From: Flavobacteriales bacterium
GTDB lineage: Bacteria > Bacteroidota > Bacteroidia > Flavobacteriales > Flavobacteriaceae
Length of the DNA stretch: 64,000 nucleotides
NCBI GenBank assembly: GCA_017303755.1
Contig: JAFLBS010000007.1
Span: 92,470-156,469 of the forward strand
Direction of reading: 5' to 3'
Each line of letters opens with the position of its first letter. Positions within the stretch are counted from its first letter, which is position 1. Below the pieces are notes generated by a model. That model worked only from the letters and a program-made list of their open reading frames with translations. It was not told where the DNA came from and searched no databases. Shown in pieces: positions 1 to 64,000 of the stretch. Both the position numbers and the translations under genes were made by a program.

Positions 1-240
1 TGGTTTTATTGGTCCGGATTTTATTTGCACTAAATCGATATCCTCAGAATATCTTGCTTGCGGTTTTAGAAATAGTTTATGCAATGCGGTTCCACCACGA
101 AAAGCTAAATTTTCATTTAGAAATGGGTCAGCAAATATTTCAACAATTGCTCTTTCAATGATAAGATCTTGTTCTACTTGTCCATTCTCTGGCCAAGGAG
201 CAAACTCTCGCCATTCTTCTATGTATCTTCTTGGAATCAT
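1..240 (-). CDS. abiEii: AbiEii-family nucleotidyltransferase toxin (type IV TA), N-terminal part; runs off the window edge
   Basis: Manual translation from ATG at 240: MIPRRYIEEW...LAFRGGTALHKLF...RYSEDIDLV (GGTAL and SEDID motifs). ATGA overlap with the abiEi stop. Not in the ORF track. Confidence 0.9.
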   Translation of the reverse strand, partial: MIPRRYIEEWREFAPWPENGQVEQDLIIERAIVEIFADPFLNENLAFRGGTALHKLFLKPQARYSEDIDLVQIKSGPIKP

Positions 241-1094
241 AAATCACTTTCGATTTTGATGTTGTTTATAATACGCCATTTCGTATTTGTATTTCCTTTT
301 TTATTTTTTCCTGGCATTAATGGTATGTTTGTTCCTTTTTTAACTGCTATAGTAGTGTAAATTACTTGACTTAGTTTCTCATTTTTAAGTTCATATTCTA
401 ATAAATATCCCAATCGTTGCACTGCTGCTATTTGAGAATAATTTTTAGCTGTTTTGACTAGTATATTTGGTTTAATTACTTCAACTAATTCTTTTAAGAT
501 TGTAATCACACGGTTCATTCCTAATTTATCTACGTAGTAGAGTAAATCTAAAGCTGTAAGTTCTGGAGAAGAAACATTTATATATCCTGCTTCTGTTTTT
601 ACTTTTTGGATGTCTTCTTTGTTCCATTCATTTTTTACTAAGAAGTTTATTTTTAGTTTTTTGTTTTTGATGTCACGTAAAGCTGGTTTCTCTGTAATTA
701 CAAATGTTTCCATTGATTGTTGATGTGATGCTCCATGAATTGCTGCTGCAGAAATTAAACCCAAATAATAGTTTTTGTTTAGTGCTACCATCATGTCATC
801 TAGGTACATATTACTAGGAATTACACCGTATCTTGAATATTCTGCAGGAAGTATTGTATAAAAACCTTTACGGATTTGAACAATTTTATTTTTTACTTTT
901 AGTCTATATAAGTTTTGAAGAATTGCTTTATCAGTTACTTCTAATTTATCTTTTAGTTCTTCTAATGTAAAGGCATATCTGCCTTTAGCTCTAACACTAT
1001 CAATATATTCTTCTAAATAATTATATGTTTGAATTCCTGTTTTCACTAGTATATTTTGTTTGCTATCTACTACACAATGTGTAGTGTTACGCAA
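237..1094 (-). CDS. abiEi: AbiEi-family antitoxin (type IV TA)
   Basis: N-terminal wHTH (FTLEEL...LYRL...IRKGFY), YYLGLISAAAIHGASHQ and SSPELTALDL motifs. Coupled to abiEii. True start is probably GTG at 1046, because a TATATTTG -7 box overlaps the called start. Confidence 0.88.
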   Translation of the reverse strand: MRNTTHCVVDSKQNILVKTGIQTYNYLEEYIDSVRAKGRYAFTLEELKDKLEVTDKAILQNLYRLKVKNKIVQIRKGFYTILPAEYSRYGVIPSNMYLDDMMVALNKNYYLGLISAAAIHGASHQQSMETFVITEKPALRDIKNKKLKINFLVKNEWNKEDIQKVKTEAGYINVSSPELTALDLLYYVDKLGMNRVITILKELVEVIKPNILVKTAKNYSQIAAVQRLGYLLEYELKNEKLSQVIYTTIAVKKGTNIPLMPGKNKKGNTNTKWRIINNIKIESDL

Positions 1095-1521
1095 ATATAA
1101 TATATTATATACTAAATAGAAGTTTTTGCTACTAAATAATATACTAAAAAGTATATTATTGCTATTTAATATAAGTTCTTTCTATTTTCCATTTATATAA
1201 ACTATTCGTTTTTCACTATTAAGTTTGTCCTAAATTTGGTCAATGATTAGGATTTTTTTATTTCATATTGGGATATGAACTTGTTACTTTTTTCGACTTT
1301 TCCAACTACCATTTTTGAAATAGTCTTTTTTATGTTGAATAATTTTCATGTGGATGTAAGCACCAATTAGTATAACTGGAATAGCTATTAGAATTTCATA
1401 CCACTGCATAACGATTGTAGATTTGATTAATTTGCAAAACTACATTGCGATTATTGTTTGAGCAAGAAGTATAGTGTGTGATTCCGGAATTGAATACTGT
1501 AAAAAAATGAATTCTTGCTTA

Positions 1522-3009
1522 TTATATTTTAACTAACCTTTCTTCTCCAAGATTTTTTTCTGTCATATGAGACCATAGTTCAGCATAATTTATTATTCTT
1601 CCTTTGTAGCCTGATAGTTTATATATTAATACAGCAATCATAAAATGTAATCTAAGCGAAACATGTAATGCCTCTCTAAACTCTTGATCCTGTCCAATAG
1701 TTTTTAGAAAACTTCCATGTAAAAAGCGATTACGTTCTTTGAGTAAATCTTTCTGTTCCTTTGTTAAATCATAACCAAGGTAGTTAAATGATTCGCTTAA
1801 CTTATCAGCATTTGGAGGTGAATTAAGTTTATAAATATTCTTAATAAATATCTCCATATTAAATTGCTCATCATCTAATTCATTTACTTTTTTTCTTTGT
1901 TCAGCTATCTGTATAATATCTTTTATTAATTCATTTGCTATTTTGGAATTTTTTATAGGATTTAAAGGGATTTTAGTAGAACTTAATTCGCTAGAAATAT
2001 GGCCAGTAATAGCTTCAATTGCTACATAATAGTTTGGAATGCGAATTTCCAATGACGCAGTATGACTTTGGACATAAATAAGCACAGCTCGTTGTAATTT
2101 TTCATTCTCATTTAATAAAGTTGAAAGCGATGAGAACACTTTATTAGAAAAATAGTTTAAATCTTTATTTAATTCATTAATGAGAGAACTATTTAAAATT
2201 CCATTTTCATCTCTCTCAAATTCTATGTCACTATGTACAGAATATGGATTTGTTGTAAACGTTGGTTGATTCGTTTTAATGCTTGACCTCATTGAATGAT
2301 AAAGTACATTATCAATTTTGTCCATACTTTCTTCTAAGAAGGAGATAAAATATGCTTCATCATGAATTAAATTTCCTTTAATAAAACCTAATGTAAGAAG
2401 TATATTGAAGCATTTTTTTTGGAAATCATCTAATTGTGTTGACGTAATACAATCAATAATTATATAATGATCTGAACCAAATTTAAAATTATATAAGTGA
2501 AAGGTCTCGTTTGAAATATTTATTGTAATGAAACTAACAGACTTTTTATTTTGTGTTTCAAAGTACGAACTTTGGAAGTCATGAATATTAAACGCCTCTT
2601 TATTTCCAACTGGAATTACACATCTTAAAAATTTATCTTCAAAATCTTTTAAATCACTACAAGTAGAAAAACTTGTAATAATGCCACAAAATATTTTTTC
2701 TAAATGTTCGTCATCATAAGATATTTTATTTAGCAAAATATATTTACCTAATGTGAATAATGAGAAATTTTCTTTTTTAAGTTCAACTATTTCTTTGGAA
2801 TCAAAATTAAGTTCTTTGTGAGTTTGTATACCTTTTAATATTTTTGATGAAGAACAAAAATTAAATTGTCTTTCACCTTTTTCTAATTCAAAGATTCTAT
2901 CATTTAGATGATGATTTTTTGCTTTTACTCTAAAATTGGCAGGATTAATTAATTCGAGAATTCTTTCTAATGATGGTTCAATACTTTTTACAATTGGAAT
3001 ATAAGCCAT
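1522..3009 (-). CDS. HEPN-domain protein, ApeA-like putative RNase
   Basis: 495 aa. C-terminal helical region with AIEAI and an RxxxxH motif (RNRFLH). Lies next to an AbiE locus. Confidence 0.65.
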   Translation of the reverse strand: MAYIPIVKSIEPSLERILELINPANFRVKAKNHHLNDRIFELEKGERQFNFCSSSKILKGIQTHKELNFDSKEIVELKKENFSLFTLGKYILLNKISYDDEHLEKIFCGIITSFSTCSDLKDFEDKFLRCVIPVGNKEAFNIHDFQSSYFETQNKKSVSFITINISNETFHLYNFKFGSDHYIIIDCITSTQLDDFQKKCFNILLTLGFIKGNLIHDEAYFISFLEESMDKIDNVLYHSMRSSIKTNQPTFTTNPYSVHSDIEFERDENGILNSSLINELNKDLNYFSNKVFSSLSTLLNENEKLQRAVLIYVQSHTASLEIRIPNYYVAIEAITGHISSELSSTKIPLNPIKNSKIANELIKDIIQIAEQRKKVNELDDEQFNMEIFIKNIYKLNSPPNADKLSESFNYLGYDLTKEQKDLLKERNRFLHGSFLKTIGQDQEFREALHVSLRLHFMIAVLIYKLSGYKGRIINYAELWSHMTEKNLGEERLVKI

Positions 3010-3051
3010 TCGAATATTCTTTTAATTTTTAAAACTCTATTTGTACTATAA

Positions 3052-3059
3052 CAAAAGTA
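3052..3059 (-). promoter_or_regulatory. Bacteroidota -7 promoter box for the HEPN gene
   Basis: TACTTTTG on the minus strand (TAnnTTTG consensus), ~45 nt upstream of the ATG. Confidence 0.5.
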
Positions 3060-3117
3060 TTTTAATAATTTTTAATTGACTAGAATATTGAGTTTTTTAA
3101 AAATTTATTATATAAAA

Positions 3118-3137
3118 AAAGATGCCGAAGCATCTTT
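3118..3137 (-). terminator. Intrinsic terminator after the XRE gene
   Basis: AAAGATGC-cgaa-GCATCTTT hairpin with a T-run on the minus strand. Confidence 0.65.
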
Positions 3138-3162
3138 AATAGTATAAATTGTTTGGGATAAT

Positions 3163-3402
3163 TTATTCATCTAAATCAAATTTGAAATCTAGTAGTTCTT
3201 TTGGAGTCTTACCCAATCCTTTTGCTAATTCAATTAATGTTGTAAAAGCAAGGTTTCTTTTACCGCTTTCTATCATACTAATATTACTCTTAGTTAAATT
3301 ACTATTAGCCGCAACTTGATCTTGACTCAAATTCAAATTCTCACGAATTTTCTTTACATGTTGTCCAAATTTGACTAAGTTTTTATCACGTATTTTGTCC
3401 AT
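3163..3402 (-). CDS. XRE/Cro-C1 HTH transcriptional regulator
   Basis: IRENLNLSQDQVA...ISMIESGKRNL HTH_3 pattern. Divergent from susC. Confidence 0.9.
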   Translation of the reverse strand: MDKIRDKNLVKFGQHVKKIRENLNLSQDQVAANSNLTKSNISMIESGKRNLAFTTLIELAKGLGKTPKELLDFKFDLDE

Positions 3403-3516
3403 TGTGTAATCAATTTGAACAAAAAGCGTAATTTTTCACAATAAAAATGTTATAAGAACTTATAACAAAAGCATTTTTTTTATTATATTCGCAAAGTTCA
3501 AGATAGCCTAATAAAA

Positions 3517-3547
3517 TTGGCATAATCTAGAATTTTAAATACATTTG
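3517..3547 (+). promoter_or_regulatory. Bacteroidota promoter for the long susC leader
   Basis: TTGG (3517-3520), 19-nt spacer, TACATTTG (3540-3547). Confidence 0.6.
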
Positions 3548-3559
3548 CGATTCTTCAAA

Positions 3560-3722
3560 TACAATATTGAAGCATTCGCTTTGAATCTCGCATCGTAAAA
3601 CTGGTAATTTTAGCAACGAGATGATAAGTAAGATGCTCACGCTCTCGGGTGTGGGCTCACTTATTGTTGCAAGGTATACCAGTACCTACGGTGCAGTAAG
3701 CTGAGTTCCATGCCTTTTTTTA
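3560..3722 (+). ncRNA. Candidate structured 5' leader / cis-regulatory RNA
   Basis: GC-enriched stretch with stems TCTCG/CGAGA, ATAAGT/ACTTAT, GCTCACGC/GTGTGGGC, AGGTA/TACCT, a crossing CTGGTA/TACCAG pairing, and a terminal T-run. Confidence 0.4.
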
Positions 3723-3862
3723 TTCTACAAAATTGGTTTATTCACAGATTTAAAGCATTGCTGAAAGCAAGCATCGCAGTTGTTTTATTAACTTTTAAAA
3801 CTGTGTGCCTATGCTAAAAACATCAAATTAAACTTCAGATTGCGTTCATGATTATATCGAAA

Positions 3863-3887
3863 AGATTGCTTCGTGCCTCGCAATGAC
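3863..3887. repeat. REP-like palindrome
   Basis: AGATTGCTTCGTGCCTCGCAATGAC with an ATTGC/GCAAT stem. Related copy at 4081. Confidence 0.65.
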
Positions 3888-3977
3888 ACAAACAAAAAAG
3901 CCCTCTATCTCGTCGGGAAAACTAGAATAGAGGACTGGACAAACAAAACTAATGTTTCATTTAACTCAACCAAAATT

Positions 3978-6900
3978 ATGAATAAATTTTCATTGTACAA
4001 GGACAGGTGCATTATTATGATGTGCTGTCTTTGTTTTCAAATGACGTTTGCTTCAAGAGAAAAGAAGCAAGAAGCAAGTGGAGATTGCTTCGCCAATTCG
4101 CTATCGCTCGTGTCCTCCTTCGTCGGAATGACAAAAATACAGCAAAATATTACTGGAATAGTCAGTGATGCCAATGGCGCATTGAATGGTGTAACAGTCT
4201 CAATTAAAGGCAAACCAATAAATACTATAACCGATGCCAATGGTCAGTTTACTATAGCTGCTACTGAAGGCGATGTGCTTGTTTTCAGTTTTGTAGGATA
4301 TAAGGAAGTCGCAGTCGCAGTTGACAGTCGCAGTACTATCAATGTTACAATGCAGGAAGATGCAACAACTTTGAAGGAAGTGGTTGTGAATGCAGGGTAT
4401 TATAGTGTAAAAGATAAAGAGCGAACTGGGAGTATATCAAAGATTACTTCTAAAGATATAGAAAAACAACCTGTGACTAATGTACTTGCGGCTATGCAAG
4501 GACGTATGGCTGGTGTTGATATTGTACAGGATAGTGGAAGTCCGGGTGGTGCTTTTAGTATTAAAATTAGAGGTACGAATAGTTTGCGTGCTGATGGAAA
4601 CCAACCGCTTTATATTATAGATGGTGTTCCATATTCGTCGGAAACAATTGGTTCTATTGCTACTTCTGGAACGGCACCGAGTTTGACTAGTCCGTTGAAC
4701 TCGATTAATCCTAGTGATATTGAGAGTATTGAAGTGCTAAAAGATGCTGATGCAACGGCGATTTATGGTTCGCGTGGTGCTAATGGAGTGGTATTGATTA
4801 CTACTAAAAAAGGAAAGGCAGGTAAAACGACTGTTACTGTGAATGGTTCTACGAGTGTTGGCAGTGTTACCCGAACTCCGAAATTGATGAATACGCAACA
4901 GTATTTGGCAATGCGCCAACAGGCATTTGCCAATGATGGTATTAGTGTTTATCCCGATTTTGCTTATGATGTGAATGGCACTTGGGATGCTAACCGCTAT
5001 ACGGATTGGCAAAAGGAGTTTATTGGAGGTACTGCTGAGGTAAACAATTTGCAAGCTTCGGTTTCTGGTGGTAGTGCTAAAACTCAGTATTTATTCAGTG
5101 GGAATTATAGAACGGAAACGACTGTTTTTCCTGGTGATTTTAAGTATAACAAAGGAGCTGCGCATTTTAACATGAATCATACTTCTGACGATGACAAATT
5201 TAAGTTAGTGTTTTCGGCAAATTATACTGCCCAAAAGAATAATCAACCTGCTACGGATTTGACTGCAGTATCGCGAATCTTGGCACCTAATGCACCAGCA
5301 TTATATGATGCTGATGGGAACTTGAATTGGGAGAATAGCACTTGGGATAATCCGTTGGCAACCATGTTGTCGGAATTTGATTCGAATATAAAAGACTTGA
5401 CTGCGAATACAGTTTTGTCTTATCAAATTTTAAAGAATTTACAAGCGAAATCGAGTTTTGGTTATTCGGATTTGAAGAATACGGAAAGCAGAACCCAGCC
5501 GCATACGATGTATAATCCGGCTTATGGATTAGGAAGTGAGTTTTCGGGATTGAGTGTTAGTCAGACTGATAGAAGTACTTGGATTGTTGAACCTCAATTG
5601 AATTGGAATACCACTCTTGGAAAAGGAAAAGTAGAAGCTTTGGTTGGAAGTACTTTTCAGCAACAGAAAACCAATCGATTGTTTATGAATGGATTTGGAT
5701 TTTCGAGTAATAGTTTGATTCACGATTTGGCTTCGGCATCGATTAAAACTATTGACTTGAGTGATGAAACGATCTATAAGTATCAAGCCTTTTTTGCCCG
5801 AATCAACTATAATTGGAATGAACGTTATCTACTAAATATTACCGGTCGCCGTGATGGTTCGAGTCGCTTTGGAACTGGCAAGCAGTTTGCGACTTTTGGC
5901 GCTGTTGGTGCGGCTTGGATTTTCTCGAATGAAAACTTTTTAAAAGATAATTCAGTGTTGAGTTTTGGAAAATTACGCACGAGTTATGGAACGACTGGTA
6001 ATGATCAGATTGGCGATTATCAGTTTTTGGACACTTATGCTTCATCGGGCAACACCTATCAAGGATTGATTGGATTGCAACCGATACGTTTGTTTAACCC
6101 CGAGTTTGGATGGGAAACGAATAAGAAATTTGAAGTGGCGTTGGAAACTGGTTTTCTGAAAGATAGATTGTTTTTGACTACTGCGTATTACTTTAATCGT
6201 TCCTCTAATCAGTTGGTTGGTATTCCGTTGCCCGGAACGACTGGGTTTAGTTCGTTGAATGCTAATCTTGATGCTACGGTTCAAAATAGTGGACTGGAGT
6301 TTACACTACGAACAGTAAACATTCAACGCAAGGATTTTGAATGGACAACCAATTTTAATATTTCGGCTAGTAGAAACAAATTGGTTTCTTATCCCGGATT
6401 GGAAAGTTCTCCTAATGCTAACCGCTATGTGGTTGGACAACCCATCAACATAGTTAAAGTTTATAATTACACAGGTGTGAACCCAACTACTGGTGTTTAT
6501 GAGTTTGAAGATGTGAATGGTGATGGTGTAATTACTTCGATAGGTGATAGAACTCAGATTGCCGATTTGAGTCCGGATTTCTTTGGCGGTTTGCAAAACA
6601 ATTTCAAATATAAAAACCTGCAATTGGATTTTCTGTTTCAGTTTGTGAAGCAGGAATCGTTTGGACCAACACCTGGTGTTCCGGGAACTCCAGTTAATCA
6701 GTTGGCAAGTGTGAGCAATTCTGATGGGCAACAGCCTTTTACAAGTGGCGTTAATGGAGATATTATTAATGCGTATTATCGTTATGCATTGAGTACAGGC
6801 AATATTGAAGATGCTTCGTATGTGCGCTTGAAAAACATATCATTGACGTATGATTTGCCTTTAGAAAAGAGAACAGGTGTTCGATGTCAATTGTATTTAC

Positions 6901-7016
6901 AAGGTCAGAACTTATTGACTTTTACCAATTATTCTAACGGAGATCCCGAATTTAAGTTCAGTAATTTTTTACCACCGTTGAAAGTGTATTCGGCAGGTGT
7001 GAAACTGACTTTATAA
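3978..7016 (+). CDS. susC: SusC/RagA-family TonB-dependent outer-membrane transporter
   Basis: CarboxypepD_reg-like N-domain, plug motif INPSDIESIEVLKDADATAIYGSRGANGVVLITTK, C-terminal beta-strand. Start moved to ATG 3978; the track's GTG at 3873 lies inside a REP element. Confidence 0.95.
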   Translation: MNKFSLYKDRCIIMMCCLCFQMTFASREKKQEASGDCFANSLSLVSSFVGMTKIQQNITGIVSDANGALNGVTVSIKGKPINTITDANGQFTIAATEGDVLVFSFVGYKEVAVAVDSRSTINVTMQEDATTLKEVVVNAGYYSVKDKERTGSISKITSKDIEKQPVTNVLAAMQGRMAGVDIVQDSGSPGGAFSIKIRGTNSLRADGNQPLYIIDGVPYSSETIGSIATSGTAPSLTSPLNSINPSDIESIEVLKDADATAIYGSRGANGVVLITTKKGKAGKTTVTVNGSTSVGSVTRTPKLMNTQQYLAMRQQAFANDGISVYPDFAYDVNGTWDANRYTDWQKEFIGGTAEVNNLQASVSGGSAKTQYLFSGNYRTETTVFPGDFKYNKGAAHFNMNHTSDDDKFKLVFSANYTAQKNNQPATDLTAVSRILAPNAPALYDADGNLNWENSTWDNPLATMLSEFDSNIKDLTANTVLSYQILKNLQAKSSFGYSDLKNTESRTQPHTMYNPAYGLGSEFSGLSVSQTDRSTWIVEPQLNWNTTLGKGKVEALVGSTFQQQKTNRLFMNGFGFSSNSLIHDLASASIKTIDLSDETIYKYQAFFARINYNWNERYLLNITGRRDGSSRFGTGKQFATFGAVGAAWIFSNENFLKDNSVLSFGKLRTSYGTTGNDQIGDYQFLDTYASSGNTYQGLIGLQPIRLFNPEFGWETNKKFEVALETGFLKDRLFLTTAYYFNRSSNQLVGIPLPGTTGFSSLNANLDATVQNSGLEFTLRTVNIQRKDFEWTTNFNISASRNKLVSYPGLESSPNANRYVVGQPINIVKVYNYTGVNPTTGVYEFEDVNGDGVITSIGDRTQIADLSPDFFGGLQNNFKYKNLQLDFLFQFVKQESFGPTPGVPGTPVNQLASVSNSDGQQPFTSGVNGDIINAYYRYALSTGNIEDASYVRLKNISLTYDLPLEKRTGVRCQLYLQGQNLLTFTNYSNGDPEFKFSNFLPPLKVYSAGVKLTL
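4081..4132. repeat. REP-like element inside the susC reading frame
   Basis: GAGATTGCTTCG...TTCGTCGGAATGAC has the same ends as the 3863 element and is translated as GDCFANSLSLVSSFVGMT. Confidence 0.6.
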
Positions 7017-7027
7017 TCTTAATTTAT

Positions 7028-8407
7028 ATGACTATGAAAAATTTTAAAATAACAGTACTTAGTTTATTTGTGTTACTTAGTTTGATGGGTTGTGATAGCT
7101 TTGTGGATGTTGAGACACCCAATTCGCAACTTACAGGTTTGACTGTTTTTGAAGATAGAACTACAGCGAATGCTGCACTGATTGATATTTATTCCAAACT
7201 TAGAGATACAGGATTACTGAATGGTTTGACTACTGGTTCTGCCGTTGGTATGGGATTGTATGCTGATGAATTGACTTATTACGGAACTACGGATGATAAC
7301 ATTTCGTTTATTTTTAATAATACGTTGCTACCGACAACATCCATTGTATCTCAGTTGTGGAATGAAAGTTACCAGCAAATTTATTGTGCCAATGCAGTGA
7401 TTTATGGTTGCCAAAATTCCACTGGCCTTTCGACTTCGGATAAAAATCAGTTTATTGGCGAGGCACTATTTGTTAGGGCTTTGGTGCATTCTTATTTGAC
7501 GAATTTGTATGGCGATGTGCCGTATATTACTACTACGGATTATGAGGTAAACCGCTTGGCGACTAGAATGCCAACATCGGAAGTTTATAACAATATTATT
7601 GCCGATTTGCAACAAGCGATTGCATTATTACCCGAAGCTTATTTTGCACCTGAGCGCGTTCGACCTAATCGTTCGACAGCATCGGCATTGTTAGCACGCG
7701 TGTATTTGTATAATGGGAATTGGGCAGAAGCTTCCAATGCTGCTTCGGCTGTTTTGAATAATGCGGAGTATGTTTGGGAAACGGATATTGATAAAATATT
7801 TTTGAAAGATTGTACGGCTACGATTTGGCAGTTTTCTCCGAAGTTGTCGGGCAATAATGCTGATGAAGGTTCTGTTTTTGTATTTCAGACAGGACCACCG
7901 CCGTTTGTTGGATTGCGTGCCGAATTGTATAGTTCGTTTGCGAATGATGACCTTAGAAAAAGTCATTGGATTGCCACTGTAACAGATGGTTCTAACACTT
8001 GGTATCATGCTAATAAATACAAACAAAATACGAATACTGGAACTTCTGTGGAGTATTCGATTGTGTTTCGATTGGCGGAGCAATATTTAATTAGAGCCGA
8101 AGCGCGAGCACGACAAGGCGAATTGAGTAATGCCAAACAAGACTTGGATATGGTTCGAAGTTTGGCAGGATTACCGAATACAACAGCTAACACTGAAGCT
8201 GAAATTATTGAAGCTGTTCAACAAGAGCGACGTTATGAATTGTTCACGGAATATGGACATCGCTTTTTTGATTTGAAGCGAAATGGTGCTTTGAATACTG
8301 TTTTGCCGATTGTGAAACTGGGTTGGAATAGTACCGATGTTCATTGGCCAATTCCCGAAACGGAATTATTGGCTAATCCGAACTTAACTCAAAATCCCGG
8401 TTATTAA
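7028..8407 (+). CDS. susD: SusD/RagB-family lipoprotein
   Basis: Lipobox LMGC, GEALFVRALVHSYLTNLYGDVP, FRLAEQYLIRAEA, ERRYELFTEYGHRFFDLKR. Confidence 0.95.
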   Translation: MTMKNFKITVLSLFVLLSLMGCDSFVDVETPNSQLTGLTVFEDRTTANAALIDIYSKLRDTGLLNGLTTGSAVGMGLYADELTYYGTTDDNISFIFNNTLLPTTSIVSQLWNESYQQIYCANAVIYGCQNSTGLSTSDKNQFIGEALFVRALVHSYLTNLYGDVPYITTTDYEVNRLATRMPTSEVYNNIIADLQQAIALLPEAYFAPERVRPNRSTASALLARVYLYNGNWAEASNAASAVLNNAEYVWETDIDKIFLKDCTATIWQFSPKLSGNNADEGSVFVFQTGPPPFVGLRAELYSSFANDDLRKSHWIATVTDGSNTWYHANKYKQNTNTGTSVEYSIVFRLAEQYLIRAEARARQGELSNAKQDLDMVRSLAGLPNTTANTEAEIIEAVQQERRYELFTEYGHRFFDLKRNGALNTVLPIVKLGWNSTDVHWPIPETELLANPNLTQNPGY

Positions 8408-11022
8408 TGAGAGCCCCTTTTTTTCCAACATTTTATGGTGTGATCGCCATAATTTTAGTTGGGTTAGTTCCCTGTCCTGTAATGGGACAGGTGCTAACTA
8501 AGAAGCATGTGACCGAAGCCGATTATGGTTTGTGGCATCGAATGATACAAGAGCAATTGTCTGACAATGGTAATTGGGTTAGTTATCGGTTTTTGTACTC
8601 GAATTCGATTGATACGACGTTTGTGGTTCAGACGAAAACGATGAAAAAGTTTATTTTCCCCAATGCAGTTTCTGGACAGTTTGATGGCGAAAAAAGCTTT
8701 GCCTTTATCAAAAAGGAAGGATTGGTATTGTTTGATTTGAAGAGCTGTACTGAAAAGTTATTACCAAATGTAAGTCGGTTTGCGTTTTCGGCAGATGGGC
8801 TGTATTTGGTTACTTTGGAAAATGCCAGTACGTTAGTCATTAGAAAGAACGAAACAATTGTTGAGCGGATTGAAAATGTAACTACTTATGAGTGGAATAA
8901 TGATAAGACCAAGTTGGTTTATGCAACTTCTACAACTGGTAATGGTTCTGTTGGCTCTTTGAACTTTAAAAACACTTTCAGTAAGCAAGAAATTTTGAAA
9001 CCAACAAAACAAACTTTTGAAGTTTTCAAGTGGCAAAATAATGAAAATTCTGTTGCTTTTTATGGCATTGATAAAGGAAATGAAGCAGTGTTTTATTATA
9101 ATTTTGGGACAAGTCAGTTATTTACGTTGAACTCTTCGGATGCAATTTTTCCGTCGCAACTGAAAATTGCTCCCGACCAAAATATTGAATTGAAAGTTTC
9201 TCGTGATGGTAAAAAAGTGTTTTTTGGTGTTTCCTCAGTTGTTGCAAAAGATACCACCCAATATTCTAGTGGTGTTGAAGTTTGGCATACAAAAGATAAG
9301 GTGCTTTATAGAGAACGAGCGATGCGCGCAAGTTTGGCTTATCCGCAATTTTTAGCAGTTTGGTTGCCCATAGAAAAAATTGTTCGTCAACTCAATTCGG
9401 AGCAACAAAAATGGGTTGTTTTGAACGGTACTCAAGATTATGCTCTTGTGGCTGCTATTGATCAATATGAACCGCAGTATAAATGTTATGCGAGTATGGA
9501 CTTTTACTTGATGGATATTAGAACCGGTGAAAAAGAATTGGTGTTGAAAGAACAGACAGGATATGATAGTCAGATGGATTTTTCGCCCGATGGTAGGTAT
9601 ATTAGTTATTACAACAATAGTAATTGGTGGCTTTATGATATTGTAAAAAAATCACATATTAATATTACCCATGGTTTAAACGCTAGTTGGGATAACCGAA
9701 TCAATGATCCTGCTCAGGAGTTGCGCTTATGGGGTCAGACTGATTGGACGAAAGATGGGAAATTTATATTGTGTTATGATTATCATGATATCTGGGCGAT
9801 TTCTCTTGATGGCAAACAACGCATGCGACTTACTATTGGTAAAGAAAAGAACTTGCGGTTTCGATTTGATACTTCATCAATTTCTAATGTTGAAGAGTTT
9901 AATTATTCGAATACCGGAACTTTTATTTATGATTTATCAAAAGAACTTATTCTGACTGCATTTGATTTGTATAGTGGTGCACGCGGTTATTATCAATTGC
10001 AACCTAATAAAAAACCACAAGCCCTTATAGTTGAAGATGGAATGGTTACTAAATACACTAAATCAAAAAAAGGTAGTGCTTTTATATGTGTGAAGCAACG
10101 TTTTGATTTGCCACCAACACTAGTGTTTCAGAATAATGGTTTGTCAAAAATAATTGCTCAAAGTAATGCACATCAAAAGAAGTATCATTGGGGCAAATCG
10201 GAAATGATACATTATGCTGATAGTAAGGGAACACCATTGAATGGAGCTTTGTATTATCCTGCAAATTATGACGGAACTAAAAAAGTTCCTTTGGTTGTTT
10301 ATATTTATGAGGTAGTTTCTAGTGATGTGCACAAACATGTAAATCCGAGCTATGATAATATCATCGGTTTCAATATCTCCAACTTGACTACCAATGGCTA
10401 TGCCGTTTTATTGGCTGACATAGCCTATGAAAAAGGAAATACTGGTGTTTCAGCTGCTGATTGTGTAACTGCTGGTGCTACAAAAGTGATACAAATGGGA
10501 GTAGCTGATGAAAAAAGAATTGGGTTATTTGGACATTCGTTTGGTGGTTATGAAACTAATTTTATACTTACTCAAACGGATTTATTTGCTACTGCAATAA
10601 GTGGCAATGGCATTTCGGATGTTGTAACACATTATTTTAATTATAATAATGATTGGGGTTCTATTGACAGCTGGCGTTATGAGAATCAACAATGGCGAAT
10701 GGGTTTTCCGTTTTTTGATAATAAGGAAGCTTATTACAGCAATTCACCTATACAAAACGCTGATAAAATTACTACTCCTTTACTTACATGGACTGGAAAG
10801 TTGGATCAAAATATAAGACCTGAACAGTCAGAAGCCTTTTACGCCGCATTCAGACGATTGAAAAAAGAAAACGTAATGTTGGTCTATTCTAGTGATGGTC
10901 ATGTTCTATTTAACCCAAATAACCAGAAGGATTTGACGTTGAAAGTGAAGGATTGGTTTGGTCATTATTTGAAAGATGAACCAAAGAAAGAATGGATGAA
11001 AGCGGATTTTGTAACCAATTAA
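8407..11022 (+). CDS. Secreted S9 (prolyl oligopeptidase/acylaminoacyl peptidase) family peptidase
   Basis: Signal peptide, beta-propeller region, GHSFGG nucleophile elbow, Asp (LDQNI) and His (DGHVL). Confidence 0.92.
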   Translation: MRAPFFPTFYGVIAIILVGLVPCPVMGQVLTKKHVTEADYGLWHRMIQEQLSDNGNWVSYRFLYSNSIDTTFVVQTKTMKKFIFPNAVSGQFDGEKSFAFIKKEGLVLFDLKSCTEKLLPNVSRFAFSADGLYLVTLENASTLVIRKNETIVERIENVTTYEWNNDKTKLVYATSTTGNGSVGSLNFKNTFSKQEILKPTKQTFEVFKWQNNENSVAFYGIDKGNEAVFYYNFGTSQLFTLNSSDAIFPSQLKIAPDQNIELKVSRDGKKVFFGVSSVVAKDTTQYSSGVEVWHTKDKVLYRERAMRASLAYPQFLAVWLPIEKIVRQLNSEQQKWVVLNGTQDYALVAAIDQYEPQYKCYASMDFYLMDIRTGEKELVLKEQTGYDSQMDFSPDGRYISYYNNSNWWLYDIVKKSHINITHGLNASWDNRINDPAQELRLWGQTDWTKDGKFILCYDYHDIWAISLDGKQRMRLTIGKEKNLRFRFDTSSISNVEEFNYSNTGTFIYDLSKELILTAFDLYSGARGYYQLQPNKKPQALIVEDGMVTKYTKSKKGSAFICVKQRFDLPPTLVFQNNGLSKIIAQSNAHQKKYHWGKSEMIHYADSKGTPLNGALYYPANYDGTKKVPLVVYIYEVVSSDVHKHVNPSYDNIIGFNISNLTTNGYAVLLADIAYEKGNTGVSAADCVTAGATKVIQMGVADEKRIGLFGHSFGGYETNFILTQTDLFATAISGNGISDVVTHYFNYNNDWGSIDSWRYENQQWRMGFPFFDNKEAYYSNSPIQNADKITTPLLTWTGKLDQNIRPEQSEAFYAAFRRLKKENVMLVYSSDGHVLFNPNNQKDLTLKVKDWFGHYLKDEPKKEWMKADFVTN

Positions 11023-11025
11023 AAT

Positions 11026-11057
11026 AATATGCAGTTTCCTCTTGGAAACTGCATATT
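11026..11057. terminator. Bidirectional terminator between convergent genes
   Basis: Perfect 14-bp inverted repeat AATATGCAGTTTCC-tctt-GGAAACTGCATATT. Confidence 0.85.
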
Positions 11058-11068
11058 TCTTTTACAGC

Positions 11069-11350
11069 TTATGGTACCGGTTTGTAAAGATTTACACTAC
11101 AGGCATTTGCGCCATTTTTCAACCACACTCGTCTTGGAATGTCTTCATTAGACATACATGCTTGACTGCCAGTTGTAAGACAATCCACCGAAACTGGATG
11201 ACAGATTGCAGGCGAAGGATTTTGGATGAATCCTGAGATTAAAACTGTTTTTTTTGATTCTGCAATTTTAGCCTCGTTTGTGCTCACTGCTCCAGCACTT
11301 GCCAATGTGAATGCCAATACTGGCAAGATCACTTTTAAAATGGTTTTCAT
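11069..11350 (-). CDS. Small secreted four-Cys peptide, DUF6520-like
   Basis: 93 aa. Hydrophobic leader (LPVLAFTLASAGAVST), four Cys, C-terminal C-x3-LYK. Confidence 0.75.
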   Translation of the reverse strand: MKTILKVILPVLAFTLASAGAVSTNEAKIAESKKTVLISGFIQNPSPAICHPVSVDCLTTGSQACMSNEDIPRRVWLKNGANACSVNLYKPVP

Positions 11351-11443
11351 GGTAATAGAATTTTAATTATTTTTTTTGACTTACTCTTTTTTACAGGTTT
11401 TCAGTCTCGTTCCTGCTACTGATCAGAATAGATTTTTATGTTG

Positions 11444-12931
11444 TTATTTGTTGTTGAAATGTTTTTTACTCAACTGGTATTTGTGTAAGCGATGTCCAAT
11501 TATTGCGTAGAGATAATTATCTATTACAAACATTTCTTGCAACTTGGTTTTATTAATGTTATAGATGTAGATACTTGACAAGTAGGTGTTTTTTTCGATG
11601 TTGTACACATCCACAATTGAAGCTTGTTTCCACATTTCTTTGGGTTCATATCGTCCGATTAATTTTGAATTTACAAATAGTAAATTATTAGAAACTGCCG
11701 TTAGTTTGTTTACAGTTGGCGGAAGTGATGCTATTTTTCGTTGTCCCGTTTCTTTAATGTGCGCTACTTTGAGCTTGGCTTTGGTTGTTGTGTCTATAGT
11801 ACTTCCGCGACGGATTAGTTTGAGGTTGGTATCGGCTATGATGAATTGATTTCGGTAGTAATAGGTGTAGATGAATTTTTGCGATTGTTGGTCAAACTGC
11901 ATCATGCCATCAGTATCAAAAAAGCCGTCTATTTGCTTTTGTAATAGCTGAGGTGCATAGTTTACTTGTAAACTGTCTTTGAAAGTAAACGTTCCTAAAA
12001 TGTTATAAAGCGTTTTTAATTGTTGTGCCCGAAAGGCTATTTTATCTGGAGCAATTATTTCGGCTTTTGAGAAATAGTAGTTGTTGTCATACATTACAAG
12101 TTTTGCTTTCCAATCGGATATATTTCCTTTATAGATCACTGGTACAGTGCCATCCATCAGATAAAAATAAGGAGGTGCAATTCGGACTTGTACTGAAACG
12201 AAAGGAAAGTTTTCGCGCTCCAGTTGTATTTTATATTGACGCTTGGTTTTTAAAATGGTATCGTAAGCTAGTATGTGTAATGGTGCTTGACTGTCACCGA
12301 AATAAATGGTTTTGCCATCGGTTCCTGCATAGTATTTTGAATTATTTGTTAATTCGGCTTCGGCTGTTTGGGTTGTTGCACCTTGAATAAATCTTCGGAT
12401 GAATGGGTTTTCGCGGTGCATGGTGTTTTCTGAATAGAAGTATAGAATAACAATTACAGCTGAACCGATAATTGCGATAATTGCCAGTTTTAGAACTGTT
12501 TTGGATTTATTCGTTACCATAAATACTGAGGCTATTGCCGCGAGAATTGTAAAAGCGATATTGAAAATTAGGTGTTCTTTCCAGCCCATTTCTTCAAGTA
12601 TTCCTCCGCAGGAACAAGGCACAAATGAGGAATAATTGAGAATAACAACAATATACGCAGTGAACATTAGCATTAATCCAAATGAGGCTAACAAAGCAAT
12701 ATATCTTGATTTTGGAAAAGCCAGTAGTAAAGCGATGAGGAATTCAATTATTAAAACTGAATAGGAAACAAATCCGGTGTATGCGCTTATAAGTGGTGAT
12801 TGACCGAGTTGGGCTTGAAAGTTTTGGAATTCTAATAACTTGCTTAATGCGGAGTAAACAAAAAGTATCATTAGTAAAATACTTATTATTTCTACAAGAA
12901 TTGTTTTAAGATTGGTGACCTTTATTTTCAT
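11444..12931 (-). CDS. MauE/DoxX-family membrane redox protein fused to a large soluble C-terminal domain
   Basis: LFVYSALSKL, five TM segments, PCSCGGILE motif, then ~320 aa of beta-rich soluble sequence. Confidence 0.85.
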   Translation of the reverse strand: MKIKVTNLKTILVEIISILLMILFVYSALSKLLEFQNFQAQLGQSPLISAYTGFVSYSVLIIEFLIALLLAFPKSRYIALLASFGLMLMFTAYIVVILNYSSFVPCSCGGILEEMGWKEHLIFNIAFTILAAIASVFMVTNKSKTVLKLAIIAIIGSAVIVILYFYSENTMHRENPFIRRFIQGATTQTAEAELTNNSKYYAGTDGKTIYFGDSQAPLHILAYDTILKTKRQYKIQLERENFPFVSVQVRIAPPYFYLMDGTVPVIYKGNISDWKAKLVMYDNNYYFSKAEIIAPDKIAFRAQQLKTLYNILGTFTFKDSLQVNYAPQLLQKQIDGFFDTDGMMQFDQQSQKFIYTYYYRNQFIIADTNLKLIRRGSTIDTTTKAKLKVAHIKETGQRKIASLPPTVNKLTAVSNNLLFVNSKLIGRYEPKEMWKQASIVDVYNIEKNTYLSSIYIYNINKTKLQEMFVIDNYLYAIIGHRLHKYQLSKKHFNNK

Positions 12932-13023
12932 AGTTTAATAGAATTGGTAGTGTAAAATTCTATAAATGAAAATGTTATCCTATTTCATTTCGGGAATATC
13001 GGTTTGCAAAATTGGGAATGACT

Positions 13024-13593
13024 TTATTGGCTATCGCTTTCTTTTTCTCTTTTTACTTCGCTTGGCGGAAAATTGTACCGTTTTTTAAATGCTTTATAGA
13101 AATTTGGATAATCATTAAACCCGCATATCAAAGCAATTTCTTTCAATGGAATTGCTGTTTCCTTGATTAGAAAATGCGCTTTCTTCAATCGCTCGTCATT
13201 GTAAAATTGATAGATGCTTGTCTTTACAATATTCCGGAAGCTGTCTTTTAAAGTGAACTCATTAGTGCCAAACATTTTTGAAAGTTCTTTGGTGGTTGGT
13301 AAAGGTTCTTCTAAATGATTTTTGATGTAGTCAAGGACTTTATGAATTAATTCGGCATCGGATTGTTTAGAAGTATTTTGATTTGTACTGTAATCATAAG
13401 GTTGTTTTTTGAACTCGTATTTCGAAATTATATTTTGCATTTTTTCCGCTACTTCATTTAGCATGGTTGCCAATTGGTCCAACTCATCGCCACTACCATT
13501 TGGCTCCACTCGGAACGCTAGATTTCCGGTTGCCATTTCTAAAAGCATCTTATATAAGCTTTTAATTCGCTGTTGGTTTTGTTGATTATCCAT
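13024..13593 (-). CDS. AraC-family regulator with an N-terminal HAMP-like segment
   Basis: EMATGNLAFRVE..DELDQLATMLN (HAMP-like) and C-terminal LKEIALICGFNDYPNFYKAFKKRY. Confidence 0.9.
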   Translation of the reverse strand: MDNQQNQQRIKSLYKMLLEMATGNLAFRVEPNGSGDELDQLATMLNEVAEKMQNIISKYEFKKQPYDYSTNQNTSKQSDAELIHKVLDYIKNHLEEPLPTTKELSKMFGTNEFTLKDSFRNIVKTSIYQFYNDERLKKAHFLIKETAIPLKEIALICGFNDYPNFYKAFKKRYNFPPSEVKREKESDSQ

Positions 13594-13731
13594 TAAGGTA
13601 TATGTGTGAATGATTGCCAGAAAGGAAGTTGGGAAATGCTGACAAAACTATAGCATCGAAGTTTATAAATCAAGAAGTATAGTGTTCCATTCGGGAATTA
13701 AACACCTTGTTTTGGATCTATTTTAAATAAA

Positions 13732-13760
13732 AAAAGCATTGCAGTTAGTGCAATGCTTTT
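13732..13760. terminator. Terminator downstream of the left integrase
   Basis: 12-bp inverted repeat AAAAGCATTGCA-gttag-TGCAATGCTTTT. Confidence 0.8.
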
Positions 13761-13779
13761 AAAATTTTTAAAAGTTACT

Positions 13780-15018
13780 CTATGAACTTTTCGCAACTAG
13801 TTGAGGTGCTAATTTTTGCTTGAGAATAGCCATATCATCACTAACTTTTCTATCAACTACTTTTGCGTAATGTTGCGTGGTTCTGATGTTAGTGTGACCA
13901 AGCATTTTGCTCACGCTTTCTATCGGAACGCCATTTGTAAGCGTTATAGAAGTTGCAAATGAGTGTCGTGCAAGATGAAAAGTTAATTCGGTTTTAATGC
14001 CACAAACATCACCAATTTCTTTTAGATAGCTGTTCATTTTTTGATTGCTTAGAACAGGAAGGATTGTTTCTTCATTTATGCACTTTGGATGCGATGCATA
14101 CTTTGCCATGATTTGTTCTGGAATAGGAAGTAATGGAATTTTTGAACTGGTATCGGTTTTTTGCCTGTTCTTGAAAATCCATTTGTTGCCATCAATACCA
14201 ATTCCAATATGATCAGAAGTTAATTGTTTTACATCGATGTAAGCAAGACCTGTGAAACAACAAAATATGAAAATATCACGCACTTGAATTAATCGTTCAC
14301 AATGAAACTTCTTGTTGTAAATAGTTTCGATTTCGCTCTCAGTTAAAAAATCTCTTTCAACTTCCTTGATTTTTCCCTTATACTTTACAAATGGACTTTC
14401 AATAATCCATCTGTTATCCAAGCAGATTTGAATTATCTTCTTGAAGTTTTTGATGTATTTTACAGTTGTATTGTTACTGCAACCACGTTCAGTTCTCAAG
14501 TAGAAATCGTAATCGGTTATAAAAGCTAAGTCGATATCCTTGATATTAATATCTGAAATATTGAATTTCCATTTCATGAATTCTTTAGTATGGCTAAGTG
14601 AAGTTTTGTAACGTTCTAATGTTCCTGGAGAATATTCTTCAGTCTTTACTAAAGCTTCAATTTGATCATTGTGATTTTGAAAGATGGGTACTAGTGTTCG
14701 CTGTTTTTCAGTTTTGCCTGTCAGCACATTATTAAAAACTTCGGCAGTAATGTCCTTATCAACTGCGATTAGTTTCTTTTCAATACTAGAATTTTTTGCA
14801 ATCAGTGAATCAAGGTGGCTATTTATTGTTCTAGCTTCTTCAGAAGTGCCTTTCATTCTGCCTGCTTCTGTTGACCATTTTGTAGGATCAATGTACTTTC
14901 CGGTGCTTTTGTCAAGGCGTTTTCCGTTGATTGTGGTTCTGTGATAAATTGGAACTAGTCCGTGTACATTGGCTTTCGCTCTTTTTAGATAAAAAAGATT
15001 TGTGATTGTTGCTTCCAT
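13780..15018 (-). CDS. int: Tyrosine integrase (Bacteroidota NBU/CTn type) of the left island
   Basis: Arm-binding N-domain, SAM-like domain, R (FTGLAY family variant), HLARHSFAT, LGH, Y (TQHYAK). Adjacent to the att copy at 15269. Confidence 0.95.
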   Translation of the reverse strand: MEATITNLFYLKRAKANVHGLVPIYHRTTINGKRLDKSTGKYIDPTKWSTEAGRMKGTSEEARTINSHLDSLIAKNSSIEKKLIAVDKDITAEVFNNVLTGKTEKQRTLVPIFQNHNDQIEALVKTEEYSPGTLERYKTSLSHTKEFMKWKFNISDINIKDIDLAFITDYDFYLRTERGCSNNTTVKYIKNFKKIIQICLDNRWIIESPFVKYKGKIKEVERDFLTESEIETIYNKKFHCERLIQVRDIFIFCCFTGLAYIDVKQLTSDHIGIGIDGNKWIFKNRQKTDTSSKIPLLPIPEQIMAKYASHPKCINEETILPVLSNQKMNSYLKEIGDVCGIKTELTFHLARHSFATSITLTNGVPIESVSKMLGHTNIRTTQHYAKVVDRKVSDDMAILKQKLAPQLVAKSS

Positions 15019-15121
15019 TTTGGTGACCTTTTAATTAGTAATAATTTAGTTAAAAAGTCAAATTGGTACAAGATGTTCATTTTCTGAACTGGCTTTAAAT
15101 ACTGAGGTTGGCGACCAGATA

Positions 15122-15166
15122 GGGGCACAATTTTTATTGATTGCCTTGTGCCCCGAATTGTGCCCC
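15122..15166. promoter_or_regulatory. Putative integrase arm-type binding sites (left island)
   Basis: GGGGCACAA (15122-15130) inverted to two direct TTGTGCCCC copies (15146-15154, 15158-15166), between int and att. Confidence 0.6.
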
Positions 15167-15210
15167 TTTAGTATTGCGAATTAATGAATATTTTGATATG
15201 GGATTAAAAC

Positions 15211-15246
15211 AAAAAACCCCGAAAATCATAAGATTTAAGGGGTTTT
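15211..15246 (-). terminator. att-adjacent hairpin/terminator
   Basis: AAAAAACCCCGAAAATCATAAGATTTAAGGGGTTTT, near-identical to 61142-61177. Confidence 0.7.
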
Positions 15247-15268
15247 GGACTACTTTAAAAAGTATTTT

Positions 15269-15285
15269 GCGGAGAAAGAGGGATT
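15269..15285. repeat. att core: duplication of the tRNA-Ser 3' end
   Basis: GCGGAGAAAGAGGGATT, identical to 61200-61216 (17 bp). Confidence 0.95.
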
Positions 15286-15522
15286 TGTCCATCATTTCTA
15301 ACCGATTGATATTGTTGATTTTAATATCTTTTATAATCCTAGGGTCTCGCTTTTGCTCCTCTAAATGACGTGCAAATTTTTCGAAATCTTATATTACAAA
15401 TGTATGAAAACTAAAGGATTAATCATAACAAAACTTCAATTTATTGTTCAATAAATGAACTAGTTATTGAACTTATCAAGACAATTTCAGAAGTTTAATT
15501 ATTACTACTTTCTTTTACCACC

Positions 15523-15726
15523 TCATCCAATAATCAAAGGTTCTACTTGTTCAATCTTTAGGCTCGTGTATTGGCAGAACTCTTCGACTGATACAAACTC
15601 ATTTTCAAGCTTATTCAGGTCCTTTCTTATCTTTTGTAATAATCTAGCACTTTGTCTATAACTCTTTCCTGTAACGAGTTGTATATCCTTTGGGTAGATA
15701 CATATTCTCTTTTTTTCCATTTTCAT
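15523..15726 (-). CDS. Small basic putative DNA-binding protein (67 aa)
   Basis: IYPKDIQLVTGKSYRQSARLLQKIR, a MerR/Xis-like wHTH pattern. Divergent from the 16012 operon. Confidence 0.65.
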   Translation of the reverse strand: MKMEKKRICIYPKDIQLVTGKSYRQSARLLQKIRKDLNKLENEFVSVEEFCQYTSLKIEQVEPLIIG

Positions 15727-16011
15727 ACTTTATCTATGCCTTTGACTAGGCTTTGATATGCTTGAAACCTAGTCCAGTTTATCTAAAAATCGGATAAAAG
15801 TAAGTCATAATTGTTTTGGTTCAGAAGCAATAATTGAACTGGTTCAATGACAATTATGACTGTTTTGGACATTTATGTCTATTAATGACACTTGAATATT
15901 AAGCAAAAGAATTAAAACTAAAATTTGTTCTCAAATCAATCTAAGGATGTTGCAACAAAGATGATGATTGAGGGAATTGTTCACTGATTTATAAACAAAT
16001 TTTTAAAAGTT

Positions 16012-16770
16012 ATGGCTAGACAGAAAGGCATAATTAAATTAAAAGGTACTATCGGAGATATTACTTTTTACAAAACGCAAGATGGACACTTGGCAAGAGA
16101 AAAAGGCGGAATTGACGCTAGTAGAATTGCAAGTGATCCAGCGTTTCAAAGAACTCGTGAGAATGGTTCCGAGTTTGGCAGAGCAGGAAAAGCTGGGAAG
16201 CTTTTGCGCACTGCTTTAAGACCATTACTTATTAATTCTGCTGATGGTAGAATGGTAAGTCGATTAACCCAAGCTATGGTTAAAGTTATTCAAGCTGACT
16301 TAGTGAGTGATAGAGGTTTGCGTAACGTTATTGATGGAGAAGCTGAATTGTTATTTGGTTTTGAATTCAATATTCGTGGTAAATTAGGTACAAGCTTGTT
16401 TGCACCATTTGTAGCAACAATTGATCGTGTTGCTGGTGAAATTTCAGTTGATATTGCTTCGTTTATTCCTGCGAATATGATTGCTGCACCAAGTGGAACT
16501 ACTCACTTCAAAATTATTTCTGGCGGTGCTGAGGTAGATTTTGAAGCTGAAACGTTTGTTGTTGCTACTTCTGAAACTGCAATTTTGCCATGGGATGCAA
16601 CACCAACAGCTGTTATTAATCAAGTGAATGCGGTTACTGCTGCTAGTACGAAACCTTTGTTTTTGGCTTTGGGAGTTGAATTTTATCAACAAATTAATGG
16701 AACTATGTATCCGCTGAAAAATGGTGCATTTAACCCATTATCTGTTGCTAAGGTTGACAGTGGTGTGTAA
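16012..16770 (+). CDS. Conserved hypothetical protein (252 aa), candidate structural protein
   Basis: Strong A-rich leader, basic N-terminus (MARQKGIIKLKGTIGDITFYK), helical middle, beta-rich C-half. Coupled to the next gene. Confidence 0.8.
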   Translation: MARQKGIIKLKGTIGDITFYKTQDGHLAREKGGIDASRIASDPAFQRTRENGSEFGRAGKAGKLLRTALRPLLINSADGRMVSRLTQAMVKVIQADLVSDRGLRNVIDGEAELLFGFEFNIRGKLGTSLFAPFVATIDRVAGEISVDIASFIPANMIAAPSGTTHFKIISGGAEVDFEAETFVVATSETAILPWDATPTAVINQVNAVTAASTKPLFLALGVEFYQQINGTMYPLKNGAFNPLSVAKVDSGV

Positions 16771-17165
16771 TGGTTTTATTGCTTACTAGAACTTATTTCC
16801 CTGAAGGAACGAATGGTAAACTCGAATGTGAAGGTAAATTGATTTGCAATACAATTGAATTGCCTTGGAAGATGAACGAAACGAAGGTTTCCTGCATTCC
16901 TGAAGGGAAGTATTTTATTAAAAAGCGATACAGTCGGAAGTTTCAATGGCATTTGGAAGTGATTGATGTAAAAAATAGAAGCTTTATTCTATTTCATTCT
17001 GCCAATAATGCTCTCAAAGAGCTAAATGGTTGTATTGCTCCAGTTACAAAACTTTCTGGACCAGGTTTAGGCCTGATGTCGAGAAAGGCATTTATCAAGT
17101 TAAAAAACTTGGTATATCGTGCTTTAGATAGCACAGAAAAAGTTTTATTAATTATTAAATCGTAA
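16770..17165 (+). CDS. DUF5675-family protein (YkuD/L,D-peptidase-like His/Cys motif), putative lysin
   Basis: GTNGKL..CNTIELPW..SCIPEGKY..ILFHSANN...GCIAP pattern. Confidence 0.8.
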   Translation: MVLLLTRTYFPEGTNGKLECEGKLICNTIELPWKMNETKVSCIPEGKYFIKKRYSRKFQWHLEVIDVKNRSFILFHSANNALKELNGCIAPVTKLSGPGLGLMSRKAFIKLKNLVYRALDSTEKVLLIIKS

Positions 17166-17169
17166 AAAG

Positions 17170-17790
17170 ATGAAAAATTTATTGAATACAATCGTTTTTA
17201 AATCCCTAGCATTATTTGCAATGGTTTTGTTAGTAGCTTTTGCAGTTACTACAAGTTTTAACCCTTTAGATCAATCTAATGATATTGGAGGTAAAAACAA
17301 AGATATTATTAAGCATACAACTGATACTCCTATCGCGGATATTGGTGGTGGTGGAAAAGGAACCTCAACCACTTTGAAAGCAGATATTGGAGGTAGCAAA
17401 GGTATAAAAGGTGAAGTTATCGACAATCAATATGAGATTTCTGATATTGGTGGAAGAAATACTAATACTACTGGAAACTTTTCTGTTGACGATATCGGAG
17501 GAAGAAATGGAACAGGAACTTCAACTGGTGGTGAATTTCAAATTACAGATATTGGTGGAAGAAGTACAACTTCAACTGGAAATTACACTTCAAATGATAT
17601 TGGTGGTAGAGGAACAAACACAGGGACTGGAGAATATTCAATTTCAGATATTGGAGGTAGAAGTACCAATTCAACAGGAAACTTTGCTTCAAATGATATT
17701 GGTGGTTCAAGAGATCATGTAATTATTAGAAGAATTCCAATACCATTTGCATCCGAAATTGGTGGAAAAAGTACAACAATTGGTCAGTAA
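17170..17790 (+). CDS. Secreted protein with ten (D/E)IGG repeats
   Basis: Hydrophobic signal peptide, then ten (D/E)IGG-anchored Gly/Thr/Ser/Asn-rich units of about 15-21 aa. Confidence 0.85.
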   Translation: MKNLLNTIVFKSLALFAMVLLVAFAVTTSFNPLDQSNDIGGKNKDIIKHTTDTPIADIGGGGKGTSTTLKADIGGSKGIKGEVIDNQYEISDIGGRNTNTTGNFSVDDIGGRNGTGTSTGGEFQITDIGGRSTTSTGNYTSNDIGGRGTNTGTGEYSISDIGGRSTNSTGNFASNDIGGSRDHVIIRRIPIPFASEIGGKSTTIGQ

Positions 17791-17817
17791 TTTTCGTTGA
17801 ATTTAAAAACTAAAATT

Positions 17818-18030
17818 ATGAACTTAATTAAAAGAGCAAAAGCTCCGACACCAAAATTTTTTAAAGTGCTTCGAAATATTGGTTTGGCGTTGGCTGCCGT
17901 TGGTGGAACTATTTTAGCTGCTCCAATTGCTTTGCCTGTAATTGTAACTACCATTGGTGGTTATGTTGCGGTAGCTGGTGGAGTTTTGTCAGCTGCAAGT
18001 CAGCTTACTACAACTGATGACAGCCAATAA
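17818..18030 (+). CDS. Small hydrophobic holin-like membrane protein (70 aa)
   Basis: Basic N-terminus and two hydrophobic segments. ATG at 17818 preferred over the track's TTG at 17797. Confidence 0.6.
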   Translation: MNLIKRAKAPTPKFFKVLRNIGLALAAVGGTILAAPIALPVIVTTIGGYVAVAGGVLSAASQLTTTDDSQ

Positions 18031-18193
18031 TCCCACATTGATGGGAACTGCTGGAGGTACATTTTTAAGTATAGTACCGAATATTCATTCTGAAGACATT
18101 GCAAGAACAGTTATTTTAGCTACTGTTGGAGCTGTTGTCAGTTTTACGATTTCGTTACTGCTTAAGAGCATAAATAAGAAGCACAAAAAATAA
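18017..18193 (+). CDS. Small membrane protein, holin-like (58 aa)
   Basis: ATG at 18017 overlapping the previous gene, TM helix TVILATVGAVVSFTISLLL, basic tail KSINKKHKK. Confidence 0.6.
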   Translation: MTANNPTLMGTAGGTFLSIVPNIHSEDIARTVILATVGAVVSFTISLLLKSINKKHKK

Positions 18194-18234
18194 GTTTTGC
18201 CCTAGTTGTGGTGACCTTTGGGTTAAACAAAATG

Positions 18235-18264
18235 AAAGCCAAGTTATTAGACCTGGCTTTTTTT
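18235..18264 (+). terminator. Terminator of the 16012-18193 operon
   Basis: AAAGCCA...TGGCTTT stem followed by a T-run. Confidence 0.6.
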
Positions 18265-18454
18265 ATTCAGAGAGTTTTAAAATAATTTCAATCTTTTTAT
18301 TTCTATTATATTTTAGTCTTCCAAATTTTTCAATCGCTTTACCAAATTCATTCATTTTGGTATTAAAATCATGCCAATCCTTATCTAAATCACTTAATAA
18401 AGCCTTGTCTTTAGCATCATTAAGTTCAATTTCTTTTCTTTTTATTTCTTCCAT
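18263..18454 (-). CDS. Small hypothetical protein (63 aa)
   Basis: Open frame with coiled-coil-like composition directly downstream of the 18485 gene. No recognisable family. Confidence 0.4.
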   Translation of the reverse strand: MEEIKRKEIELNDAKDKALLSDLDKDWHDFNTKMNEFGKAIEKFGRLKYNRNKKIEIILKLSE

Positions 18455-18484
18455 TATTTTTAAATTAATTTATTCAAATTTAAT

Positions 18485-18904
18485 TTATTTAATATATCTG
18501 TGCAAAATAACTCTCCGCATATCATTGATAAGATTTAGATTTTCATGGAAACGTTTTTCGCTTTGTTCCAAAAGCTTTAAAGTTTCGATATTCTTAACGT
18601 GTTCCTTATGGTCTTTTATCTCTTGGTTGACTTTTATTGAAAATTCTTTTCTAATGTCGTATAAGCTCAAAAATGGGATTACTGAACCTCTAAGGAATTG
18701 ATGCCAAAATTTTGTTTTCCAAAGTGCATAAGCCGTTAAATTGATAGTGTCAAAATCAGATTCGTTTTCAAAAATGATAACAAAACTGTTTGTAAATGGC
18801 TCTATTTGTGGCTTTCCGCTGTTCATTCCTTTGTTAAGCAGGAATAAATGTGGTTTTGTGTAGATAGTTTCTTTTCTGTGGCTTTTAATGATAAATTTCA
18901 GCAT
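18485..18904 (-). CDS. DUF6943-like protein
   Basis: FLLNKGMNSGKP...FTNSFV...LRGSVIPFL pattern, typical of Bacteroidota mobile elements. Confidence 0.7.
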   Translation of the reverse strand: MLKFIIKSHRKETIYTKPHLFLLNKGMNSGKPQIEPFTNSFVIIFENESDFDTINLTAYALWKTKFWHQFLRGSVIPFLSLYDIRKEFSIKVNQEIKDHKEHVKNIETLKLLEQSEKRFHENLNLINDMRRVILHRYIK

Positions 18905-19046
18905 AACATCGGGTTTAAAAAATTAGATTAATTTTCAATTTTTTGTGGTGTTTCTTATGAAATGCAGTTGTGCCTCGCTACGCTCCGCCCATTAAAATTT
19001 TTCAAAAGAAAAAAAGAAAAAAAAGAAAGCCATTCGTCCAAGTGGA

Positions 19047-20306
19047 AGGTTTCAAAAAAGCAAGTTTTTCAGAAAAAATACTACCCGATAAGTGATTGAA
19101 ATCGTTAGCATCTAATCGAAAGTAGTATGTATTTTGAAACTGTTTGGGTGGAGATTTTTTCTGAAACCCGCAGGGCTTGAACTTGCTTTTTTGAATACCT
19201 GGAACTTATCTTTGCTTCCTTTTTTTTTTATTTATTTTGAAATTTCAATCTGTTGTTCTTATAAAATCGAAGTTGATTCTGAAGTAATGAGAGTTGAATT
19301 GGAAGATGTTCGTCTTCGGAAAGGGTATCAAATTCTTTGGATGGATGAATAAACCAAATCAGAAAATAAAAAAGCTATTCATCCGGCCAAAGAATTTGAT
19401 ACTCTTTCTTGGATTTGATTTTTGAGGATGCCTAAAAGTCAGTTGCAAGTGGCAGTGTTCAGTTAGCAGTTAATAATCTTATGGAAATGGGAAGCATCTT
19501 CAAAAAACAATGCATTATACTGCCGAGTGCGATGTGGCAGTAGCGCAAGTAAGGGTATCATTTTTTATTTGCTTATTGGGATGTTTCTGATTGCTTTAGT
19601 GGAAAAGCTGATGCCTGAAATTCAGTTGACAGTCGCAGTGTTCAGTATTCGGCAGATTATCTTAAAAAACGGTATGGCATCAGCTTTTTCGCTGGAGCAA
19701 TTATTACTTGTTTTCTGGCAAATAAAAAATGATACTCTTACTGGGGATTTTGGTTTTGTGGGTTCTAAAAATGGCTTTACCATAGGCAAATAATTAAAAG
19801 TTAAAGCCATTTTTAGAACTTACAAAAGCAATGAAAACACTTCCTATTTAAACGCAAAGTTGATAAAAACAGTTACCGTGAACGTTCATAAAAGCAATGG
19901 TAACCGAAACTATTCCTATGATATGGTAAATGTTCTTAAAGACAGTGGCGAAGGACGGTTTTTTTTGTAGCTGGGTGATGCGATGGGAGCTACAAAAAAA
20001 GTTGTCCTAGAGCCACTGGCACGAGCGTTGGGTGAGCGGCTTTTTTACATAATGTTATTATAGTGCATCCGAGATTTTGATTAGTAGCAGGATAGTCCCT
20101 ATGCACTATAATGCAACATTATGTAAAGAAGCTTGGGAAAAAAAATTACTGGCATGAGTTGCGAAGCGTACGTGTTTTTGTTTTGTGCGTTGGGCAAGCT
20201 CTTTGGCTGATGGCGTGCAGGATTTTTCAATTTACATATAATTTTCTTGCCATCAGGTAAAGTGCTTGATGAGCGTTGGGACAAAAACCATGACAGTAAT
20301 TTTTTT
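19047..20306 (+). other. Non-coding array of about eight long imperfect hairpins
   Basis: Stems: 19051-79/19154-95, 19323-51/19376-404, 19419-31/19494-506, 19589-615/19676-702, 19754-79/19802-27, 19943-72/19988-20018, 20039-68/20101-32, 20139-56/20289-306. Confidence 0.85.
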
Positions 20307-20335
20307 AGGAGCGTTGGGAAGGAGTGGCAATAAAG

Positions 20336-21262
20336 CTATAATTGAATATTTTTGATATAAAATCCTAACTCATATTCAATAGAATCACTCTCTAAATCAG
20401 GATCAATATCGATTTCTTTTAATACTAATTTATTATTTCTTGTGTCTGTATAAGAATCAATTGCTTTAGGGATTTCTATACCAGTAATATCTTCAATAAG
20501 AGAAATGTTAACTTGATAAGTGTCTGCATCTTTAAATTGCATAAAAAGTTGGTCTTCTGATTCTAATTCTTCTATAATATGATTTTCTTGAAGCAATTTA
20601 TTCTGGCTCATCATAAACCCGACCCTGTAAAGATTCCCATCTTCTTTTTGAAAAACAACGACTTTCCAAAACAGAGAAGGGATTTGTATTTGTTTACCAT
20701 TTATAGGTGTTACAAAATATGGATTTGAACTTAATAAAACTGGACCTGTAAAAACACAAATACGTAATTCATTTCGCTTTGTTTCAGTATGGAGTATGTA
20801 ATCCTCTAAACTTCGCCATATATCTCTATTTAAATCTTTGTGCTGTGGAACTGCATTCGTATAATAAAATGTTGAGTTAGCAGCATTTAAGGCTATCCCA
20901 GGAGTTTCTCCCCATTGTACGTCTTCCCGTTTAGTCATATGACCTTTGTCAAAATCACTTTTTAGGGCACTGTAGAGTTCTTTACCCATTTGAAACTCTT
21001 TGGATAATCTTGTGTCTTTTCGCCAATTATCCTTTCTTGGAACTTTCTTAAATTGAATTCCATCAATATTTGTTGCTGTATAGAATGGAAACTTGTGAGA
21101 TGCAGATTGTTGTAAACTGTAATTAATGTATTTTATAACTTTATTACCTTCATCATCTGAAACCAAATCATCATTTTGGTCTGAGCTAAGATTAGGTAAA
21201 AGTACCGTTTGGTTTGAGATGAATTGTTCATCATAACCTTGAAATAATTTTTCACTTATCAT
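20336..21262 (-). CDS. DNA/RNA non-specific endonuclease (NucA/EndoG His-Me finger), no signal peptide
   Basis: FDKGHMTKR, TFYYTNAVPQHKDLNRDIW..LEDY, VFTGPV, IPSLFWKVV. Confidence 0.93.
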   Translation of the reverse strand: MISEKLFQGYDEQFISNQTVLLPNLSSDQNDDLVSDDEGNKVIKYINYSLQQSASHKFPFYTATNIDGIQFKKVPRKDNWRKDTRLSKEFQMGKELYSALKSDFDKGHMTKREDVQWGETPGIALNAANSTFYYTNAVPQHKDLNRDIWRSLEDYILHTETKRNELRICVFTGPVLLSSNPYFVTPINGKQIQIPSLFWKVVVFQKEDGNLYRVGFMMSQNKLLQENHIIEELESEDQLFMQFKDADTYQVNISLIEDITGIEIPKAIDSYTDTRNNKLVLKEIDIDPDLESDSIEYELGFYIKNIQL

Positions 21263-21266
21263 AAAT

Positions 21267-22298
21267 TCAGTTTTTATGGTTGTCTTTTACAAATTGAATA
21301 ATTTTATTAATGAAAATACCTTCATTCCGTGATTTGATTCCTGTAGGAAGTTCTGGCTCTCCTGGTCTACTTCCACCTCCACTATGATGTAAAGCTACTA
21401 CTTCCCAATCTGAATTAAATACGGGAGAACCGGAAGATCCTTTTAATGTATCTGTGAGATATTGAACAACTCGGCTGTCTGTATGGGTTACGATGTTATG
21501 ATAAAGAGAAATTTGTTTCATTTCTCCTCCAGGATGCTGAATAATATTAACGAAATCATTTGGTTTTATTTCAACATCATTTAGTTCTATATATCCGTAT
21601 GAGTCTAATTCTCCTTGTTCATGAATGAGTTTACAAACTATTGTGTCATATTCATTTACAGTAGACCAATATATGGGTTTATTTTCATCAATATGGAAGC
21701 CTTTAGAAGGAATGCTGTTACCGTTTATATCCAATTCATAATCAAAAATAATTTTAGTTTTAGCAATGCGATTTTCATCTTTGATAACATGATAATTAGT
21801 AATAAAAAACAACTCATCGATGCCCTTCACCTTGAAGAGAAATCCGGTACCAACATCAAAACGATTGCTACCTACCTTAATTTCTACTTTTCCAACAGCT
21901 TTGCTTTTCTGAACTCCTTTTGCTAAAAAGTTAACAGGAAGCAAAGTACTACGCCCCATTGTCAAAACTTCTAGCGTTTCTTCAGCGACATCTTGCCATT
22001 TGGAAACTTTATCAATATCCGGGCTTAAAGAATAATCAATTTCTTTTGTAGCCAAAGCCGATTTTAAAAATGGATTATCAGGATAGGTGTCTAATACAGA
22101 TTTTACTAATTCATCAACTTTACTGTTCTTGTCTGCTTCACTTAGAACATTGCTCCAAACGTCCATAGCGTTACCACTTTCATTTATATGTTGTGGTTTC
22201 AGCCCTGCTGCTTTTACATATTTTGTGATTCCATCCTTATTAGGAACCAAGTCACTTAAAACATCATTTAATTGCGTAAGTTTTTTTGTCCAAGCCAT
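21267..22298 (-). CDS. EAD1-trypsin-like (V8-type) serine protease
   Basis: N-terminal ~80-aa EAD1-like domain. Catalytic triad TNYHVI, YDTIV, GSSGSPVF. Confidence 0.92.
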   Translation of the reverse strand: MAWTKKLTQLNDVLSDLVPNKDGITKYVKAAGLKPQHINESGNAMDVWSNVLSEADKNSKVDELVKSVLDTYPDNPFLKSALATKEIDYSLSPDIDKVSKWQDVAEETLEVLTMGRSTLLPVNFLAKGVQKSKAVGKVEIKVGSNRFDVGTGFLFKVKGIDELFFITNYHVIKDENRIAKTKIIFDYELDINGNSIPSKGFHIDENKPIYWSTVNEYDTIVCKLIHEQGELDSYGYIELNDVEIKPNDFVNIIQHPGGEMKQISLYHNIVTHTDSRVVQYLTDTLKGSSGSPVFNSDWEVVALHHSGGGSRPGEPELPTGIKSRNEGIFINKIIQFVKDNHKN

Positions 22299-22299
22299 T

Positions 22300-23445
22300 T
22301 TATATAAATATTTGTGGATAATCTACTGTTACTCTATCAACAAGGTTTTCTACCATTTCTTTTTTGATACACAAATCAATAAGTTGGGAAGACATATTGA
22401 CCGCCGAGTCTTCTACCAATAAAGAAACATTCACGCCAATTTTTTTTGCCAAAGTTCTAACTGATACACTGGATTGATAATATTGCGGAAGCTTTATCAT
22501 TAACTCTTCTACCGATTGCTCCTTGAAATATGCTCCGCGAATTCTCTCGTATAGTAAGTTTAGTTTTGCCTTTTCAGAAGTACTCGATAATTCTGATGGG
22601 CATAAATACCTAGATTCAAAAATTGGATTTACTATATTGGGATTTAAAAGGTATTCACCGTTTCGTCCTTCTTTCTTTGCATATTCTTTAAAGAAATGTT
22701 CAATTTCACTATTAACATTTTTCACTTTACTATCTGCCGTTACATATACAAAGTCATAAAAAAGACTATCTTGATATTCGTATTCCATTAAAGAAAAAGG
22801 ATGATAAGCGACAGGATAATTTCTTTCTAATACTTGGATTTTATCAATAGAATCAATTACCAAATATCCTCTGGGTATATCTTTGGTTGAAGCAAATTTT
22901 GATGCCCAGTAAATATCCATTGGTAGCCATTTAGCACCTCTAATCATAACGCAATCTCCTTGCTTGATTTTCAAATGATCGTAAACTTCAGGGAAGCATA
23001 ACAAAGGAATCCCAGTAGATGCATTACAACCAGCACTAACTGATAATAATACTTTTCTTTCATCAGTCGGTGGTAATAATAATGTACCTACACCTCCCAT
23101 CACTTTTTTAGATTTCCCAGGAGGATAAAACTCTATCCACTGCTTACTTTGTAAAGCAATATCTTCCATCTTATGCTGTCTTATTTGTTCTGATGATGGA
23201 GTCCAATAAAGTCCAGGAACACGAGCAACCCAATCGGAAACTACAAAATCGTATAAGTCAATTTTTTGGTTCCAATATTTAGTGGGATCAGCAATTACGT
23301 TTCTCCAAAACTCTTCATCATTAGAGAACCAAAAGTTTTCATAATTTGAAATATTTTCATTTAGAGAGTTTACTTCTTCAGCTAAAGCATAATTCTCTAT
23401 AGTTTCAATGAGTTTTGTTCCTTTGTATAATTCTTTTAGGCCCAT
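22300..23445 (-). CDS. Unknown ~305-aa domain with a C-terminal EAD1-like domain
   Basis: The last ~70 aa align by eye with the trypsin N-domain (L...YY...V..LAK.IG...LV..V..DYP). Confidence 0.7.
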   Translation of the reverse strand: MGLKELYKGTKLIETIENYALAEEVNSLNENISNYENFWFSNDEEFWRNVIADPTKYWNQKIDLYDFVVSDWVARVPGLYWTPSSEQIRQHKMEDIALQSKQWIEFYPPGKSKKVMGGVGTLLLPPTDERKVLLSVSAGCNASTGIPLLCFPEVYDHLKIKQGDCVMIRGAKWLPMDIYWASKFASTKDIPRGYLVIDSIDKIQVLERNYPVAYHPFSLMEYEYQDSLFYDFVYVTADSKVKNVNSEIEHFFKEYAKKEGRNGEYLLNPNIVNPIFESRYLCPSELSSTSEKAKLNLLYERIRGAYFKEQSVEELMIKLPQYYQSSVSVRTLAKKIGVNVSLLVEDSAVNMSSQLIDLCIKKEMVENLVDRVTVDYPQIFI

Positions 23446-23451
23446 AATCAG

Positions 23452-25989
23452 TTATGTTTTTATGAAGTTTTTTCTTAAATCATATATGATTTTAAACTTC
23501 TGGTTTTCCCCATATTGTTTTTTTACTTCTTTAAGTAAATTGTTCATTGTTATTTCTTTGAAGTGCTCCTTGCGTAATTTATAAAACACATTACTCCAAA
23601 TTTCGCTTGATGTTCCTTTTGCGAGTAGATCAGATTCTTTTCCTCCTGCCTTTTTCCAAATTGTTGTTAATGAAGTCCCATTTGGATATAGCTCAACAAT
23701 TAATTCTTCTGCACTTTGCCACCATTCATTTGTTGGAATACTAACTGAGGATAAAATACCTGAAAATGATAAAAGTCCTTTGGTTATAAAGTCAAGAAGG
23801 TGGTGACATTCTGCTAATGCAAATTTCCAATTATTGTTTTTGGAAGCTTTGGAATTAATTATATAAGTTGAATTGGAAAATCGTCTTTTTGCTATCAGTT
23901 GCCCCAATTGAGTCGCGTCAATAGAACTAATTTGTCCTGAAAAGTTATTCAAATAATCTCGAAGATTACTGTCGCTCAACTGAGAAAATCTATCAAATAC
24001 TTGAATTACAGATTTAAGATTATTTCTATTGAAATACAAGAAATCAGCGATGCCCTTTCTACTTATGTGATCCAACAAAACAGCATCATTAGGTATCTCA
24101 ATGGTTGAGTTTTTACTGAGTTGTTCAAGTAATTCAGCAGACGTTTTGATTAAGAAATTGTCTTTTGCAGATGAAGGAAATTTACCCCATAAAATAGTCC
24201 TATTAGGATACGTTAGTAGATTTCCAAATTCGGAGTGGGAAATTTTATTAATAAGTCTTTCAGAAACCACATTGCCACCAATAAGATGGTCAAACAATTT
24301 ATGTATTTCTTTTTGAGGCTCTTTTAAACCAGAATCCACTTGATTTCCATTTTCAATTGCCTCAGCCCAAATTAGCTGCCAGTTGTCATTTAAAACATCT
24401 ATTCTCTTCAGATTCTTAGATGAATAATGGCAGATTTTACCGGCAATTTTAATCATTCGAGATTCACCAGTATCAATAGCATAATCAACAATTGAGTTAT
24501 CATCTTTTCCTGTTACTATCGCCTCAACAGCTTCAAAATAATTTTCATCCTGATCAATTTTGAATAGTTCTGTTAGAGCAGTACCTAATTCAAATTGCCT
24601 ATCCAATAGATATGCGTATAACCTTAGCCAATTATTGCTAATAGAGAATTCTTGTAGTTCTTCAATAAGTTCCTTTGAAATTTTCTTAGGTAACTTTTCA
24701 ATAAAACAGCTTTCAGCATTTTTGGATTTGTCGATAAAAGATTTAATTATGGACAGAATGAATGGTGATTCCATTAACCAAGTGTAAACAATAGCAATCT
24801 TGGAAGCTTGAGCGGTTCCTAAGTAGGATTCAAGCTCTTGTGTTATTACTTTATCCCACCAATTCGGATTACTCTTTTTTACCTGCTCAAAAAATGAGGT
24901 ATATCCAACTGATTTATTTTCAAGTGAAAAAATATATTTCTTCATCCAGCCTATTAAAGCTGTTGATAAAGTTTTTTTTGAGTTCTTGAAGCTCTCCGTT
25001 TTGAAATTCCTTAATATATTTAGGTCAGAAAAGTTTGCCGATTCTGCTAATTGGACAATCTTATTTAATAATAGTTGCTTAAAATCTGTACCTTGTTTGT
25101 CCGAATGAGCATATTCTGCTACAATATGTGAAAGGGTATTTAGCTTTTTAAGATCTCTTACGCTGTCTAAGTGTTCAAAAGTATCAATACCTTTCGCTAT
25201 TAAGGCAATATCTTCTCGTGAAAGAGACTTTGATTCAATCGCTTTCTCGAAATTGCTAATACGTTGTTGAACGGACACATCACCAATTAATAATTGTTCT
25301 ATTAACTCGGTAGGTTCATGGTTGTCGTTCTTTCCAATAACAAAGAAGTCCGATCGGAGAAACTTGCTTTGAACACTTTCAGGTACAGCAATTAGGCTTA
25401 TGTGATTAGTTTCTTTATGGTCATTATTGAATGCAATACCAAACTGAAAATTTGGTCGTTCAATAACGGTTAGACGTTTCCACAACTCTATAACCGCTGT
25501 GTCAAAACCTTCCTGCCCAATCCATATTAATGTATTCTTATGGCTGTTTATGTTAATATAGCCATTAATAAGTTTGTTGAATTTGCCCCGAATAGCATCC
25601 GGTATACCGACGGCATCATTTGAGGACATTTCTATTGAAATCGGTTCCAGATCCGTACTCTTATTTATTTCTTGGGGTAATAGACTTATAATTTGCACTA
25701 TATTATCTATTTTTATTATTTCTTCTTTCTGAATCATCAGAACATGAGAATATTTCCTGCCTCTTCTTACATCAGGAGCTGTATCCTCAAATGTTTTCAT
25801 AATCAAAAAATAGTCTCCTTCCGAAAATCCGCGAATAGCAGGCTCCCAATTAACTCCACTAGTTTGATCTTGTAAATCCGTCCTAAAGGCAATGCTCTTA
25901 GCGATATTAACATCCGGCAAGGTAGTTTTTATTAAACCCCATGCTTTATTCACTTCTCCGCAAATGGATTGATGTATTATTACTTTCAC
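23452..25989 (-). CDS. GAP1-type (GTPase-associated protein 1) with a C-terminal EAD1-like domain
   Basis: N-terminal IHQSICGE..D...G..YFLIMKTF.D...RRGR..SHVL (GAP1-N1-like), long helical middle, C-terminal ELYPNG...IWKKAGG...IWSNV. Confidence 0.75.
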   Translation of the reverse strand: MKVIIHQSICGEVNKAWGLIKTTLPDVNIAKSIAFRTDLQDQTSGVNWEPAIRGFSEGDYFLIMKTFEDTAPDVRRGRKYSHVLMIQKEEIIKIDNIVQIISLLPQEINKSTDLEPISIEMSSNDAVGIPDAIRGKFNKLINGYININSHKNTLIWIGQEGFDTAVIELWKRLTVIERPNFQFGIAFNNDHKETNHISLIAVPESVQSKFLRSDFFVIGKNDNHEPTELIEQLLIGDVSVQQRISNFEKAIESKSLSREDIALIAKGIDTFEHLDSVRDLKKLNTLSHIVAEYAHSDKQGTDFKQLLLNKIVQLAESANFSDLNILRNFKTESFKNSKKTLSTALIGWMKKYIFSLENKSVGYTSFFEQVKKSNPNWWDKVITQELESYLGTAQASKIAIVYTWLMESPFILSIIKSFIDKSKNAESCFIEKLPKKISKELIEELQEFSISNNWLRLYAYLLDRQFELGTALTELFKIDQDENYFEAVEAIVTGKDDNSIVDYAIDTGESRMIKIAGKICHYSSKNLKRIDVLNDNWQLIWAEAIENGNQVDSGLKEPQKEIHKLFDHLIGGNVVSERLINKISHSEFGNLLTYPNRTILWGKFPSSAKDNFLIKTSAELLEQLSKNSTIEIPNDAVLLDHISRKGIADFLYFNRNNLKSVIQVFDRFSQLSDSNLRDYLNNFSGQISSIDATQLGQLIAKRRFSNSTYIINSKASKNNNWKFALAECHHLLDFITKGLLSFSGILSSVSIPTNEWWQSAEELIVELYPNGTSLTTIWKKAGGKESDLLAKGTSSEIWSNVFYKLRKEHFKEITMNNLLKEVKKQYGENQKFKIIYDLRKNFIKT

Positions 25990-26816
25990 AATAATGCCTG
26001 CTCTATTAGTTCTGTAATGTCATTTGTTTGGACGCCATCAGGCAATACTAAATATCCAAATTCTTCTGGTCCCTCAATCTGATATTTTTCTTTGTTCTCC
26101 GGTGTAGTCAGAGAAAACCCTTGAGCAGAAAGACCAACTAAGTTCAGATAATTTTCATCCCAGTTAGACTCCAAGAAGTTTAATAAAAGTGGTAATTTAG
26201 ATTGCAATACATTATAAGGCTTTTCTTCTGTATTCATTTCATCCCAGCAGGTTAAGACAATGGTCAACTTCGGCTTATCATTTACCTTATGGTAGTCTGT
26301 TCCTTTAGCATGTAAAAGGATTTGTAATAATTCGATAAAAAAGCTTTGATCCGATATTTTATACTCGGTTTCAGAAACCGGCTCTTTCGCATTTTTATGA
26401 TGTTGTTCAGAATAGGTAACATCACTGATATCTAAAGGCTTGTTTACATTATTTAACCTGATAAATAAAATCCAGCTGTTACTTTCCTGTATGGAAGCTG
26501 TCCATTCTTTATTTAACTCCCGATTTTCAACAATACTTAAAACCTGTTCTCCTCCATATTCGGGACATTTTAAATCAACCTGCTTTTCAGCTACCTGAAT
26601 AGGTAAGTAAAACTTCACACTTTTTTCAGATGGAGTTGTCTGTGGTTCTTCTCCTGATGCTAATGCTTCTCTTGCCCCGGAAATAGGAGATAGATCATCC
26701 ACTGATTTATAAAGCTTCAGCTTACTCTTATTTTTCTGCAATTTTGAGTAAAATTGTGAAAGGAATACTGTCTTGGATGAATGTGGTTTTCCGATAAGTA
26801 ATATAGATGTACCCAT
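25986..26816 (-). CDS. TRAFAC-clade GTPase domain protein, degenerate motifs
   Basis: G1 GKPHSSKT, G3 EYGGE, G4 TCWDE. Confidence 0.8.
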   Translation of the reverse strand: MGTSILLIGKPHSSKTVFLSQFYSKLQKNKSKLKLYKSVDDLSPISGAREALASGEEPQTTPSEKSVKFYLPIQVAEKQVDLKCPEYGGEQVLSIVENRELNKEWTASIQESNSWILFIRLNNVNKPLDISDVTYSEQHHKNAKEPVSETEYKISDQSFFIELLQILLHAKGTDYHKVNDKPKLTIVLTCWDEMNTEEKPYNVLQSKLPLLLNFLESNWDENYLNLVGLSAQGFSLTTPENKEKYQIEGPEEFGYLVLPDGVQTNDITELIEQALL

Positions 26817-27776
26817 TTATGTGCTTTTATAATTTAAGAAAATGTCATTTACCGTGCTATCATTTTCAATTAGAATTTCAGACTTGCTTACAGTAAACAC
26901 TCTGGAAAGTAGCCAGTCCAGTACAGCAATGTTGTTCTTATGAACTAATACATCAGGATCATCTGAAGAAAAATTACTGATATCTATCTCTTTATAGTTC
27001 TCAAAAAGTTCTTTCAACTCTCCTTGTAGCTTTTCTCGAATTACTGCATGCACTTCTTCTTTTTTATCACTTTTTGACCAAACAGCAATAACGGGTCTGT
27101 TTCTTATATCGTGCCTTAACATTTGTGCCATATCCACGATGTCAGTCTTTGCCAGAGCCTTTCTATTAATCAAATCATCACAATCAATAAAGAGTATAAA
27201 AGCATTTGAATGTTCATAAATCCATCTGGCATTCTCCGCGTTTTCATCATTACGATTTTTTGACCAAATAGAAAAAACCTCACCAGATGCATCAGATATT
27301 AAAATGTCTTTTAATTTTTTTTTCTGATTTCGTAATGCCAAATGCAATAAGCGGATGTATTGAGCGGGAGTAGGATCAGGAAATGTGACACCTTCTTGTT
27401 GAACCCTCAATTTTTGATATAATTCATCCCAAGCATTTATTGTTTGCGTACCGCAAAAGTCAAATTCTTTAAGTTTTATACCTCTAAGAAGTAATGTAAA
27501 AAGCATGGCGAGATATGTTGTTTTCCCTGCATCAGCTTTTCCTATTACACCGATGATTAGAGGGGTATTTCTATAGGTTATTTTGGGCAATTCATCTATA
27601 GTCAAAGCGTCCCCTGTCCATGGCAAATCGGATTTTTTCTCTTTTTTTGGAGCACTTTTGGTTTTGGATTGCGGTGCATTTGACTTCATCCAAAACTCAC
27701 ATTCCGTAGGCTTTTCTTTTCCTTCATGGCAACTGATTGGTGCAGCACAGTCAGGATTTGAACACTTTCCTGTCAT
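26817..27776 (-). CDS. TRAFAC-clade GTPase with a Cys-rich N-terminus
   Basis: G1 GKADAGKT, G2 PDPT, G3 DASGE, G4 SKSD. N-terminal C-x4-C-x5-CH-x8-C. Confidence 0.85.
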   Translation of the reverse strand: MTGKCSNPDCAAPISCHEGKEKPTECEFWMKSNAPQSKTKSAPKKEKKSDLPWTGDALTIDELPKITYRNTPLIIGVIGKADAGKTTYLAMLFTLLLRGIKLKEFDFCGTQTINAWDELYQKLRVQQEGVTFPDPTPAQYIRLLHLALRNQKKKLKDILISDASGEVFSIWSKNRNDENAENARWIYEHSNAFILFIDCDDLINRKALAKTDIVDMAQMLRHDIRNRPVIAVWSKSDKKEEVHAVIREKLQGELKELFENYKEIDISNFSSDDPDVLVHKNNIAVLDWLLSRVFTVSKSEILIENDSTVNDIFLNYKST

Positions 27777-27777
27777 A

Positions 27778-29025
27778 CTACTTTGTATTTAGAATTTTTA
27801 CTAATTGAAAGTCATGAAATAACCAAGTGGTCAACTCATTTGGAGCTAGTTTTATATTTAATCGTATCCCTACAAACTCTTCAAATTGAGCTAACTGATT
27901 TTTATTCCATATGAGCCCATTGATGAAGTTTAGCAATGTTGACTTTCCTGTCAATGCTTCAGTCTCGGGAAATATGGGTTTCAATTCCTCTGTATGCTCT
28001 TGAATAGATTTGAGAAAGTCTTCAAGGGTTAGTTCTTCCTTCGTACTTTCTTTTAATCCTTTATAAGTTTCTTTCAGAAAATAATCAACGCTTTTTGGGT
28101 AGATCACTGGGATAAAGATTGAATAATCATAAGCCAAGACTATTCCCAAAATACTTTTATCCAGTTCATCATAACTTCTATCTGTAGAGGCTGAATACCC
28201 AGCTTCTTTCCACCACAACAGTTCTGATCTTAGCTGTAATGATTTATTTCTATTCGAAACTTCCTTTTGTACTTGTTCTAATGCTTTATTTAAACTGTTT
28301 TGAATTGTGTTTTTATTCTCATTTACAACAGAAGCAATAGCTCTTAAGGAAGGATCTATTGCGCTTTTTATTCCTTGTGCAGCTTTGGGAGCAAATTGAT
28401 ATGACCAGTGTTGCCCTTGATTAGGCCAATATTGGTTAGGAGAATCGAAATTCGCAGTTCCCTGTGCATTGTGTTGTCCTGACGCATCTTCCAAGTGTTT
28501 TTGAAGCGTCTCTTTATTAATTAGGTAGGCTGAGATTTCCTTAAGTTCAAAACTAATTTTTGATAAGGAGTCACTGCCTGACAATACCCATTCTCTGTTA
28601 GCTTTTTGATTGATATCATTGCCCAACCTGGAAATAAACTCTAATATAATTTCTTTTTCTTTCCCAATCAGCTTATGATATTGAACAATGTTTCTGCTGG
28701 CAAACCAAATAAATAGGGAATGATTAACATCTTCGCTTATGCAGCTTAAAGCCTCCAACATAACCGCCCTAATATAGGTTAGAGGGGTGTCTTTTGCATT
28801 GGTAGCAAATGTGCTCCAATTCTTTATTATGACATCTTTGACTTCTACTATGTCAGCATTGTCAATAGAAGTATCAGTGTCAATTGCCGATAGTGTATAT
28901 GACACTATTTTAGCTTTACTTTTTGCCAATTTTTTAGAGATATCGTCGGCAGACTTTTTTAATTTTTTGAAATCGCCATCATCTGTTAGTGAGAGAAGAT
29001 TAGCGTTTAAGTAATTTTGTAGCAT
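27778..29025 (-). CDS. All-helical protein, GASH-like (GTPase-associated system)
   Basis: 415 aa, helical, ELLWWKEAGYS motif, immediately upstream of the GTPase pair. Confidence 0.7.
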   Translation of the reverse strand: MLQNYLNANLLSLTDDGDFKKLKKSADDISKKLAKSKAKIVSYTLSAIDTDTSIDNADIVEVKDVIIKNWSTFATNAKDTPLTYIRAVMLEALSCISEDVNHSLFIWFASRNIVQYHKLIGKEKEIILEFISRLGNDINQKANREWVLSGSDSLSKISFELKEISAYLINKETLQKHLEDASGQHNAQGTANFDSPNQYWPNQGQHWSYQFAPKAAQGIKSAIDPSLRAIASVVNENKNTIQNSLNKALEQVQKEVSNRNKSLQLRSELLWWKEAGYSASTDRSYDELDKSILGIVLAYDYSIFIPVIYPKSVDYFLKETYKGLKESTKEELTLEDFLKSIQEHTEELKPIFPETEALTGKSTLLNFINGLIWNKNQLAQFEEFVGIRLNIKLAPNELTTWLFHDFQLVKILNTK

Positions 29026-29034
29026 ATTTCTTTT

Positions 29035-31404
29035 TTAGTTTAATTGGTTATCTAAATTATTATTACTCTCAATTCTAACTTCTTCTCTAAGCTTAATATT
29101 GGAATGCAAGAAGTTTCTTTCGGCTAAAAGTCTTGATACTTCATTATATACCTGCTTTTGACCTTTTGTATCTCTAATGGTTACGATAAGCGTAAAATCT
29201 TGATTTAATTCTTCACCATCTTGTATGGCTAATGTTTCTGCAAAATCTCTATAAGTTCCTTTGATTTTAGCATACCATTTTCTGTTTCCTGCCAAACTAT
29301 CACGTTGTCTAGCATCTTTCATTTCGCTTAGATTAACCGAATATTTTTTTACTGGTTGGTATTTTTTACCATAATTGAGCAGCACTCTTTCACGAGCATA
29401 TTCGCTTTCGGTATCTTTGATATGTGCACTTTTGTAATTTGAATCAAGTAGAACATTTTGAGTGTCGTCTGGACCAATTTCATTGAGAATATTAGCTTTG
29501 GTTGTGTCTCGTTCTTTTATATTTTCATAAGTACCAAACATTAACTCTAAATTTGATTGACAATATTCTGCACCTTGCTTTTCTCTCAATACTGGTTGGC
29601 CGACTAACGTTATTTTAATTTCTCCATAGAAAAAGCCATCATCATCAATTAAACTTTCGGGAAAAGGAAATTCTAATATTTCAATAAATTCTCCACGAGT
29701 AATATTCTCTTGCAATATCAATGTAATTTCATGAGGATCATTGTAAATAATTTCATCAGCTGAATCAGGAATACCAAATCCCATTTGATTTACTCTTTCA
29801 CTTATAGGAAGACTTATTCCTGTTGGATATTTTGCAGAATGAATGGCTAAAGCTTTTAAAAGAGTAGGATTAAAAGTTTCATTAATTTTAAAATTTAATT
29901 CCGACAATAATGAAGTTACTCTTGGTGTAGCAAAACTAGTCCCAATAATTTTTACTGAATTTCCATTGTGAGCAATAGCGTTTACACCATTTTCAATTCT
30001 TCTTCCATCTTTAATACCTGCATTTCCACCAAATGATACTATATCTGGTTTGATGCTATTAGCTGGACCTGGACCAATTCTAGTAAATGGTGATGGATGA
30101 TTTATATCCGCAATATCATGAGTGTTTTTTGAATGAGCGACTGAGCCAACCACTAATGAGCGAACTGAATCGCCCGACCTTGCTACTCTGCTTTTGGGAT
30201 ATCCTTTTTCAAAGTTTCTGCAATTACCAGCCGATTTGCAAATAATTACATCATTAGTAATCTGAATATCGTCTAATGCCTTACCAAAATCTGAAAAATC
30301 ATTAATGTCTGATTCAGCAGCAGTACCTAATGACAAATTCCAAATTTTGATATGATTATTCTCCTTTATGGCTTCTCTAATATTTTCTACTAATTCATCT
30401 TCATCTATTGATTCTTGTTTTTGATCTGGGAATACTGTGGCATCAAAAATTTTGCACCCTGAATTTCCTGTCCAATTTTCACCTTGTAATTGATCTCCAT
30501 AAAGAATTATACTCGATACGCAAGAACCGTGCATTGGGTCAATTAACTCGTCCGGATATGAGGAAAATTTATCATCCAATAGCCAAGGTGCTAAATATGG
30601 ATTTTTAGATACTCCTGTATCTAAAACCCCAATAGTTGGATATTCGACGCCTGCAGTAGGTGTTTTTATATCAACAGTATTCTCAGATTCCATACTATCT
30701 GTTTCTACTTGATATTTTGGCATAAAAGTTATAGACTCTAATGCTTCAAAGTCAGAAATACTATCTAAAACTGCTTGCGAGGCATTTTTTATTTTAAATA
30801 TTATTAGTCCTGGAGAATAATTTACTTCTTTTACTTCTATGCCAAATTCATTGCAATATTTGATAAAAGCAATTTTGACAGCATTATTAACTTCGTAATT
30901 CAGAAAGTCAATTAATGAGATTTTGACTGTTTGGTTTTCTTCAATATCTACAATAAATGGTTTGAATACTTCTATTGATTCGATAGCAGAAATACCACGT
31001 GGATTTTTAAGATAATTGGATATATTGTTTTTTATTTGTAAACCTTCTTCAATACTGTCAACCTTAACAATTGCGCTATTTGAATCAAGAAAACCAATAA
31101 TATTGTTTTTGGTTACTTTACCATTGAAGATTTTCTGAATGTCTTTTCTATGTGATTTAGCAATTGCATTGTCATCAATATCAATTTTAAGTGTAGCGGG
31201 AATAAAACTTCTTGAAGTATTACGTTTTTGAAATACCTCAATTAATTCATTAATAGGTTCCATGAAGCTTTCAGCTCTTTCTGCAAGTAATTGTCCAGAC
31301 AACTCCCATTTAGGTATATTATCATTACCACCACCTTCAACTCTACGGTCGTCTATTTTTTGCCTTTTTTGAAAAAGCTTAATTGGTAAATTCTTCTTTG
31401 CCAT
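29035..31404 (-). CDS. ietS: S8 subtilisin-like protease, IetS-like
   Basis: VLDTG, HGSCVSS, GTSFATP triad. No signal peptide. Coupled to an AAA ATPase. Confidence 0.85.
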   Translation of the reverse strand: MAKKNLPIKLFQKRQKIDDRRVEGGGNDNIPKWELSGQLLAERAESFMEPINELIEVFQKRNTSRSFIPATLKIDIDDNAIAKSHRKDIQKIFNGKVTKNNIIGFLDSNSAIVKVDSIEEGLQIKNNISNYLKNPRGISAIESIEVFKPFIVDIEENQTVKISLIDFLNYEVNNAVKIAFIKYCNEFGIEVKEVNYSPGLIIFKIKNASQAVLDSISDFEALESITFMPKYQVETDSMESENTVDIKTPTAGVEYPTIGVLDTGVSKNPYLAPWLLDDKFSSYPDELIDPMHGSCVSSIILYGDQLQGENWTGNSGCKIFDATVFPDQKQESIDEDELVENIREAIKENNHIKIWNLSLGTAAESDINDFSDFGKALDDIQITNDVIICKSAGNCRNFEKGYPKSRVARSGDSVRSLVVGSVAHSKNTHDIADINHPSPFTRIGPGPANSIKPDIVSFGGNAGIKDGRRIENGVNAIAHNGNSVKIIGTSFATPRVTSLLSELNFKINETFNPTLLKALAIHSAKYPTGISLPISERVNQMGFGIPDSADEIIYNDPHEITLILQENITRGEFIEILEFPFPESLIDDDGFFYGEIKITLVGQPVLREKQGAEYCQSNLELMFGTYENIKERDTTKANILNEIGPDDTQNVLLDSNYKSAHIKDTESEYARERVLLNYGKKYQPVKKYSVNLSEMKDARQRDSLAGNRKWYAKIKGTYRDFAETLAIQDGEELNQDFTLIVTIRDTKGQKQVYNEVSRLLAERNFLHSNIKLREEVRIESNNNLDNQLN

Positions 31405-31405
31405 C

Positions 31406-32494
31406 TTATTCTACATTTAAAGCGTTCCTAACTTGTCTAATTGAAATATCTAAATAACTTGCTATTTGTTTCTGTGGTATATGACTTTCGTTTAAAAACT
31501 TAATCATTTCCTCTGGAAGAAATCTGTTGTTGTTTTTGTATTTAAAATATTCAGAAAAGATATCTTCATATTCAAAAACTGATTTTTTTATGATTGAATT
31601 ATAATATGCACTATTAATGATTTTAATAATCTCAGAATGTGATAAATTGCTCATATAAGTTTTAACCATTTCAAATTTTTTATCATCTGTCGCTAAATCA
31701 GAACCAATTTTATCAAAATAGTTCTCTACAAGATTTTTTATTTCATCAGAATTTGGTTTGTTTACATTTACGACTTTTTCAAATCTTCTCCAAATTGCAC
31801 TATCTAGCAATTGTTCGTGATTAGTTGCCGCAATCAATATCCCTGTTTCTAGAAATTCATCTATATTTTGTAAAAGACTATTAATTACCCTTTTTAATTC
31901 TCCGGTTTCTTGATTATCGTCTCTCGCTTTTGCTATAGCATCAAACTCATCTAAGAACAAAATGCAAGGCTTACTTTTTGCGTAATCGAATAATTTCCTA
32001 ATATTCTTTGCTGTACTACCTAATAGGGAAGAAATTAAAGAATCAAAACGCGCTACTACAATTGGAATATCTAGCTCTTTAGCAATATGTTTGGCTAATG
32101 TTGTCTTTCCACAACCTGGAGGGCCATAAAGTAAAAGAGAAAGATTAATGTCTAAACCTTTACTTTTAATTTCATTTTTAGAATTTACTAATGAAATAAA
32201 ATTATTTATTGGCTCAACAATACCCTCTGAAACTATTATATCAAACTTTATGTCTTGAGGCAATATAATATCAGCAATATTTAGCCTTGTGTCATTATCT
32301 ACAGGCGCATCAAATAATTGATCTTTAAAAACAGGCATGCCTTTAGCTCCTTGGATTGTTTTCAAAATTTTGTCAGCTAATTTACTATCACCATCATCTC
32401 TTAATTTTTTTGCTAAATGATTGGAGTAATTAATTACCTTTTTATGATCATTATTCAATCCACCTTCAATTATTTTTATTAGTTCTGTATACAT
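31406..32494 (-). CDS. ietA: AAA+ ATPase, IetA-like
   Basis: GPPGCGKT, LFLDEFD, ATNH, AIWRRF. Directly upstream of the S8 protease. Confidence 0.88.
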   Translation of the reverse strand: MYTELIKIIEGGLNNDHKKVINYSNHLAKKLRDDGDSKLADKILKTIQGAKGMPVFKDQLFDAPVDNDTRLNIADIILPQDIKFDIIVSEGIVEPINNFISLVNSKNEIKSKGLDINLSLLLYGPPGCGKTTLAKHIAKELDIPIVVARFDSLISSLLGSTAKNIRKLFDYAKSKPCILFLDEFDAIAKARDDNQETGELKRVINSLLQNIDEFLETGILIAATNHEQLLDSAIWRRFEKVVNVNKPNSDEIKNLVENYFDKIGSDLATDDKKFEMVKTYMSNLSHSEIIKIINSAYYNSIIKKSVFEYEDIFSEYFKYKNNNRFLPEEMIKFLNESHIPQKQIASYLDISIRQVRNALNVE

Positions 32495-32523
32495 TGACGT
32501 AAATTTATTTGGGTTTTGTGGTA

Positions 32524-32531
32524 CAAATATA
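32524..32531 (-). promoter_or_regulatory. -7 promoter box of the defence operon
   Basis: TATATTTG on the minus strand, ~30 nt upstream of ietA. No well-spaced -33 box. Confidence 0.5.
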
Positions 32532-32629
32532 ATTAAAAGTGTAATACAAAATAATAAAAACGTAATATTATTTTATTAAATCGTAATTTAATTATTTAAA
32601 AGCGTTGTTAAATAAGCGTTTAGCGTGAT

Positions 32630-33262
32630 TTATAAGTTCAAATTCACATTATCGATATAAAACTGTAATTCGTATAAATGAATAAGCTCTTCATGGTTAT
32701 TAGGCATTTGAGCTAGTTGTACGAAATTGATGTTTTGATATACTGATTTCTCACCCAATAAATCCTGTATTATGATGTAGATGGCTTGTTCCCACGTTTT
32801 GGTGTTGCAATAGAGTTTGAAGTTTTTTAGATACACCGTTATATCTAATTTTTTAGTTTGCTCGTCATAATTGAGCGGTAGGAATTTGATTTCACTGGTT
32901 TTGATTGTTATTTCTTGGAATACATAGGGTTCGTCTAATCCTTCTATGATTTTGTCAATGCTATCAGTTGGTTGGATGAAAGCTGTGAACTTCCAATGTC
33001 TTAAGGCAGGTGCTTTTTTGATTAATTCGGTTACTTGAGCAAAGTATTCCGGATTGCCATTGGCCGTAATGATTAATTCGGCTTTTTCCTTTTCTTTCTT
33101 GGGAAATATTATTAAAAAATCTAATTCCTTGCAGTAATAGCCCAAATGTCTGTTTAGCCAAAAGTAGAGGTGCTTTTGCGTTTTTGGTGTTTCGTTGATT
33201 AGGTTTTTGATGGTTTGGTTGTTGTCTTGGAACCAGTTCCAGAAGGTGTTTATTTTTCTCAT
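32630..33262 (-). CDS. Conserved hypothetical protein (210 aa)
   Basis: FWNWF...ELIITANGN...APALRHWKFTAF. Clean ORF, function unclear. Confidence 0.75.
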   Translation of the reverse strand: MRKINTFWNWFQDNNQTIKNLINETPKTQKHLYFWLNRHLGYYCKELDFLIIFPKKEKEKAELIITANGNPEYFAQVTELIKKAPALRHWKFTAFIQPTDSIDKIIEGLDEPYVFQEITIKTSEIKFLPLNYDEQTKKLDITVYLKNFKLYCNTKTWEQAIYIIIQDLLGEKSVYQNINFVQLAQMPNNHEELIHLYELQFYIDNVNLNL

Positions 33263-33288
33263 AGGATTATTTTCGAGTTATGAATTAT

Positions 33289-33313
33289 GGGTTCCAGCCT
33301 TCGCGGGAATGAC
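33289..33313. repeat. REP/RS3-like short palindrome
   Basis: GGGTTCCAGCCTTCGCGGGAATGAC, ending in GGAATGAC like the 4081 element. Confidence 0.45.
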
Positions 33314-33316
33314 AGT

Positions 33317-33928
33317 TTAGCGTTTATCTGGAGTTGCTTTATCGAATGCGATGAGGTTTAGCATGGCTCTAAATCTTGAGCGCACACGATTGCCATAAAT
33401 GGTTTCAATTTCGGAAGCGGAGAGATTGGTAGTTATGTGTGTTTTGATTTTTCTTGAAACAAACAAATCGTATCTTGACAATAAGATTTCTGCCATAACA
33501 TTACATTCGTTACCATAATATTTAAGATTGCTTTCTACTCCTAAATCATCAAAGCAGTAGTTTTTATATTCGGTTTGTGAGTAGCTGCCACGACTGTATC
33601 GGTGAATGATTTCATAGCCCTCTTTTATGAATTCAAAGCTGATGTCTCGGCACGTTTTTACATAGAATTTGTTTTCTTTTGGAACTACATATTTCATTAA
33701 ATTCATCAATGTTGTTTTACCGCATCCTACTGGTCCGGAAAGTAAAATGCCTTTGGTTACATCAATGTTGAATTGATTTGTCATGTGTTGATCATTGAGA
33801 AAATATGCTACAAGCTTTGTAATATTTTGAATGTCATTTTCTATAAAATGGAATTTATCTCCGTAGTCTATCTTGCCTTTATTTTCAAGCCATAACAGAA
33901 TTTCCGGATAGTTATATTGTTCATTCAT
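33317..33928 (-). CDS. DnaC/IstB-like P-loop ATPase (helicase-loader type)
   Basis: GPVGCGKT, CFDDLGVE, THITTNLS...YGNRVRSR. Follows the initiator gene. Confidence 0.85.
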   Translation of the reverse strand: MNEQYNYPEILLWLENKGKIDYGDKFHFIENDIQNITKLVAYFLNDQHMTNQFNIDVTKGILLSGPVGCGKTTLMNLMKYVVPKENKFYVKTCRDISFEFIKEGYEIIHRYSRGSYSQTEYKNYCFDDLGVESNLKYYGNECNVMAEILLSRYDLFVSRKIKTHITTNLSASEIETIYGNRVRSRFRAMLNLIAFDKATPDKR

Positions 33929-33950
33929 AGTGTGTTGTTCTTGATAGAAA

Positions 33951-33993
33951 GGTTCTCGATATAATTTTGCAAAGCAAAATCACTCGAACTGAC
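33951..33993. repeat. REP-like element
   Basis: GGTTCTCGAT...CACTCGAACTGAC with an internal TTTTGC/GCAAAA stem. Same ends as 34867-34954. Confidence 0.65.
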
Positions 33994-34001
33994 GTTATTA
34001 C

Positions 34002-34826
34002 TCATAGCGGTTCCGCATAATCTTTATCTTCAATGGTGTGCAGATTATTGGCTCTTGGTTGCTCTCTGACGGAATTAGTTTGTGGAAGATTGATTGTAAA
34101 CTTTGTAGTGTTTAACATCCAGTTTCTAGCTGAAGCTTGCCAATCTATCATTTTGGTTTTACCACCAATTAACCAACCATTACTGGTGTAGTAATTATAA
34201 AATCGCTCCGCTTCGAATTCTGAATATTCTTGTTGTTTGAAGTATTCTTTTATTTGTTCCAAACTAGGTTTCACTATTGAACTCGAAATGACAAACTTTT
34301 CTCTTTTTTTCGCGGAACTTTTTTTCTCTTTTTGAGCATCATCTAAAAAATCTTCTTGATTAAAAATTTCAAAATTGGTGTCCATAGATATGTTTTCATT
34401 GTTTTTAAATGTTTTTATAGTATTATATATATTGGGTTCATTAACTTGTTCAGCATCCTTACTATTGACTTGTTCATTTATTGGTATTGTTGGCTCAATG
34501 ATTGAACTGGTTGGCACTTTTTTGAAATAACTTCCTTCCGCTAGGTTGTGTATTATTACTTCGGTGCCGGAATATGGATTATAGGAAGGTAAATACTGAA
34601 TGAAACCCATTAATTCCAATTCTTTGATACACTTGTGATAGGTTGCTTTGGAAGCAATTCTGCTGGCTTTCATCATTTCATCACGAGAAATAGTAATTGG
34701 GTTTTTGAATCGATTTACATTCCAACTTTGAAATAGTGCCAAATACAAGCTTATATGAGTTGGGTAAATTATTTCTTCATTGGCTATTCTGATGAAGAAG
34801 CCTGTTAGGTGTTTGATGTAGTTCAT
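34002..34826 (-). CDS. Phage-type replication initiator (wHTH N-domain, conserved C-domain)
   Basis: N-terminal wHTH, low-complexity linker, C-terminal FYNYYTSNGW...DWQASARNW. Paired with the DnaC-like ATPase. Confidence 0.7.
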   Translation of the reverse strand: MNYIKHLTGFFIRIANEEIIYPTHISLYLALFQSWNVNRFKNPITISRDEMMKASRIASKATYHKCIKELELMGFIQYLPSYNPYSGTEVIIHNLAEGSYFKKVPTSSIIEPTIPINEQVNSKDAEQVNEPNIYNTIKTFKNNENISMDTNFEIFNQEDFLDDAQKEKKSSAKKREKFVISSSIVKPSLEQIKEYFKQQEYSEFEAERFYNYYTSNGWLIGGKTKMIDWQASARNWMLNTTKFTINLPQTNSVREQPRANNLHTIEDKDYAEPL

Positions 34827-34866
34827 GGAGAATGAGGAATTACGAATTAAAAATTACGAATTATGA

Positions 34867-34954
34867 GGTTCTCGATTAGCTGCGCTCAGTTCGGCTTTGC
34901 CTCGGTTCATTTTTCTAAAAAGCTGTCGCATTTTAGAAAAACACTCGAACTGAC
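34867..34954. repeat. Expanded REP-like element
   Basis: Same termini as 33951-33993, with a TTTTCTAAAA/TTTTAGAAAA stem. Confidence 0.6.
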
Positions 34955-34964
34955 GATTAGCTTA

Positions 34965-35252
34965 CTATTTGAAAAGAGTAGGTATAGCGTTTACCTTATT
35001 TCCATTTAAAAGTTTATCAATATCTGAATTATCATAATACATGATGCCGCCAACTTTGGTGTAGGTGAGTGTGCCGTTGATGCGGAGATTTTGTAATGTA
35101 CCCGGAGAGATGTTTAACAGTTTTCGGACTTCATTGGATTTGAGCCACTGTTTTGTTTGTTGTGGTTTGGATTGGATGATTTCTTTTAAATCATTCAAAA
35201 GAAGACTTCTGAATTCGTTTAAGTCTTCGCGAGTAATAACTTCGATAGCCAT
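34965..35252 (-). CDS. HTH_17 excisionase-like protein
   Basis: WLKSNEVRKLLNISPGTLQNLRINGTLTYTKVGGIMYY. Confidence 0.9.
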   Translation of the reverse strand: MAIEVITREDLNEFRSLLLNDLKEIIQSKPQQTKQWLKSNEVRKLLNISPGTLQNLRINGTLTYTKVGGIMYYDNSDIDKLLNGNKVNAIPTLFK

Positions 35253-35365
35253 AACGTATGTTTTAGATTGTTATGGTACAAAATTGTAGTATTTGAATAG
35301 TTTTAAATCACAAGTCAATCACAAGTTGTGATAGATTTTAATGTAAAGTATCGTATTTATTGACA

Positions 35366-36214
35366 TTAGAGCAAGTCGTCTGTGTTTTCCATTCTCTTCA
35401 CTAGTTTTTCTTTTAATGAGTTGAGAAATTTTGTTTGGTCTGATTTTCGCATTCTAATCTCAAGGAAAGCCCTGTGGTACTGCCCTAAGTCGATATCAAA
35501 CACTGCTTCTAAGTACTCGGCTACATCTTTCAAATCTGATGCTCCATTGTTGAACACACCTTCGGTATGCAATGCATACAAAAGCTCTATTAATGCGACT
35601 TTAGAGCCAGTCCAAGTTTGCTTCACCTTCGGATTGACTTGTGATTTTTCTTTTGGGTCTTTATTATCCATAATTAGTAATTTATCTTCAAGATAAACTT
35701 GGATTAAATCGTGCGCCAAAATCTTCGCCACTTTAAAATCATGCGAGGTAGAAAAAGTATGATCCGCTTCAAAGTAAAAACTATCTAAAGCTAATTTTAC
35801 ATCGAACTTGCCTCGTACAAAATATTTATGATCTAAATAGCTGCTTCCGGTTCTATAGTATCTGTAGAAGTCTAAATTGCTATCAAAGTATCGTTTAAGT
35901 TTATCTAGTTCGTTATTAAGATATTTTTTAAGAATTCGTTCTCCGCCATGTGGCTTCTTTGTTTCAATTTTAAATATTGCATTGTAATAAATTAGTTTAG
36001 AAGTAAATTTGGGTTTTACAATTTTAAAGAAATCAATTTCTTGGTCTTGGGATTTATTTTTTTCTTTTTCAAATAAAATTTTTAGTTTTTGAAGTGATTT
36101 CAAAATAATATCAATAGCACTTTCACAACGCTTGATTGGGTCGTCAATTTCTAAATCTGTGAAATTTAGTTGCTCGTTTAGTTCTGATAGGAGTAGGTTT
36201 GTTTTGGGATTCAA
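35366..36214 (-). CDS. rteC: RteC-family regulator
   Basis: EIDFFKIVKPKFTSKLIYYN, WTGSKVALIELLYAL, FLEIRMRK..TKFL. Confidence 0.9.
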   Translation of the reverse strand: MNPKTNLLLSELNEQLNFTDLEIDDPIKRCESAIDIILKSLQKLKILFEKEKNKSQDQEIDFFKIVKPKFTSKLIYYNAIFKIETKKPHGGERILKKYLNNELDKLKRYFDSNLDFYRYYRTGSSYLDHKYFVRGKFDVKLALDSFYFEADHTFSTSHDFKVAKILAHDLIQVYLEDKLLIMDNKDPKEKSQVNPKVKQTWTGSKVALIELLYALHTEGVFNNGASDLKDVAEYLEAVFDIDLGQYHRAFLEIRMRKSDQTKFLNSLKEKLVKRMENTDDLL

Positions 36215-36275
36215 AGTTTATTAGGGGATTAATTTCAATTATCTTATTTCAGTTTGTTGAATCGCTATTTAAACT

Positions 36276-37160
36276 TTATTCCTTTAATCCTTTTATAAAC
36301 TCATAGTAATATTTAATCACGTTATCTATGTCTTCTAATTGTGGCCAGTGACCAATATATTTTTCTAAAAGATAAACATTGGGATTAGGTATCAATTCTT
36401 TATACCTATTGGCCATGTGAATGCCTGAATTTGGGTCGAATGGGCCACAAATATAACACATTGGTATAGATGTAGTTTGCATGGCATGTACCCATCTACT
36501 AAGGTAGTTGTACTTATCAAAAACTAGTCTGCCGATAAGATATGCTATTTCTTTTCCATTATTAAAATTCAAAATTTCCCATTGCTGGTCTAGAAATGCT
36601 TCAGATGGCTGTGTAAATGGTCCAAAAACAGATTTAACAGATTTATTGACCATAGATTTAGACATTACTTTGCTTAAGGTTTTTCCAATTAAAGTTGGTG
36701 ATTTTGACAATAATTTTTGAATTAATCTAGGCTTGTAAACATCAATAAATAAACTTCCATTCATGAAAGCAGTTGATTTAATTTTGAAATTATTTTTACT
36801 TTCAGCATTTCTTGCTATCAATTCTTGTGCAACACTTACACCTAAATCATGAGAAAAAATATGTGTTTCTTGTATATTTAGATTTAGCAATAATGCATTA
36901 ACTATATCACAATATTCTTCGAATGAGTATTTGTGATTTCGTGGTTTATCTGAAAACCCCATGCCTAACAAGTCGAAAAAGGTGACTTTAAAAGTTTTAG
37001 AAAGTTCAGCAATTGTTTCTTTCCATTCAAAACTGTTGTATGGATAACCGTGAATAATTAAAAGATTGTCGCCTTCTCCATCTTGACCATAAAAAATATT
37101 GTTGTCTTTAAATCTTAAATATTTTCCATTTGATTTCCAATTTTCTAATTCTTTGTTCAT
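36276..37160 (-). CDS. Alpha/beta hydrolase (epoxide hydrolase/MEST-like)
   Basis: IHGYP, FDLLGMGFSDKP, SHDLG, GHWPQLE. Confidence 0.9.
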   Translation of the reverse strand: MNKELENWKSNGKYLRFKDNNIFYGQDGEGDNLLIIHGYPYNSFEWKETIAELSKTFKVTFFDLLGMGFSDKPRNHKYSFEEYCDIVNALLLNLNIQETHIFSHDLGVSVAQELIARNAESKNNFKIKSTAFMNGSLFIDVYKPRLIQKLLSKSPTLIGKTLSKVMSKSMVNKSVKSVFGPFTQPSEAFLDQQWEILNFNNGKEIAYLIGRLVFDKYNYLSRWVHAMQTTSIPMCYICGPFDPNSGIHMANRYKELIPNPNVYLLEKYIGHWPQLEDIDNVIKYYYEFIKGLKE

Positions 37161-37431
37161 AATTTTATTTTAATAATTTCGTTTTAATTTCTTTTTAGGT
37201 ATCATATACTCTGTTTTCTTGCCATTCAAAATCGCTAATTTGATGTTCTTCTTTCTTTTGCGCGCATTATTAAAAGTTATAAACAAATTCCTATTTCACC
37301 AATGCTTGCAGGTAATTGTATATAGGATGCAATACCTATTTTTGAATAATTTGAGATAAGCGTGTTTCCAATAAAATTGATTTTTTACTGGATAAATTTC
37401 TGAAAAGACAAGTTTAGTTTTGCTTAATACT

Positions 37432-38349
37432 TTATTTTACAAATCCATTTTCGTTGAGCCAGTCAATACACCAAGAGAACCATTTATCACCTCTTGTATC
37501 ATGCTCTAATGCAAAGCCATGTCCTCCATTTTGAAGAATATGAAATTCGGATTTTACCTTTGCATTTTGTAATGCTTCATAAAATAGTTTGCTATGTTGC
37601 ACAGAAACTCTTGTATCATCGCCAGCATGAAGCAGAAATGTTGGTGGCGTATTGGTAGTTACGTGTTTTTCATTACTAAAAAAGCTTAATAATTCTTCAG
37701 ATGGAGTTGCGCCAAGTAGCTTTGTTATTGTTGCAGTTACCTTGGCTTCTGTAAAACTAATTACAGGATATACTAATACCATAAAATCGGGGCGAAGGTT
37801 TATATTTTCCTTATTTTCAATTAAAACTGTGTCAAGATGTGTAGCTTCAGTTGTTGCTAGATGACCACCTGCTGAAAGCCCTACAAAACCAATTTTATTA
37901 GCATCAATATTATAGGCTTTTGCATTCATGCGGACTAATTTAATAGCCATTTGCGCATCTTGTAATGGACCAATAGATTTATCCTGCATTATTTCATCAC
38001 TAGGTAATCGATATTTTAAAACAAATGCTGTTATTCCTTGGCTTGTAAATGCCTTAGCAATATCTTCACCTTCATCAACTACAACTCTGTAGCCTCCACT
38101 TGGAAAGATTATTACAGCTGTACCGTTTTCAGTTCCTTTTTTTGGAGTAAATACAGTCAATGTAGGCACGCTAATTTTAATAAACAAGCCGTTTTCATCC
38201 CTAATCTCTATATAATCTTCGGGTATTTTTTTTGAATTTGTGATTTCATCTCTGTATAGTGGGATTACTTTTTCCTGAGCATAAAATTTGATTTGGAAAA
38301 TAAAAATAAGTGTTGCTGTAATTAGTAATGTGTTTGTTTTCATAGTCAT
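37432..38349 (-). CDS. Secreted alpha/beta hydrolase (esterase, BD-FAE-like)
   Basis: Signal peptide, GLSAGG, DTRV, GGHGF. Confidence 0.9.
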   Translation of the reverse strand: MTMKTNTLLITATLIFIFQIKFYAQEKVIPLYRDEITNSKKIPEDYIEIRDENGLFIKISVPTLTVFTPKKGTENGTAVIIFPSGGYRVVVDEGEDIAKAFTSQGITAFVLKYRLPSDEIMQDKSIGPLQDAQMAIKLVRMNAKAYNIDANKIGFVGLSAGGHLATTEATHLDTVLIENKENINLRPDFMVLVYPVISFTEAKVTATITKLLGATPSEELLSFFSNEKHVTTNTPPTFLLHAGDDTRVSVQHSKLFYEALQNAKVKSEFHILQNGGHGFALEHDTRGDKWFSWCIDWLNENGFVK

Positions 38350-38358
38350 TTTTTTAAT

Positions 38359-39702
38359 TTATTTAACCTTATCTCCAATCTTATTCGAAAGGCCTTGTTT
38401 TATAATTATTTTCCTTGTATTTCCATCGTCATCTTTCACGAAAACTATTTCGGTATCGTCATCTTTCATAAAAAAAGTATTTTCATTTTTAGCATAAATT
38501 TCAATTTTAGCATCATCATTTACTTTATAAAATAAATGTTTTTCCTCTCTTAAAACTTGGACTTGGTAGTTTGATGACACATCATAGGTGCCAGTTAATT
38601 TTTGAATTGTTAATTCATCTAATAACATGGCTTTAGGAGGTCTAGGTGTATTGTATGGTTTGTTTAATAATATAGAAATTATAGTATTGCCAATATTTTC
38701 CAACTTTGTATTTGTGATGTTATTTAACAAAATTATCGTTATTTTATTTTCAGGAACTTGAACAAAGTAACTTGTAAAACCGTCTAAATTACCTCCATGG
38801 GAAATTACTTTTTTATCATAAAAAGTATCTAAAAACCATCCATAACCGTATTCTTTTGTGAAAGGTTGATAGGCATTAGTTATAGTTGATTTATTTAGAA
38901 ACTTATTTTTTGATAGAACTAATTGCCATTTGTTCAAATCATTAATAGTACTGAATATTGATCCTGAAGAATAAAGATAACTTGAGTCCCACATTACAGC
39001 TTTTGTGCTTTTTAATTTTGATAAATGCGAATAACCAACAGCCTTATTCTCATTTGATAATTTAACAAAGTCATAGCCACTATTTTTCATGTTAAATGGT
39101 TTGAAAATCCACTTGTGTAAAATTTCTCCATATGTTGAACCTGTTATTTTTTCAATAATTAATCCAAGTAGTATGTAGCCTGAATTGCTGTACATGAATT
39201 TTGTTCCTGGTTCAAATGAAAGTGGTTTCTCTATAAAATATGATAACAGATTATAACTATTTGTTTTAGTTTCTAAGTTATTTTTATAAAATTCAGGGTT
39301 GTCTAAAATTTCATAAACTCCTGAAGTATGGGTTAAAAGATTTTCGATTGTAATTTTATCTCCATTTGGATAATTTGGGAAAAACTGATTTAATTTATCT
39401 TGAAGGGACAATTGATTATTTTCAATAAGTTTTAAAACTATAGCAGAGGTAAAAGTTTTTGTCAACGAACCAATCATAAAAACACTTTCGTCATTAATCT
39501 TATTCTTTGAAGTCACATCTGATAGGCCATAAGATTTTTTAAAAATAATTTTGTTATTCATTTTAATTAATGCACTTCCATTAAATTTATTGATTCTTGC
39601 ATATGCAGTTATCAAAGAGTCTATTTTAACTTCATTACTTTGGGTAAAAGCTTGATAAAAGAAAAGTAGAGCGAGAATATTAAATAAAGCTGTTTTTTTC
39701 AT
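38359..39702 (-). CDS. Serine hydrolase, beta-lactamase class C/PBP-like family
   Basis: SLTK (SxxK), YSN, HGG, small C-terminal domain, signal peptide. Confidence 0.9.
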   Translation of the reverse strand: MKKTALFNILALLFFYQAFTQSNEVKIDSLITAYARINKFNGSALIKMNNKIIFKKSYGLSDVTSKNKINDESVFMIGSLTKTFTSAIVLKLIENNQLSLQDKLNQFFPNYPNGDKITIENLLTHTSGVYEILDNPEFYKNNLETKTNSYNLLSYFIEKPLSFEPGTKFMYSNSGYILLGLIIEKITGSTYGEILHKWIFKPFNMKNSGYDFVKLSNENKAVGYSHLSKLKSTKAVMWDSSYLYSSGSIFSTINDLNKWQLVLSKNKFLNKSTITNAYQPFTKEYGYGWFLDTFYDKKVISHGGNLDGFTSYFVQVPENKITIILLNNITNTKLENIGNTIISILLNKPYNTPRPPKAMLLDELTIQKLTGTYDVSSNYQVQVLREEKHLFYKVNDDAKIEIYAKNENTFFMKDDDTEIVFVKDDDGNTRKIIIKQGLSNKIGDKVK

Positions 39703-39796
39703 ATTTGCTTGAAATTTTATATTTATTTTCCCAGTTGAAGTAATGATTCAATTTGTTATATCTTTATATAAAATTTAGTTAAGACAAAAGAAGTTA

Positions 39797-40753
39797 CTAT
39801 TTTCTCTTAAGTGCATTTAGTAATAATCTTTTAAAAGTATTTTGTTGATCGATCCAACAATTATGCCCAGCATTTTCTATAATTTTCAATTCAATATTTT
39901 TAAAGTCTTGTATTTGTTTTGATATAACAGTTCCATCAAAATCAAAAAAATCATATTCACCATTAATTATTGTAGTTTTCACCTTTGAATTTAGCACTTC
40001 TCTATAATCAAATTTCCAATTTACGGTTTCTGTCATTATCGAACAACTTTCATTATAATAAGCCCTTCCTCCTTTTAATTGATTATATTTTTTGACATTG
40101 AATAAATTTGGTGCTGCAAAATTAATACGCCAATAATTGGTTAAGTCTTTATGCGATAAAACAGAATTGTCAATATCTTCAATTGTTTTTAGGTATTCAA
40201 GCCCTTTATCCTTGAATGGTTTTATTAACTCTACAACATCTTTTCGGTTAATTAAAAAATCAATTTGACTTTCGTATCTTTCAGAAAATATACTTTTTAA
40301 ACTATCTGATTTTGGTAGAATAGTTCCCGATAGAATTAGATGAGAAACTAACTGTGGATATTGCTTAGTGAATTCCATTCCGACTAATGTTCCCATGGAG
40401 TGACAGAATAACTTTGCTTTTTTTAATTTTAAAGCTGAAATAAGAGCCTTTAAATCAGCAACATTTTTTTGAAAAGTTAAGTTTTCTTTTTTAGTAGGAG
40501 ATAATAGCGAACCCCTTTGGTCGTACAAAAAAATCCGGTATTTTTCCTCTAGACCTTTTACTGCATCTATCATGTAATCATGATTGGCTCCAAACCCACC
40601 ATGAAGGACAATTAAGGTATCTTTTCCAGTTCCAATCTCTTTTACAAAAATTTGAACATCTTCTCTTTGTAAATACCATTCAGAATAGTTTTTATCTTGT
40701 GAGAATAAGAATTGGTAGAGCAAAAAAAATATTAAGTTAATCGACTTTTTCAT
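39797..40753 (-). CDS. Alpha/beta hydrolase (proline iminopeptidase-like)
   Basis: LHGGFG, YDQRG, HSMG, AGHNCW. Confidence 0.88.
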   Translation of the reverse strand: MKKSINLIFFLLYQFLFSQDKNYSEWYLQREDVQIFVKEIGTGKDTLIVLHGGFGANHDYMIDAVKGLEEKYRIFLYDQRGSLLSPTKKENLTFQKNVADLKALISALKLKKAKLFCHSMGTLVGMEFTKQYPQLVSHLILSGTILPKSDSLKSIFSERYESQIDFLINRKDVVELIKPFKDKGLEYLKTIEDIDNSVLSHKDLTNYWRINFAAPNLFNVKKYNQLKGGRAYYNESCSIMTETVNWKFDYREVLNSKVKTTIINGEYDFFDFDGTVISKQIQDFKNIELKIIENAGHNCWIDQQNTFKRLLLNALKRK

Positions 40754-40879
40754 TTATTTATAAAATTTGTTTAAGATTCTTCATCAATATTTAAAATAAT
40801 TTCAGGATTAATTTAATATGGATTTTACTATTAATAATTAAGTTTATTTATTTTTTTACTTTTAAGTATTTACTTTAAA

Positions 40880-41116
40880 TTAATTTATAAAATTTTTATT
40901 TAGAATTTTTTTTAATCCTTTATTCTCTTTTGCCGAATCAACTATTTCTCCTAAGATATTATCAAAATTTGGAGCTTCAGTACTTAGCTTCAATGGTAGA
41001 TTATGGATTAAGTTGGCAATTTCAAATGTTTTTTTGTTACCTGAAATACAAGCATCATTTCTTATTTCTAGTAAGGATATGTAGAGCAGACGATAAAGTT
41101 TTTCCTTTGAACTCAT
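40880..41116 (-). CDS. Small hypothetical helical protein (78 aa)
   Basis: In-operon ORF with normal spacing. No family recognised. Confidence 0.55.
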   Translation of the reverse strand: MSSKEKLYRLLYISLLEIRNDACISGNKKTFEIANLIHNLPLKLSTEAPNFDNILGEIVDSAKENKGLKKILNKNFIN

Positions 41117-41125
41117 TTTTATAAT

Positions 41126-41572
41126 TTACGGAAAGACGTAAGCTAAAGTTTGAAAGCTGATTATACCGTTTGCATCTGCGGTTTTTGTGCTTGATGCTAC
41201 TACTGAATTTCCATTATAAATTCTTAATGTAGCCGTTTGTCCAGCTATACCAGGATTTCCTAAAATAGTATTGCCACCGATTCCAATACCAATAACATTA
41301 TTGGGATACTCAACTGTTTTACTCCAAGGTAGAGTAGTAACAGTAACTGTTGTGTTACCAGATACATTATCATTATATACGACAGTAAATTGTCCAGTAT
41401 AATTACCAGTAATTTCAAATTTGGCAGATTTAATTGGTGCTGGTGAAGGAATAGTATTATCGTCATCATTGTTACTACAAGATGTTATTATTGCTATAAC
41501 TATAATTGTAATAATTGTACTTATTAATTTTTCTGTTTTCATATTTTGATTTTTTTTTAAAGTTATTATCAT
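41126..41572 (-). CDS. Lipoprotein with a beta-sandwich domain
   Basis: Lipobox ITSC followed by SNNDDD. Beta-rich. Confidence 0.75.
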   Translation of the reverse strand: MIITLKKNQNMKTEKLISTIITIIVIAIITSCSNNDDDNTIPSPAPIKSAKFEITGNYTGQFTVVYNDNVSGNTTVTVTTLPWSKTVEYPNNVIGIGIGGNTILGNPGIAGQTATLRIYNGNSVVASSTKTADANGIISFQTLAYVFP

Positions 41573-42360
41573 TATTGCTTTATTTTAAAACAATATATAT
41601 ATCCTTTTTTCATAGCTACTTTTTCTTCGCACTTCATCATTTCGTTTTTCTCTTTTGTTAGCCAATATATGGCACTATTTTTTTCATCATAATTAATCTT
41701 CAAGAGCCAACAAGCCAATTTTTTTGAGCCAGATATTTCTAAAGAATCTTCCCCAATAACTTCGTATCTTTGGTATTTAGGTTGCGATTGGTTGACATCA
41801 AAAAAAGAAATTTCAAAGATTTGTCCAACTTTTTTAATAGGTAATAGAGAATATGTTTCAATATCTAATTCCCAATTAAGAACTGGAATGTTCATCTTTA
41901 ATTTAAAATCATCACTAACCGAATTGTTTATTTCATTTTTATCTTTAATCATAAAGCCATTCTCAAACTTATAGGCTTTTATCTCTGAGTTATTCGGAGT
42001 TTTATTAATAGAGAAGTGGCTAATAGGTGCTAATGTTTTACCGTCGCAACGGTTGGAAGTTTGCTTAATGATTTCATCATTTGAAATCCATTTCCAATCG
42101 AATTTAAAACTATCATTATTTTGGTATTTTTCTTTTTTTATAGACCTTTCCCAAATATTGTCGGCTCCCATTTTTTTTGTTTTAGTAGAATCTGTAAAGT
42201 AGACCAAATACGTATTATTAGCATCTTTTAATAAACTTGTATCTAATTTGTAGTTTTGGCTATTGATTGTGTCAATATTAATCTGCGCAATAGTTGCTTG
42301 TACACAAATTAGCAGCAGTAAAAAGTAGATTACTTTATTCAATAATTTTTTAGTTTTCAT
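41572..42360 (-). CDS. Secreted DUF3108-like protein
   Basis: Signal peptide, beta-meander, LLPIKKVG..FEISFFD motif shared with the next gene. Confidence 0.6.
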   Translation of the reverse strand: MKTKKLLNKVIYFLLLLICVQATIAQINIDTINSQNYKLDTSLLKDANNTYLVYFTDSTKTKKMGADNIWERSIKKEKYQNNDSFKFDWKWISNDEIIKQTSNRCDGKTLAPISHFSINKTPNNSEIKAYKFENGFMIKDKNEINNSVSDDFKLKMNIPVLNWELDIETYSLLPIKKVGQIFEISFFDVNQSQPKYQRYEVIGEDSLEISGSKKLACWLLKINYDEKNSAIYWLTKEKNEMMKCEEKVAMKKGYIYCFKIKQ

Positions 42361-42364
42361 CTTT

Positions 42365-43654
42365 TCATCTTTTTTTTAATTTGATTTCTATTGTTTCTCC
42401 ATCTTTTTTAATATTTACAATTTCTTGAGCATAACCATATTGGGATTGCGAATAATCTATTCTAGAAATGTTATCTATACTTCCTTGATACTGTCCACCC
42501 AAGAAAACGTCTGTTTCTCCAGTTTTCACATATTTTTTTTTGTTTTCCCAAAATTCGAATTGTGTAAAAAGAAAGTATTTACCAGGCATTAAATTTGTAA
42601 ACTCAAAGTGCCCTTGATCGTCATAAATATTAGTTACTAAAATACATTCTAATGCTTCTTTTGGCATATTATATTTTCTCCCAACTTTTTTGAGTTGTTT
42701 ATTAACTTCGAAATACTCTTTTGTCCAATTTGTATAAGGAATTAGTATAACAGAGGTTCCTTTTTTTGCTACTTGTTTTGGATTCCAATTTACAACAGTT
42801 GCCCAGCTATCAAGATTTTTATTAGCTCTTCCAAACACTTGACCAGTTATTGATGATTTACCCTCTGAAATTAATTTAAAGGTTGACGCTTTATCGAATT
42901 TTTCTTTTAAAGGATTATAATCAGATTCTTTATCAATAAGCGACATTAATTGTCCTTCTTTTGAAACTATATTAATTTGCCACAATCTTCGGCTCTCTTT
43001 ATCTATAAAATAGTTAAAGTTATGACCTGTGCTTTCTTCATAAATTGCGACATTCCATACATTATGGTTGCCTGTAAGTGCTGAAACGTAGGTGTCACTT
43101 TTTACTTCTTTCACCAACACATTATAAATTTTAGATTGGTCAGATGCTTCATAATCATAGACAGGGATTATTGCTTTGTATCCTAATCTTAAAGGTAGCG
43201 ACCTTAAAACTTGTGGATAAAAATTGATGTCAAAATACTTTTCTTTTATTGATTCGTTTATTTGTTTTTTTTCGTTGTTGCTCTTATTAATTATTTCTCC
43301 ATTGATTTTATTTGAAAAGTTTAAAATAAAATATCGGTTATCTCGGTCAGATGAATAACTTATGGGTTCGTAGTTGTATGCTTTTACTGTACAAATGTCT
43401 TTCCATTGTTTTTCAGAATCATTAAAAAATAAAGTAGAATTTACAATCATTTTTTCATTATTGAAATTAATTTCAATTTCGTATGTGCCAATTTCTTTTA
43501 CTTGGTTGTTTTGATTTACCAAAAAACTCATTGTAGTCAAACTTGGCTTCAAATAAGATTTGTTTATAGATAAATGACCTGGAAGTATTGTTTCTTGTCC
43601 GAAAACTATAATTACTGCAAGCTGAAAAATGATATTAAATATTATTTTTTTCAT
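42365..43654 (-). CDS. Secreted DUF3108-like protein with a C-terminal transthyretin/carboxypeptidase-regulatory-like domain
   Basis: LRSLPLRLGYKAIIPVYDY, C-terminal GHFEFTNLMPGKYFL. Confidence 0.65.
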   Translation of the reverse strand: MKKIIFNIIFQLAVIIVFGQETILPGHLSINKSYLKPSLTTMSFLVNQNNQVKEIGTYEIEINFNNEKMIVNSTLFFNDSEKQWKDICTVKAYNYEPISYSSDRDNRYFILNFSNKINGEIINKSNNEKKQINESIKEKYFDINFYPQVLRSLPLRLGYKAIIPVYDYEASDQSKIYNVLVKEVKSDTYVSALTGNHNVWNVAIYEESTGHNFNYFIDKESRRLWQINIVSKEGQLMSLIDKESDYNPLKEKFDKASTFKLISEGKSSITGQVFGRANKNLDSWATVVNWNPKQVAKKGTSVILIPYTNWTKEYFEVNKQLKKVGRKYNMPKEALECILVTNIYDDQGHFEFTNLMPGKYFLFTQFEFWENKKKYVKTGETDVFLGGQYQGSIDNISRIDYSQSQYGYAQEIVNIKKDGETIEIKLKKR

Positions 43655-43671
43655 AATTGAAAGTTCTATGT

Positions 43672-45189
43672 TTAATTACTTTTTAAAAACCTTCTATAAA
43701 AGATTTCTTCAGATTCATTTATCACTTTGATTATATAAAGACCTTCCTGTAAACTTGAAACATCAATTAAGGTTTCAGAAACTCTAACTATTGCTACTTT
43801 TTTCCCTGAAATATCAAAAGCTAAAATTTCCTTAATAGTTTCTGAAGTATCAATATTGATTATGTCATGAGCTGGATTTGGTGAAATACTTATTTTAAAA
43901 GGGTCTTTAATATCAATAATGCTCAAATCACAATCTGGATTATTCAGCCATCCGTCAACTAACACTTGAGGAGACCTTTCAGTGCATCCATTGATTGTTG
44001 TTTGCACACTATACTCGCCAGACGATACAACTAACGATTGATTTGTTGCACCAGCTATTGGGCTTCCAAAATAGTCCAGCCATTGGTAACTGTCAGCAAG
44101 TTGTGTCTCGATTGTAGCCGTTTCATTGGGGCAAAGAATTAAATTATTTGGAAAAACAGTATTGGTATGGGAGCAAAAATTTACAGTTTTCTCCATAATC
44201 GATTCAAGGTTTTGATACAGAAAGCATTTGTAAGCAGTCAACTTTATAGTATAGCTTCCATCTGCTGCATAACTATGGGTTGGATTGTTCTCTGTAGAAG
44301 TTGTTCCATCTCCAAAATCCCAAAGAACTGAGTCTTGAAAATCAGTTGTATTACTACTGCTAAGGATGACTTCGTTAGTACCATTCCCAATTATATGATT
44401 GAAATCTGCGTTTGGCACATATTTTCCAATATACCAAGTTAGCATTTGATCAAATACTATCGATTTTGTTGCATTTCTGATTATTGTAGCTGTTGTGACA
44501 TCTAGGCCATAATTATTTGATATTAGAGTAGGATCTTTTCTGAATATTGAAGTATAAAAGCAGCAGGCTGCTAGATAAGAACCCGCAAGCGATGGATGAC
44601 TGCCATCTGACTGATAAAGATTGATAGTTGGATAATTTTCTCTTATATATTTCCATACAACACCAACAGGAGTTACTTCTGACTCAAAAAGATTTGAAAA
44701 TTCCATATATCTTTCTGTTAAAAGGTTTTGCATGCCACTATAGGTGCATACTGTTGGGTTTGTTGCACAGTTTTGGGTATCGCCATTCTCATGACCCCAA
44801 GTCATGAAGGAAGTTATTTGAGCACAAGGTTTATTTTGACTTATAAATGTGTTCAAGTTTGAAAAACCATCCATAAATGCAAATGGAACAATAAATGTAG
44901 GCGTTTGACTTTGCTCTTGTAAAACAATGTAATCCCAATCATCGGATAAGATTTTATTTTGTGAAATACTGCTTGTAGAATGATTCAGCAATGTGGAACC
45001 TCCCAGCGCGTTACTATCATAAATCAATACATCACCAGTACTAATTGCTAGTTGAGAAATTATTTGAGGTAAATCATTAACATAGGTATAGCTATTTCCG
45101 AGGAACAAAACTTTTCTTGATTGTTGGGAAAATGCGATGAATGAAAATGCAAATAATGCAAATACAATTATAAATCTAATTTTTTTCAT
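43672..45189 (-). CDS. T9SS-secreted SGNH-like hydrolase with a PKD domain
   Basis: FLGNSYT, DGSHP, WDFGDG (PKD), CTD ISPNPAHD...YIIKV. Confidence 0.88.
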   Translation of the reverse strand: MKKIRFIIVFALFAFSFIAFSQQSRKVLFLGNSYTYVNDLPQIISQLAISTGDVLIYDSNALGGSTLLNHSTSSISQNKILSDDWDYIVLQEQSQTPTFIVPFAFMDGFSNLNTFISQNKPCAQITSFMTWGHENGDTQNCATNPTVCTYSGMQNLLTERYMEFSNLFESEVTPVGVVWKYIRENYPTINLYQSDGSHPSLAGSYLAACCFYTSIFRKDPTLISNNYGLDVTTATIIRNATKSIVFDQMLTWYIGKYVPNADFNHIIGNGTNEVILSSSNTTDFQDSVLWDFGDGTTSTENNPTHSYAADGSYTIKLTAYKCFLYQNLESIMEKTVNFCSHTNTVFPNNLILCPNETATIETQLADSYQWLDYFGSPIAGATNQSLVVSSGEYSVQTTINGCTERSPQVLVDGWLNNPDCDLSIIDIKDPFKISISPNPAHDIINIDTSETIKEILAFDISGKKVAIVRVSETLIDVSSLQEGLYIIKVINESEEIFYRRFLKSN

Positions 45190-45198
45190 GTGTACTTC

Positions 45199-46683
45199 TT
45201 AATTTTTTATAAATTTTGAAGAATAAGTTTCATTTTCTCCAACAATACTTATTGTATATAATCCCTGTGATAAACTTGAAATGTCTATTGAATTAATAGA
45301 GCTACTTACAATTGTTACCTTTTTACCTGACATATCAAAGACTATAATTTCCTTAATAGTTTCCGAAGTATTAACAGTAATTATGTTTTGAGCTGGATTT
45401 GGGTGGATTATGTACTTCGGATTTTGAAAATTACCAAGACTTAGTGTTGGGTTTTGAACACAAATGCCAAAATTTGTAGTTGATAAATTACCTAATGCAT
45501 TTAATACCCGAACAATATACGTTTGCCCTACAATAAAATTATTATTTGTGTAAAATTCGCCAAAGGAGATAGGGTTATTATTTATGCAAACTAAACTATT
45601 ATCAGCGCAACTACTTTGAAAAATCTCAAAAGCAAGATTTGCATTGCTATTGGGTTGAAGTGTTACACTCATAGTTGCATCTGTAGCAATAAAACTATAC
45701 CATAAATCTTGTAAAGAATTAAATGCACAACTTGGAGCAGTTGTTGAAATGCTTGAACCACTAAAAGTACCCGGAATATAGCTACAAGTGGTTGTTGGTG
45801 TTAGAACAGCTGCATTATTGCATACATCATTTGTAGGTGTAAAATAGCTTTGAATACAAACATTAAAACTGGCAATTGATAAACCGCTTGAAGTATTTAT
45901 AACTCGGACATAATATGTTTGACCAACTACAAAATTATTGTTGATATACGTTTCACCAAATGAAATTCCGTTATTATTCATACAAACTACACTACTTCCA
46001 GAACAACTCGCTTGGAAAACCTCAAAAGCATGATTTACATTCGAATTAGCCTGTAAAGCAATACTCATTGTTGAATCAGTTGCGACAAAACGATACCAAA
46101 CATCTTGTGAAGAACTAGAGGCACAACTTGGAGGAGGTGTTGAAATACTAGAACCACTAAAAGTGCCAGAGATATAGTTGCATGTTGTTGTAGATTGTAT
46201 AGAAATTGCATTTGTGCATAAATCGTTTGCTGGCGTAGGATAGTTTTGAATGCAAATACCAAAATTAGCAGTAGATAAATTACCAGATGCGTTTAAAACT
46301 CGCACATAATATGTTTGGCCTACAATAAAATTATTATTGATATATGTTTCACCAAAAGAAATACCGTTATTGTTTACACAGACTAAACTGTTACTAGTAC
46401 AGCTACCTTGAAAAACTTCAAATGCATGATTTACATTACTGTTTGCTTGTAATGTAATTTGTATTGTCTGTTCAGTAGCTACAAAACTGTACCAAACGTC
46501 TTGAGAAGCATTAGGAGTACAGCTTGGAGGAGCCGTTGAAATACTTGAACCATTAAAGCTACCAGTCACATAATTACAGTTATTAGATGGAGAAAGAGCA
46601 ATTGCATTATCACACAAATCATTTTGGGCGTGCAAACATAAAAAATTGAGTATGCAGAAAATTAGTAGGAAGTTTTTTTTCAT
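45199..46683 (-). CDS. T9SS-secreted protein with three ~130-aa Cys-containing repeats
   Basis: ND(L/V)CxNA...GxFxGSSIST..PSC...DVWY three times, CTD HPNPAQN. Confidence 0.9.
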   Translation of the reverse strand: MKKNFLLIFCILNFLCLHAQNDLCDNAIALSPSNNCNYVTGSFNGSSISTAPPSCTPNASQDVWYSFVATEQTIQITLQANSNVNHAFEVFQGSCTSNSLVCVNNNGISFGETYINNNFIVGQTYYVRVLNASGNLSTANFGICIQNYPTPANDLCTNAISIQSTTTCNYISGTFSGSSISTPPPSCASSSSQDVWYRFVATDSTMSIALQANSNVNHAFEVFQASCSGSSVVCMNNNGISFGETYINNNFVVGQTYYVRVINTSSGLSIASFNVCIQSYFTPTNDVCNNAAVLTPTTTCSYIPGTFSGSSISTTAPSCAFNSLQDLWYSFIATDATMSVTLQPNSNANLAFEIFQSSCADNSLVCINNNPISFGEFYTNNNFIVGQTYIVRVLNALGNLSTTNFGICVQNPTLSLGNFQNPKYIIHPNPAQNIITVNTSETIKEIIVFDMSGKKVTIVSSSINSIDISSLSQGLYTISIVGENETYSSKFIKN

Positions 46684-46812
46684 TGTTTACTATTTAAATT
46701 ATATTTAACATTTTCATTTTATTGAAAACCGTTGAATTACTCTGCAAAAATTACTTTTACTTCTATTTTCAACAAACCAAACCTAGCATTTGTTCAACGG
46801 TTATTTTTTGAA

Positions 46813-48636
46813 TTAGTCCTTAATAAATCTTGATGTTAAAATTTTATCATTTTCACCAATAATTTTTATGAGGTAAACTCCTTTTGTCAAATTTGAGGTA
46901 TCAAGTATATTATTTGAAATAGTAATCAGATGTACTTCTTGACCTAAGATATCATACGCAAAAATTTCTTTTATTGCACCTTGGCTTTGAATATTGAGAA
47001 TGTTTTGAGTTGGGTTAGGAGAAAGAACTAAATTATTATTTTCAAAATTCTCATTAGATAAGTTTGCTTGATTAAATTTTGCAATATAAGCATCTCGAAA
47101 TCCCGATCCATTAGGATAACCTGACAATATAAATCCATCAAAATTGATTGAATTACCTTGTATAAATTTTCCGCCAATAACAATTGATCCATTATTATCA
47201 ACTTCAAAATCGGCAGTTTCTAATTTAAAGTGATTTCCAGTTTGACGTGCCCAATTAATATCACTATTAGTATTTAATGCCGCTACAAAAGTCTTGTATT
47301 CAGGGTTTGATGATGAAATTGAAACAGAAACAAAATTAGAATTTGGTAATGTAAACCCTCCAAAATTAGTTGGAACTATATATTGCCCCAAAATATATAT
47401 AATACCATTATCATCCACTTCAATTCCATTACCACTTATGTATAAATTTGCAGGACTTGTTTTCATCCATAACTTTTCTCCAGTTGGGCTATATTTACAA
47501 ACCACCAAAACACGATCTCTTCTTACATCTGGGACATAAGGGATTGTTATGGATGAAGGACCAAAAGTTATTGAATGTGGAGCAAAAAAATCTAGGCCTG
47601 CACCACTTGTACTACCAACGGTATATACATTTCCTTGACTGTCTGTTGTTGTTTCATTAATATCGAATAACCATATATCTCCATAATCACTAAAATCTAG
47701 CCAGACAGCATTTCCATATGTGTCAATTTTTCCTGTGAAGCTACTATTCATTGTACCGCTAGTATCATTGCCTGTTGTATAGGTATTGGCACTTACAATT
47801 AAATTGGGACTATAAGTCGTACCGCTAAAATAAATGTAACCTAAATTGTCAACACCTATTTTAGTAATATTTTCTGTATCAATACCTTGAATTCCTTTTA
47901 GCCAAATTGGATTTCCATTGGTGTCATATTTTACAATAAAACAATCTTGACGGTATTGGTTATTTGCTACTACAAGATTTAACGATAAAGTTCCAGCGTT
48001 TATTGAACTAGCTCTCATTTGCCCAGATGCATATACATTTCCTTGGGAGTCAGTTTTTAGATTTATAAATTGTGATCCAACAACTACACTTGCAGGATAG
48101 TTCCCAAGAGTAGGTATTATTTTTTGAAGCCACATTACCGAACCTGAAGGAGAAATTTTTGCTATAAACCCTTTTAGACCTTGTATAGTATCAGTAGTAG
48201 AATAGTCACCTAAAGAAAAATTTAGAGATAAATAAGTTCCACAAACATAAATGTTATCTTCATTATCTGTTGTAACTGATGAGATAGTTTCGGAATATTC
48301 TCCATTTGATCTTAAGTACCACATCAAACTTCCAGAAGTATTGTATTTTGCAATATAGGTATCACCATAAGGACAGTTAGTACATGAACTTGGATAAGGC
48401 GACTGTTCTAAAGCATTGCCTTGCAAGTTAAAAGTACCTAATCCAGTGCTAAAATCTGTAGAGCTCTTAAAGAAACCAACCTCAATAACATTACCTTGCG
48501 TGTCGATGGCTACTTCTTCCACATTATCATTTACATCTCCAAAATTGGCCTTTGCCCATGCGAATGTTGGCGCTTGTGAGTAACCTTTTGTAAAAACTAC
48601 GTTCGTTACTAGCAGTAAAAAAATAATATTTTTCAT
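46813..48636 (-). CDS. T9SS-secreted beta-propeller (SBBP-like) protein
   Basis: Repeated D..GNVY..G and AKY...G...W units, CTD SPNPTQN. Confidence 0.88.
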   Translation of the reverse strand: MKNIIFLLLVTNVVFTKGYSQAPTFAWAKANFGDVNDNVEEVAIDTQGNVIEVGFFKSSTDFSTGLGTFNLQGNALEQSPYPSSCTNCPYGDTYIAKYNTSGSLMWYLRSNGEYSETISSVTTDNEDNIYVCGTYLSLNFSLGDYSTTDTIQGLKGFIAKISPSGSVMWLQKIIPTLGNYPASVVVGSQFINLKTDSQGNVYASGQMRASSINAGTLSLNLVVANNQYRQDCFIVKYDTNGNPIWLKGIQGIDTENITKIGVDNLGYIYFSGTTYSPNLIVSANTYTTGNDTSGTMNSSFTGKIDTYGNAVWLDFSDYGDIWLFDINETTTDSQGNVYTVGSTSGAGLDFFAPHSITFGPSSITIPYVPDVRRDRVLVVCKYSPTGEKLWMKTSPANLYISGNGIEVDDNGIIYILGQYIVPTNFGGFTLPNSNFVSVSISSSNPEYKTFVAALNTNSDINWARQTGNHFKLETADFEVDNNGSIVIGGKFIQGNSINFDGFILSGYPNGSGFRDAYIAKFNQANLSNENFENNNLVLSPNPTQNILNIQSQGAIKEIFAYDILGQEVHLITISNNILDTSNLTKGVYLIKIIGENDKILTSRFIKD

Positions 48637-48647
48637 AATAGTTTTTT

Positions 48648-49700
48648 TTAATGATTTTTATTTACAGTTATTCCAAAAAGGTATTTTGTTAAATTAAAGC
48701 GGATGACAATAAATTCATAAAATGAAAAGCTTCCCAGGATAGTAAGAAATAGTAGCAAAACATACTTTAATTCAACAGCTAGATTAAGTGGAAATAAAAT
48801 AGTTGATGCTAGATATAAAAATATCATATGTATTATATATACTGGATAGACTGCTTGTTTAAGATAAGACAACTGTTTACTACTCTTATTCAAATATTTA
48901 TAAGCGAATGCAAATAAAGATAATATCCAATTATTGGATTCAATAACAAGTAAATAATAGTTTAATTGCTTCATTGGTTCACTACTTCTTGCTATAAAAA
49001 GTGCTGCTGCTATTAAAAAGAAAAGCCATCTCCACTTAGCAATCATGTCCCAAATAGGTTCACCACAAAGCATAAATAAATATCCTGATAAAAAAGCTAC
49101 TAAACCAAGAAAAAAGCCATGAATAGTATAGGCATACATTTCATAGATTGGAGGTTTTAAAACTAGAGCTTCTACAATAAATAATATCATTAAAATAAGT
49201 AAACCTAGAGGACTACTAAACAATTTTTTTAGAAAGATAACAATACCACTAGTGCTCTTATTTTTAAAAAAAATAAAAATTGGAGATAGTAAAATTACAT
49301 ATACCAAAATATTACCAAGAAACCAAAGATGTCCCATGCTGGGTTTATAAGATAATTCATTTCCATAATAGTTTTGCATTAATAATAAATGAATTGGGAC
49401 AATTACAATGCTTCCGAAGAAAAATGGAATACCTATGCGTTTGAAACGTTCAGCCAAAACCTGCTTCCAATTTCTATTTTGTATAGCTAAAAATAGCCCC
49501 ATTCCTGAAACATAAAATAGAATTGGTATTCGCCATATATTTATCATTGTCATTGGTGTCCATAATGATTGCAGAAACTCATTGTTCGTGATAAAACCAA
49601 TGAAAAGTCCCCAAGGTTGAAAACCTATTGCGGTATGATAAATTAGTAATAAGCCAATTGCAATTACTCTTATCCAATCAATATCGTGTCGTCTTGTCAT
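48648..49700 (-). CDS. Acyltransferase family 3 (OpgC-like)
   Basis: RRHDIDWIRVIA, WRIPILFYVSG, HLWFL, YPVYIIH. Multi-TM. Confidence 0.9.
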   Translation of the reverse strand: MTRRHDIDWIRVIAIGLLLIYHTAIGFQPWGLFIGFITNNEFLQSLWTPMTMINIWRIPILFYVSGMGLFLAIQNRNWKQVLAERFKRIGIPFFFGSIVIVPIHLLLMQNYYGNELSYKPSMGHLWFLGNILVYVILLSPIFIFFKNKSTSGIVIFLKKLFSSPLGLLILMILFIVEALVLKPPIYEMYAYTIHGFFLGLVAFLSGYLFMLCGEPIWDMIAKWRWLFFLIAAALFIARSSEPMKQLNYYLLVIESNNWILSLFAFAYKYLNKSSKQLSYLKQAVYPVYIIHMIFLYLASTILFPLNLAVELKYVLLLFLTILGSFSFYEFIVIRFNLTKYLFGITVNKNH

Positions 49701-49712
49701 TTCAACTTTTAA

Positions 49713-50309
49713 TTATTTCAACATTTTAGCTATAACTGGTCTTGTTTTTTTTATGTAAGCATAGTCTAGTTTTAATCCTAAAGGAGCTAAAGCATTTCCC
49801 AACGCTTCATAAACTGGTTTAACCTGATCAAATGGAGTTAATAAAGTTTCTAAAGCTGTCTGTCCGTAATTATTTTTTATTGTTTTATTCGCCTTTTTTG
49901 CTAAAAGCATTTTTACAATTTCAGGACGACAGAAAAAAGATGCGGTTATAAGTGCTGTTGATCCATCATTGTTTTGAATGTTTAAATTTGCTCCGGCATT
50001 AATAAGTAGTTTTGCTATTTCTGTTTTACCAAAAAGGCATGCACTAATTAGCGGCGTACTACCGCCCATAGCTTCTTTAATATTAAGATCTGATTTTGCT
50101 GCAATGTGTTCTTTTACTGTTTTAATATCATTTTTTAAAACTGCTGTGTGCAGGTCTATTTTAGGAGTTGCAACTTTTTGTATATAGCTTATTTTTTTGG
50201 TGGAAACTATATTTGAATGTTTTGTATTGAATGCTAATAAAGTAAGCGAAGGTGCTAGAAGCATAATTGCAATAAATTGCGATAATTTGAATTTAATTTT
50301 TGTTTTCAT
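49713..50309 (-). CDS. Secreted ankyrin-repeat protein
   Basis: GSTPLISA, GSTALITA, GQTAL repeats. Confidence 0.9.
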   Translation of the reverse strand: MKTKIKFKLSQFIAIMLLAPSLTLLAFNTKHSNIVSTKKISYIQKVATPKIDLHTAVLKNDIKTVKEHIAAKSDLNIKEAMGGSTPLISACLFGKTEIAKLLINAGANLNIQNNDGSTALITASFFCRPEIVKMLLAKKANKTIKNNYGQTALETLLTPFDQVKPVYEALGNALAPLGLKLDYAYIKKTRPVIAKMLK

Positions 50310-50426
50310 TGTTTTTAAATTTTTTTTAATGATTTTAATATTTTATAAAATAAAAGGCAATAGAATTTAACCTACTCAAAATTTTCTTTTTTGAATAGTG
50401 CTTTTAACATTAGCAAGAATTAATGA

Positions 50427-50639
50427 CTACTTGCTATCAGGTCTGTATTCTAGTATATCAGCTGGTTGACAATCTAATGCTTTACAAATAGATTCAAGTG
50501 TACTAAACCGAATGGCTTTTGCTTTACCTGTCTTTAAAATAGAAAGGTTGGATAGCGTTAAATCTACTTTTTCTGAGAGTTCGTTTAATGACATTTTTCT
50601 TTTTGCCATCATCACATCGAGGTTTACTATTATTCCCAT
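50427..50639 (-). CDS. Cro/C1 HTH regulator (YozG-like)
   Basis: NLSILKTGKAKAIRFSTLESICKALDCQPADIL. Confidence 0.92.
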   Translation of the reverse strand: MGIIVNLDVMMAKRKMSLNELSEKVDLTLSNLSILKTGKAKAIRFSTLESICKALDCQPADILEYRPDSK

Positions 50640-50642
50640 GGC

Positions 50643-51191
50643 TTATATTGTTAAATCGTTTTCTTCTTGTAATTCAATACCTCTTTTAAAAATTTGCGCA
50701 ATTACAAAAATGATTACAGACATAAATAACCATACACCAGCCCCATCAAAACCCATCTTTTCTACTTTGGGCATACTAATGTTTTTTTCTGCTAACCATT
50801 GAGAATAACCAATACCGAATTTAGAAAATAATCCTATTGCTAAAACTATATAAGCTATATTGACTATTACTTTTCTTAACCCTATACTAAAAGGTTCTGA
50901 CAGATTTAGCTTCTTATAATTGAGAGCATTAACAATTTGATAGAACATTAAAGCCTTCAATATTGCTACTATGCTCATTAATAGTACAATCACAAAAAAA
51001 TAAACATAGTCAAAACTGTATAGTGCTGAAAAATCAATTCCTTCCCAAAAATTGTTTGCAGCAACTGGGTTTATAAAGTGAGTAAAAATTGAGTTGAAGA
51101 TTATTCCTCCAGCTTCAATACATAATCCAAGGAAAATAATCCAGGAAAGAACGTTTAAAAATTTTAAAATGTTCTGCGTACTAATTTTCAT
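50643..51191 (-). CDS. DUF2975 membrane protein
   Basis: Four TM segments, C-terminal IFKRGIELQEENDLTI, paired with a YozG-like HTH. Confidence 0.9.
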   Translation of the reverse strand: MKISTQNILKFLNVLSWIIFLGLCIEAGGIIFNSIFTHFINPVAANNFWEGIDFSALYSFDYVYFFVIVLLMSIVAILKALMFYQIVNALNYKKLNLSEPFSIGLRKVIVNIAYIVLAIGLFSKFGIGYSQWLAEKNISMPKVEKMGFDGAGVWLFMSVIIFVIAQIFKRGIELQEENDLTI

Positions 51192-51359
51192 TTGTGTTTT
51201 AAATATTAAGTTAATGATTGAGCAAATGTAATAAATATATATTGATAAACAATAAAAATATATTAAAAAAATACAAATTTTTTATAAAAACGAGCGAAAT
51301 CAATGCTTGAAGAACAGTAAAGAGTATTCAAATTTGAGTTGTTTTATTTAAAATTTTGA

Positions 51360-51587
51360 TTAATGATTGACTTTTGTTGCAAATTTTTTGCTTTGTAAAA
51401 AGAACTTTTCTTTCAAAATCATCATATCCTCACTAACTTTTCTATCCAATACCTTAGCATAATGTTGAGTAGTTCTCAAATTTTTATGTCCTAGCATTTT
51501 GCTAAAACTTTCAATTGGAACACCATTTGTTAAAGTTACAGTAGTTGCGAATGTATGTCGAACAATGTGAAATGTTAGCTCTTTTAG
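51360..51587 (-). pseudogene. 3' remnant of a tyrosine integrase
   Basis: Manual translation ILKELTFHIVRHTFATTVTLTNGVPIESFSKMLGHKNLRTTQHYAKVLDRKVSEDM...*, near-identical to the C-terminus of 59683-60939. No 5' part and no start. Not in the ORF track. Confidence 0.9.
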
Positions 51588-51717
51588 AATTTATTAGGGT
51601 ATAAATTATTTCTAAATCAATAAAATTAAGCTGTTCATTTAGATTTGAAAGTAGTAGGTTAATTTTTGGGTTCAACTTATGAATTCTTACTATTTATTTC
51701 TTTTTTTTAATTCAAAA

Positions 51718-52182
51718 TTAATTATAATCACAATTACAAATCATTTTACCAATAAATACAATTTGTCCAACATGGTAAGGATAATGTGCAACTTGCTTGT
51801 TTATTGCATCATTTAAAATAATTTTTTGATTACTAATAAGAATTTCCTTTTCTAAATCTTCATTTTTTATATTTTCTAATGCATTAAAAAAGCAATTCCA
51901 ACCTTTTTCCCATTTGTCTATTAATTCCTGTCGATTAGTAATCGTATTTTCAAATTCTTCAGTTCTATTTCTCCATTCTTTTTCACCATCGGTATTCATA
52001 AAATCAGTCCATCGAGATAACATATTCCCAGAAAGGTGTTTGATTAATGTTGCAATACTATTACTACACTCATTATACTTCCAAAAAAAATCTTCCTCTT
52101 TAATTTTTGAAAGTGTATTATCGCCAAGTGATTTATAATACAGCATTTGTTTTCTTATATTTTCTAAAGTGCAATTATTCAT
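51718..52182 (-). CDS. DUF1572/DinB-like protein
   Basis: NSIATLIKHLSGNMLSRWTDF...HYPYHVGQIV. Confidence 0.88.
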   Translation of the reverse strand: MNNCTLENIRKQMLYYKSLGDNTLSKIKEEDFFWKYNECSNSIATLIKHLSGNMLSRWTDFMNTDGEKEWRNRTEEFENTITNRQELIDKWEKGWNCFFNALENIKNEDLEKEILISNQKIILNDAINKQVAHYPYHVGQIVFIGKMICNCDYN

Positions 52183-52237
52183 AAATCAAATTTTAAATTT
52201 CTTAGTGCCTTTTATAAGTAACAATCGTTTTATTCAG

Positions 52238-52819
52238 TTATGGTTGTAATTTAGTTACTTTCCAATTTTCATTATGTTTTTTATACAATCTTCTAACGTG
52301 GAAACGAGTTAGTTCAAATTCTAAAATCTCAATTCTAATGGGTTCTATTCGATAACCACTCCAATTATTTGGTCTTGTTATTTGTTTGTTTTTGCCTTCT
52401 ATTTCCATTTTTTCATAGGCAGTTACCAAATCTTCCATTTTTTCTATTTCAGCTCCTTGGTCACTAACTATTGACACAATTTGACTATCAAGATTACGTT
52501 CAGAAAAATACTTATCTGCTAGGTCATCACTTATTCTTGTTGCCACACCTTGAATACGTACTTGCTTCTCAGTTTCTGTCCACCAAAATGTTAATGAGAC
52601 TTTTTCAGATTGATTAATCTCTATACCTTTTCTTGACGTTATACTTCCAGTAATAATGAAACAATCATCTATAATATCTTTAAAAGAAACAAATCGTGCA
52701 TTAGGGAAACCATCTAAACCGTTTGTTGAAAAACAACAAGCTGTTGGAATTCTTACTTTACTCAATTTTTGTTCTTCATTAAATAATTGTTTAAAAATTT
52801 CTATTGGATTATGCTCCAT
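52238..52819 (-). CDS. pdxH: Pyridoxine/pyridoxamine 5'-phosphate oxidase-like
   Basis: PNARFV, SRKG, QVRIQG, RPNNWSGY, RFHVR. Confidence 0.8.
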   Translation of the reverse strand: MEHNPIEIFKQLFNEEQKLSKVRIPTACCFSTNGLDGFPNARFVSFKDIIDDCFIITGSITSRKGIEINQSEKVSLTFWWTETEKQVRIQGVATRISDDLADKYFSERNLDSQIVSIVSDQGAEIEKMEDLVTAYEKMEIEGKNKQITRPNNWSGYRIEPIRIEILEFELTRFHVRRLYKKHNENWKVTKLQP

Positions 52820-52830
52820 TTGATTATGAT

Positions 52831-53538
52831 TTAATTTTTGAAATTGATTAAATGCGTTTCTATTTTATCCTCGTGGATTTCAATTATTCGATAACCAAAA
52901 TTTAAATTGTCAATTTGAATTTTATCTGCATTTTTCACCAATTGAAATGACAATGACTGTGTTGTGATTTGTTTAATATTTTCAAGCTCAAATTCGTCGT
53001 TCATATGATAATGACCACAAAAAACAGTAATATTATTTTTTTGATGCAATAAAATTGACTTTAATTCTTCTCTATTTTTCAAAGGATATTGATTATCAAC
53101 TGGAGTATTTATTGGTAAAATAGGATGATGAATGAAAACTAATATTTTCTTATTGATTTTAAGTTCTGATTGTAACCAAAGTAATTGACTGTTACTTATT
53201 TCATCTGTAGAAGTATCTAAAAACAAGTACAAATAATTTTCATCTTCAACTTTGTAATACAATTCGTTCTTACTTTTATCAATTATAAAATGATCTTTGA
53301 CGTTTTTAAATTTATCATGATTTCCTAAAACTAATTTAAAAGTGAACGGTTTTAAAGCATCAAAAAAATAGATGTGTGACGAAGCTTCTCCAATATCACC
53401 ACCAAAAATAATTTCATTGACACCTTGTTTAGAAATATCTTGCAAAACAATTTCAAGGTTTTGTTTTGGATTTACATTATTGTCAATTGGAAATTGCTCG
53501 TCCAAATGTACATCGGTTATATAAGCTATTCTTCTCAT
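52831..53538 (-). CDS. Metallophosphoesterase (CpdA/Icc-like)
   Basis: TDVH, GGD, LGNHD, HHP, CGHYH. Confidence 0.9.
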   Translation of the reverse strand: MRRIAYITDVHLDEQFPIDNNVNPKQNLEIVLQDISKQGVNEIIFGGDIGEASSHIYFFDALKPFTFKLVLGNHDKFKNVKDHFIIDKSKNELYYKVEDENYLYLFLDTSTDEISNSQLLWLQSELKINKKILVFIHHPILPINTPVDNQYPLKNREELKSILLHQKNNITVFCGHYHMNDEFELENIKQITTQSLSFQLVKNADKIQIDNLNFGYRIIEIHEDKIETHLINFKN

Positions 53539-53659
53539 AATTTATTTCATAGTTATTTGTTTAACCTTTTTAAATATTACCTTCTATAATTATCTACAAA
53601 TGTTGAGTTTACAAATGTCAGTTCTACTAATATCAAATCGATTTTGTAGCACTTGTTTC

Positions 53660-54412
53660 TTAATGGTGATGTTTACCATATTTTTTCAATGCAGTTTCAA
53701 CGTCTAATATTGGTGCTTTCAGTGTTCCATTTTTCAAATCTTCGGAATTGTAGATGTCTAAATTGTGAATATCATAAATTTTGTCGTTTAGGTCAAGCAT
53801 AATCACATCAAAAGTAAATGCTGTTTCTGTGTTGGCAATAAACCAATGAACATTGTCTTTCTCGTCAGAAATTGAAGAACTTTCACCGAGTTTGGCGATT
53901 TTATCAATGGTTGGTTTTATAATTAGATTTTGACCGTCTTGCTCAATTTTTTCGTAATGTCGAAGGTGCATTTCTCCATTTAAAATTAAATGAGCGGAAG
54001 CCATATTACTGTGTCCGTGTGGAATAATCGCTCTATCTTTTTGCATTCCAAAAATTTTTTTTACAAAAACTGTATTTTCGGGTAGTCCTTCAAGTTTCGG
54101 AAATTTTACTGGCTTAGTTGCTACTCCTAAGTTTGGGTATTCAAAGCCTTTGACAAGGTTGTCAAAATCGATAAACTTTACTATTTCCTTTAGTTCAATT
54201 TGATTATAAAGCTCTTCCATTTTCTGTTGCCATTGAAGAGTTGTAATACTGTTCATTTTCAAATCTGAACAAAATTCATTCAGTTGAATTGCCCAATGTT
54301 GTATAATGGGTTTTGTTTTATTGTTGATTCCGTTACATGCAATAAGTGTATCCATTAGCGCAAAACTTGCAACTGTGGCTAAAATTCCCTTTGTAAATTC
54401 TCTTCTTTCCAT
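53660..54412 (-). CDS. Tat-exported cupin-fold protein (thiol dioxygenase-like)
   Basis: MERREF twin-arginine leader, IIPHGH...H metal motif. Confidence 0.65.
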   Translation of the reverse strand: MERREFTKGILATVASFALMDTLIACNGINNKTKPIIQHWAIQLNEFCSDLKMNSITTLQWQQKMEELYNQIELKEIVKFIDFDNLVKGFEYPNLGVATKPVKFPKLEGLPENTVFVKKIFGMQKDRAIIPHGHSNMASAHLILNGEMHLRHYEKIEQDGQNLIIKPTIDKIAKLGESSSISDEKDNVHWFIANTETAFTFDVIMLDLNDKIYDIHNLDIYNSEDLKNGTLKAPILDVETALKKYGKHHH

Positions 54413-54550
54413 TATTATATGATTTGTTTGTTAGCATTTTCAATAATGTACTTCAACATCTTTATTTTTAAAACTTAAAAAATAGAAAAGCCAAACACTT
54501 GATAAAGTTATCTTGCACAAGAATTTAGTTTTTATGTAAATAGAAAAACA

Positions 54551-55402
54551 TCAATTAATAATTTGTAATTCTTTAAATATTTTTTTAGTAATTTCTTTTC
54601 TGCAACTTCCAAAATCATCTCTGTTTTTTATTCTTGACTGAAGTAGTCTTGTAGCGAAAAAATAGGTGTTATTTTTAGTTTTTAAATAACCAACCCACCA
54701 ACCTGTATTGGTATCATTTTCTCTTGTCCAACCTGTTTTTGCACTAATTGTATATTCATTTACTTGTTCTGAAATCATTACTTTTTTTACAATATCAATA
54801 TTTCGTTTTGAGAATGGTAGTTTGTTATCATAAAGTTTTTTTAGAAATTCAACTTGGTTTATTGGTGAAATACCAAAACTGCCAAAGTTCCAAAAGTCAT
54901 CATCTTTTTCAGTAAGATTGAGGTTACCATAACTACACTTAGATAAATATTTTTTATATTCTTCTTTGCCAATTTTTTTTGCTAACTCAATAAATACCCA
55001 ACCAGCGGAAACCTTAAATGCTTCTTTAACAGTCATATCGTGATAAATTTCGGGTCTATTACCATATTTTATAGTATCTGTTTTACCAATCCATTTTACA
55101 ATTTCGTTTTCGTCCTTGATTGTTTTAGTTTCTAATGCTATCAATAAATTGATTATTTTGAAAGTTGAAGCAGGTAAGGTTTCTTTTTTAATTTCTATAG
55201 TATCTGAAACTATCCATTCTTTTTTTGAATTATCAAAGATTACAATTGATCCATTAACCTGACAGCTGTCGAAATATGTTTTGAATTCATTATGAATTTT
55301 AAAATCATTATTTATTGTATTTAATGATGTCTCACATTTCTTTTGTGGTGAACATGAGAAAGACAATTGTATTATTGCTAATATTAAAATTATATTTTTC
55401 AT
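54551..55402 (-). CDS. Class D (OXA-type) beta-lactamase family lipoprotein
   Basis: PASTFK, SAGW (SxV position), YGN, KTG, GWWVG, lipobox SFSC. Confidence 0.88.
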   Translation of the reverse strand: MKNIILILAIIQLSFSCSPQKKCETSLNTINNDFKIHNEFKTYFDSCQVNGSIVIFDNSKKEWIVSDTIEIKKETLPASTFKIINLLIALETKTIKDENEIVKWIGKTDTIKYGNRPEIYHDMTVKEAFKVSAGWVFIELAKKIGKEEYKKYLSKCSYGNLNLTEKDDDFWNFGSFGISPINQVEFLKKLYDNKLPFSKRNIDIVKKVMISEQVNEYTISAKTGWTRENDTNTGWWVGYLKTKNNTYFFATRLLQSRIKNRDDFGSCRKEITKKIFKELQIIN

Positions 55403-55407
55403 AATAA

Positions 55408-56178
55408 TTATCTAATTTCTTTTCCTTGAGCTAAATGAAAATGTATATGAGGCGTATCTTGAAATTTACCTAAATTGGTTAATAATTTCACGCCTTCTGA
55501 CAAGTCCAAATCTTTTGCCAAGTCTCTTGCCACATGCATAATTTGTGTTATGATTTTCATATCTTCATCGGATACACTTATCAAATCCTTGATGTGTTTT
55601 TTAGGGATTATTACAATATGTTTTTCCCAAAATGGTCTTGTATGATAAAAAGCCAAGACATCTTTTGATTCAAAAAGAATATCAATTTTGGTTTTACCGG
55701 ATAAGGCTTCTTCACAATAGAAGTCATATTTGTCTTCTTCCAATACCATAATACTTTCTTTTATTTTTGAAATTGGCAAAAGGTCAGGTTCCATCCATTT
55801 TTGTCTAGCTGAAATTGAAAAAAGCAATTCTTTAGAATAAAAATGTAATGGAAATTTTGGGTTTGCAAAACTGGTTTGAATAAATTCTAGGTAAGTCGCA
55901 TTAGTATTCCTTCTATTTTTCAAAGCACAATATTCAAAAACAACGGTTAGCCAAAAAATAGTCAACGTTTCATGATAACCAGAATTTTCATTATTCTCTT
56001 TACCAACAGAAACATTGTAATCTTTTATGCTTTCTCTAATTTTAGAGAGTGACTTCTCAATAGTTTTATAATTGTCTATATAGACAAATGCTACAGCAAA
56101 ATGAGCATTATGTGTCCATTCTTCTTTTGGAAGTGTTTTGTTTTCAAATTGTGCAGTTAATTTATTTGCATCTACCAT
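55408..56178 (-). CDS. Fusion of an unknown helical domain and a HIT domain
   Basis: N-half WTH..H...YHETLT.FW, C-half HIVIIPKKH...HIHFH. Confidence 0.75.
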   Translation of the reverse strand: MVDANKLTAQFENKTLPKEEWTHNAHFAVAFVYIDNYKTIEKSLSKIRESIKDYNVSVGKENNENSGYHETLTIFWLTVVFEYCALKNRRNTNATYLEFIQTSFANPKFPLHFYSKELLFSISARQKWMEPDLLPISKIKESIMVLEEDKYDFYCEEALSGKTKIDILFESKDVLAFYHTRPFWEKHIVIIPKKHIKDLISVSDEDMKIITQIMHVARDLAKDLDLSEGVKLLTNLGKFQDTPHIHFHLAQGKEIR

Positions 56179-56208
56179 ATTGATTATACGATTTTTGTTT
56201 AAATTGTC

Positions 56209-56883
56209 TTAATTCAATAGTTGTTCATAAAATCCACCAATATTATTTTTCTTGTCAACAAAGTGCATTTCTAAAACCCAATTTCTTGCTTTTCCATTTG
56301 CATCTAATTCAAACATATTATTATGATTATCAGGATGAACATAAAGTTGATAATTTCCAGGTTCTAATCTTTCATGAGGAAACTCACCAATTAAATGCCC
56401 TGCTATTTCTCCACCAAATTCCCAACCATATTCATTTGCTTTAGCAACAGCAAATTCAAATAATTTTGAAGCTTTTAATTCTTTTTGTTCATCAAACCAA
56501 ATTTTAGTTTCTTTCCAAGCTTTTTCAATGTCATTTTTTAATTTATGTTTTAATGGATCAGAACCAATGACATAAGTTCTTCCTAAATCAGCTTCCCAGT
56601 TCTCTATAATAGGTCCAAAGTCAAAAAATAGAATGTCGTTTTCTTGGATAATTCTATTTGGTGGATTTTCTTTGTATGGATGTAGCGTATTCTCACCACA
56701 TCTTACTATTCTTTTGTGCCAATGCTTCTCGATGCCAAACATTTCTTTTGCTATAATGAAAATTTCTTCGTTTAGAGTATCTTCATCTTTTCCTGAAACA
56801 ATTAGGTTTCTGTTTTCAATTTCATTAAAAAGTTCTAATGCAATTTCTTCCGCCTTAATTAAATTAGTTTTTACTTCGGTCAT
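56209..56883 (-). CDS. M24 metallopeptidase
   Basis: FDFGP..EADLGRT, GHLIG, EMHF. Confidence 0.85.
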   Translation of the reverse strand: MTEVKTNLIKAEEIALELFNEIENRNLIVSGKDEDTLNEEIFIIAKEMFGIEKHWHKRIVRCGENTLHPYKENPPNRIIQENDILFFDFGPIIENWEADLGRTYVIGSDPLKHKLKNDIEKAWKETKIWFDEQKELKASKLFEFAVAKANEYGWEFGGEIAGHLIGEFPHERLEPGNYQLYVHPDNHNNMFELDANGKARNWVLEMHFVDKKNNIGGFYEQLLN

Positions 56884-57033
56884 TTTTTACTTTTATTTTG
56901 ATTGGATTTCTTGTTAGAATAATATGTATAATTACTTCACTTAAATACAAATTGATATGATTTAAGCTGTTTTAGCAAAGATAATGAGCAATGTATTTGA
57001 TTTTATGACACCTATGTGTCATTTTGTATTGAA

Positions 57034-57621
57034 CTATTTGGTTTTTAAATTTTTTCTAATTCGAGTTAATGATTGTCTTTCCATCCCTAAATACGTGGAA
57101 ATGTGTTCGAGTGATAGACGATTAAAAAACTCAGGTTCTTTTTCAATGAATTCTAAATAACGTTCTGTTGCAGTTTTAAACAACAAACTTTCAATCCTAC
57201 CTTGCAAAAATTGTACAGCTTCTTCAGCAATTAATCTTCCAAATTTTTGAAATTCAAGAGATGCATCATATGCTCCAACAATTATATCTTTAGGTATCGC
57301 AACAGCAGTAATATCCTCGATTGCTTCAAACAAATAGTTACTTTTTGCTCCGTTTAGAAATGCAGGATAGTCTGAAACAAAGTCAAACTCTTTCACAAAC
57401 CATGCAGAGATTTGATTTCCCTTATTGTCAATATAAAAACTCCTCATTAAGCCAGATGTAATGAACAAAATATGATCTTGCGGTTTTAATTGGTCAAACA
57501 AAAGTTCTTTCTTTTTAAAGCTTTTTTCGTATAGACCATATTTAAAAGCTTCGATTTCCTCATTTGTCATTTCTGGACAAATGAATTTCATTCTTTCTAT
57601 AAATAATTCAACTGGTTTCAT
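57034..57621 (-). CDS. Crp/Fnr-family regulator
   Basis: cNMP-binding domain and HISTYLGMERQSLTRIR HTH. Confidence 0.92.
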   Translation of the reverse strand: MKPVELFIERMKFICPEMTNEEIEAFKYGLYEKSFKKKELLFDQLKPQDHILFITSGLMRSFYIDNKGNQISAWFVKEFDFVSDYPAFLNGAKSNYLFEAIEDITAVAIPKDIIVGAYDASLEFQKFGRLIAEEAVQFLQGRIESLLFKTATERYLEFIEKEPEFFNRLSLEHISTYLGMERQSLTRIRKNLKTK

Positions 57622-57669
57622 ATGAAAATATAATTGCGATGAATAAAAAATAATGCAAACTGTGTAAAT

Positions 57670-58239
57670 TTAGTTACTATTCTTTAAGTAATCTAAATCA
57701 GACAAATCTCTTTTGATTACTTTAAAAAGTATAAAACTAAAAAAGATTAAAAACCCAAAACCACTGCATAAAACATAAAGATAAAATCCACTAGATAAGT
57801 TTTGTTTAAAAAGAGGTAGCAAGGAAATAAATCCATAAATGTATAGCGTATAAATAGTTGGAGTTAAAAAAAAGTGAATTAATTTTCTGAACTTATAGAA
57901 GGATATCAGCTGTTTTTTATAGGCTTTAAAATTGGTAGTGAAATCAATTTTTTTAAATTTGAAAACACTTATAGTTTCTAAAGTAATCCTTATAATAATA
58001 ACTATTATCATTAATTCTAAACCTTTTATTTGTTTAGAAATTTGACTATTAAAAATTGAATAATAAAAGAAAATTAAAACAATAATTAGTGTAGATAAAA
58101 TTCCAATTATCCAGTAATAATTATTTTTTAACTTTTTAGTTTTTTGAATAGAATCATTTATAATTTCATTGCTGTTTCTTTTTGGATTGGCTTCTGATTG
58201 TTGATTCCATATTGATTGTATTTCGTTAAATTTTTCCAT
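57670..58239 (-). CDS. Four-TM protein, probable anti-sigma factor
   Basis: Overlaps the end of the ECF sigma gene. Short N-terminal cytoplasmic helix, then TM segments. Confidence 0.65.
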   Translation of the reverse strand: MEKFNEIQSIWNQQSEANPKRNSNEIINDSIQKTKKLKNNYYWIIGILSTLIIVLIFFYYSIFNSQISKQIKGLELMIIVIIIRITLETISVFKFKKIDFTTNFKAYKKQLISFYKFRKLIHFFLTPTIYTLYIYGFISLLPLFKQNLSSGFYLYVLCSGFGFLIFFSFILFKVIKRDLSDLDYLKNSN

Positions 58240-58720
58240 TTTGTACGCATTTTGTTAGTTTAGTCTTAATTCTGTGAATTCGAACTCTTAAATTTTCTTC
58301 GGTAATACCAATTATTTCTGCAATTTTATCATAATCTAAATCTTCTAAAACTAACATAATAATTAACTTGTTACTTGGTTCTAGTTGATTTATACAATTA
58401 TACATTTTTAAAAGTTTTTCTTCAGTTTCATGTGAATCTGTTTCAATAGTAACTTCTGAAAATTTATTAGTATGAACTGTCTTTTTATAAGAAGCTTTTC
58501 TCAAATACATTAAACAAGTATTGGATGCTATTCTGAAAATCCAAGTACTTATATTTGAATCGTTTCTGAATTTTGGTAAATTCTCCCAAACCTTAATAAA
58601 AACTTCTTGCGTAGCATCTGATGCAATATCATTATCGCCATTAAAATATCCTTTACACAATCGATAAACTTTTGAGTAGTGTAATTGATATATAGAATCG
58701 AAATTATTATTTTGTTCCAA
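58226..58720 (-). CDS. ECF RNA polymerase sigma factor
   Basis: DATQEVFIKVW, STWIFRIASN, YDKIAEIIG...VRIHRIK. Confidence 0.92.
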   Translation of the reverse strand: MEQNNNFDSIYQLHYSKVYRLCKGYFNGDNDIASDATQEVFIKVWENLPKFRNDSNISTWIFRIASNTCLMYLRKASYKKTVHTNKFSEVTIETDSHETEEKLLKMYNCINQLEPSNKLIIMLVLEDLDYDKIAEIIGITEENLRVRIHRIKTKLTKCVQNGKI

Positions 58721-58721
58721 A

Positions 58722-59558
58722 CTAATTAAGTATTTGATTTACTTGTTTTGAGAACCATAAAGGTTGGTCAAACATTACAAAATGAGCTGAATTCTCAGCA
58801 TATAAAATTGTTACCACTGGCAAATTTTTATATTGATCATTATATGTTTTAGTTACTACTTCTAAACTTGGATTTGTTGCAGCCAGAATTGTTACTGGTT
58901 TTTTTATTTTTTCAATTTCAGTTCTTAAATCTAAATTTAGCATATCAATATATCCATAAACATAAGTTTTTCTATCCGATTGATTCATCATTTCTGCCAA
59001 TAACTTTTGCTTTTCTTTATTGTTACACATGTACATTACAGATTGATTATTCATCTTCTTGAATTCAGTATCAGTCATTTCTAACATACTTTTGCTTTGT
59101 GGGTTATCATAAGGAATTAATTCTCCTTTATAATTAGGTATCATCAATGCTGCTGAAGCTGGTAATGCGTCTACAAGAATTAGTTCTTTAAACCATTTTG
59201 GATTACTAGAAGACAACCATAAACTTAATGTTCCTCCAATACTATGACCTAATAGTGTTGATTTTGTTAGTTTGTTGACAACTATATATTTTTCAATATC
59301 TTTTTTAATAGTCTCAAACCAAGGAGTTTCAATTGGTTTAACATTCCCAAATCCTGCAAATGTAAAAGTATAACATTTATGTGTTTTTGAAATTTCTGCT
59401 ACAGTTTCATCCCAAACCTTTCCGCTACAGCCAAAACCAGGAAACAATAAAACAGGTTTTCCTTTTCCTTTTATTTCGACATTAAATGAAGCTTGAGAAA
59501 ATAAATTTGTTGTGCTTAACGTAACTACAAGTAGTAGCCAAATAATTGAGTTTTTCAT
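58722..59558 (-). CDS. Secreted alpha/beta hydrolase
   Basis: GHSIGG, SAHFVMFD, signal peptide. Confidence 0.9.
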   Translation of the reverse strand: MKNSIIWLLLVVTLSTTNLFSQASFNVEIKGKGKPVLLFPGFGCSGKVWDETVAEISKTHKCYTFTFAGFGNVKPIETPWFETIKKDIEKYIVVNKLTKSTLLGHSIGGTLSLWLSSSNPKWFKELILVDALPASAALMIPNYKGELIPYDNPQSKSMLEMTDTEFKKMNNQSVMYMCNNKEKQKLLAEMMNQSDRKTYVYGYIDMLNLDLRTEIEKIKKPVTILAATNPSLEVVTKTYNDQYKNLPVVTILYAENSAHFVMFDQPLWFSKQVNQILN

Positions 59559-59682
59559 AATTAAATAATTTAAAATTTCCCTTTTGATTCGCTACTACTA
59601 AAATTGTTACATCATTTTTAATAATTTATTTTATTATTTTGAAATCATTTATTTTGTAGCAAAAAAGCAGAACAAATTTGAT

Positions 59683-60939
59683 TTAATTAGTTGCATTTTT
59701 CTGATTAACTGATAGAATAGAAAATTTATTTCTCAAAATCTTCATATCATCACTAACTTTTCTATCCAAAACCTTAGCATAATGCTGTGTCGTTCTCAGG
59801 TTTTTATGTCCAAGCATTTTACTCACACTTTCTATTGGAACTCCATTTGTAAGTGTTACAGTAGTCGCAAAAGTATGTCGAGCGATATGAAAAGTTAATT
59901 CTTTTTCAATTTCACAAACTCCAGCTATTTCTTTTAAATAAGCGTTCATTTTTTGGTTGGATAGGATAGGAAGTAGTTTGTCTTCATTGATACATTGTGG
60001 ATGATTTTCGTATTTATCGATTATCATTTGTGTAACTGGAAGGATTGGAATTTTGGAAGCACTTTCAGTTTTCTGTCTGTGAGTGAAAATCCATTTTTCG
60101 CCATCAATACCGTAACTAATGTGCGACTTTGTTAAGTTTTTGACATCAATGTATGCTAAACCTGTAAAGCAACTAAAAAGGAAGATATCGCGAACCAATG
60201 ATAGTCTTTCTGTTTTGAAATCTTTCTCAATTATTAATTGTATTTCAGCTTCAGTAAGATAAACTCGTTCAACTTCTTTGAGTTTTGATTTGTAGTTTGC
60301 AAATGGATTTTTGTCTAGCCAGTCATTGGCCAAGCAGAGCTTGATTATTTTATTGAAGTTTTTAAGGTATTTGACAGCTGTGTTATTAGCACAGTTTCTA
60401 ACGCTTCGTAACCAAAACTCGTAATCGGTTATGAAAGCATGATCAATCTTGGTAATATCTATATCGGAAATATTGTATTTCCATTGCATAAACTCAATCG
60501 TATGTTTAAGTGATGTAGTGTAGCGTTCTAATGTTCCTGGAGCGTATTCTTTTCCAACAAGCTCTTTTATTTTGTTGTTGTGGTTTTGGAAGATTGGGAT
60601 TAGCATTCTTTGACGTTCTCCAGTTCCTAGTAGTTTATTTTTGAAGTTTTCAATTGATAAAGCTTCGTTTCGGTGAAGTAGCTCCATTTGGGCATCTAAA
60701 ACTTTCGATTTCATTAAATCAAGATAGCTGTTGATTGAACGTGCTTCTTCAGTAGTACCTTTCATTTTGGATAACTCATTTGACCATTTGGTTTTTTCTA
60801 CAAACTTTTTGGTACTGAATTCCAGTCGTTTTCCATCAACTGTTAGTCTAACATAAATTGGGAGTAATCCGTATGCGTTAGTTTTTGTACTCTTTGCATA
60901 AAAGTGAAGTGTGATTTTTGTTTTCATTGTGGTGACCAA
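59683..60939 (-). CDS. int: Tyrosine integrase of the 46-kb island
   Basis: HIARHTFAT, LGH, TQHY. Adjacent to the tRNA att. Probable start is ATG 60927 (MKTKITL). Confidence 0.95.
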   Translation of the reverse strand: MVTTMKTKITLHFYAKSTKTNAYGLLPIYVRLTVDGKRLEFSTKKFVEKTKWSNELSKMKGTTEEARSINSYLDLMKSKVLDAQMELLHRNEALSIENFKNKLLGTGERQRMLIPIFQNHNNKIKELVGKEYAPGTLERYTTSLKHTIEFMQWKYNISDIDITKIDHAFITDYEFWLRSVRNCANNTAVKYLKNFNKIIKLCLANDWLDKNPFANYKSKLKEVERVYLTEAEIQLIIEKDFKTERLSLVRDIFLFSCFTGLAYIDVKNLTKSHISYGIDGEKWIFTHRQKTESASKIPILPVTQMIIDKYENHPQCINEDKLLPILSNQKMNAYLKEIAGVCEIEKELTFHIARHTFATTVTLTNGVPIESVSKMLGHKNLRTTQHYAKVLDRKVSDDMKILRNKFSILSVNQKNATN

Positions 60940-61053
60940 TTAATTATTACTCAAGTTAAATTTCAATATCAAAACAAACAAGATGTTTACTGATTGAACT
61001 TGTTGTTGAACCAGTCGTTGAACCTAATGTTTGTAAGTGTTGAGGTAATTTAG

Positions 61054-61098
61054 CGAGATCCTAATTTTTCATTTTTTTAGGGTCTCGATTTTATCTCG
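61054..61098. promoter_or_regulatory. Putative integrase arm-type sites (46-kb island)
   Basis: CGAGATCCTA inverted to TAGGGTCTCG and a partial ATCTCG. TAGGGTCTCG recurs at 15330-15339. Confidence 0.55.
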
Positions 61099-61141
61099 AT
61101 TGTAATAAGATTGAATGAATAATTTGGAATGTCTGCAAAAG

Positions 61142-61177
61142 AAAAAACCCCGTAAATCATAAGATTTGCAGGGTTTT
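61142..61177 (-). terminator. Island-supplied terminator for tRNA-Ser
   Basis: Minus strand AAAACCCTGCAAATC-TTAT-GATTTACGGGGTTTT followed by T's. Confidence 0.75.
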
Positions 61178-61200
61178 GATACCGTTTAGGATTTTTTCAG

Positions 61201-61285
61201 CGGAGAAAGAGGGATTCGAACCCCCGGACCTGTTACAGTCAACAGTTTTCAAGACTGCCGCAATCGACCACTCTGCCATTTCTCC
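61201..61285 (-). tRNA. tRNA-Ser(TGA)
   Basis: GGAGAAA/TTTCTCC acceptor stem, GCAGT-CTTGAAA-ACTGT anticodon arm, long variable arm, GGTTCGAATCC T-arm. CCA not encoded. Confidence 0.97.
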
Positions 61286-61317
61286 AATAAGTCTCACATT
61301 CCTTTCGAATGCGGATG

Positions 61318-61348
61318 CAAATATAATAACCTTTTTTTGTTTTCCAAA
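61318..61348 (-). promoter_or_regulatory. tRNA promoter
   Basis: TTTG, 19-nt spacer, TATATTTG on the minus strand. Confidence 0.8.
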
Positions 61349-61481
61349 CACAATTTGAATAAATAATCAGATATTTTTTTTACTTAAAACTAATCCATTC
61401 ATTTTCTATATTTTAAGAAGCAAATTTGTTTTTTCTTATCTTAAAATTACCTCATAAATAAAAGAAATTTACATTTGTAAA

Positions 61482-62372
61482 ATGAATCGACTATTGTTTG
61501 GCACATTCTTTTTCTTCATTTTTACTGTGATGAACCTTATTGGCTACTCACAGAGTGCAACTGATTTTTTATCGATTAACTATTCAGCCATTTCAAAATC
61601 TGAATTCAAAGATCAAGTAGGAGAGGCGCAGTTGAATCATTTTGATTTTAATTTTGTTACTCCAACCATTCAACTCAATACGAAAACCAAAATCAACAAC
61701 ATCATTTATTATCGATTATCGAATTATCAATACAGTTCGTTTCCAAATTCGATTGAAATTGTACCGCAAGAATTGCATGAAATCAAGTATACTTTATTGA
61801 CAAGACATAAGTTCAATTCGACGTGGGAATTACTTTTAGTTCCTAGAATCTCCATTAGAAGTGATTTTAAAGACAATTTAAACAGCAATGACTTGTTTCC
61901 AGCTGTTTCTACAATAGTGATGAAAACCTCACAAAAGAATGAGCATTTAAAATGGGGATTTGGGCTGAATTACAACAATGATTTAGGTAAGAATTCAATC
62001 ATTCCAATTCTAGCCTTTAGTTATGTTGCTGATAAAATGAAGTTGAGTACTTATTTTCCTAACAATGCCAATCTGATTTTTCTTCCCTCAAAAAAAATAG
62101 AATATGGCTTCGGATTTACCACTGATCCAACATTGTTTCATATTAATACTATTGATTCAATTGAATATTTGCGAACTTTGAATGTAGCTGTCCATCCGAC
62201 TTTTTCCTATAATTTATCTTCAAATTTTTGGTTGAATGCAAAAGGTGGTTGGGTTTTGCGACGTAATTTTGACTTTTATAATTCCGATTTTGAATCACCA
62301 ACTGATGATTTTGAAAACCAATTGAAAGCATCAGCTTTTGTTCAAATTGGTGTAAGTTTCCGTACCAAGTAA
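61482..62372 (+). CDS. Outer-membrane beta-barrel protein (DUF6268-like)
   Basis: Signal peptide, alternating amphipathic strands, terminal VQIGVSF. Confidence 0.75.
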   Translation: MNRLLFGTFFFFIFTVMNLIGYSQSATDFLSINYSAISKSEFKDQVGEAQLNHFDFNFVTPTIQLNTKTKINNIIYYRLSNYQYSSFPNSIEIVPQELHEIKYTLLTRHKFNSTWELLLVPRISIRSDFKDNLNSNDLFPAVSTIVMKTSQKNEHLKWGFGLNYNNDLGKNSIIPILAFSYVADKMKLSTYFPNNANLIFLPSKKIEYGFGFTTDPTLFHINTIDSIEYLRTLNVAVHPTFSYNLSSNFWLNAKGGWVLRRNFDFYNSDFESPTDDFENQLKASAFVQIGVSFRTK

Positions 62373-62453
62373 CTTGAGAAAAGTTGGCGAATAAAAAAAG
62401 ACAAGCTATTTAAATAACCTGTCTTCGTATATCGTACTTCAAAATTTGTACTT

Positions 62454-63587
62454 CTAATATTGTACATATTCTGTAATTTCCAAACCATAACCAATCATTC
62501 CCACGCGTTTGGTTTGCTCAGTGTTGGAAATCAATTTGATTTTAGAAATATCAATATCATGAAGAATTTGAGCTCCAATTCCGAAATCTTTCACATCCAT
62601 TTTAATAATTGGTGCCTTGTTGATTCCTTTTTCTTGGAGTGATTTCAACTCTTTAAGACGGTTCAACAAATCCAACGACTGAATTTCTTGGTTGATGAAT
62701 AAAATGGCTCCTTTTCCTTCTTGATTGATCAATTGGAACATGTCGTCTAATTTCTTATCGGCGTTATTGGTCAAAGTGCCTAAAATATCGTTGTTGATTT
62801 GAGTTGAATTGATTCGGGTTAGAATCGCCTCACCGTTGCTCCAACTACCTTTTGTAAGAGCCAAATGCACTTGTTTATTGGTGGTTTGTAAATAAGCACG
62901 CAGTCTAAACTGTCCAAAACGAGTTTCAATTTCGAAATCCTCTTTCTTAACAATCAAACTGTCGTGTTGCATTCTGTAGGCAACTAAATCTTCAATCGAA
63001 ACAATTTTTAAATCGAATTTTTTGGCTACTTCAAACAATTGAGGTAATCGCGCCATTGTTCCGTCTTCGTTCATGATTTCAACAATGATTCCGGCCGATT
63101 TGAATCCAGCTAAGCGTGCGAAATCAATTGCGGCTTCGGTATGACCAGTTCTTCTTAAAACTCCACCTTGTTTAGCAATGAGCGGAAAAATATGTCCAGG
63201 TCGACTCAAATCATGTGGTTTGGTATCGGCATTGACTAACGCTTCCACTGTTTTTGCTCTATCTGAAGCAGAAATTCCTGTCGTAACTCCATTTCCTCTT
63301 AAATCTACTGAAACAGTAAAGGCCGTTTGCATTACATCGGTATTATTCGAAACCATGGCATGCAAATCGAGTTCTTTACAGCGGTTTTCAGTCAATGGAG
63401 CACAAATCAAACCTCTTCCGTGAGTGGCCATAAAGTTGATCATTTCGGGAGTTACTTTTTCGGCTGCAGCCAAGAAATCACCTTCGTTTTCTCGATCTTC
63501 GTCGTCAACAACAATGATGACTTTTCCTTGTCGAATGTCTTCAATGGCTTCTTCAATCGTATTTAATTTTAATGCAGAATCTGACAT
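62454..63587 (-). CDS. ribB: 3,4-dihydroxy-2-butanone 4-phosphate synthase with a degenerate GTP cyclohydrolase II domain
   Basis: [33 protein letters not shown]. The C-domain lacks the Cys/His zinc motif. Start taken at ATG 63587. Confidence 0.93.
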
Positions 63588-63616
63588 TTTTTCCGAGTTT
63601 TGTAGTTGTAATAGCA

Positions 63617-64000
63617 TTATTTTTTTTGAGAAAGCAAACCTTTCAATAGTGTGTTGTTGTAAAAGTAAATGATGAAGTAAAATGGAAATCCAGTTACCAT
63701 TGAAACTGCAATTCCAGGTTCAATAGTAGAGTTGGTAAGAGTTCCAATTTCATCTAATTTTTTCTGCGAGCGATAAATACAATATAAAAATCCTATTAGT
63801 AAAAGAATAAATCCAATAATTAAAAGTACAATGCTCGTGTTATTTTTCACTATGAAGAATCCTACAATAGCAATTAAATTTAAGATCAATGCGATTGTAG
63901 AGAATTTTCTGTATTCAGCTAATTCAGTGGTAAAATTCAAAGAACTTACTTTTTCAATTGGTTGAATTTCATTAATTTCTTCTGGTAATTCGATTGCCTT
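63617..64000 (-). CDS. Membrane protein, C-terminal part; the frame stays open to the window end
   Basis: Frame continues upstream of the track's TTG ([25 protein letters not shown]...). Three hydrophobic segments. Confidence 0.65.

Follow-up and report, generated by a model that had tools for sequence, protein, structure and literature searches.

A GAP1-N1 DO-GTPase operon ending in an EAD1-trypsin and a cytoplasmic NucA-type nuclease: comparative evidence for a probably protease-licensed effector

The GAP1-N1 DO-GTPase ternary conflict system was predicted by Kaur, Burroughs, Iyer & Aravind (eLife 2020, PMC7159879), who described a GAP1-N1 system with an EAD1-coupled trypsin and, in the same in silico work, had suggested that a NucA-trypsin pairing is 'activated via a proteolytic cascade'. 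Protease activation has been shown experimentally for MBL-fold nucleases only (Tuck et al. Science 2025, PMC12799240), and experiments elsewhere have established protease-associated alpha/beta-fold hydrolases as zymogens that a protease activates (bioRxiv 10.1101/2025.11.14.688446). No experimental study of any DO-GTPase system or of a protease-activated NucA was found in the literature searched.

The window analysed here, the whole 64,000-nt stretch of DNA, carries on its minus strand a seven-gene operon of which a trypsin gene and a nuclease gene are the last two (ORF map and Pfam). The genes run in the order GASH, ZnR-DO-GTPase2, DO-GTPase1, GAP1 (with a C-terminal EAD1), OB381, EAD1-trypsin and NucA, with 0-9 nt between genes or an overlap (ORF map), and Pfam names all five core families and both effector domains of the cassette. 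The genes are:

27778..29025, minus strand: GASH (GTPase-associated system helical) protein, 415 aa, the first gene of the cassette (Pfam PF19994, E 3.4e-85)
26817..27776, minus strand: DO-GTPase2, 319 aa, with an N-terminal zinc ribbon (Pfam PF19993, E 1.8e-57)
25986..26816, minus strand: DO-GTPase1, 276 aa, P-loop GKPHSSKT (Pfam PF19975, E 2e-78)
23452..25989, minus strand: GAP1, 845 aa (Pfam PF20012, GAP1-N1, residues 5-104, E 7.8e-21; EAD1, E 1.5e-8)
22300..23445, minus strand: OB381, an uncharacterised protein of 381 aa, directly upstream of the trypsin gene
21267..22298, minus strand: EAD1-trypsin-like serine peptidase, 343 aa (Pfam)
20336..21262, minus strand: cytoplasmic NucA/EndoG-type nuclease (Endonuclease_NS, beta-beta-alpha-Me), 308 aa (Pfam)

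The protease and nuclease ORFs are neighbours 4 nt apart, and their coordinates match exactly those of a preliminary description of this DNA, whose placing of an EAD1-trypsin beside a NucA-type nuclease agrees with Pfam. Its view of the two as a protease-nuclease effector pair stands as far as functional coupling is concerned (protein fusions and effector swapping, below), but the pair is not autonomous and ends a seven-gene operon. As in the described GAP1-N1 system, GASH, two DO-GTPases (one with a Zn ribbon), a GAP1 with GAP1-N1 and a C-terminal EAD1, and a downstream EAD1-trypsin follow one another in order, and the Bacteroidota origin fits. Unlike the window, the effectors in the text of PMC7159879 (calcineurin phosphoesterase, PNPase, TIR, SLATT, trypsin, caspase, alpha/beta-hydrolase, DNA glycosylase) do not include NucA, and that account is without OB381 and without a two-tier output of a constant protease followed by a swappable terminal effector. 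The reading favoured here, which is on balance probable, is that the pair forms the output end of a cytoplasmic GAP1-N1 DO-GTPase conflict system in which the protease licenses a latent nuclease.

The two DO-GTPases are paralogous and encoded by neighbouring ORFs. The zinc-ribbon pattern of DO-GTPase2, CxxxxC...CH...C in residues 5-27 (C5, C10, C18-H19 and C27), is a putative metal-binding site, and its residues were kept across 6 loci together with the P-loop, GKADAGKT; the P-loop of DO-GTPase1 was also conserved. GASH was found in all complete cassettes. The start of GAP1 overlaps the end of DO-GTPase1 by 4 nt, and its middle region is fast-evolving and the part most divergent from the near-identical locus L003. 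Homologues of the cassette parts occur in several Bacteroidota genera.

The genome is from Bacteroidota, and the cassette lies within a defence island carried by an integrative element, with Iet, AbiEii, type I RM/SIR2/PLD, integrases and RteC near the cassettes; these genomic neighbours suggest a role in defence. PADLOC and NCBIfam have no models for the seven genes and returned only a generic trypsin similarity to LmuA and RT-protease. Across the whole window Rfam gave a single match, a tRNA at 61201-61285; promoter and terminator scans were at or under shuffled expectation, and a search for RNA evidence returned none, the runs containing the sequence being DNA metagenomes (activated sludge) only. 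A conserved small immunity ORF was not found 3' of the nuclease, in a region kept only in L003. A Kyte-Doolittle scan showed no signal-peptide-like or TM-like hydrophobic segment in any of the 7 operon proteins, and the nuclease in particular lacks an export signal, as the preliminary description had held: the maximum KD(10) over its first 40 residues is 0.90, with no hydrophobic h-region, and no signal peptide, lipobox or T9SS domain was detected on it (Pfam, hydropathy). Endonuclease_NS enzymes are commonly secreted, and one Bacillus plasmid relative of the nuclease sits amid secreted peptidase genes, which would suit an ordinary secreted or nutritional nuclease lying by chance beside a housekeeping peptidase, with no conflict system involved. 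Given the missing secretion features, and the placing of the genes in a conserved seven-gene operon that carries dedicated conflict-system domains and lies in defence islands of mobile elements, this explanation is extremely improbable.

Two features of the nuclease bear on how its activity might be controlled:

20939..20950, minus strand: catalytic D105-K106-G107-H108 motif (invariant in alignments)
20339..20467, minus strand: C-terminal tail of the nuclease, residues 266-308, 43 residues (alignments)

The Endonuclease_NS match spans residues 39-265 (Pfam, E 3.1e-41). The DKGH motif, claimed to be intact in the preliminary description, is invariant in 52 homologues, as are N136, N145 and E153, and in profile alignment these catalytic residues align with the DRGH, Mg-Asn and Glu of solved EndoG, NucA and Serratia nuclease; the AF2 model of the nuclease matches the EndoG/Serratia fold (Foldseek). 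Relative to EndoG, a 6-residue clade-specific insertion follows DKGH, inside KREDVQW (residues 111-117), where pLDDT is 59-70. The solved EndoG, NucA and Serratia chains match the core only, to about profile position 226. In the tail, the strand KLVLKEIDI is joined by a variable, acidic linker, DPDLESDSIEYE, to the hydrophobic strand GFYIKNIQL-COOH, which ends the protein. A search of phage genomes gave no nuclease homologue.

The protease was resolved into two domains, and a second EAD1 was located in GAP1:

22056..22283, minus strand: N-terminal EAD1 of the protease, residues 6-81 (Pfam EAD1, E 2.2e-10)
21390..21851, minus strand: Trypsin_2 catalytic domain of the protease, residues 150-303 (Pfam, E 2.6e-19)
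23482..23733, minus strand: predicted protease-docking EAD1 at the GAP1 C-terminus, residues 753-836 (Pfam EAD1)

The catalytic triad H170/D218/S289 is present and invariant in 120 homologues, in keeping with the earlier claim of an intact triad, and the EAD1 plus Trypsin_2 architecture was seen in all 120 of these proteins. The protease is a separate ORF with EAD1 as its sole additional domain and no fused sensor (Pfam). The EAD1 domains of the trypsin and of GAP1 are homologous (hhalign probability 95.6%, E 1.2e-8) and may bind one another. Compared with L003, residues 1-60 of the protease are 100% identical, and divergence is located in the GAP1 middle region and in protease residues 90-240; the idea that the EAD1 pair co-varies from the window to L003 was rejected, the EAD1s being the most conserved parts. 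The nearest solved relatives of the protease are SplE, V8 protease, exfoliative toxins and glutamyl endopeptidase (E 1e-4 to 1e-3). T284 and H304 are conserved and align gaplessly with V8 T164 and H184, which we take to be residues of the Glu-type S1 pocket, and D283 at the chymotrypsin-189-equivalent position leaves the S1 specificity uncertain.

The preliminary description had drawn attention to an acidic C-terminal extension of the nuclease. The stretch in question, EIDIDPDLESDSIEYELG, corresponds to residues 283-300, and residues 266-308 as a whole hold 10 acidic and 5 basic residues and are strongly conserved in 52 close homologues. The acidity itself is a property of the close clade, in which E291 is invariant; in the wider clade, conservation of the tail is confined to the two hydrophobic strands, and the acidic stretch falls in the variable linker. 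The strand-linker-strand pattern up to the C-terminus is common to standalone, caspase-fused and trypsin-fused relatives, and both the tail and the N-terminal extension of 38 residues are conserved across the peptidase-linked NucA clade. The Glu-specific S1B relatives of the protease would suit a linker of this kind with its invariant E291. These features could be explained by a zymogen in which the acidic tail or the N-terminal extension occupies the active site as a DNA mimic, like NuiA or EndoGI, until it is removed by trypsin, the pair then being the effective unit. Such a model would account for a tail that appears specific to the peptidase-linked clade and always closes with a C-terminal hydrophobic strand, and for the unusually low pLDDT of the active-site segment, and it draws on the acidic linker and the resemblance of the protease to Glu-specific endopeptidases. 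It is nevertheless unlikely: the acidity is not conserved in the wider clade, the tail is modelled as structured (AF2; strands 280-283 and 301-304, pLDDT 70-84) and may simply be part of the fold, the obvious cleavable element in trypsin-NucA fusions is the N-terminal linker, and in all loci examined the pair was never alone but always behind DO-GTPase/GAP1 and OB381, or a GAP1 remnant. A NuiA-family match was found neither in the operon nor in neighbouring ORFs (Pfam), in line with the earlier statement that no NuiA-like inhibitor lies nearby.

Fusion of NucA to peptidases was surveyed among the 150 50%-cluster representatives closest to the nuclease (90 of them multidomain), by scanning 74 mid-length multidomain proteins (400-1000 aa) and two longer ones. 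Trypsin_2 was fused in 63 of the 74 and a caspase in 2, both longer proteins were WD40+caspase+NucA, and no export signal or TM segment was seen in the NucA fusion proteins. In P0241 a NucA with the tail is fused to an N-terminal part of 340 aa, and this part showed no similarity to trypsin or OB381. The window nuclease and the fused trypsin-NucA proteins fall in one clade. The NucA-peptidase 'System 3' (Kaur et al. 2020, PMC7159879) likewise combines NucA with a trypsin-like peptidase, sometimes EAD1-bearing, and proteolytic activation was proposed for it. System 3 itself is a self-contained core, mostly from alphaproteobacteria, often fused, in multiple copies or with TM segments, in genomes without another EAD1 system, whereas the pair in the window is subordinate to a DO-GTPase/GAP1 core, is from Bacteroidota and is made as separate polypeptides. 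Protease licensing of NucA thus appears well supported on comparative grounds. The latent, trypsin-activated nuclease of the preliminary description survives in this form, as an enzyme probably latent until the protease acts (fusions, effector swap and comparative evidence), although the idea is not new.

Gene order was the same in a further 9 distinct complete cassettes (L001, L002 (=L007), L003, L005, L006, L008, L014, L015 and L016), four of which (L008, L014, L015, L016) stop at or near the locus edge with the order identical through NucA. A scan of genome contigs with GAP1 yielded 5 loci only, and gene contexts were gathered by exact-protein look-ups. In two sister cassettes (L012/L013 and L017) a DUF900 alpha/beta-hydrolase takes the place of NucA while OB381 and the trypsin, including the trypsin S1 region, are retained, indicating that the last gene is a variable effector slot. 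The DUF900 proteins of L012 and L017 are 68% identical. The string 'IDID', present in the NucA tail and in the N-terminal region of DUF900 from L012, was considered as a common cleavage motif and attributed to chance because it is not conserved in L017, and no recognition motif common to NucA and DUF900 was found. In a natural relic (L010/L011) the GTPase core is missing and OB381, trypsin and NucA are intact, suggesting that this trio is tolerated without the switch.

These loci also bear on whether the protease and nuclease might act in parallel, the protease degrading host or phage proteins and the nuclease being controlled allosterically, or sequestered in the GAP1 complex, and remaining uncleaved. 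The trypsin itself was named an 'effector' of GAP1-N1 systems by Kaur et al. 2020 (PMC7159879), and the nuclease has neither an EAD1 nor a recognisable pro-peptide (Pfam). Against this stand the pervasive trypsin or caspase fusion in the NucA clade, the constancy of the protease while the last gene varies, and the precedent for protease-to-zymogen logic in analogous modules, which together make parallel action very unlikely. The likeliest role of the protease is to turn on an exchangeable death effector, which in the window is the nuclease.

The protein encoded between GAP1 and the trypsin is the second constant element of the output, and one segment of it stands out:

23068..23148, minus strand: OB381 loop, residues 100-126, 'W..F.PPGKS.KV.GG.GT.LLPP' (block conservation 0.77-0.92, pLDDT 31-44)

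OB381 is the constant companion of the trypsin, always adjoining it in all cassettes, and its homologues number only 181, all within this gene context. In the AF2 model (pLDDT 77) the core is a beta-barrel resembling an OB fold and the C-terminus forms a helical bundle, with weak Foldseek matches to RPA70N, MCM10 and HIN OB folds (E 6e-3). OB381 itself has no Pfam, PADLOC or NCBIfam match, and comparison with PDB sequences and a viral fold library found nothing. Its C-terminal helical bundle may be EAD1-like, given an hhalign probability of 39% (E 3e-4) against EAD1 and a Pfam EAD1 match in 1 of 47 members (E 0.004). Conservation in OB381 peaks at residues 100-126, although disorder is predicted there. 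These residues are a candidate docking or cleavage loop, and the best conserved candidate of this kind lies outside the nuclease. Between NucA-type and DUF900-type cassettes the loop shows one Leu-to-His change near its end and is otherwise identical. OB381 as a nuclease-specific inhibitor of the NuiA/ICAD type was disfavoured, as the protein is essentially unchanged where DUF900 replaces NucA.

The conservation of this loop in both cassette types, matching the unchanged protease, is what an ICAD/CAD-like mechanism would lead one to expect, in which the protease cuts OB381 at the invariant disordered loop, PPGKSKKVLGGIGT, and so frees an effector that intact OB381 restrains or tethers. The invariable adjacency of OB381 and trypsin is consistent with this, and a possible EAD1-like C-terminus could put OB381 on the same hub. 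It is nonetheless quite unlikely: OB381 would need to hold back both NucA and an alpha/beta-hydrolase, which are unrelated in fold, through a contact with NucA that is purely hypothetical; a Glu-specific protease would find no conserved acidic residue in the loop; and the OB-fold and EAD1-like assignments are themselves weak.

In the favoured reading, in which the protease licenses the nuclease, the cassette would operate in three layers: a constant sensor and switch (GASH, ZnR-DO-GTPase2, DO-GTPase1 and GAP1), a constant signalling module (OB381 and EAD1-trypsin), and a variable terminal effector, which would be a non-specific NucA/EndoG-type nuclease here and the DUF900 alpha/beta-hydrolase in the sister cassettes. 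An invader-dependent change of the GTPase/GAP1 complex would expose or cluster the C-terminal EAD1 of GAP1, and homotypic EAD1-EAD1 binding would then recruit the protease and activate it by proximity, like the recruitment of caspases by CARD or death folds. The activated protease would license the latent nuclease, leading to degradation of cellular nucleic acid and abortive infection. The likeliest licensing step would be direct cleavage of the nuclease, in the linker of its C-terminal tail or in its N-terminal 38 residues. From the gene and domain comparisons above we infer the role in defence, gating by the GTPases, recruitment through EAD1, licensing by proteolysis and the site of cleavage. 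Weighing against this reading are a tail modelled as structured, the failure to find a recognition motif common to NucA and DUF900, the location of the best loop candidate in OB381 and the uncertain S1 specificity of the protease.

A bolder extension would make the cassette a bacterial cascade resembling an inflammasome or apoptosome, to which GAP1, OB381 and the protease each contribute a death-fold-like EAD1 module. OB381 would then be an AIM2-like sensor-adaptor, with OB/HIN-like nucleic-acid-binding barrels and an EAD1-like bundle, whose invariant disordered loop is the first substrate or the activator of the protease; the nuclease would represent a new and widespread class of beta-beta-alpha-Me zymogens gated by a C-terminal strand, with hundreds of clusters fused or adjacent to trypsins or caspases; and the route from GTPase through death fold and serine protease to an EndoG-like DNase would predate eukaryotic apoptosis. 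This extension is speculative and very improbable as a whole.

Among experimentally characterised systems, the trypsin-MBL gated pro-nuclease modules (Hachiman, AVAST, Lamassu, DRT) and the caspase-nuclease (canu) loci (PMC12799240; 10.1101/2025.11.14.688446; 10.1101/2025.09.03.673762) place a sensor-controlled trypsin-like protease beside a latent cytoplasmic DNase that brings about abortive infection, as proposed here, and the trypsin-MBL modules are reused across sensors. They differ from the window in that their nuclease has the MBL fold and is unrelated to the beta-beta-alpha-Me NucA/EndoG type, their protease is fused to the sensor and the nuclease gene usually lies upstream, whereas the window has a separate EAD1-protease, and their cleavage sites and gating linkers are proven, whereas those of the window are candidates. 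DUF900 belongs to the same broad class, the alpha/beta-fold hydrolases, as the tested zymogen. In bacterial gasdermin/NLR-like systems (Wein et al., PMC10312443), a small helical adaptor domain at the N-terminus of a trypsin-like protease, resembling the arrangement in the window, is essential for activating a swappable downstream death effector, and the gasdermin-related effectors include endonuclease/phospholipase proteins; the upstream component there is an NLR-like ATPase and in the window DO-GTPase/GAP1, and EAD1 would be likened to CARD by its role.

The cassette is a compact, fully soluble seven-gene DO-GTPase version with an easily assayed DNase output, comes with natural controls in the sister cassette that has a hydrolase for the nuclease and in the relic without the switch, and draws attention to a 381-aa family, so far without annotation, that constantly accompanies the protease. 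If the protease does license NucA, a large unexplored set of cytoplasmic trypsin-NucA and caspase-NucA fusions would be explained, and the proteolytic control of zymogens established for MBL nucleases would also take in the EndoG/NucA superfamily used in eukaryotic apoptosis. In caspase-ICAD/CAD, EndoG/EndoGI and cyanobacterial NucA/NuiA, a non-specific nuclease is likewise kept harmless until a death signal, and the window nuclease is homologous to EndoG and NucA in both sequence and fold; those eukaryotic and cyanobacterial nucleases are controlled by an inhibitor or by compartmentation, whereas no NuiA/EndoGI homologue accompanies the window nuclease, which is proposed to be controlled by proteolysis.

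The two genes described preliminarily as an effector pair, an EAD1-trypsin beside a cytoplasmic NucA-type nuclease, corresponded exactly to two neighbouring minus-strand open reading frames with 4 nt between them. These close a run of seven minus-strand genes, spaced by 0-9 nt or overlapping by 4 nt:

27778-29025, minus strand: GASH (Pfam, strong score), first of the seven genes
26817-27776, minus strand: DO-GTPase2 (Pfam, strong score)
25986-26816, minus strand: DO-GTPase1 (Pfam, strong score)
23452-25989, minus strand: GAP1, with a GAP1-N1 domain and C-terminal EAD1 (Pfam, strong scores)
22300-23445, minus strand: OB381, 381 aa, no family match
21267-22298, minus strand: EAD1-trypsin, 343 aa (Pfam EAD1 at residues 6-81, E 2.2e-10; Trypsin_2 at residues 150-303, E 2.6e-19)
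20336-21262, minus strand: NucA nuclease, 308 aa (Pfam Endonuclease_NS at residues 39-265, E 3.1e-41)

The trypsin triad (H170/D218/S289) was unvarying in 120 homologues, and the nuclease DKGH motif (D105-K-G-H108), N136, N145 and E153 were unvarying in 52; by alignment, the nuclease residues match the catalytic His, Mg-binding Asn and Glu of solved EndoG, NucA and Serratia nuclease structures. The AlphaFold2 model of the nuclease (mean pLDDT 81.8) was matched by Foldseek to EndoG, Serratia nuclease and EXOG. A hydropathy scan revealed no signal-peptide-like or transmembrane-like segment in the nuclease or in any other operon protein, and there were zero NuiA matches in the neighbourhood. The tail described previously as acidic comprises residues 283-300, inside a 43-residue extension past the Pfam domain, and the extension is strongly conserved in close homologues (K278, L279, L281, I286, P288, E291, L299, G300, L308). 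The domains, both catalytic sites, the tail, and the missing export signal and inhibitor therefore bear out the original observation, with one qualification: the acidity of the tail is conserved in the close clade, where E291 is invariant, but the acidic run lies in a variable linker and is conserved in that close clade only. In the upstream genes, the zinc-ribbon cysteines and both P-loops of the DO-GTPases are conserved, and the EAD1 domains of GAP1 and trypsin are clearly homologous (hhalign probability 95.6%, E 1.2e-8).

Eighteen related loci (handles beginning with L) were collected by exact-protein look-ups and a single pattern scan; they include nine complete distinct cassettes apart from the window. 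The identical seven-gene order was present in L001 (Chryseobacterium), L002/L007 (MAG), L003, L005 (Flavobacterium collinsii), L006 and L008/L009 (Elizabethkingia), and likewise in L014, L015 and L016; L004 is interrupted by a contig end. A Paludibacter MAG (L012/L013) and a metagenome locus (L017) retain the first six genes; their last gene encodes, instead of NucA, a 527 aa DUF900 alpha/beta-hydrolase (L012 11207-12790, L013, and L017 5995-7581; Pfam E 6e-52) with a long, low-complexity N-terminal region; the trypsin S1 region and the OB381 conserved motifs are unaltered in these loci. Flavobacterium subsaxonicum (L010/L011) has lost the GTPase core, with GAP1 reduced to a 112-aa EAD1 remnant, after which OB381, trypsin and NucA are still intact (L010 8656-12111, and L011); the surrounding island also carries type I RM, SIR2 and PLD genes. 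Together with the conserved gene order, these exceptions argue for a three-layered cassette, in which the switch and the module of OB381 and protease stay constant and the effector in the last slot varies.

When 1.84 billion cluster representatives were searched exhaustively, 272 NucA relatives emerged at E <= 1e-30, and 90 of the best 150 exceeded 400 aa. A domain scan of the 74 proteins of 400-1000 aa from that best 150 found Endonuclease_NS in 74/74, accompanied by Trypsin_2 in 63 and by a caspase domain in two, with signal-peptide-like or transmembrane-like segments in none; both scanned relatives above 1000 aa had a WD40, caspase and NucA architecture. Because trypsin and caspase fusions abound and such segments are missing, the window's NucA clade is, judged from its sequences, peptidase-linked and cytoplasmic. 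Relatives carried on Bacillus and Paracoccus plasmids are one-gene proteins of approximately 600 aa, matched to the fusions by length, and no NucA homologues were found in phage genomes. The N-terminal extension (residues ~8-38, pLDDT 93-97 in the model) is common to the whole clade, as is the C-terminal tail: past the canonical 'TG.xF..D[PS]x' end, a variable linker leads into a short, hydrophobic strand, which stops at the C-terminus or within three residues of it. Specific to the peptidase-linked clade is a six-residue insertion past the catalytic His (within KREDVQW; 'VRRLDPxWG' in fusions), the least confident part of the model core:

20921-20941, minus strand: NucA post-His insertion, residues 108-114

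The closest solved relatives of the trypsin are staphylococcal SplE, V8 protease, exfoliative toxins and Bacillus glutamyl endopeptidase (E 1e-4 to 1e-3). Its alignment to V8 is ungapped across the catalytic Ser and places T284 and H304 on V8 T164 and H184, which shape the Glu-specific S1 pocket; the predicted P1 preference therefore leans towards acidic residues, though D283 occupies the chymotrypsin 189-equivalent position. An acidic preference would fit the NucA tail linker. Relative to L003, the closest relative, five of the seven operon proteins are 94-97% identical, with GAP1 at 83% and trypsin at 81%; the differences cluster in the GAP1 middle region and protease residues ~90-240 (43% identity over residues 211-240), and both EAD1s are 93-100% identical. 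Such a pattern resembles diversifying change, or recombination, confined to particular regions.

OB381 has 181 detectable homologues only, on contigs that repeatedly also hold trypsin and nuclease homologues. Its AlphaFold2 model (overall pLDDT 77) has a confident core of beta-barrels and a C-terminal five-helix bundle; Foldseek gave weak matches only, every one an OB fold (RPA70N, MCM10-ID, HIN; best E 6e-3), and sequence and viral-fold searches returned no relatives. Two segments stand out:

22312-22470, minus strand: C-terminal helical bundle, residues ~325-378
23068-23148, minus strand: most conserved stretch, residues 100-126, 'W..F.PPGKS.KV.GG.GT.LLPP' (shorter form PPGKSKKV.GG.GT.LLPP)

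Set against the trypsin EAD1, the bundle shows an in-register alignment with a YPQ end versus YPD; support is modest (hhalign probability 39%, E 3e-4), and one of 47 family members has a Pfam EAD1 match (E 0.004); it may be a third EAD1-like module of the operon. Residues 100-126 are a candidate docking loop or protease cleavage motif, because this most conserved stretch is also predicted to be disordered (pLDDT 31-44) and is near-identical between NucA-type and DUF900-type cassettes.

In the proposed mechanism, the GTPase/GAP1/GASH core would perform sensing and gating, the EAD1 of GAP1 would recruit and cluster the EAD1-protease, and the protease would license the terminal effector, here a non-specific nuclease that would kill the infected cell. 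Proteolytic licensing is probable. Its leading version, in keeping with the zymogen proposed in the preliminary description, is that NucA would be cleaved directly, in the tail linker or N-terminal extension; it leads because of the fusion statistics, the effector-slot swap, the clade-specific extensions and experimental precedents. Occlusion of the active site by the tail, as put forward in the preliminary description, would be a hypothetical detail of this version. These precedents comprise protease-activated MBL nucleases (PMC12799240; bioRxiv 10.1101/2025.11.14.688446), protease activation of associated alpha/beta-fold hydrolases (bioRxiv 10.1101/2025.11.14.688446), and trypsin activation of swappable effectors that depends on an adaptor domain (PMC10312443). 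The alternative, that the conserved substrate is the OB381 loop, draws on the predicted disorder of that loop and its near-identity in both cassette types; independent action of protease and nuclease is the least likely of the three.

Directly upstream of the operon is a separate known defence system, IetA (AAA ATPase) and IetS (S8 peptidase), identified by PADLOC and NCBIfam, and the island is flanked by a tyrosine integrase, RteC and further mobile-element genes:

29035-32494, minus strand: IetA/IetS pair, IetS stop 9 nt from the GASH start
13780-15018, minus strand: tyrosine integrase with Arm-DNA-binding domain
35366-36214, minus strand: RteC regulator
61201-61285, minus strand: tRNA gene

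The integrase, RteC and tRNA genes bracket the region, which suggests that a Bacteroidota mobile element, integrative or mobilisable, carries the defence island. The Iet-then-DO-GTPase neighbourhood also occurs in L016 (1-3396) and is absent from the remaining loci; activated-sludge metagenomes hold near-identical sequence. The 1.4 kb 3′ of the nuclease (18905-20335) has no long ORF, is dense in long inverted repeats, gave no Rfam match and is conserved (~84%) in L003 alone. Beyond it, three loci, one of them DUF900-type, have a DUF6943 gene 1.4-2.3 kb past the 3′ end of the cassette, and the other loci are without it; a 206-aa protein carries approximately eight copies of a ~16-residue 'DIGG[RK]..T..G.F' repeat (TRF period 48):

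19319-19408: inverted repeat, 33-nt arms
19548-19742: inverted repeat, 25-nt arms
19750-19831: inverted repeat, 30-nt arms
19427 and 19610: copies of a 55-nt direct repeat
18485-18904, minus strand (L003 16944-17507; L012 15057-15476): DUF6943 gene, 139 aa, Pfam E 4.9e-49
17170-17790, plus strand: 206-aa repeat protein, hydrophobic N-terminus, no family match
16770-17165: DUF5675 gene, adjoining the repeat protein

The operon almost certainly represents what Kaur, Burroughs, Iyer and Aravind (eLife 2020, PMC7159879) named 'GTPase-centric subsystem 1'. They describe its parts as GASH, a pair of DO-GTPases of which one bears a zinc ribbon at the N-terminus, GAP1, and effectors, trypsin, caspase and alpha/beta-hydrolase among them, joined by fusion or via matching EAD1 domains on GAP1 and the downstream effector; the window shares GASH, both DO-GTPases, the zinc ribbon, GAP1 and the EAD1-bearing trypsin. 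No PADLOC models were found for DO-GTPase genes, and no experimental papers on DO-GTPase, GASH, GAP1 or EAD1 systems in the library searched. Both the DO-GTPase system (PMC7159879) and the NucA-trypsin idea have been published as in-silico predictions, and the protease-to-pro-nuclease principle has experimental proof for another fold (MBL). New relative to the text of the prediction papers are the GAP1-N1 cassette with NucA as terminal effector, OB381 as constant partner, an output in two tiers where NucA and DUF900 exchange, and the C-terminal strand found throughout the clade of peptidase-linked NucAs.

Follow-up and report, generated by a model that had tools for sequence, protein, structure and literature searches.

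A large unnamed bacterial domain family partners EAD1-trypsins in GAP1-N1 DO-GTPase loci and beyond

What is the gene that lies between GAP1 and a trypsin-like protease in a GTPase operon of a Flavobacteriales bacterium, and what might it do there? The window (the whole analysed stretch of 64,000 nucleotides) carries an operon in the order GASH, DO-GTPase2, DO-GTPase1, GAP1-N1, the gene under study (here the target), EAD1-trypsin and, as last gene, a NucA nuclease (Table 1). The seven genes span nt 20336-29025. The GAP1-N1 DO-GTPase conflict systems, for which an 'EAD coupling' configuration has been described (Kaur, Burroughs, Iyer and Aravind 2020, eLife; PMC7159879), combine in one operon GASH, a pair of DO-GTPase paralogs and a GAP1 that bears a GAP1-N1 domain. 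The window has all of these, together with a C-terminal EAD1 on GAP1 and downstream genes carrying EAD1 or EAD1-like domains. In the GTPase system, GAP1 is the hub that bears EAD1. EAD1 is repeated within the operon, on this core component and on adjacent genes; the same is found in 14 GAP1-type loci. Pfam finds no STAND NTPase in the operon, and NTPase motifs are absent from the target. The order of the GTPase operon genes is kept in loci L001-L021 and L033; the Paludibacter locus (L004/L015) has a DUF900 hydrolase in place of NucA. The effectors listed by Kaur et al. comprise calcineurin-like phosphoesterase, PNPase, TIR, SLATT, trypsin, caspase, alpha/beta-hydrolase and DNA glycosylase (PMC7159879). 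The N-domain of the target is not among them, no Pfam model from that work matches it, and accessions of its homologs, sought in one supplement of the paper, returned nothing relevant.

The target is an ATG-to-stop ORF that encodes 381 aa. Its start lies 6 nt past the stop of the GAP1 gene, and 1 nt separates its end from the trypsin gene, which agrees with its placement in the initial annotation. The sequence motifs quoted there are all present: SDWVARVPGLYW at residues 70-81, GGVGTL at 117-122, GIPLL at 145-149 and YHPFS at 214-218. The AlphaFold2 (AF2) model of the protein is confident (pLDDT 92.9, pTM 0.88). Homologs that match over the full length are 51-96% identical. The label 'orphan' does not suit it if isolation is meant; relatives number 181 matches in 90% clusters, and an exhaustive profile search returns 546 representative clusters from Bacteroidota, Chloroflexota, Acidobacteriota, Pseudomonadota, Planctomycetota and others. 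Family members are annotated merely as 'hypothetical protein'.

Table 1. Features of the window operon and of the target gene
Feature	Residues	Position (nt)	Strand	Basis and remarks
GASH		27778-29025	-	Pfam 287.1 bits
DO-GTPase2		26817-27776	-	Pfam 195 bits
DO-GTPase1		25986-26816	-	Pfam 263.8 bits
GAP1		23452-25989	-	GAP1-N1, N-terminal, 74.7 bits; EAD1 aa 753-836 (nt 23482-23733), 35.4 bits
Target gene	1-381	22300-23445	-	New N-domain plus EAD1-like tail; ORF, homologs and AF2 model
N-terminal helix with conserved IETxENY	1-20	23386-23445	-	Modelled helix 3-20
Hypervariable linker, low model confidence	21-36	23338-23385	-	AF2 and alignment
New-domain core	37-290	22576-23337	-	HMM envelope; without library match
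Most conserved block	70-123	23077-23238	-	Conservation, 93 sequences
Putative OB-like beta-barrel segment	121-207	22825-23085	-	AF2 secondary structure, beta-beta-beta-alpha-beta-beta
C-terminal EAD1-like helical domain	309-380	22306-22521	-	hhalign, iterated HMM, AF2 helices
EAD1-trypsin partner		21267-22298	-	Serine protease; EAD1 aa 6-81 (nt 22056-22283), 41.3 bits; Trypsin_2 aa 150-303 (nt 21390-21851), 70.8 bits
NucA-type nuclease (Endonuclease_NS), terminal effector		20336-21262	-	Pfam 141.9 bits

The initial annotation described the C-terminus as EAD1-like. This is upheld at the level of profiles, although the Pfam EAD1 model (PF19955), searched at E<=10, misses both the window protein and the tail taken by itself, and at E<=1 it also misses all of the 24 close homologs searched. 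Comparing the tail with the two flanking EAD1s by pairwise BLAST gives no match either, so that the link is seen only by profile methods. When family tails are aligned by hhalign with the N-extensions of the neighbouring trypsins (Pfam EAD1 in 24 of 25), they match over ~70 columns with probabilities of 96.9% and 96.0% (E 1.5e-10 and 4.2e-9). The score is 57, whereas the controls, one set reversed and 20 with shuffled columns, stay at or below 13.5. Residues 311-380 of the target are picked up by an iterated HMM built from trypsin EAD1, and Pfam recognises EAD1 in 6 of 32 diverse family tails (best E 1.2e-4) and EAD7 in 5 (best E 6e-11). In the AF2 model the tail forms four helices (309-322, 326-335, 348-361 and 365-375; pLDDT 80-97), a small, non-enzymatic, all-alpha terminal domain. 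On these profile matches the tail is assigned to the EAD1/EAD7 superfamily. It is closer to trypsin EAD1 (E 6e-6) than to GAP1 EAD1, for which the match is marginal (E 0.006 and, over only 27 columns, 1.2e-3). Physical EAD-EAD contact between the target and its neighbours is putative, with indirect support only in the co-variation of EAD type between tail and neighbouring protease described below. Profile searches of PDB sequences with EAD1 alignments, aimed at a link to crystallised bacterial CARD-like domains, gave no match.

Two weak Pfam matches to the tail, HTH_58 (E 0.08) and BCD1 (E 0.015-0.15), could be read otherwise: the ORF might not be a functional gene, or its tail might be a DNA-binding helix-turn-helix instead of an EAD. 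Both matches lie far under their gathering scores, and that to BCD1 is spurious. Full-length conservation extends over more than 120 clusters, with synteny that spans phyla. Given also the hhalign score and the EAD1 and EAD7 matches among the diverse tails, such a misreading is extremely improbable and can be regarded as effectively refuted.

The N-terminal part belongs to no family recognised by Pfam (at E<=10), PADLOC, NCBIfam or PDB sequence searches, as had been supposed. It is a new domain of ~290 residues that defines a large unnamed bacterial family; the HMM envelope stops at about residue 290 in all relatives. Conservation was mapped over 93 sequences, a check proposed with the initial annotation. 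The most conserved block holds the motifs W72-x2-R75-x-P77-G78-L79, R89, P108-x2-K111-S112 and G117-G118-x-G120. Within it G78, G118 and G120 are each conserved in 100% of sequences, R75 in 95%, R89 in 93%, and K111 and S/T112 in 97% each. The polar residues conserved throughout the family are basic or Ser/Thr (R75, R89, K111, S/T112 and K/R192), and no hydrolase-type triad is found among the conserved residues of the 93 sequences. The block is a putative anion- or phosphate-binding site. A PD-(D/E)xK nuclease (E221...D231...D238-S-K240) was considered and dropped; D238 and K240 are unconserved beyond the close family, and the K240 column has G in 16, K in 15 and S in 11 of the 93 sequences.

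The fold of the N-domain was approached with AlphaFold2 and Foldseek, another of the proposed checks, which gave no confident match to a known domain. All top matches in the PDB, from two independent models, are OB folds, as the initial annotation had guessed for the middle of the protein, but none reaches E<=0.001; the best E-values from the two models are 0.019 and 0.033. The best match is the Rfa1 N-OB (E 0.019, TMt 0.42), and Teb1, POT1, RPA70, SSB and MCM10 follow. These alignments cover ~85-100 columns at a target-normalised TM of 0.40-0.46 and 10-14% sequence identity. From its topology, the region behind the matches is probably residues 121-207. These are the only recurrent structural matches, and the modelled topology fits an OB fold, a five-stranded closed beta-barrel with a helix between strands 3 and 4; unlike in ligand-binding OB domains such as RPA70N, the barrel would lie within a larger domain and the most conserved block lies outside it. 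The models weakly suggest an OB-like character. Foldseek against viral predicted structures returned nothing informative for the target, and tblastn against phage genomes found no match.

The neighbourhoods of the homologs point to the protease. Of 45 genome loci, 31 have EAD1-trypsin as the next gene downstream of the homolog, in most cases separated from it by -4 to +13 nt, and three more have it within two genes; three loci have CHAT proteases instead. The partner proteases keep H170, D218 and S289 in all 32 sequences and D283 in 31 of the 32. Relatives with EAD7 tails directly adjoin CHAT-EAD7 proteases; the EAD type co-varies between the tail and the neighbouring protease. The target is encoded in a GAP1 system, but ~20 loci have the homolog and trypsin without GASH, DO-GTPases or GAP1. 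It is a constant partner of an EAD-matched protease and is not specific to the GAP1 system. Its protease-partnered contexts include GTPase, nSTAND1, NucA-peptidase and NTPase-less loci, and some relatives adjoin nSTAND1 or NB-ARC-TPR genes. Two kinds of locus have no NTPase hub: Acidobacteria loci with the target, EAD1-trypsin and an EAD1-multiTM protein, and proteobacterial loci with a Trypsin-NucA fusion, the target and EAD1-trypsin. In these the target is the sole component that is neither effector nor protease. EAD hubs could lie elsewhere in genomes that apparently have none. Separate effectors (NucA, TIR, SIR2, PLD, lipase or TM proteins) are usually present in family loci. Among distant relatives without a protease, a conserved upstream partner was sought; the four upstream proteins are mutually unrelated.

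The target, trypsin and NucA move together as one cassette. Between the window and locus L018, identity is 27-34% in the GTPase core and 53-62% in the target-trypsin-NucA cassette. In F. subsaxonicum the cassette is kept next to a GAP1 remnant.

Several known systems resemble this arrangement. In the NucA-peptidase 'System 3' of Kaur et al. (2020), the core consists of a trypsin and Endonuclease_NS, EAD1 is found on one of the trypsin paralogs and the operon encodes further EAD1 proteins; the alphaproteobacterial loci L043-L047 and the last two genes of the window fit this description. The EAD1 partners named for that system are lysozyme and papain-like peptidases (PMC7159879). The target domain is not among these partners and, unlike in System 3, the window module is joined to a GTPase system. 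CARD-NLR anti-phage systems and LypABC (Wein et al. 2023, PMC10312443; Banks et al. 2026, PMC13236601) likewise have a small helical domain of Death-fold type at the N-terminus of a trypsin-like protease. Shared with them, too, are trypsin-nuclease, trypsin-lipase and trypsin-PLD fusions among the partners, and a third protein with a C-terminal helical adaptor. The difference is that the place of the STAND/NLR ATPase is taken by the target, a protein without an NTPase domain; in the window it is taken by the GTPase/GAP1 core. In NTPase-less loci the target holds the position that the NLR-like ATPase holds in CARD-NLR and LypABC (PMC13236601; PMC10312443).

The family is not restricted to protease partners. 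In at least 50 clusters the N-domain is fused to an active-looking TIR; these fusions are solo genes with unconserved neighbours, one example being in Aquabacterium humicola, and N-domain-only architectures also occur. A solo N-domain-TIR fusion is the usual sensor-plus-effector layout, and because a large clade has it, the evidence leans towards a sensor or regulator over an effector. The proposal of the initial annotation, that a new kind of sensor, adaptor or effector joins the system by way of EAD1, is supported by the unnamed domain and by a tail that matches the EAD1s of GAP1 and trypsin. Of these, our preferred reading, at a little short of an even chance, is a subunit with a ligand-sensing or regulatory role, which would dock to the EAD1-trypsin and control it as part of a protease-based anti-phage system. 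The N-domain, with its putative OB-like barrel and Arg/Arg/Lys-Ser cluster, would bind a trigger, most likely one bearing phosphate (nucleic acid or nucleotide). Through its EAD1-like bundle the target would form homotypic pairs with the EAD1 of the neighbouring trypsin and, in the window operon, with that of GAP1 as well. Pairing would license the protease, which would then activate the downstream NucA nuclease. It is inferred that the target binds a ligand, that the EADs touch each other, that the protease is activated and that NucA is its substrate. This sensor reading is favoured by the constant protease partnership and EAD-type co-variation, by the occurrence of the target-trypsin pair without any NTPase hub, by the TIR fusions, by the conserved basic and Ser/Thr residues that lack a triad together with the matches to ligand-binding OB folds, and by the joint movement of target, trypsin and NucA.

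Other observations count against a sensor. Phage sensors are fast-evolving, and strong conservation is more usual for enzymes or effectors. Conservation here is high (mean 52% identity, with motifs invariant across phyla) and in this respect more enzyme- or effector-like. The similarity to OB folds does not reach significance. GAP1, nSTAND1 and NB-ARC-TPR loci already have a dedicated sensor or switch, beside which a second sensor seems superfluous. The position of the target, immediately upstream of the protease, is also that of protease-activated effectors. For MBL, Pepco and EACC1 a gene immediately 5' of the protease is the hallmark (PMC12642450, PMC12799240).

This position and the conservation would suit a latent effector, or pro-toxin, whose EAD tail tethers a dormant toxic N-domain to the trypsin until cleavage releases its activity. 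Analogues would be MBL pro-nucleases, alpha/beta-hydrolase zymogens, Pepco, EACC1 and gasdermins. The gene is co-oriented with the protease, its motifs are highly conserved, and the proteases with which the family pairs are either of the serine type (trypsin) or of the cysteine type (CHAT), which is also seen for Pepco and MBL (PMC12642450, PMC12799240). Kaur et al. regard EAD1-linked domains mainly as recruited effectors (PMC7159879). The cut would fall in the linker or at the junction of N-domain and EAD. The linker has pLDDT below 50 at residues 23-27, differs in sequence and length across the alignment, and is a candidate flexible or cleavable segment. The helix before it is conserved and might act as a gate; E14, N18 and Y19 are invariant in A1, and across the whole family the E14 column is D/E in 83% and the Y19 column aromatic in 92%. 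However, no conserved cleavage motif is found in the alignment of linker and junction. The window linker has no Lys or Arg, yet the protease retains a trypsin-like Asp at six residues N-terminal to its catalytic Ser. An 'SPxELR' junction is conserved in non-Bacteroidota relatives; its Arg is lost in the subfamily of the window. The N-domain shows no conserved catalytic-type residues or membrane-active features, the loci usually have separate effectors already, and the solo TIR fusions would be left sensorless. The wider group of protease-associated families comprises Trypco1/Trypco2 (= Pepco), MBL, alpha/beta-hydrolase, EACC1, bGSDM, CATASP, MPE, CalpT, Csx30 and PCaspase. The target resembles these families in its near-obligate protease neighbour (PMC12642450, PMC12799240). 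Like such modules it recurs with many different upstream sensors and with trypsin-like or caspase-like proteases. It matches none of them in Pfam, PADLOC or NCBIfam, and the survey of ten protease-associated effector families in PMC12642450 does not include the target, which has no Pfam match. It is about three times larger than Pepco (117 aa) and, unlike the group, has its own EAD adaptor matching that of the protease and also occurs fused to TIR without a protease. A pro-toxin is less likely than a sensor and is the strongest of the competing explanations.

The tail's closer match to trypsin EAD1 than to GAP1 EAD1 (E 6e-6 against 1.2e-3) and the one-to-one, tight pairing with the protease, probably translationally coupled across the 1-nt gap in the window, would also suit a safety catch or decoy. 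The target would then keep the EAD1-trypsin inactive through EAD-EAD binding, perhaps by occupying it as a pseudosubstrate, until the hub EAD1 competes or a phage factor binds or destroys the target. A Lysobacter NLR without its CARD-like domain turned the system toxic, and Death-fold domains can auto-repress (PMC10312443). Such a role leaves the TIR fusions and N-domain-only architectures unexplained, and Foldseek and PDB-sequence searches find no likeness to known protease inhibitors. It seems improbable.

The target is an unnamed domain family inside a known framework. If the sensor reading is extended to the whole family, the N-domain may represent a widespread, unnamed class of non-NTPase immune sensors, with a phosphate-bearing trigger and an output either through EAD adaptors to trypsin or caspase-like proteases or through a fused TIR, which would replace NLR/STAND proteins in bacterial protease cell-death cascades; this is possible but rather doubtful. 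Bacterial and animal immunity share the logic of protease-gated cell-death modules and Death-fold (CARD/EAD) adaptors, which is now being worked out. A literature search found no experimental studies of GAP1/DO-GTPase, nSTAND1 or NucA-peptidase systems. The family is absent from Pfam and from a recent survey of protease-associated modules (PMC12642450); no partner of EAD1-trypsins is more constant, and TIR fusions make up a clade of their own within the family. Its role would supply a missing node in these three kinds of system, and the family could then be used by annotation pipelines as a new marker of defence islands.

The target, a 381-aa protein with an unnamed N-domain and an EAD1-like tail, starts with ATG and is the fifth gene of a co-oriented, tightly packed cluster identified by Pfam annotation. 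All motifs quoted for it in the initial annotation are found in the ORF. Gaps of 6 nt and 1 nt separate it from its neighbours. The cluster is a GAP1-N1 DO-GTPase system with EAD coupling, a type known by computational prediction only (PMC7159879); a full-text literature search on the names of this system turned up only that 2020 paper.

Directly upstream of the GTPase operon is a complete, separate pair, IetA and IetS; together they form one defence island. A tyrosine integrase, a DUF6943 gene (also present close to the homolog locus in Paludibacter), an RteC regulator and a tRNA gene suggest that the island is located on an integrative mobile element. RteC regulators are typical of Bacteroidota conjugative transposons. 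GC content is about 28% at window 1-4000 and 35-40% at 4001-14000, the latter with strong positive GC skew; the shift within 1-14000 matches the position of three large plus-strand ORFs.

Features of the window, of the target model (aa) and of homolog loci in other genomes (L numbers)
Feature	Position	Strand	Annotation
Large ORFs (three)	3873-11022	+	
Tyrosine integrase	13780-15018		
DUF6943 gene	18485-18904		
NucA nuclease	20336-21262	-	Pfam Endonuclease_NS 141.9 bits
EAD1-trypsin	21267-22298	-	Pfam EAD1 aa 6-81, 41.3 bits; Trypsin_2 70.8 bits
Target	22300-23445	-	no Pfam match
GAP1	23452-25989	-	Pfam GAP1-N1 74.7 bits; EAD1 aa 753-836, 35.4 bits
DO-GTPase1	25986-26816	-	Pfam 264 bits
DO-GTPase2	26817-27776	-	Pfam 195 bits
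GASH	27778-29025	-	Pfam 287 bits
IetS (S8 subtilase)	29035-31404	-	PADLOC 1119 bits
IetA (AAA ATPase)	31406-32494	-	PADLOC 449 bits
RteC regulator	35366-36214		
tRNA gene	61201-61285		
Target, N-terminal helix	aa 3-20		AlphaFold2; conserved IETxENY
Target, linker	aa 21-36		AlphaFold2; hypervariable, low confidence
Target, alpha/beta region	after linker		AlphaFold2
Target, beta-beta-beta-alpha-beta-beta	aa 121-207		AlphaFold2
Target, beta-hairpin and long helix	aa 216-260		AlphaFold2
Target, extended conserved segment	runs into tail		AlphaFold2
Target, tail helices (four to five)	aa 309-375		model
L004/L015, DUF900 protein	12207-13790		527 aa
L030, EAD1-multiTM	11245-12585		~350-aa multi-transmembrane region
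L039, EAD1-multiTM	12092-13450		~350-aa multi-transmembrane region
L044, EAD1-helical	3237-4529		~380-aa all-helical region
L047, EAD1-helical	12170-13555		~380-aa all-helical region

The N-domain has no match in Pfam, even at E<=10, in PADLOC or NCBIfam, or among PDB sequences by profile search, in agreement with the initial annotation, which recognised no family. It had also called the protein an orphan, which is incorrect. There are 181 homologs in 90%-identity clusters; the best 120 of these are essentially all full length (~380 aa), are 51-96% identical to the window protein and, where named, are called only 'hypothetical protein'. When 1.84 billion cluster representatives were searched exhaustively with a profile, 546 proteins passed E<=1e-3 and 102 passed E<=1e-30. 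Homolog loci occur in Bacteroidota, Chloroflexota, Acidobacteriota, Deinococcales, Planctomycetota, Calditrichia, alpha-, beta- and gamma-proteobacteria, one myxobacterium and one Parachlamydiaceae MAG. The N-domain is in neither the published effector list of GAP1-N1 DO-GTPase systems (PMC7159879) nor the ten protease-associated families of a 2025 survey (PMC12642450).

Other architectures exist. A clade of at least 50 clusters carries the N-domain fused to TIR (PF13676; ~510 aa; proteins P0280-P0329; L052, L057-L059), named in sources only as 'TIR domain-containing protein'; in three cases located on long contigs, the gene stands alone and the genes around it are unrelated. Further branches have an uncharacterised helical C-terminal extension or are almost tail-less; these are found in protease-free, defence-island-like settings, with upstream genes that are mutually unrelated.

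An AlphaFold2 model from a 93-sequence alignment has a pLDDT of 92.9 and a pTM of 0.88; a shallower 24-sequence alignment gave a pLDDT of just 66.7. The initial annotation had suggested that the beta-rich middle could be OB-like. The top Foldseek matches of both models in the PDB are all OB folds, led by Rfa1 N-OB (E 0.019, target TM 0.42) and including Teb1, POT1, RPA70, SSB, PriB and MCM10, but none reaches E<=0.001; an OB-like fold is plausible on the models. Family-wide invariant positions are mainly Gly, Pro and aromatic (W47, G78, G118, G120, P147). The conserved polar residues R75, R89, K111, S/T112 and K/R192 form a basic cluster which is likely an anion or phosphate site; K111-S112 is at the N-terminus of a helix preceded by a strand in the model. 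Conservation of E221 and D231 is only 80-86%. A PD-(D/E)xK nuclease assignment was discarded because its residues are not conserved.

The Pfam EAD1 model gives no match to the window protein, to its tail taken alone or to 24 close homologs, and pairwise BLAST does not match the tail to the two flanking EAD1s. Profile-profile comparison, however, aligns the family tails with the N-extensions of adjacent trypsins (probability 96.9%, E 1.5e-10, 69 columns; hhalign 96.0%, E 4.2e-9), 24 of 25 of which have Pfam EAD1. The score is 57, against at most 13.5 for controls (reversed alignments and 20 column shuffles). An iterated HMM seeded with trypsin EAD1s recruits target aa 311-380 and GAP1 aa 756-837 in a search of the loci. 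Among 32 diverse tails, six reach Pfam EAD1 and five EAD7; scores of distant relatives exceed the EAD7 gathering threshold, and one of these relatives also exceeds that of EAD1. These matches and controls assign the tail, at the level of sequence profiles, to the EAD1/EAD7 group as a divergent member. The EAD1 proposed initially is thus upheld by profile-profile comparison but not by the Pfam model. The tail resembles trypsin's EAD1 more than GAP1's; EAD1, EAD6 and EAD7 are distant relatives of one another (Kaur et al., PMC7159879).

Gene context is the most informative line of evidence. EAD1-trypsin directly follows the homolog in 31 of 45 genome loci, mostly at a distance of -4 to +13 nt, and is within two genes in three more; several remaining loci stop at a contig edge. 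The triad H170/D218/S289 is complete in all 32 partner proteases. A gene upstream of a serine or cysteine protease is the exact signature of the Pepco, MBL and alpha/beta-hydrolase zymogens, and strong motif conservation would also fit an effector. The main rival reading, which these points support, is a latent effector cut by its own protease; this is rather unlikely, and a conserved cleavage motif was not found in the family alignment.

The pair also occurs without the GTPase core. After it come EAD1-SIR2, EAD1-TIR, SIR2-TIR and an nSTAND1 NTPase in Spirosoma and a Bacteroidetes MAG, and an EAD1-multiTM protein in Acidobacteria, where the cluster has no NTPase. Trypsin_2 fused to Endonuclease_NS, Lipase_3, PLD or S8 precedes it in alpha- and gamma-proteobacteria, one planctomycete and a Chitinophagales MAG, and PAS, CHAT and S8 genes do so on a Sinorhizobium meliloti plasmid. 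Chloroflexia loci have an EAD7-tailed relative directly downstream of a CHAT protease that itself has EAD7 at its C-terminus; a gene for an EAD7 protein comes after another EAD7-tailed relative. The EAD type of the family thus co-varies with that of its neighbour. The EAD1-multiTM proteins of two Acidobacteria, directly after the pair, are 37% identical, match Pfam in the EAD1 part only and are likely membrane effectors. In two alphaproteobacteria, an EAD1-helical gene (products 57% identical; helical region without Pfam match) is located between EAD1-trypsin and a second NucA protein.

The target-trypsin-NucA cassette is exchanged as a unit, separately from the GTPase core. Between a Fluviicola MAG and the window, the core is 27-34% identical, whereas target, trypsin and NucA are 53%, 61% and 62% identical. 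Flavobacterium subsaxonicum keeps the three genes, with a 120-aa EAD1-bearing GAP1 remnant upstream. In the otherwise identical Paludibacter MAG operon, a DUF900 (alpha/beta-hydrolase-type) protein replaces the terminal NucA, which shows that the last gene is a variable effector slot. The closest genome relative (L008, Bacteroidetes MAG) has a 96% identical target; GASH, both GTPases, target and NucA remain 94-98% identical, whereas the middle of GAP1 (63-80%) and the trypsin protease domain (43-73%) are divergence hot spots in 30-aa windows, which points to recombination or diversifying selection.

In the best-supported reading, held tentatively, the target acts as a sensing or regulatory subunit. 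Solo N-domain-TIR fusions need a sensor domain; in NTPase-less three-gene systems only the target is neither protease nor effector; it takes the position that the NLR-like protein has in CARD-NLR/LypABC (PMC10312443; PMC13236601); its conserved residues are not of catalytic type; and the putative OB-like fold would be of a ligand-binding type. The N-domain would bind a trigger, and the tail would pair with trypsin's EAD and, in the window, also with GAP1's. Trypsin, once licensed, would activate the terminal effector, as predicted for NucA-peptidase systems (Kaur et al., PMC7159879); such logic has been shown for other pairs of protease and effector (Tuck et al. and Evans et al., PMC12799240; PMC12642450). 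A safety catch or decoy is improbable. The initial proposal of a novel sensor, adaptor or effector coupled through EAD1 fits the unnamed N-domain, the tail group and the adjacent protease. Widespread and unnamed, this domain family has EAD-tagged and TIR-fused forms and partners with proteases inside a known framework; its role, so far inferred, would be of interest to specialists.
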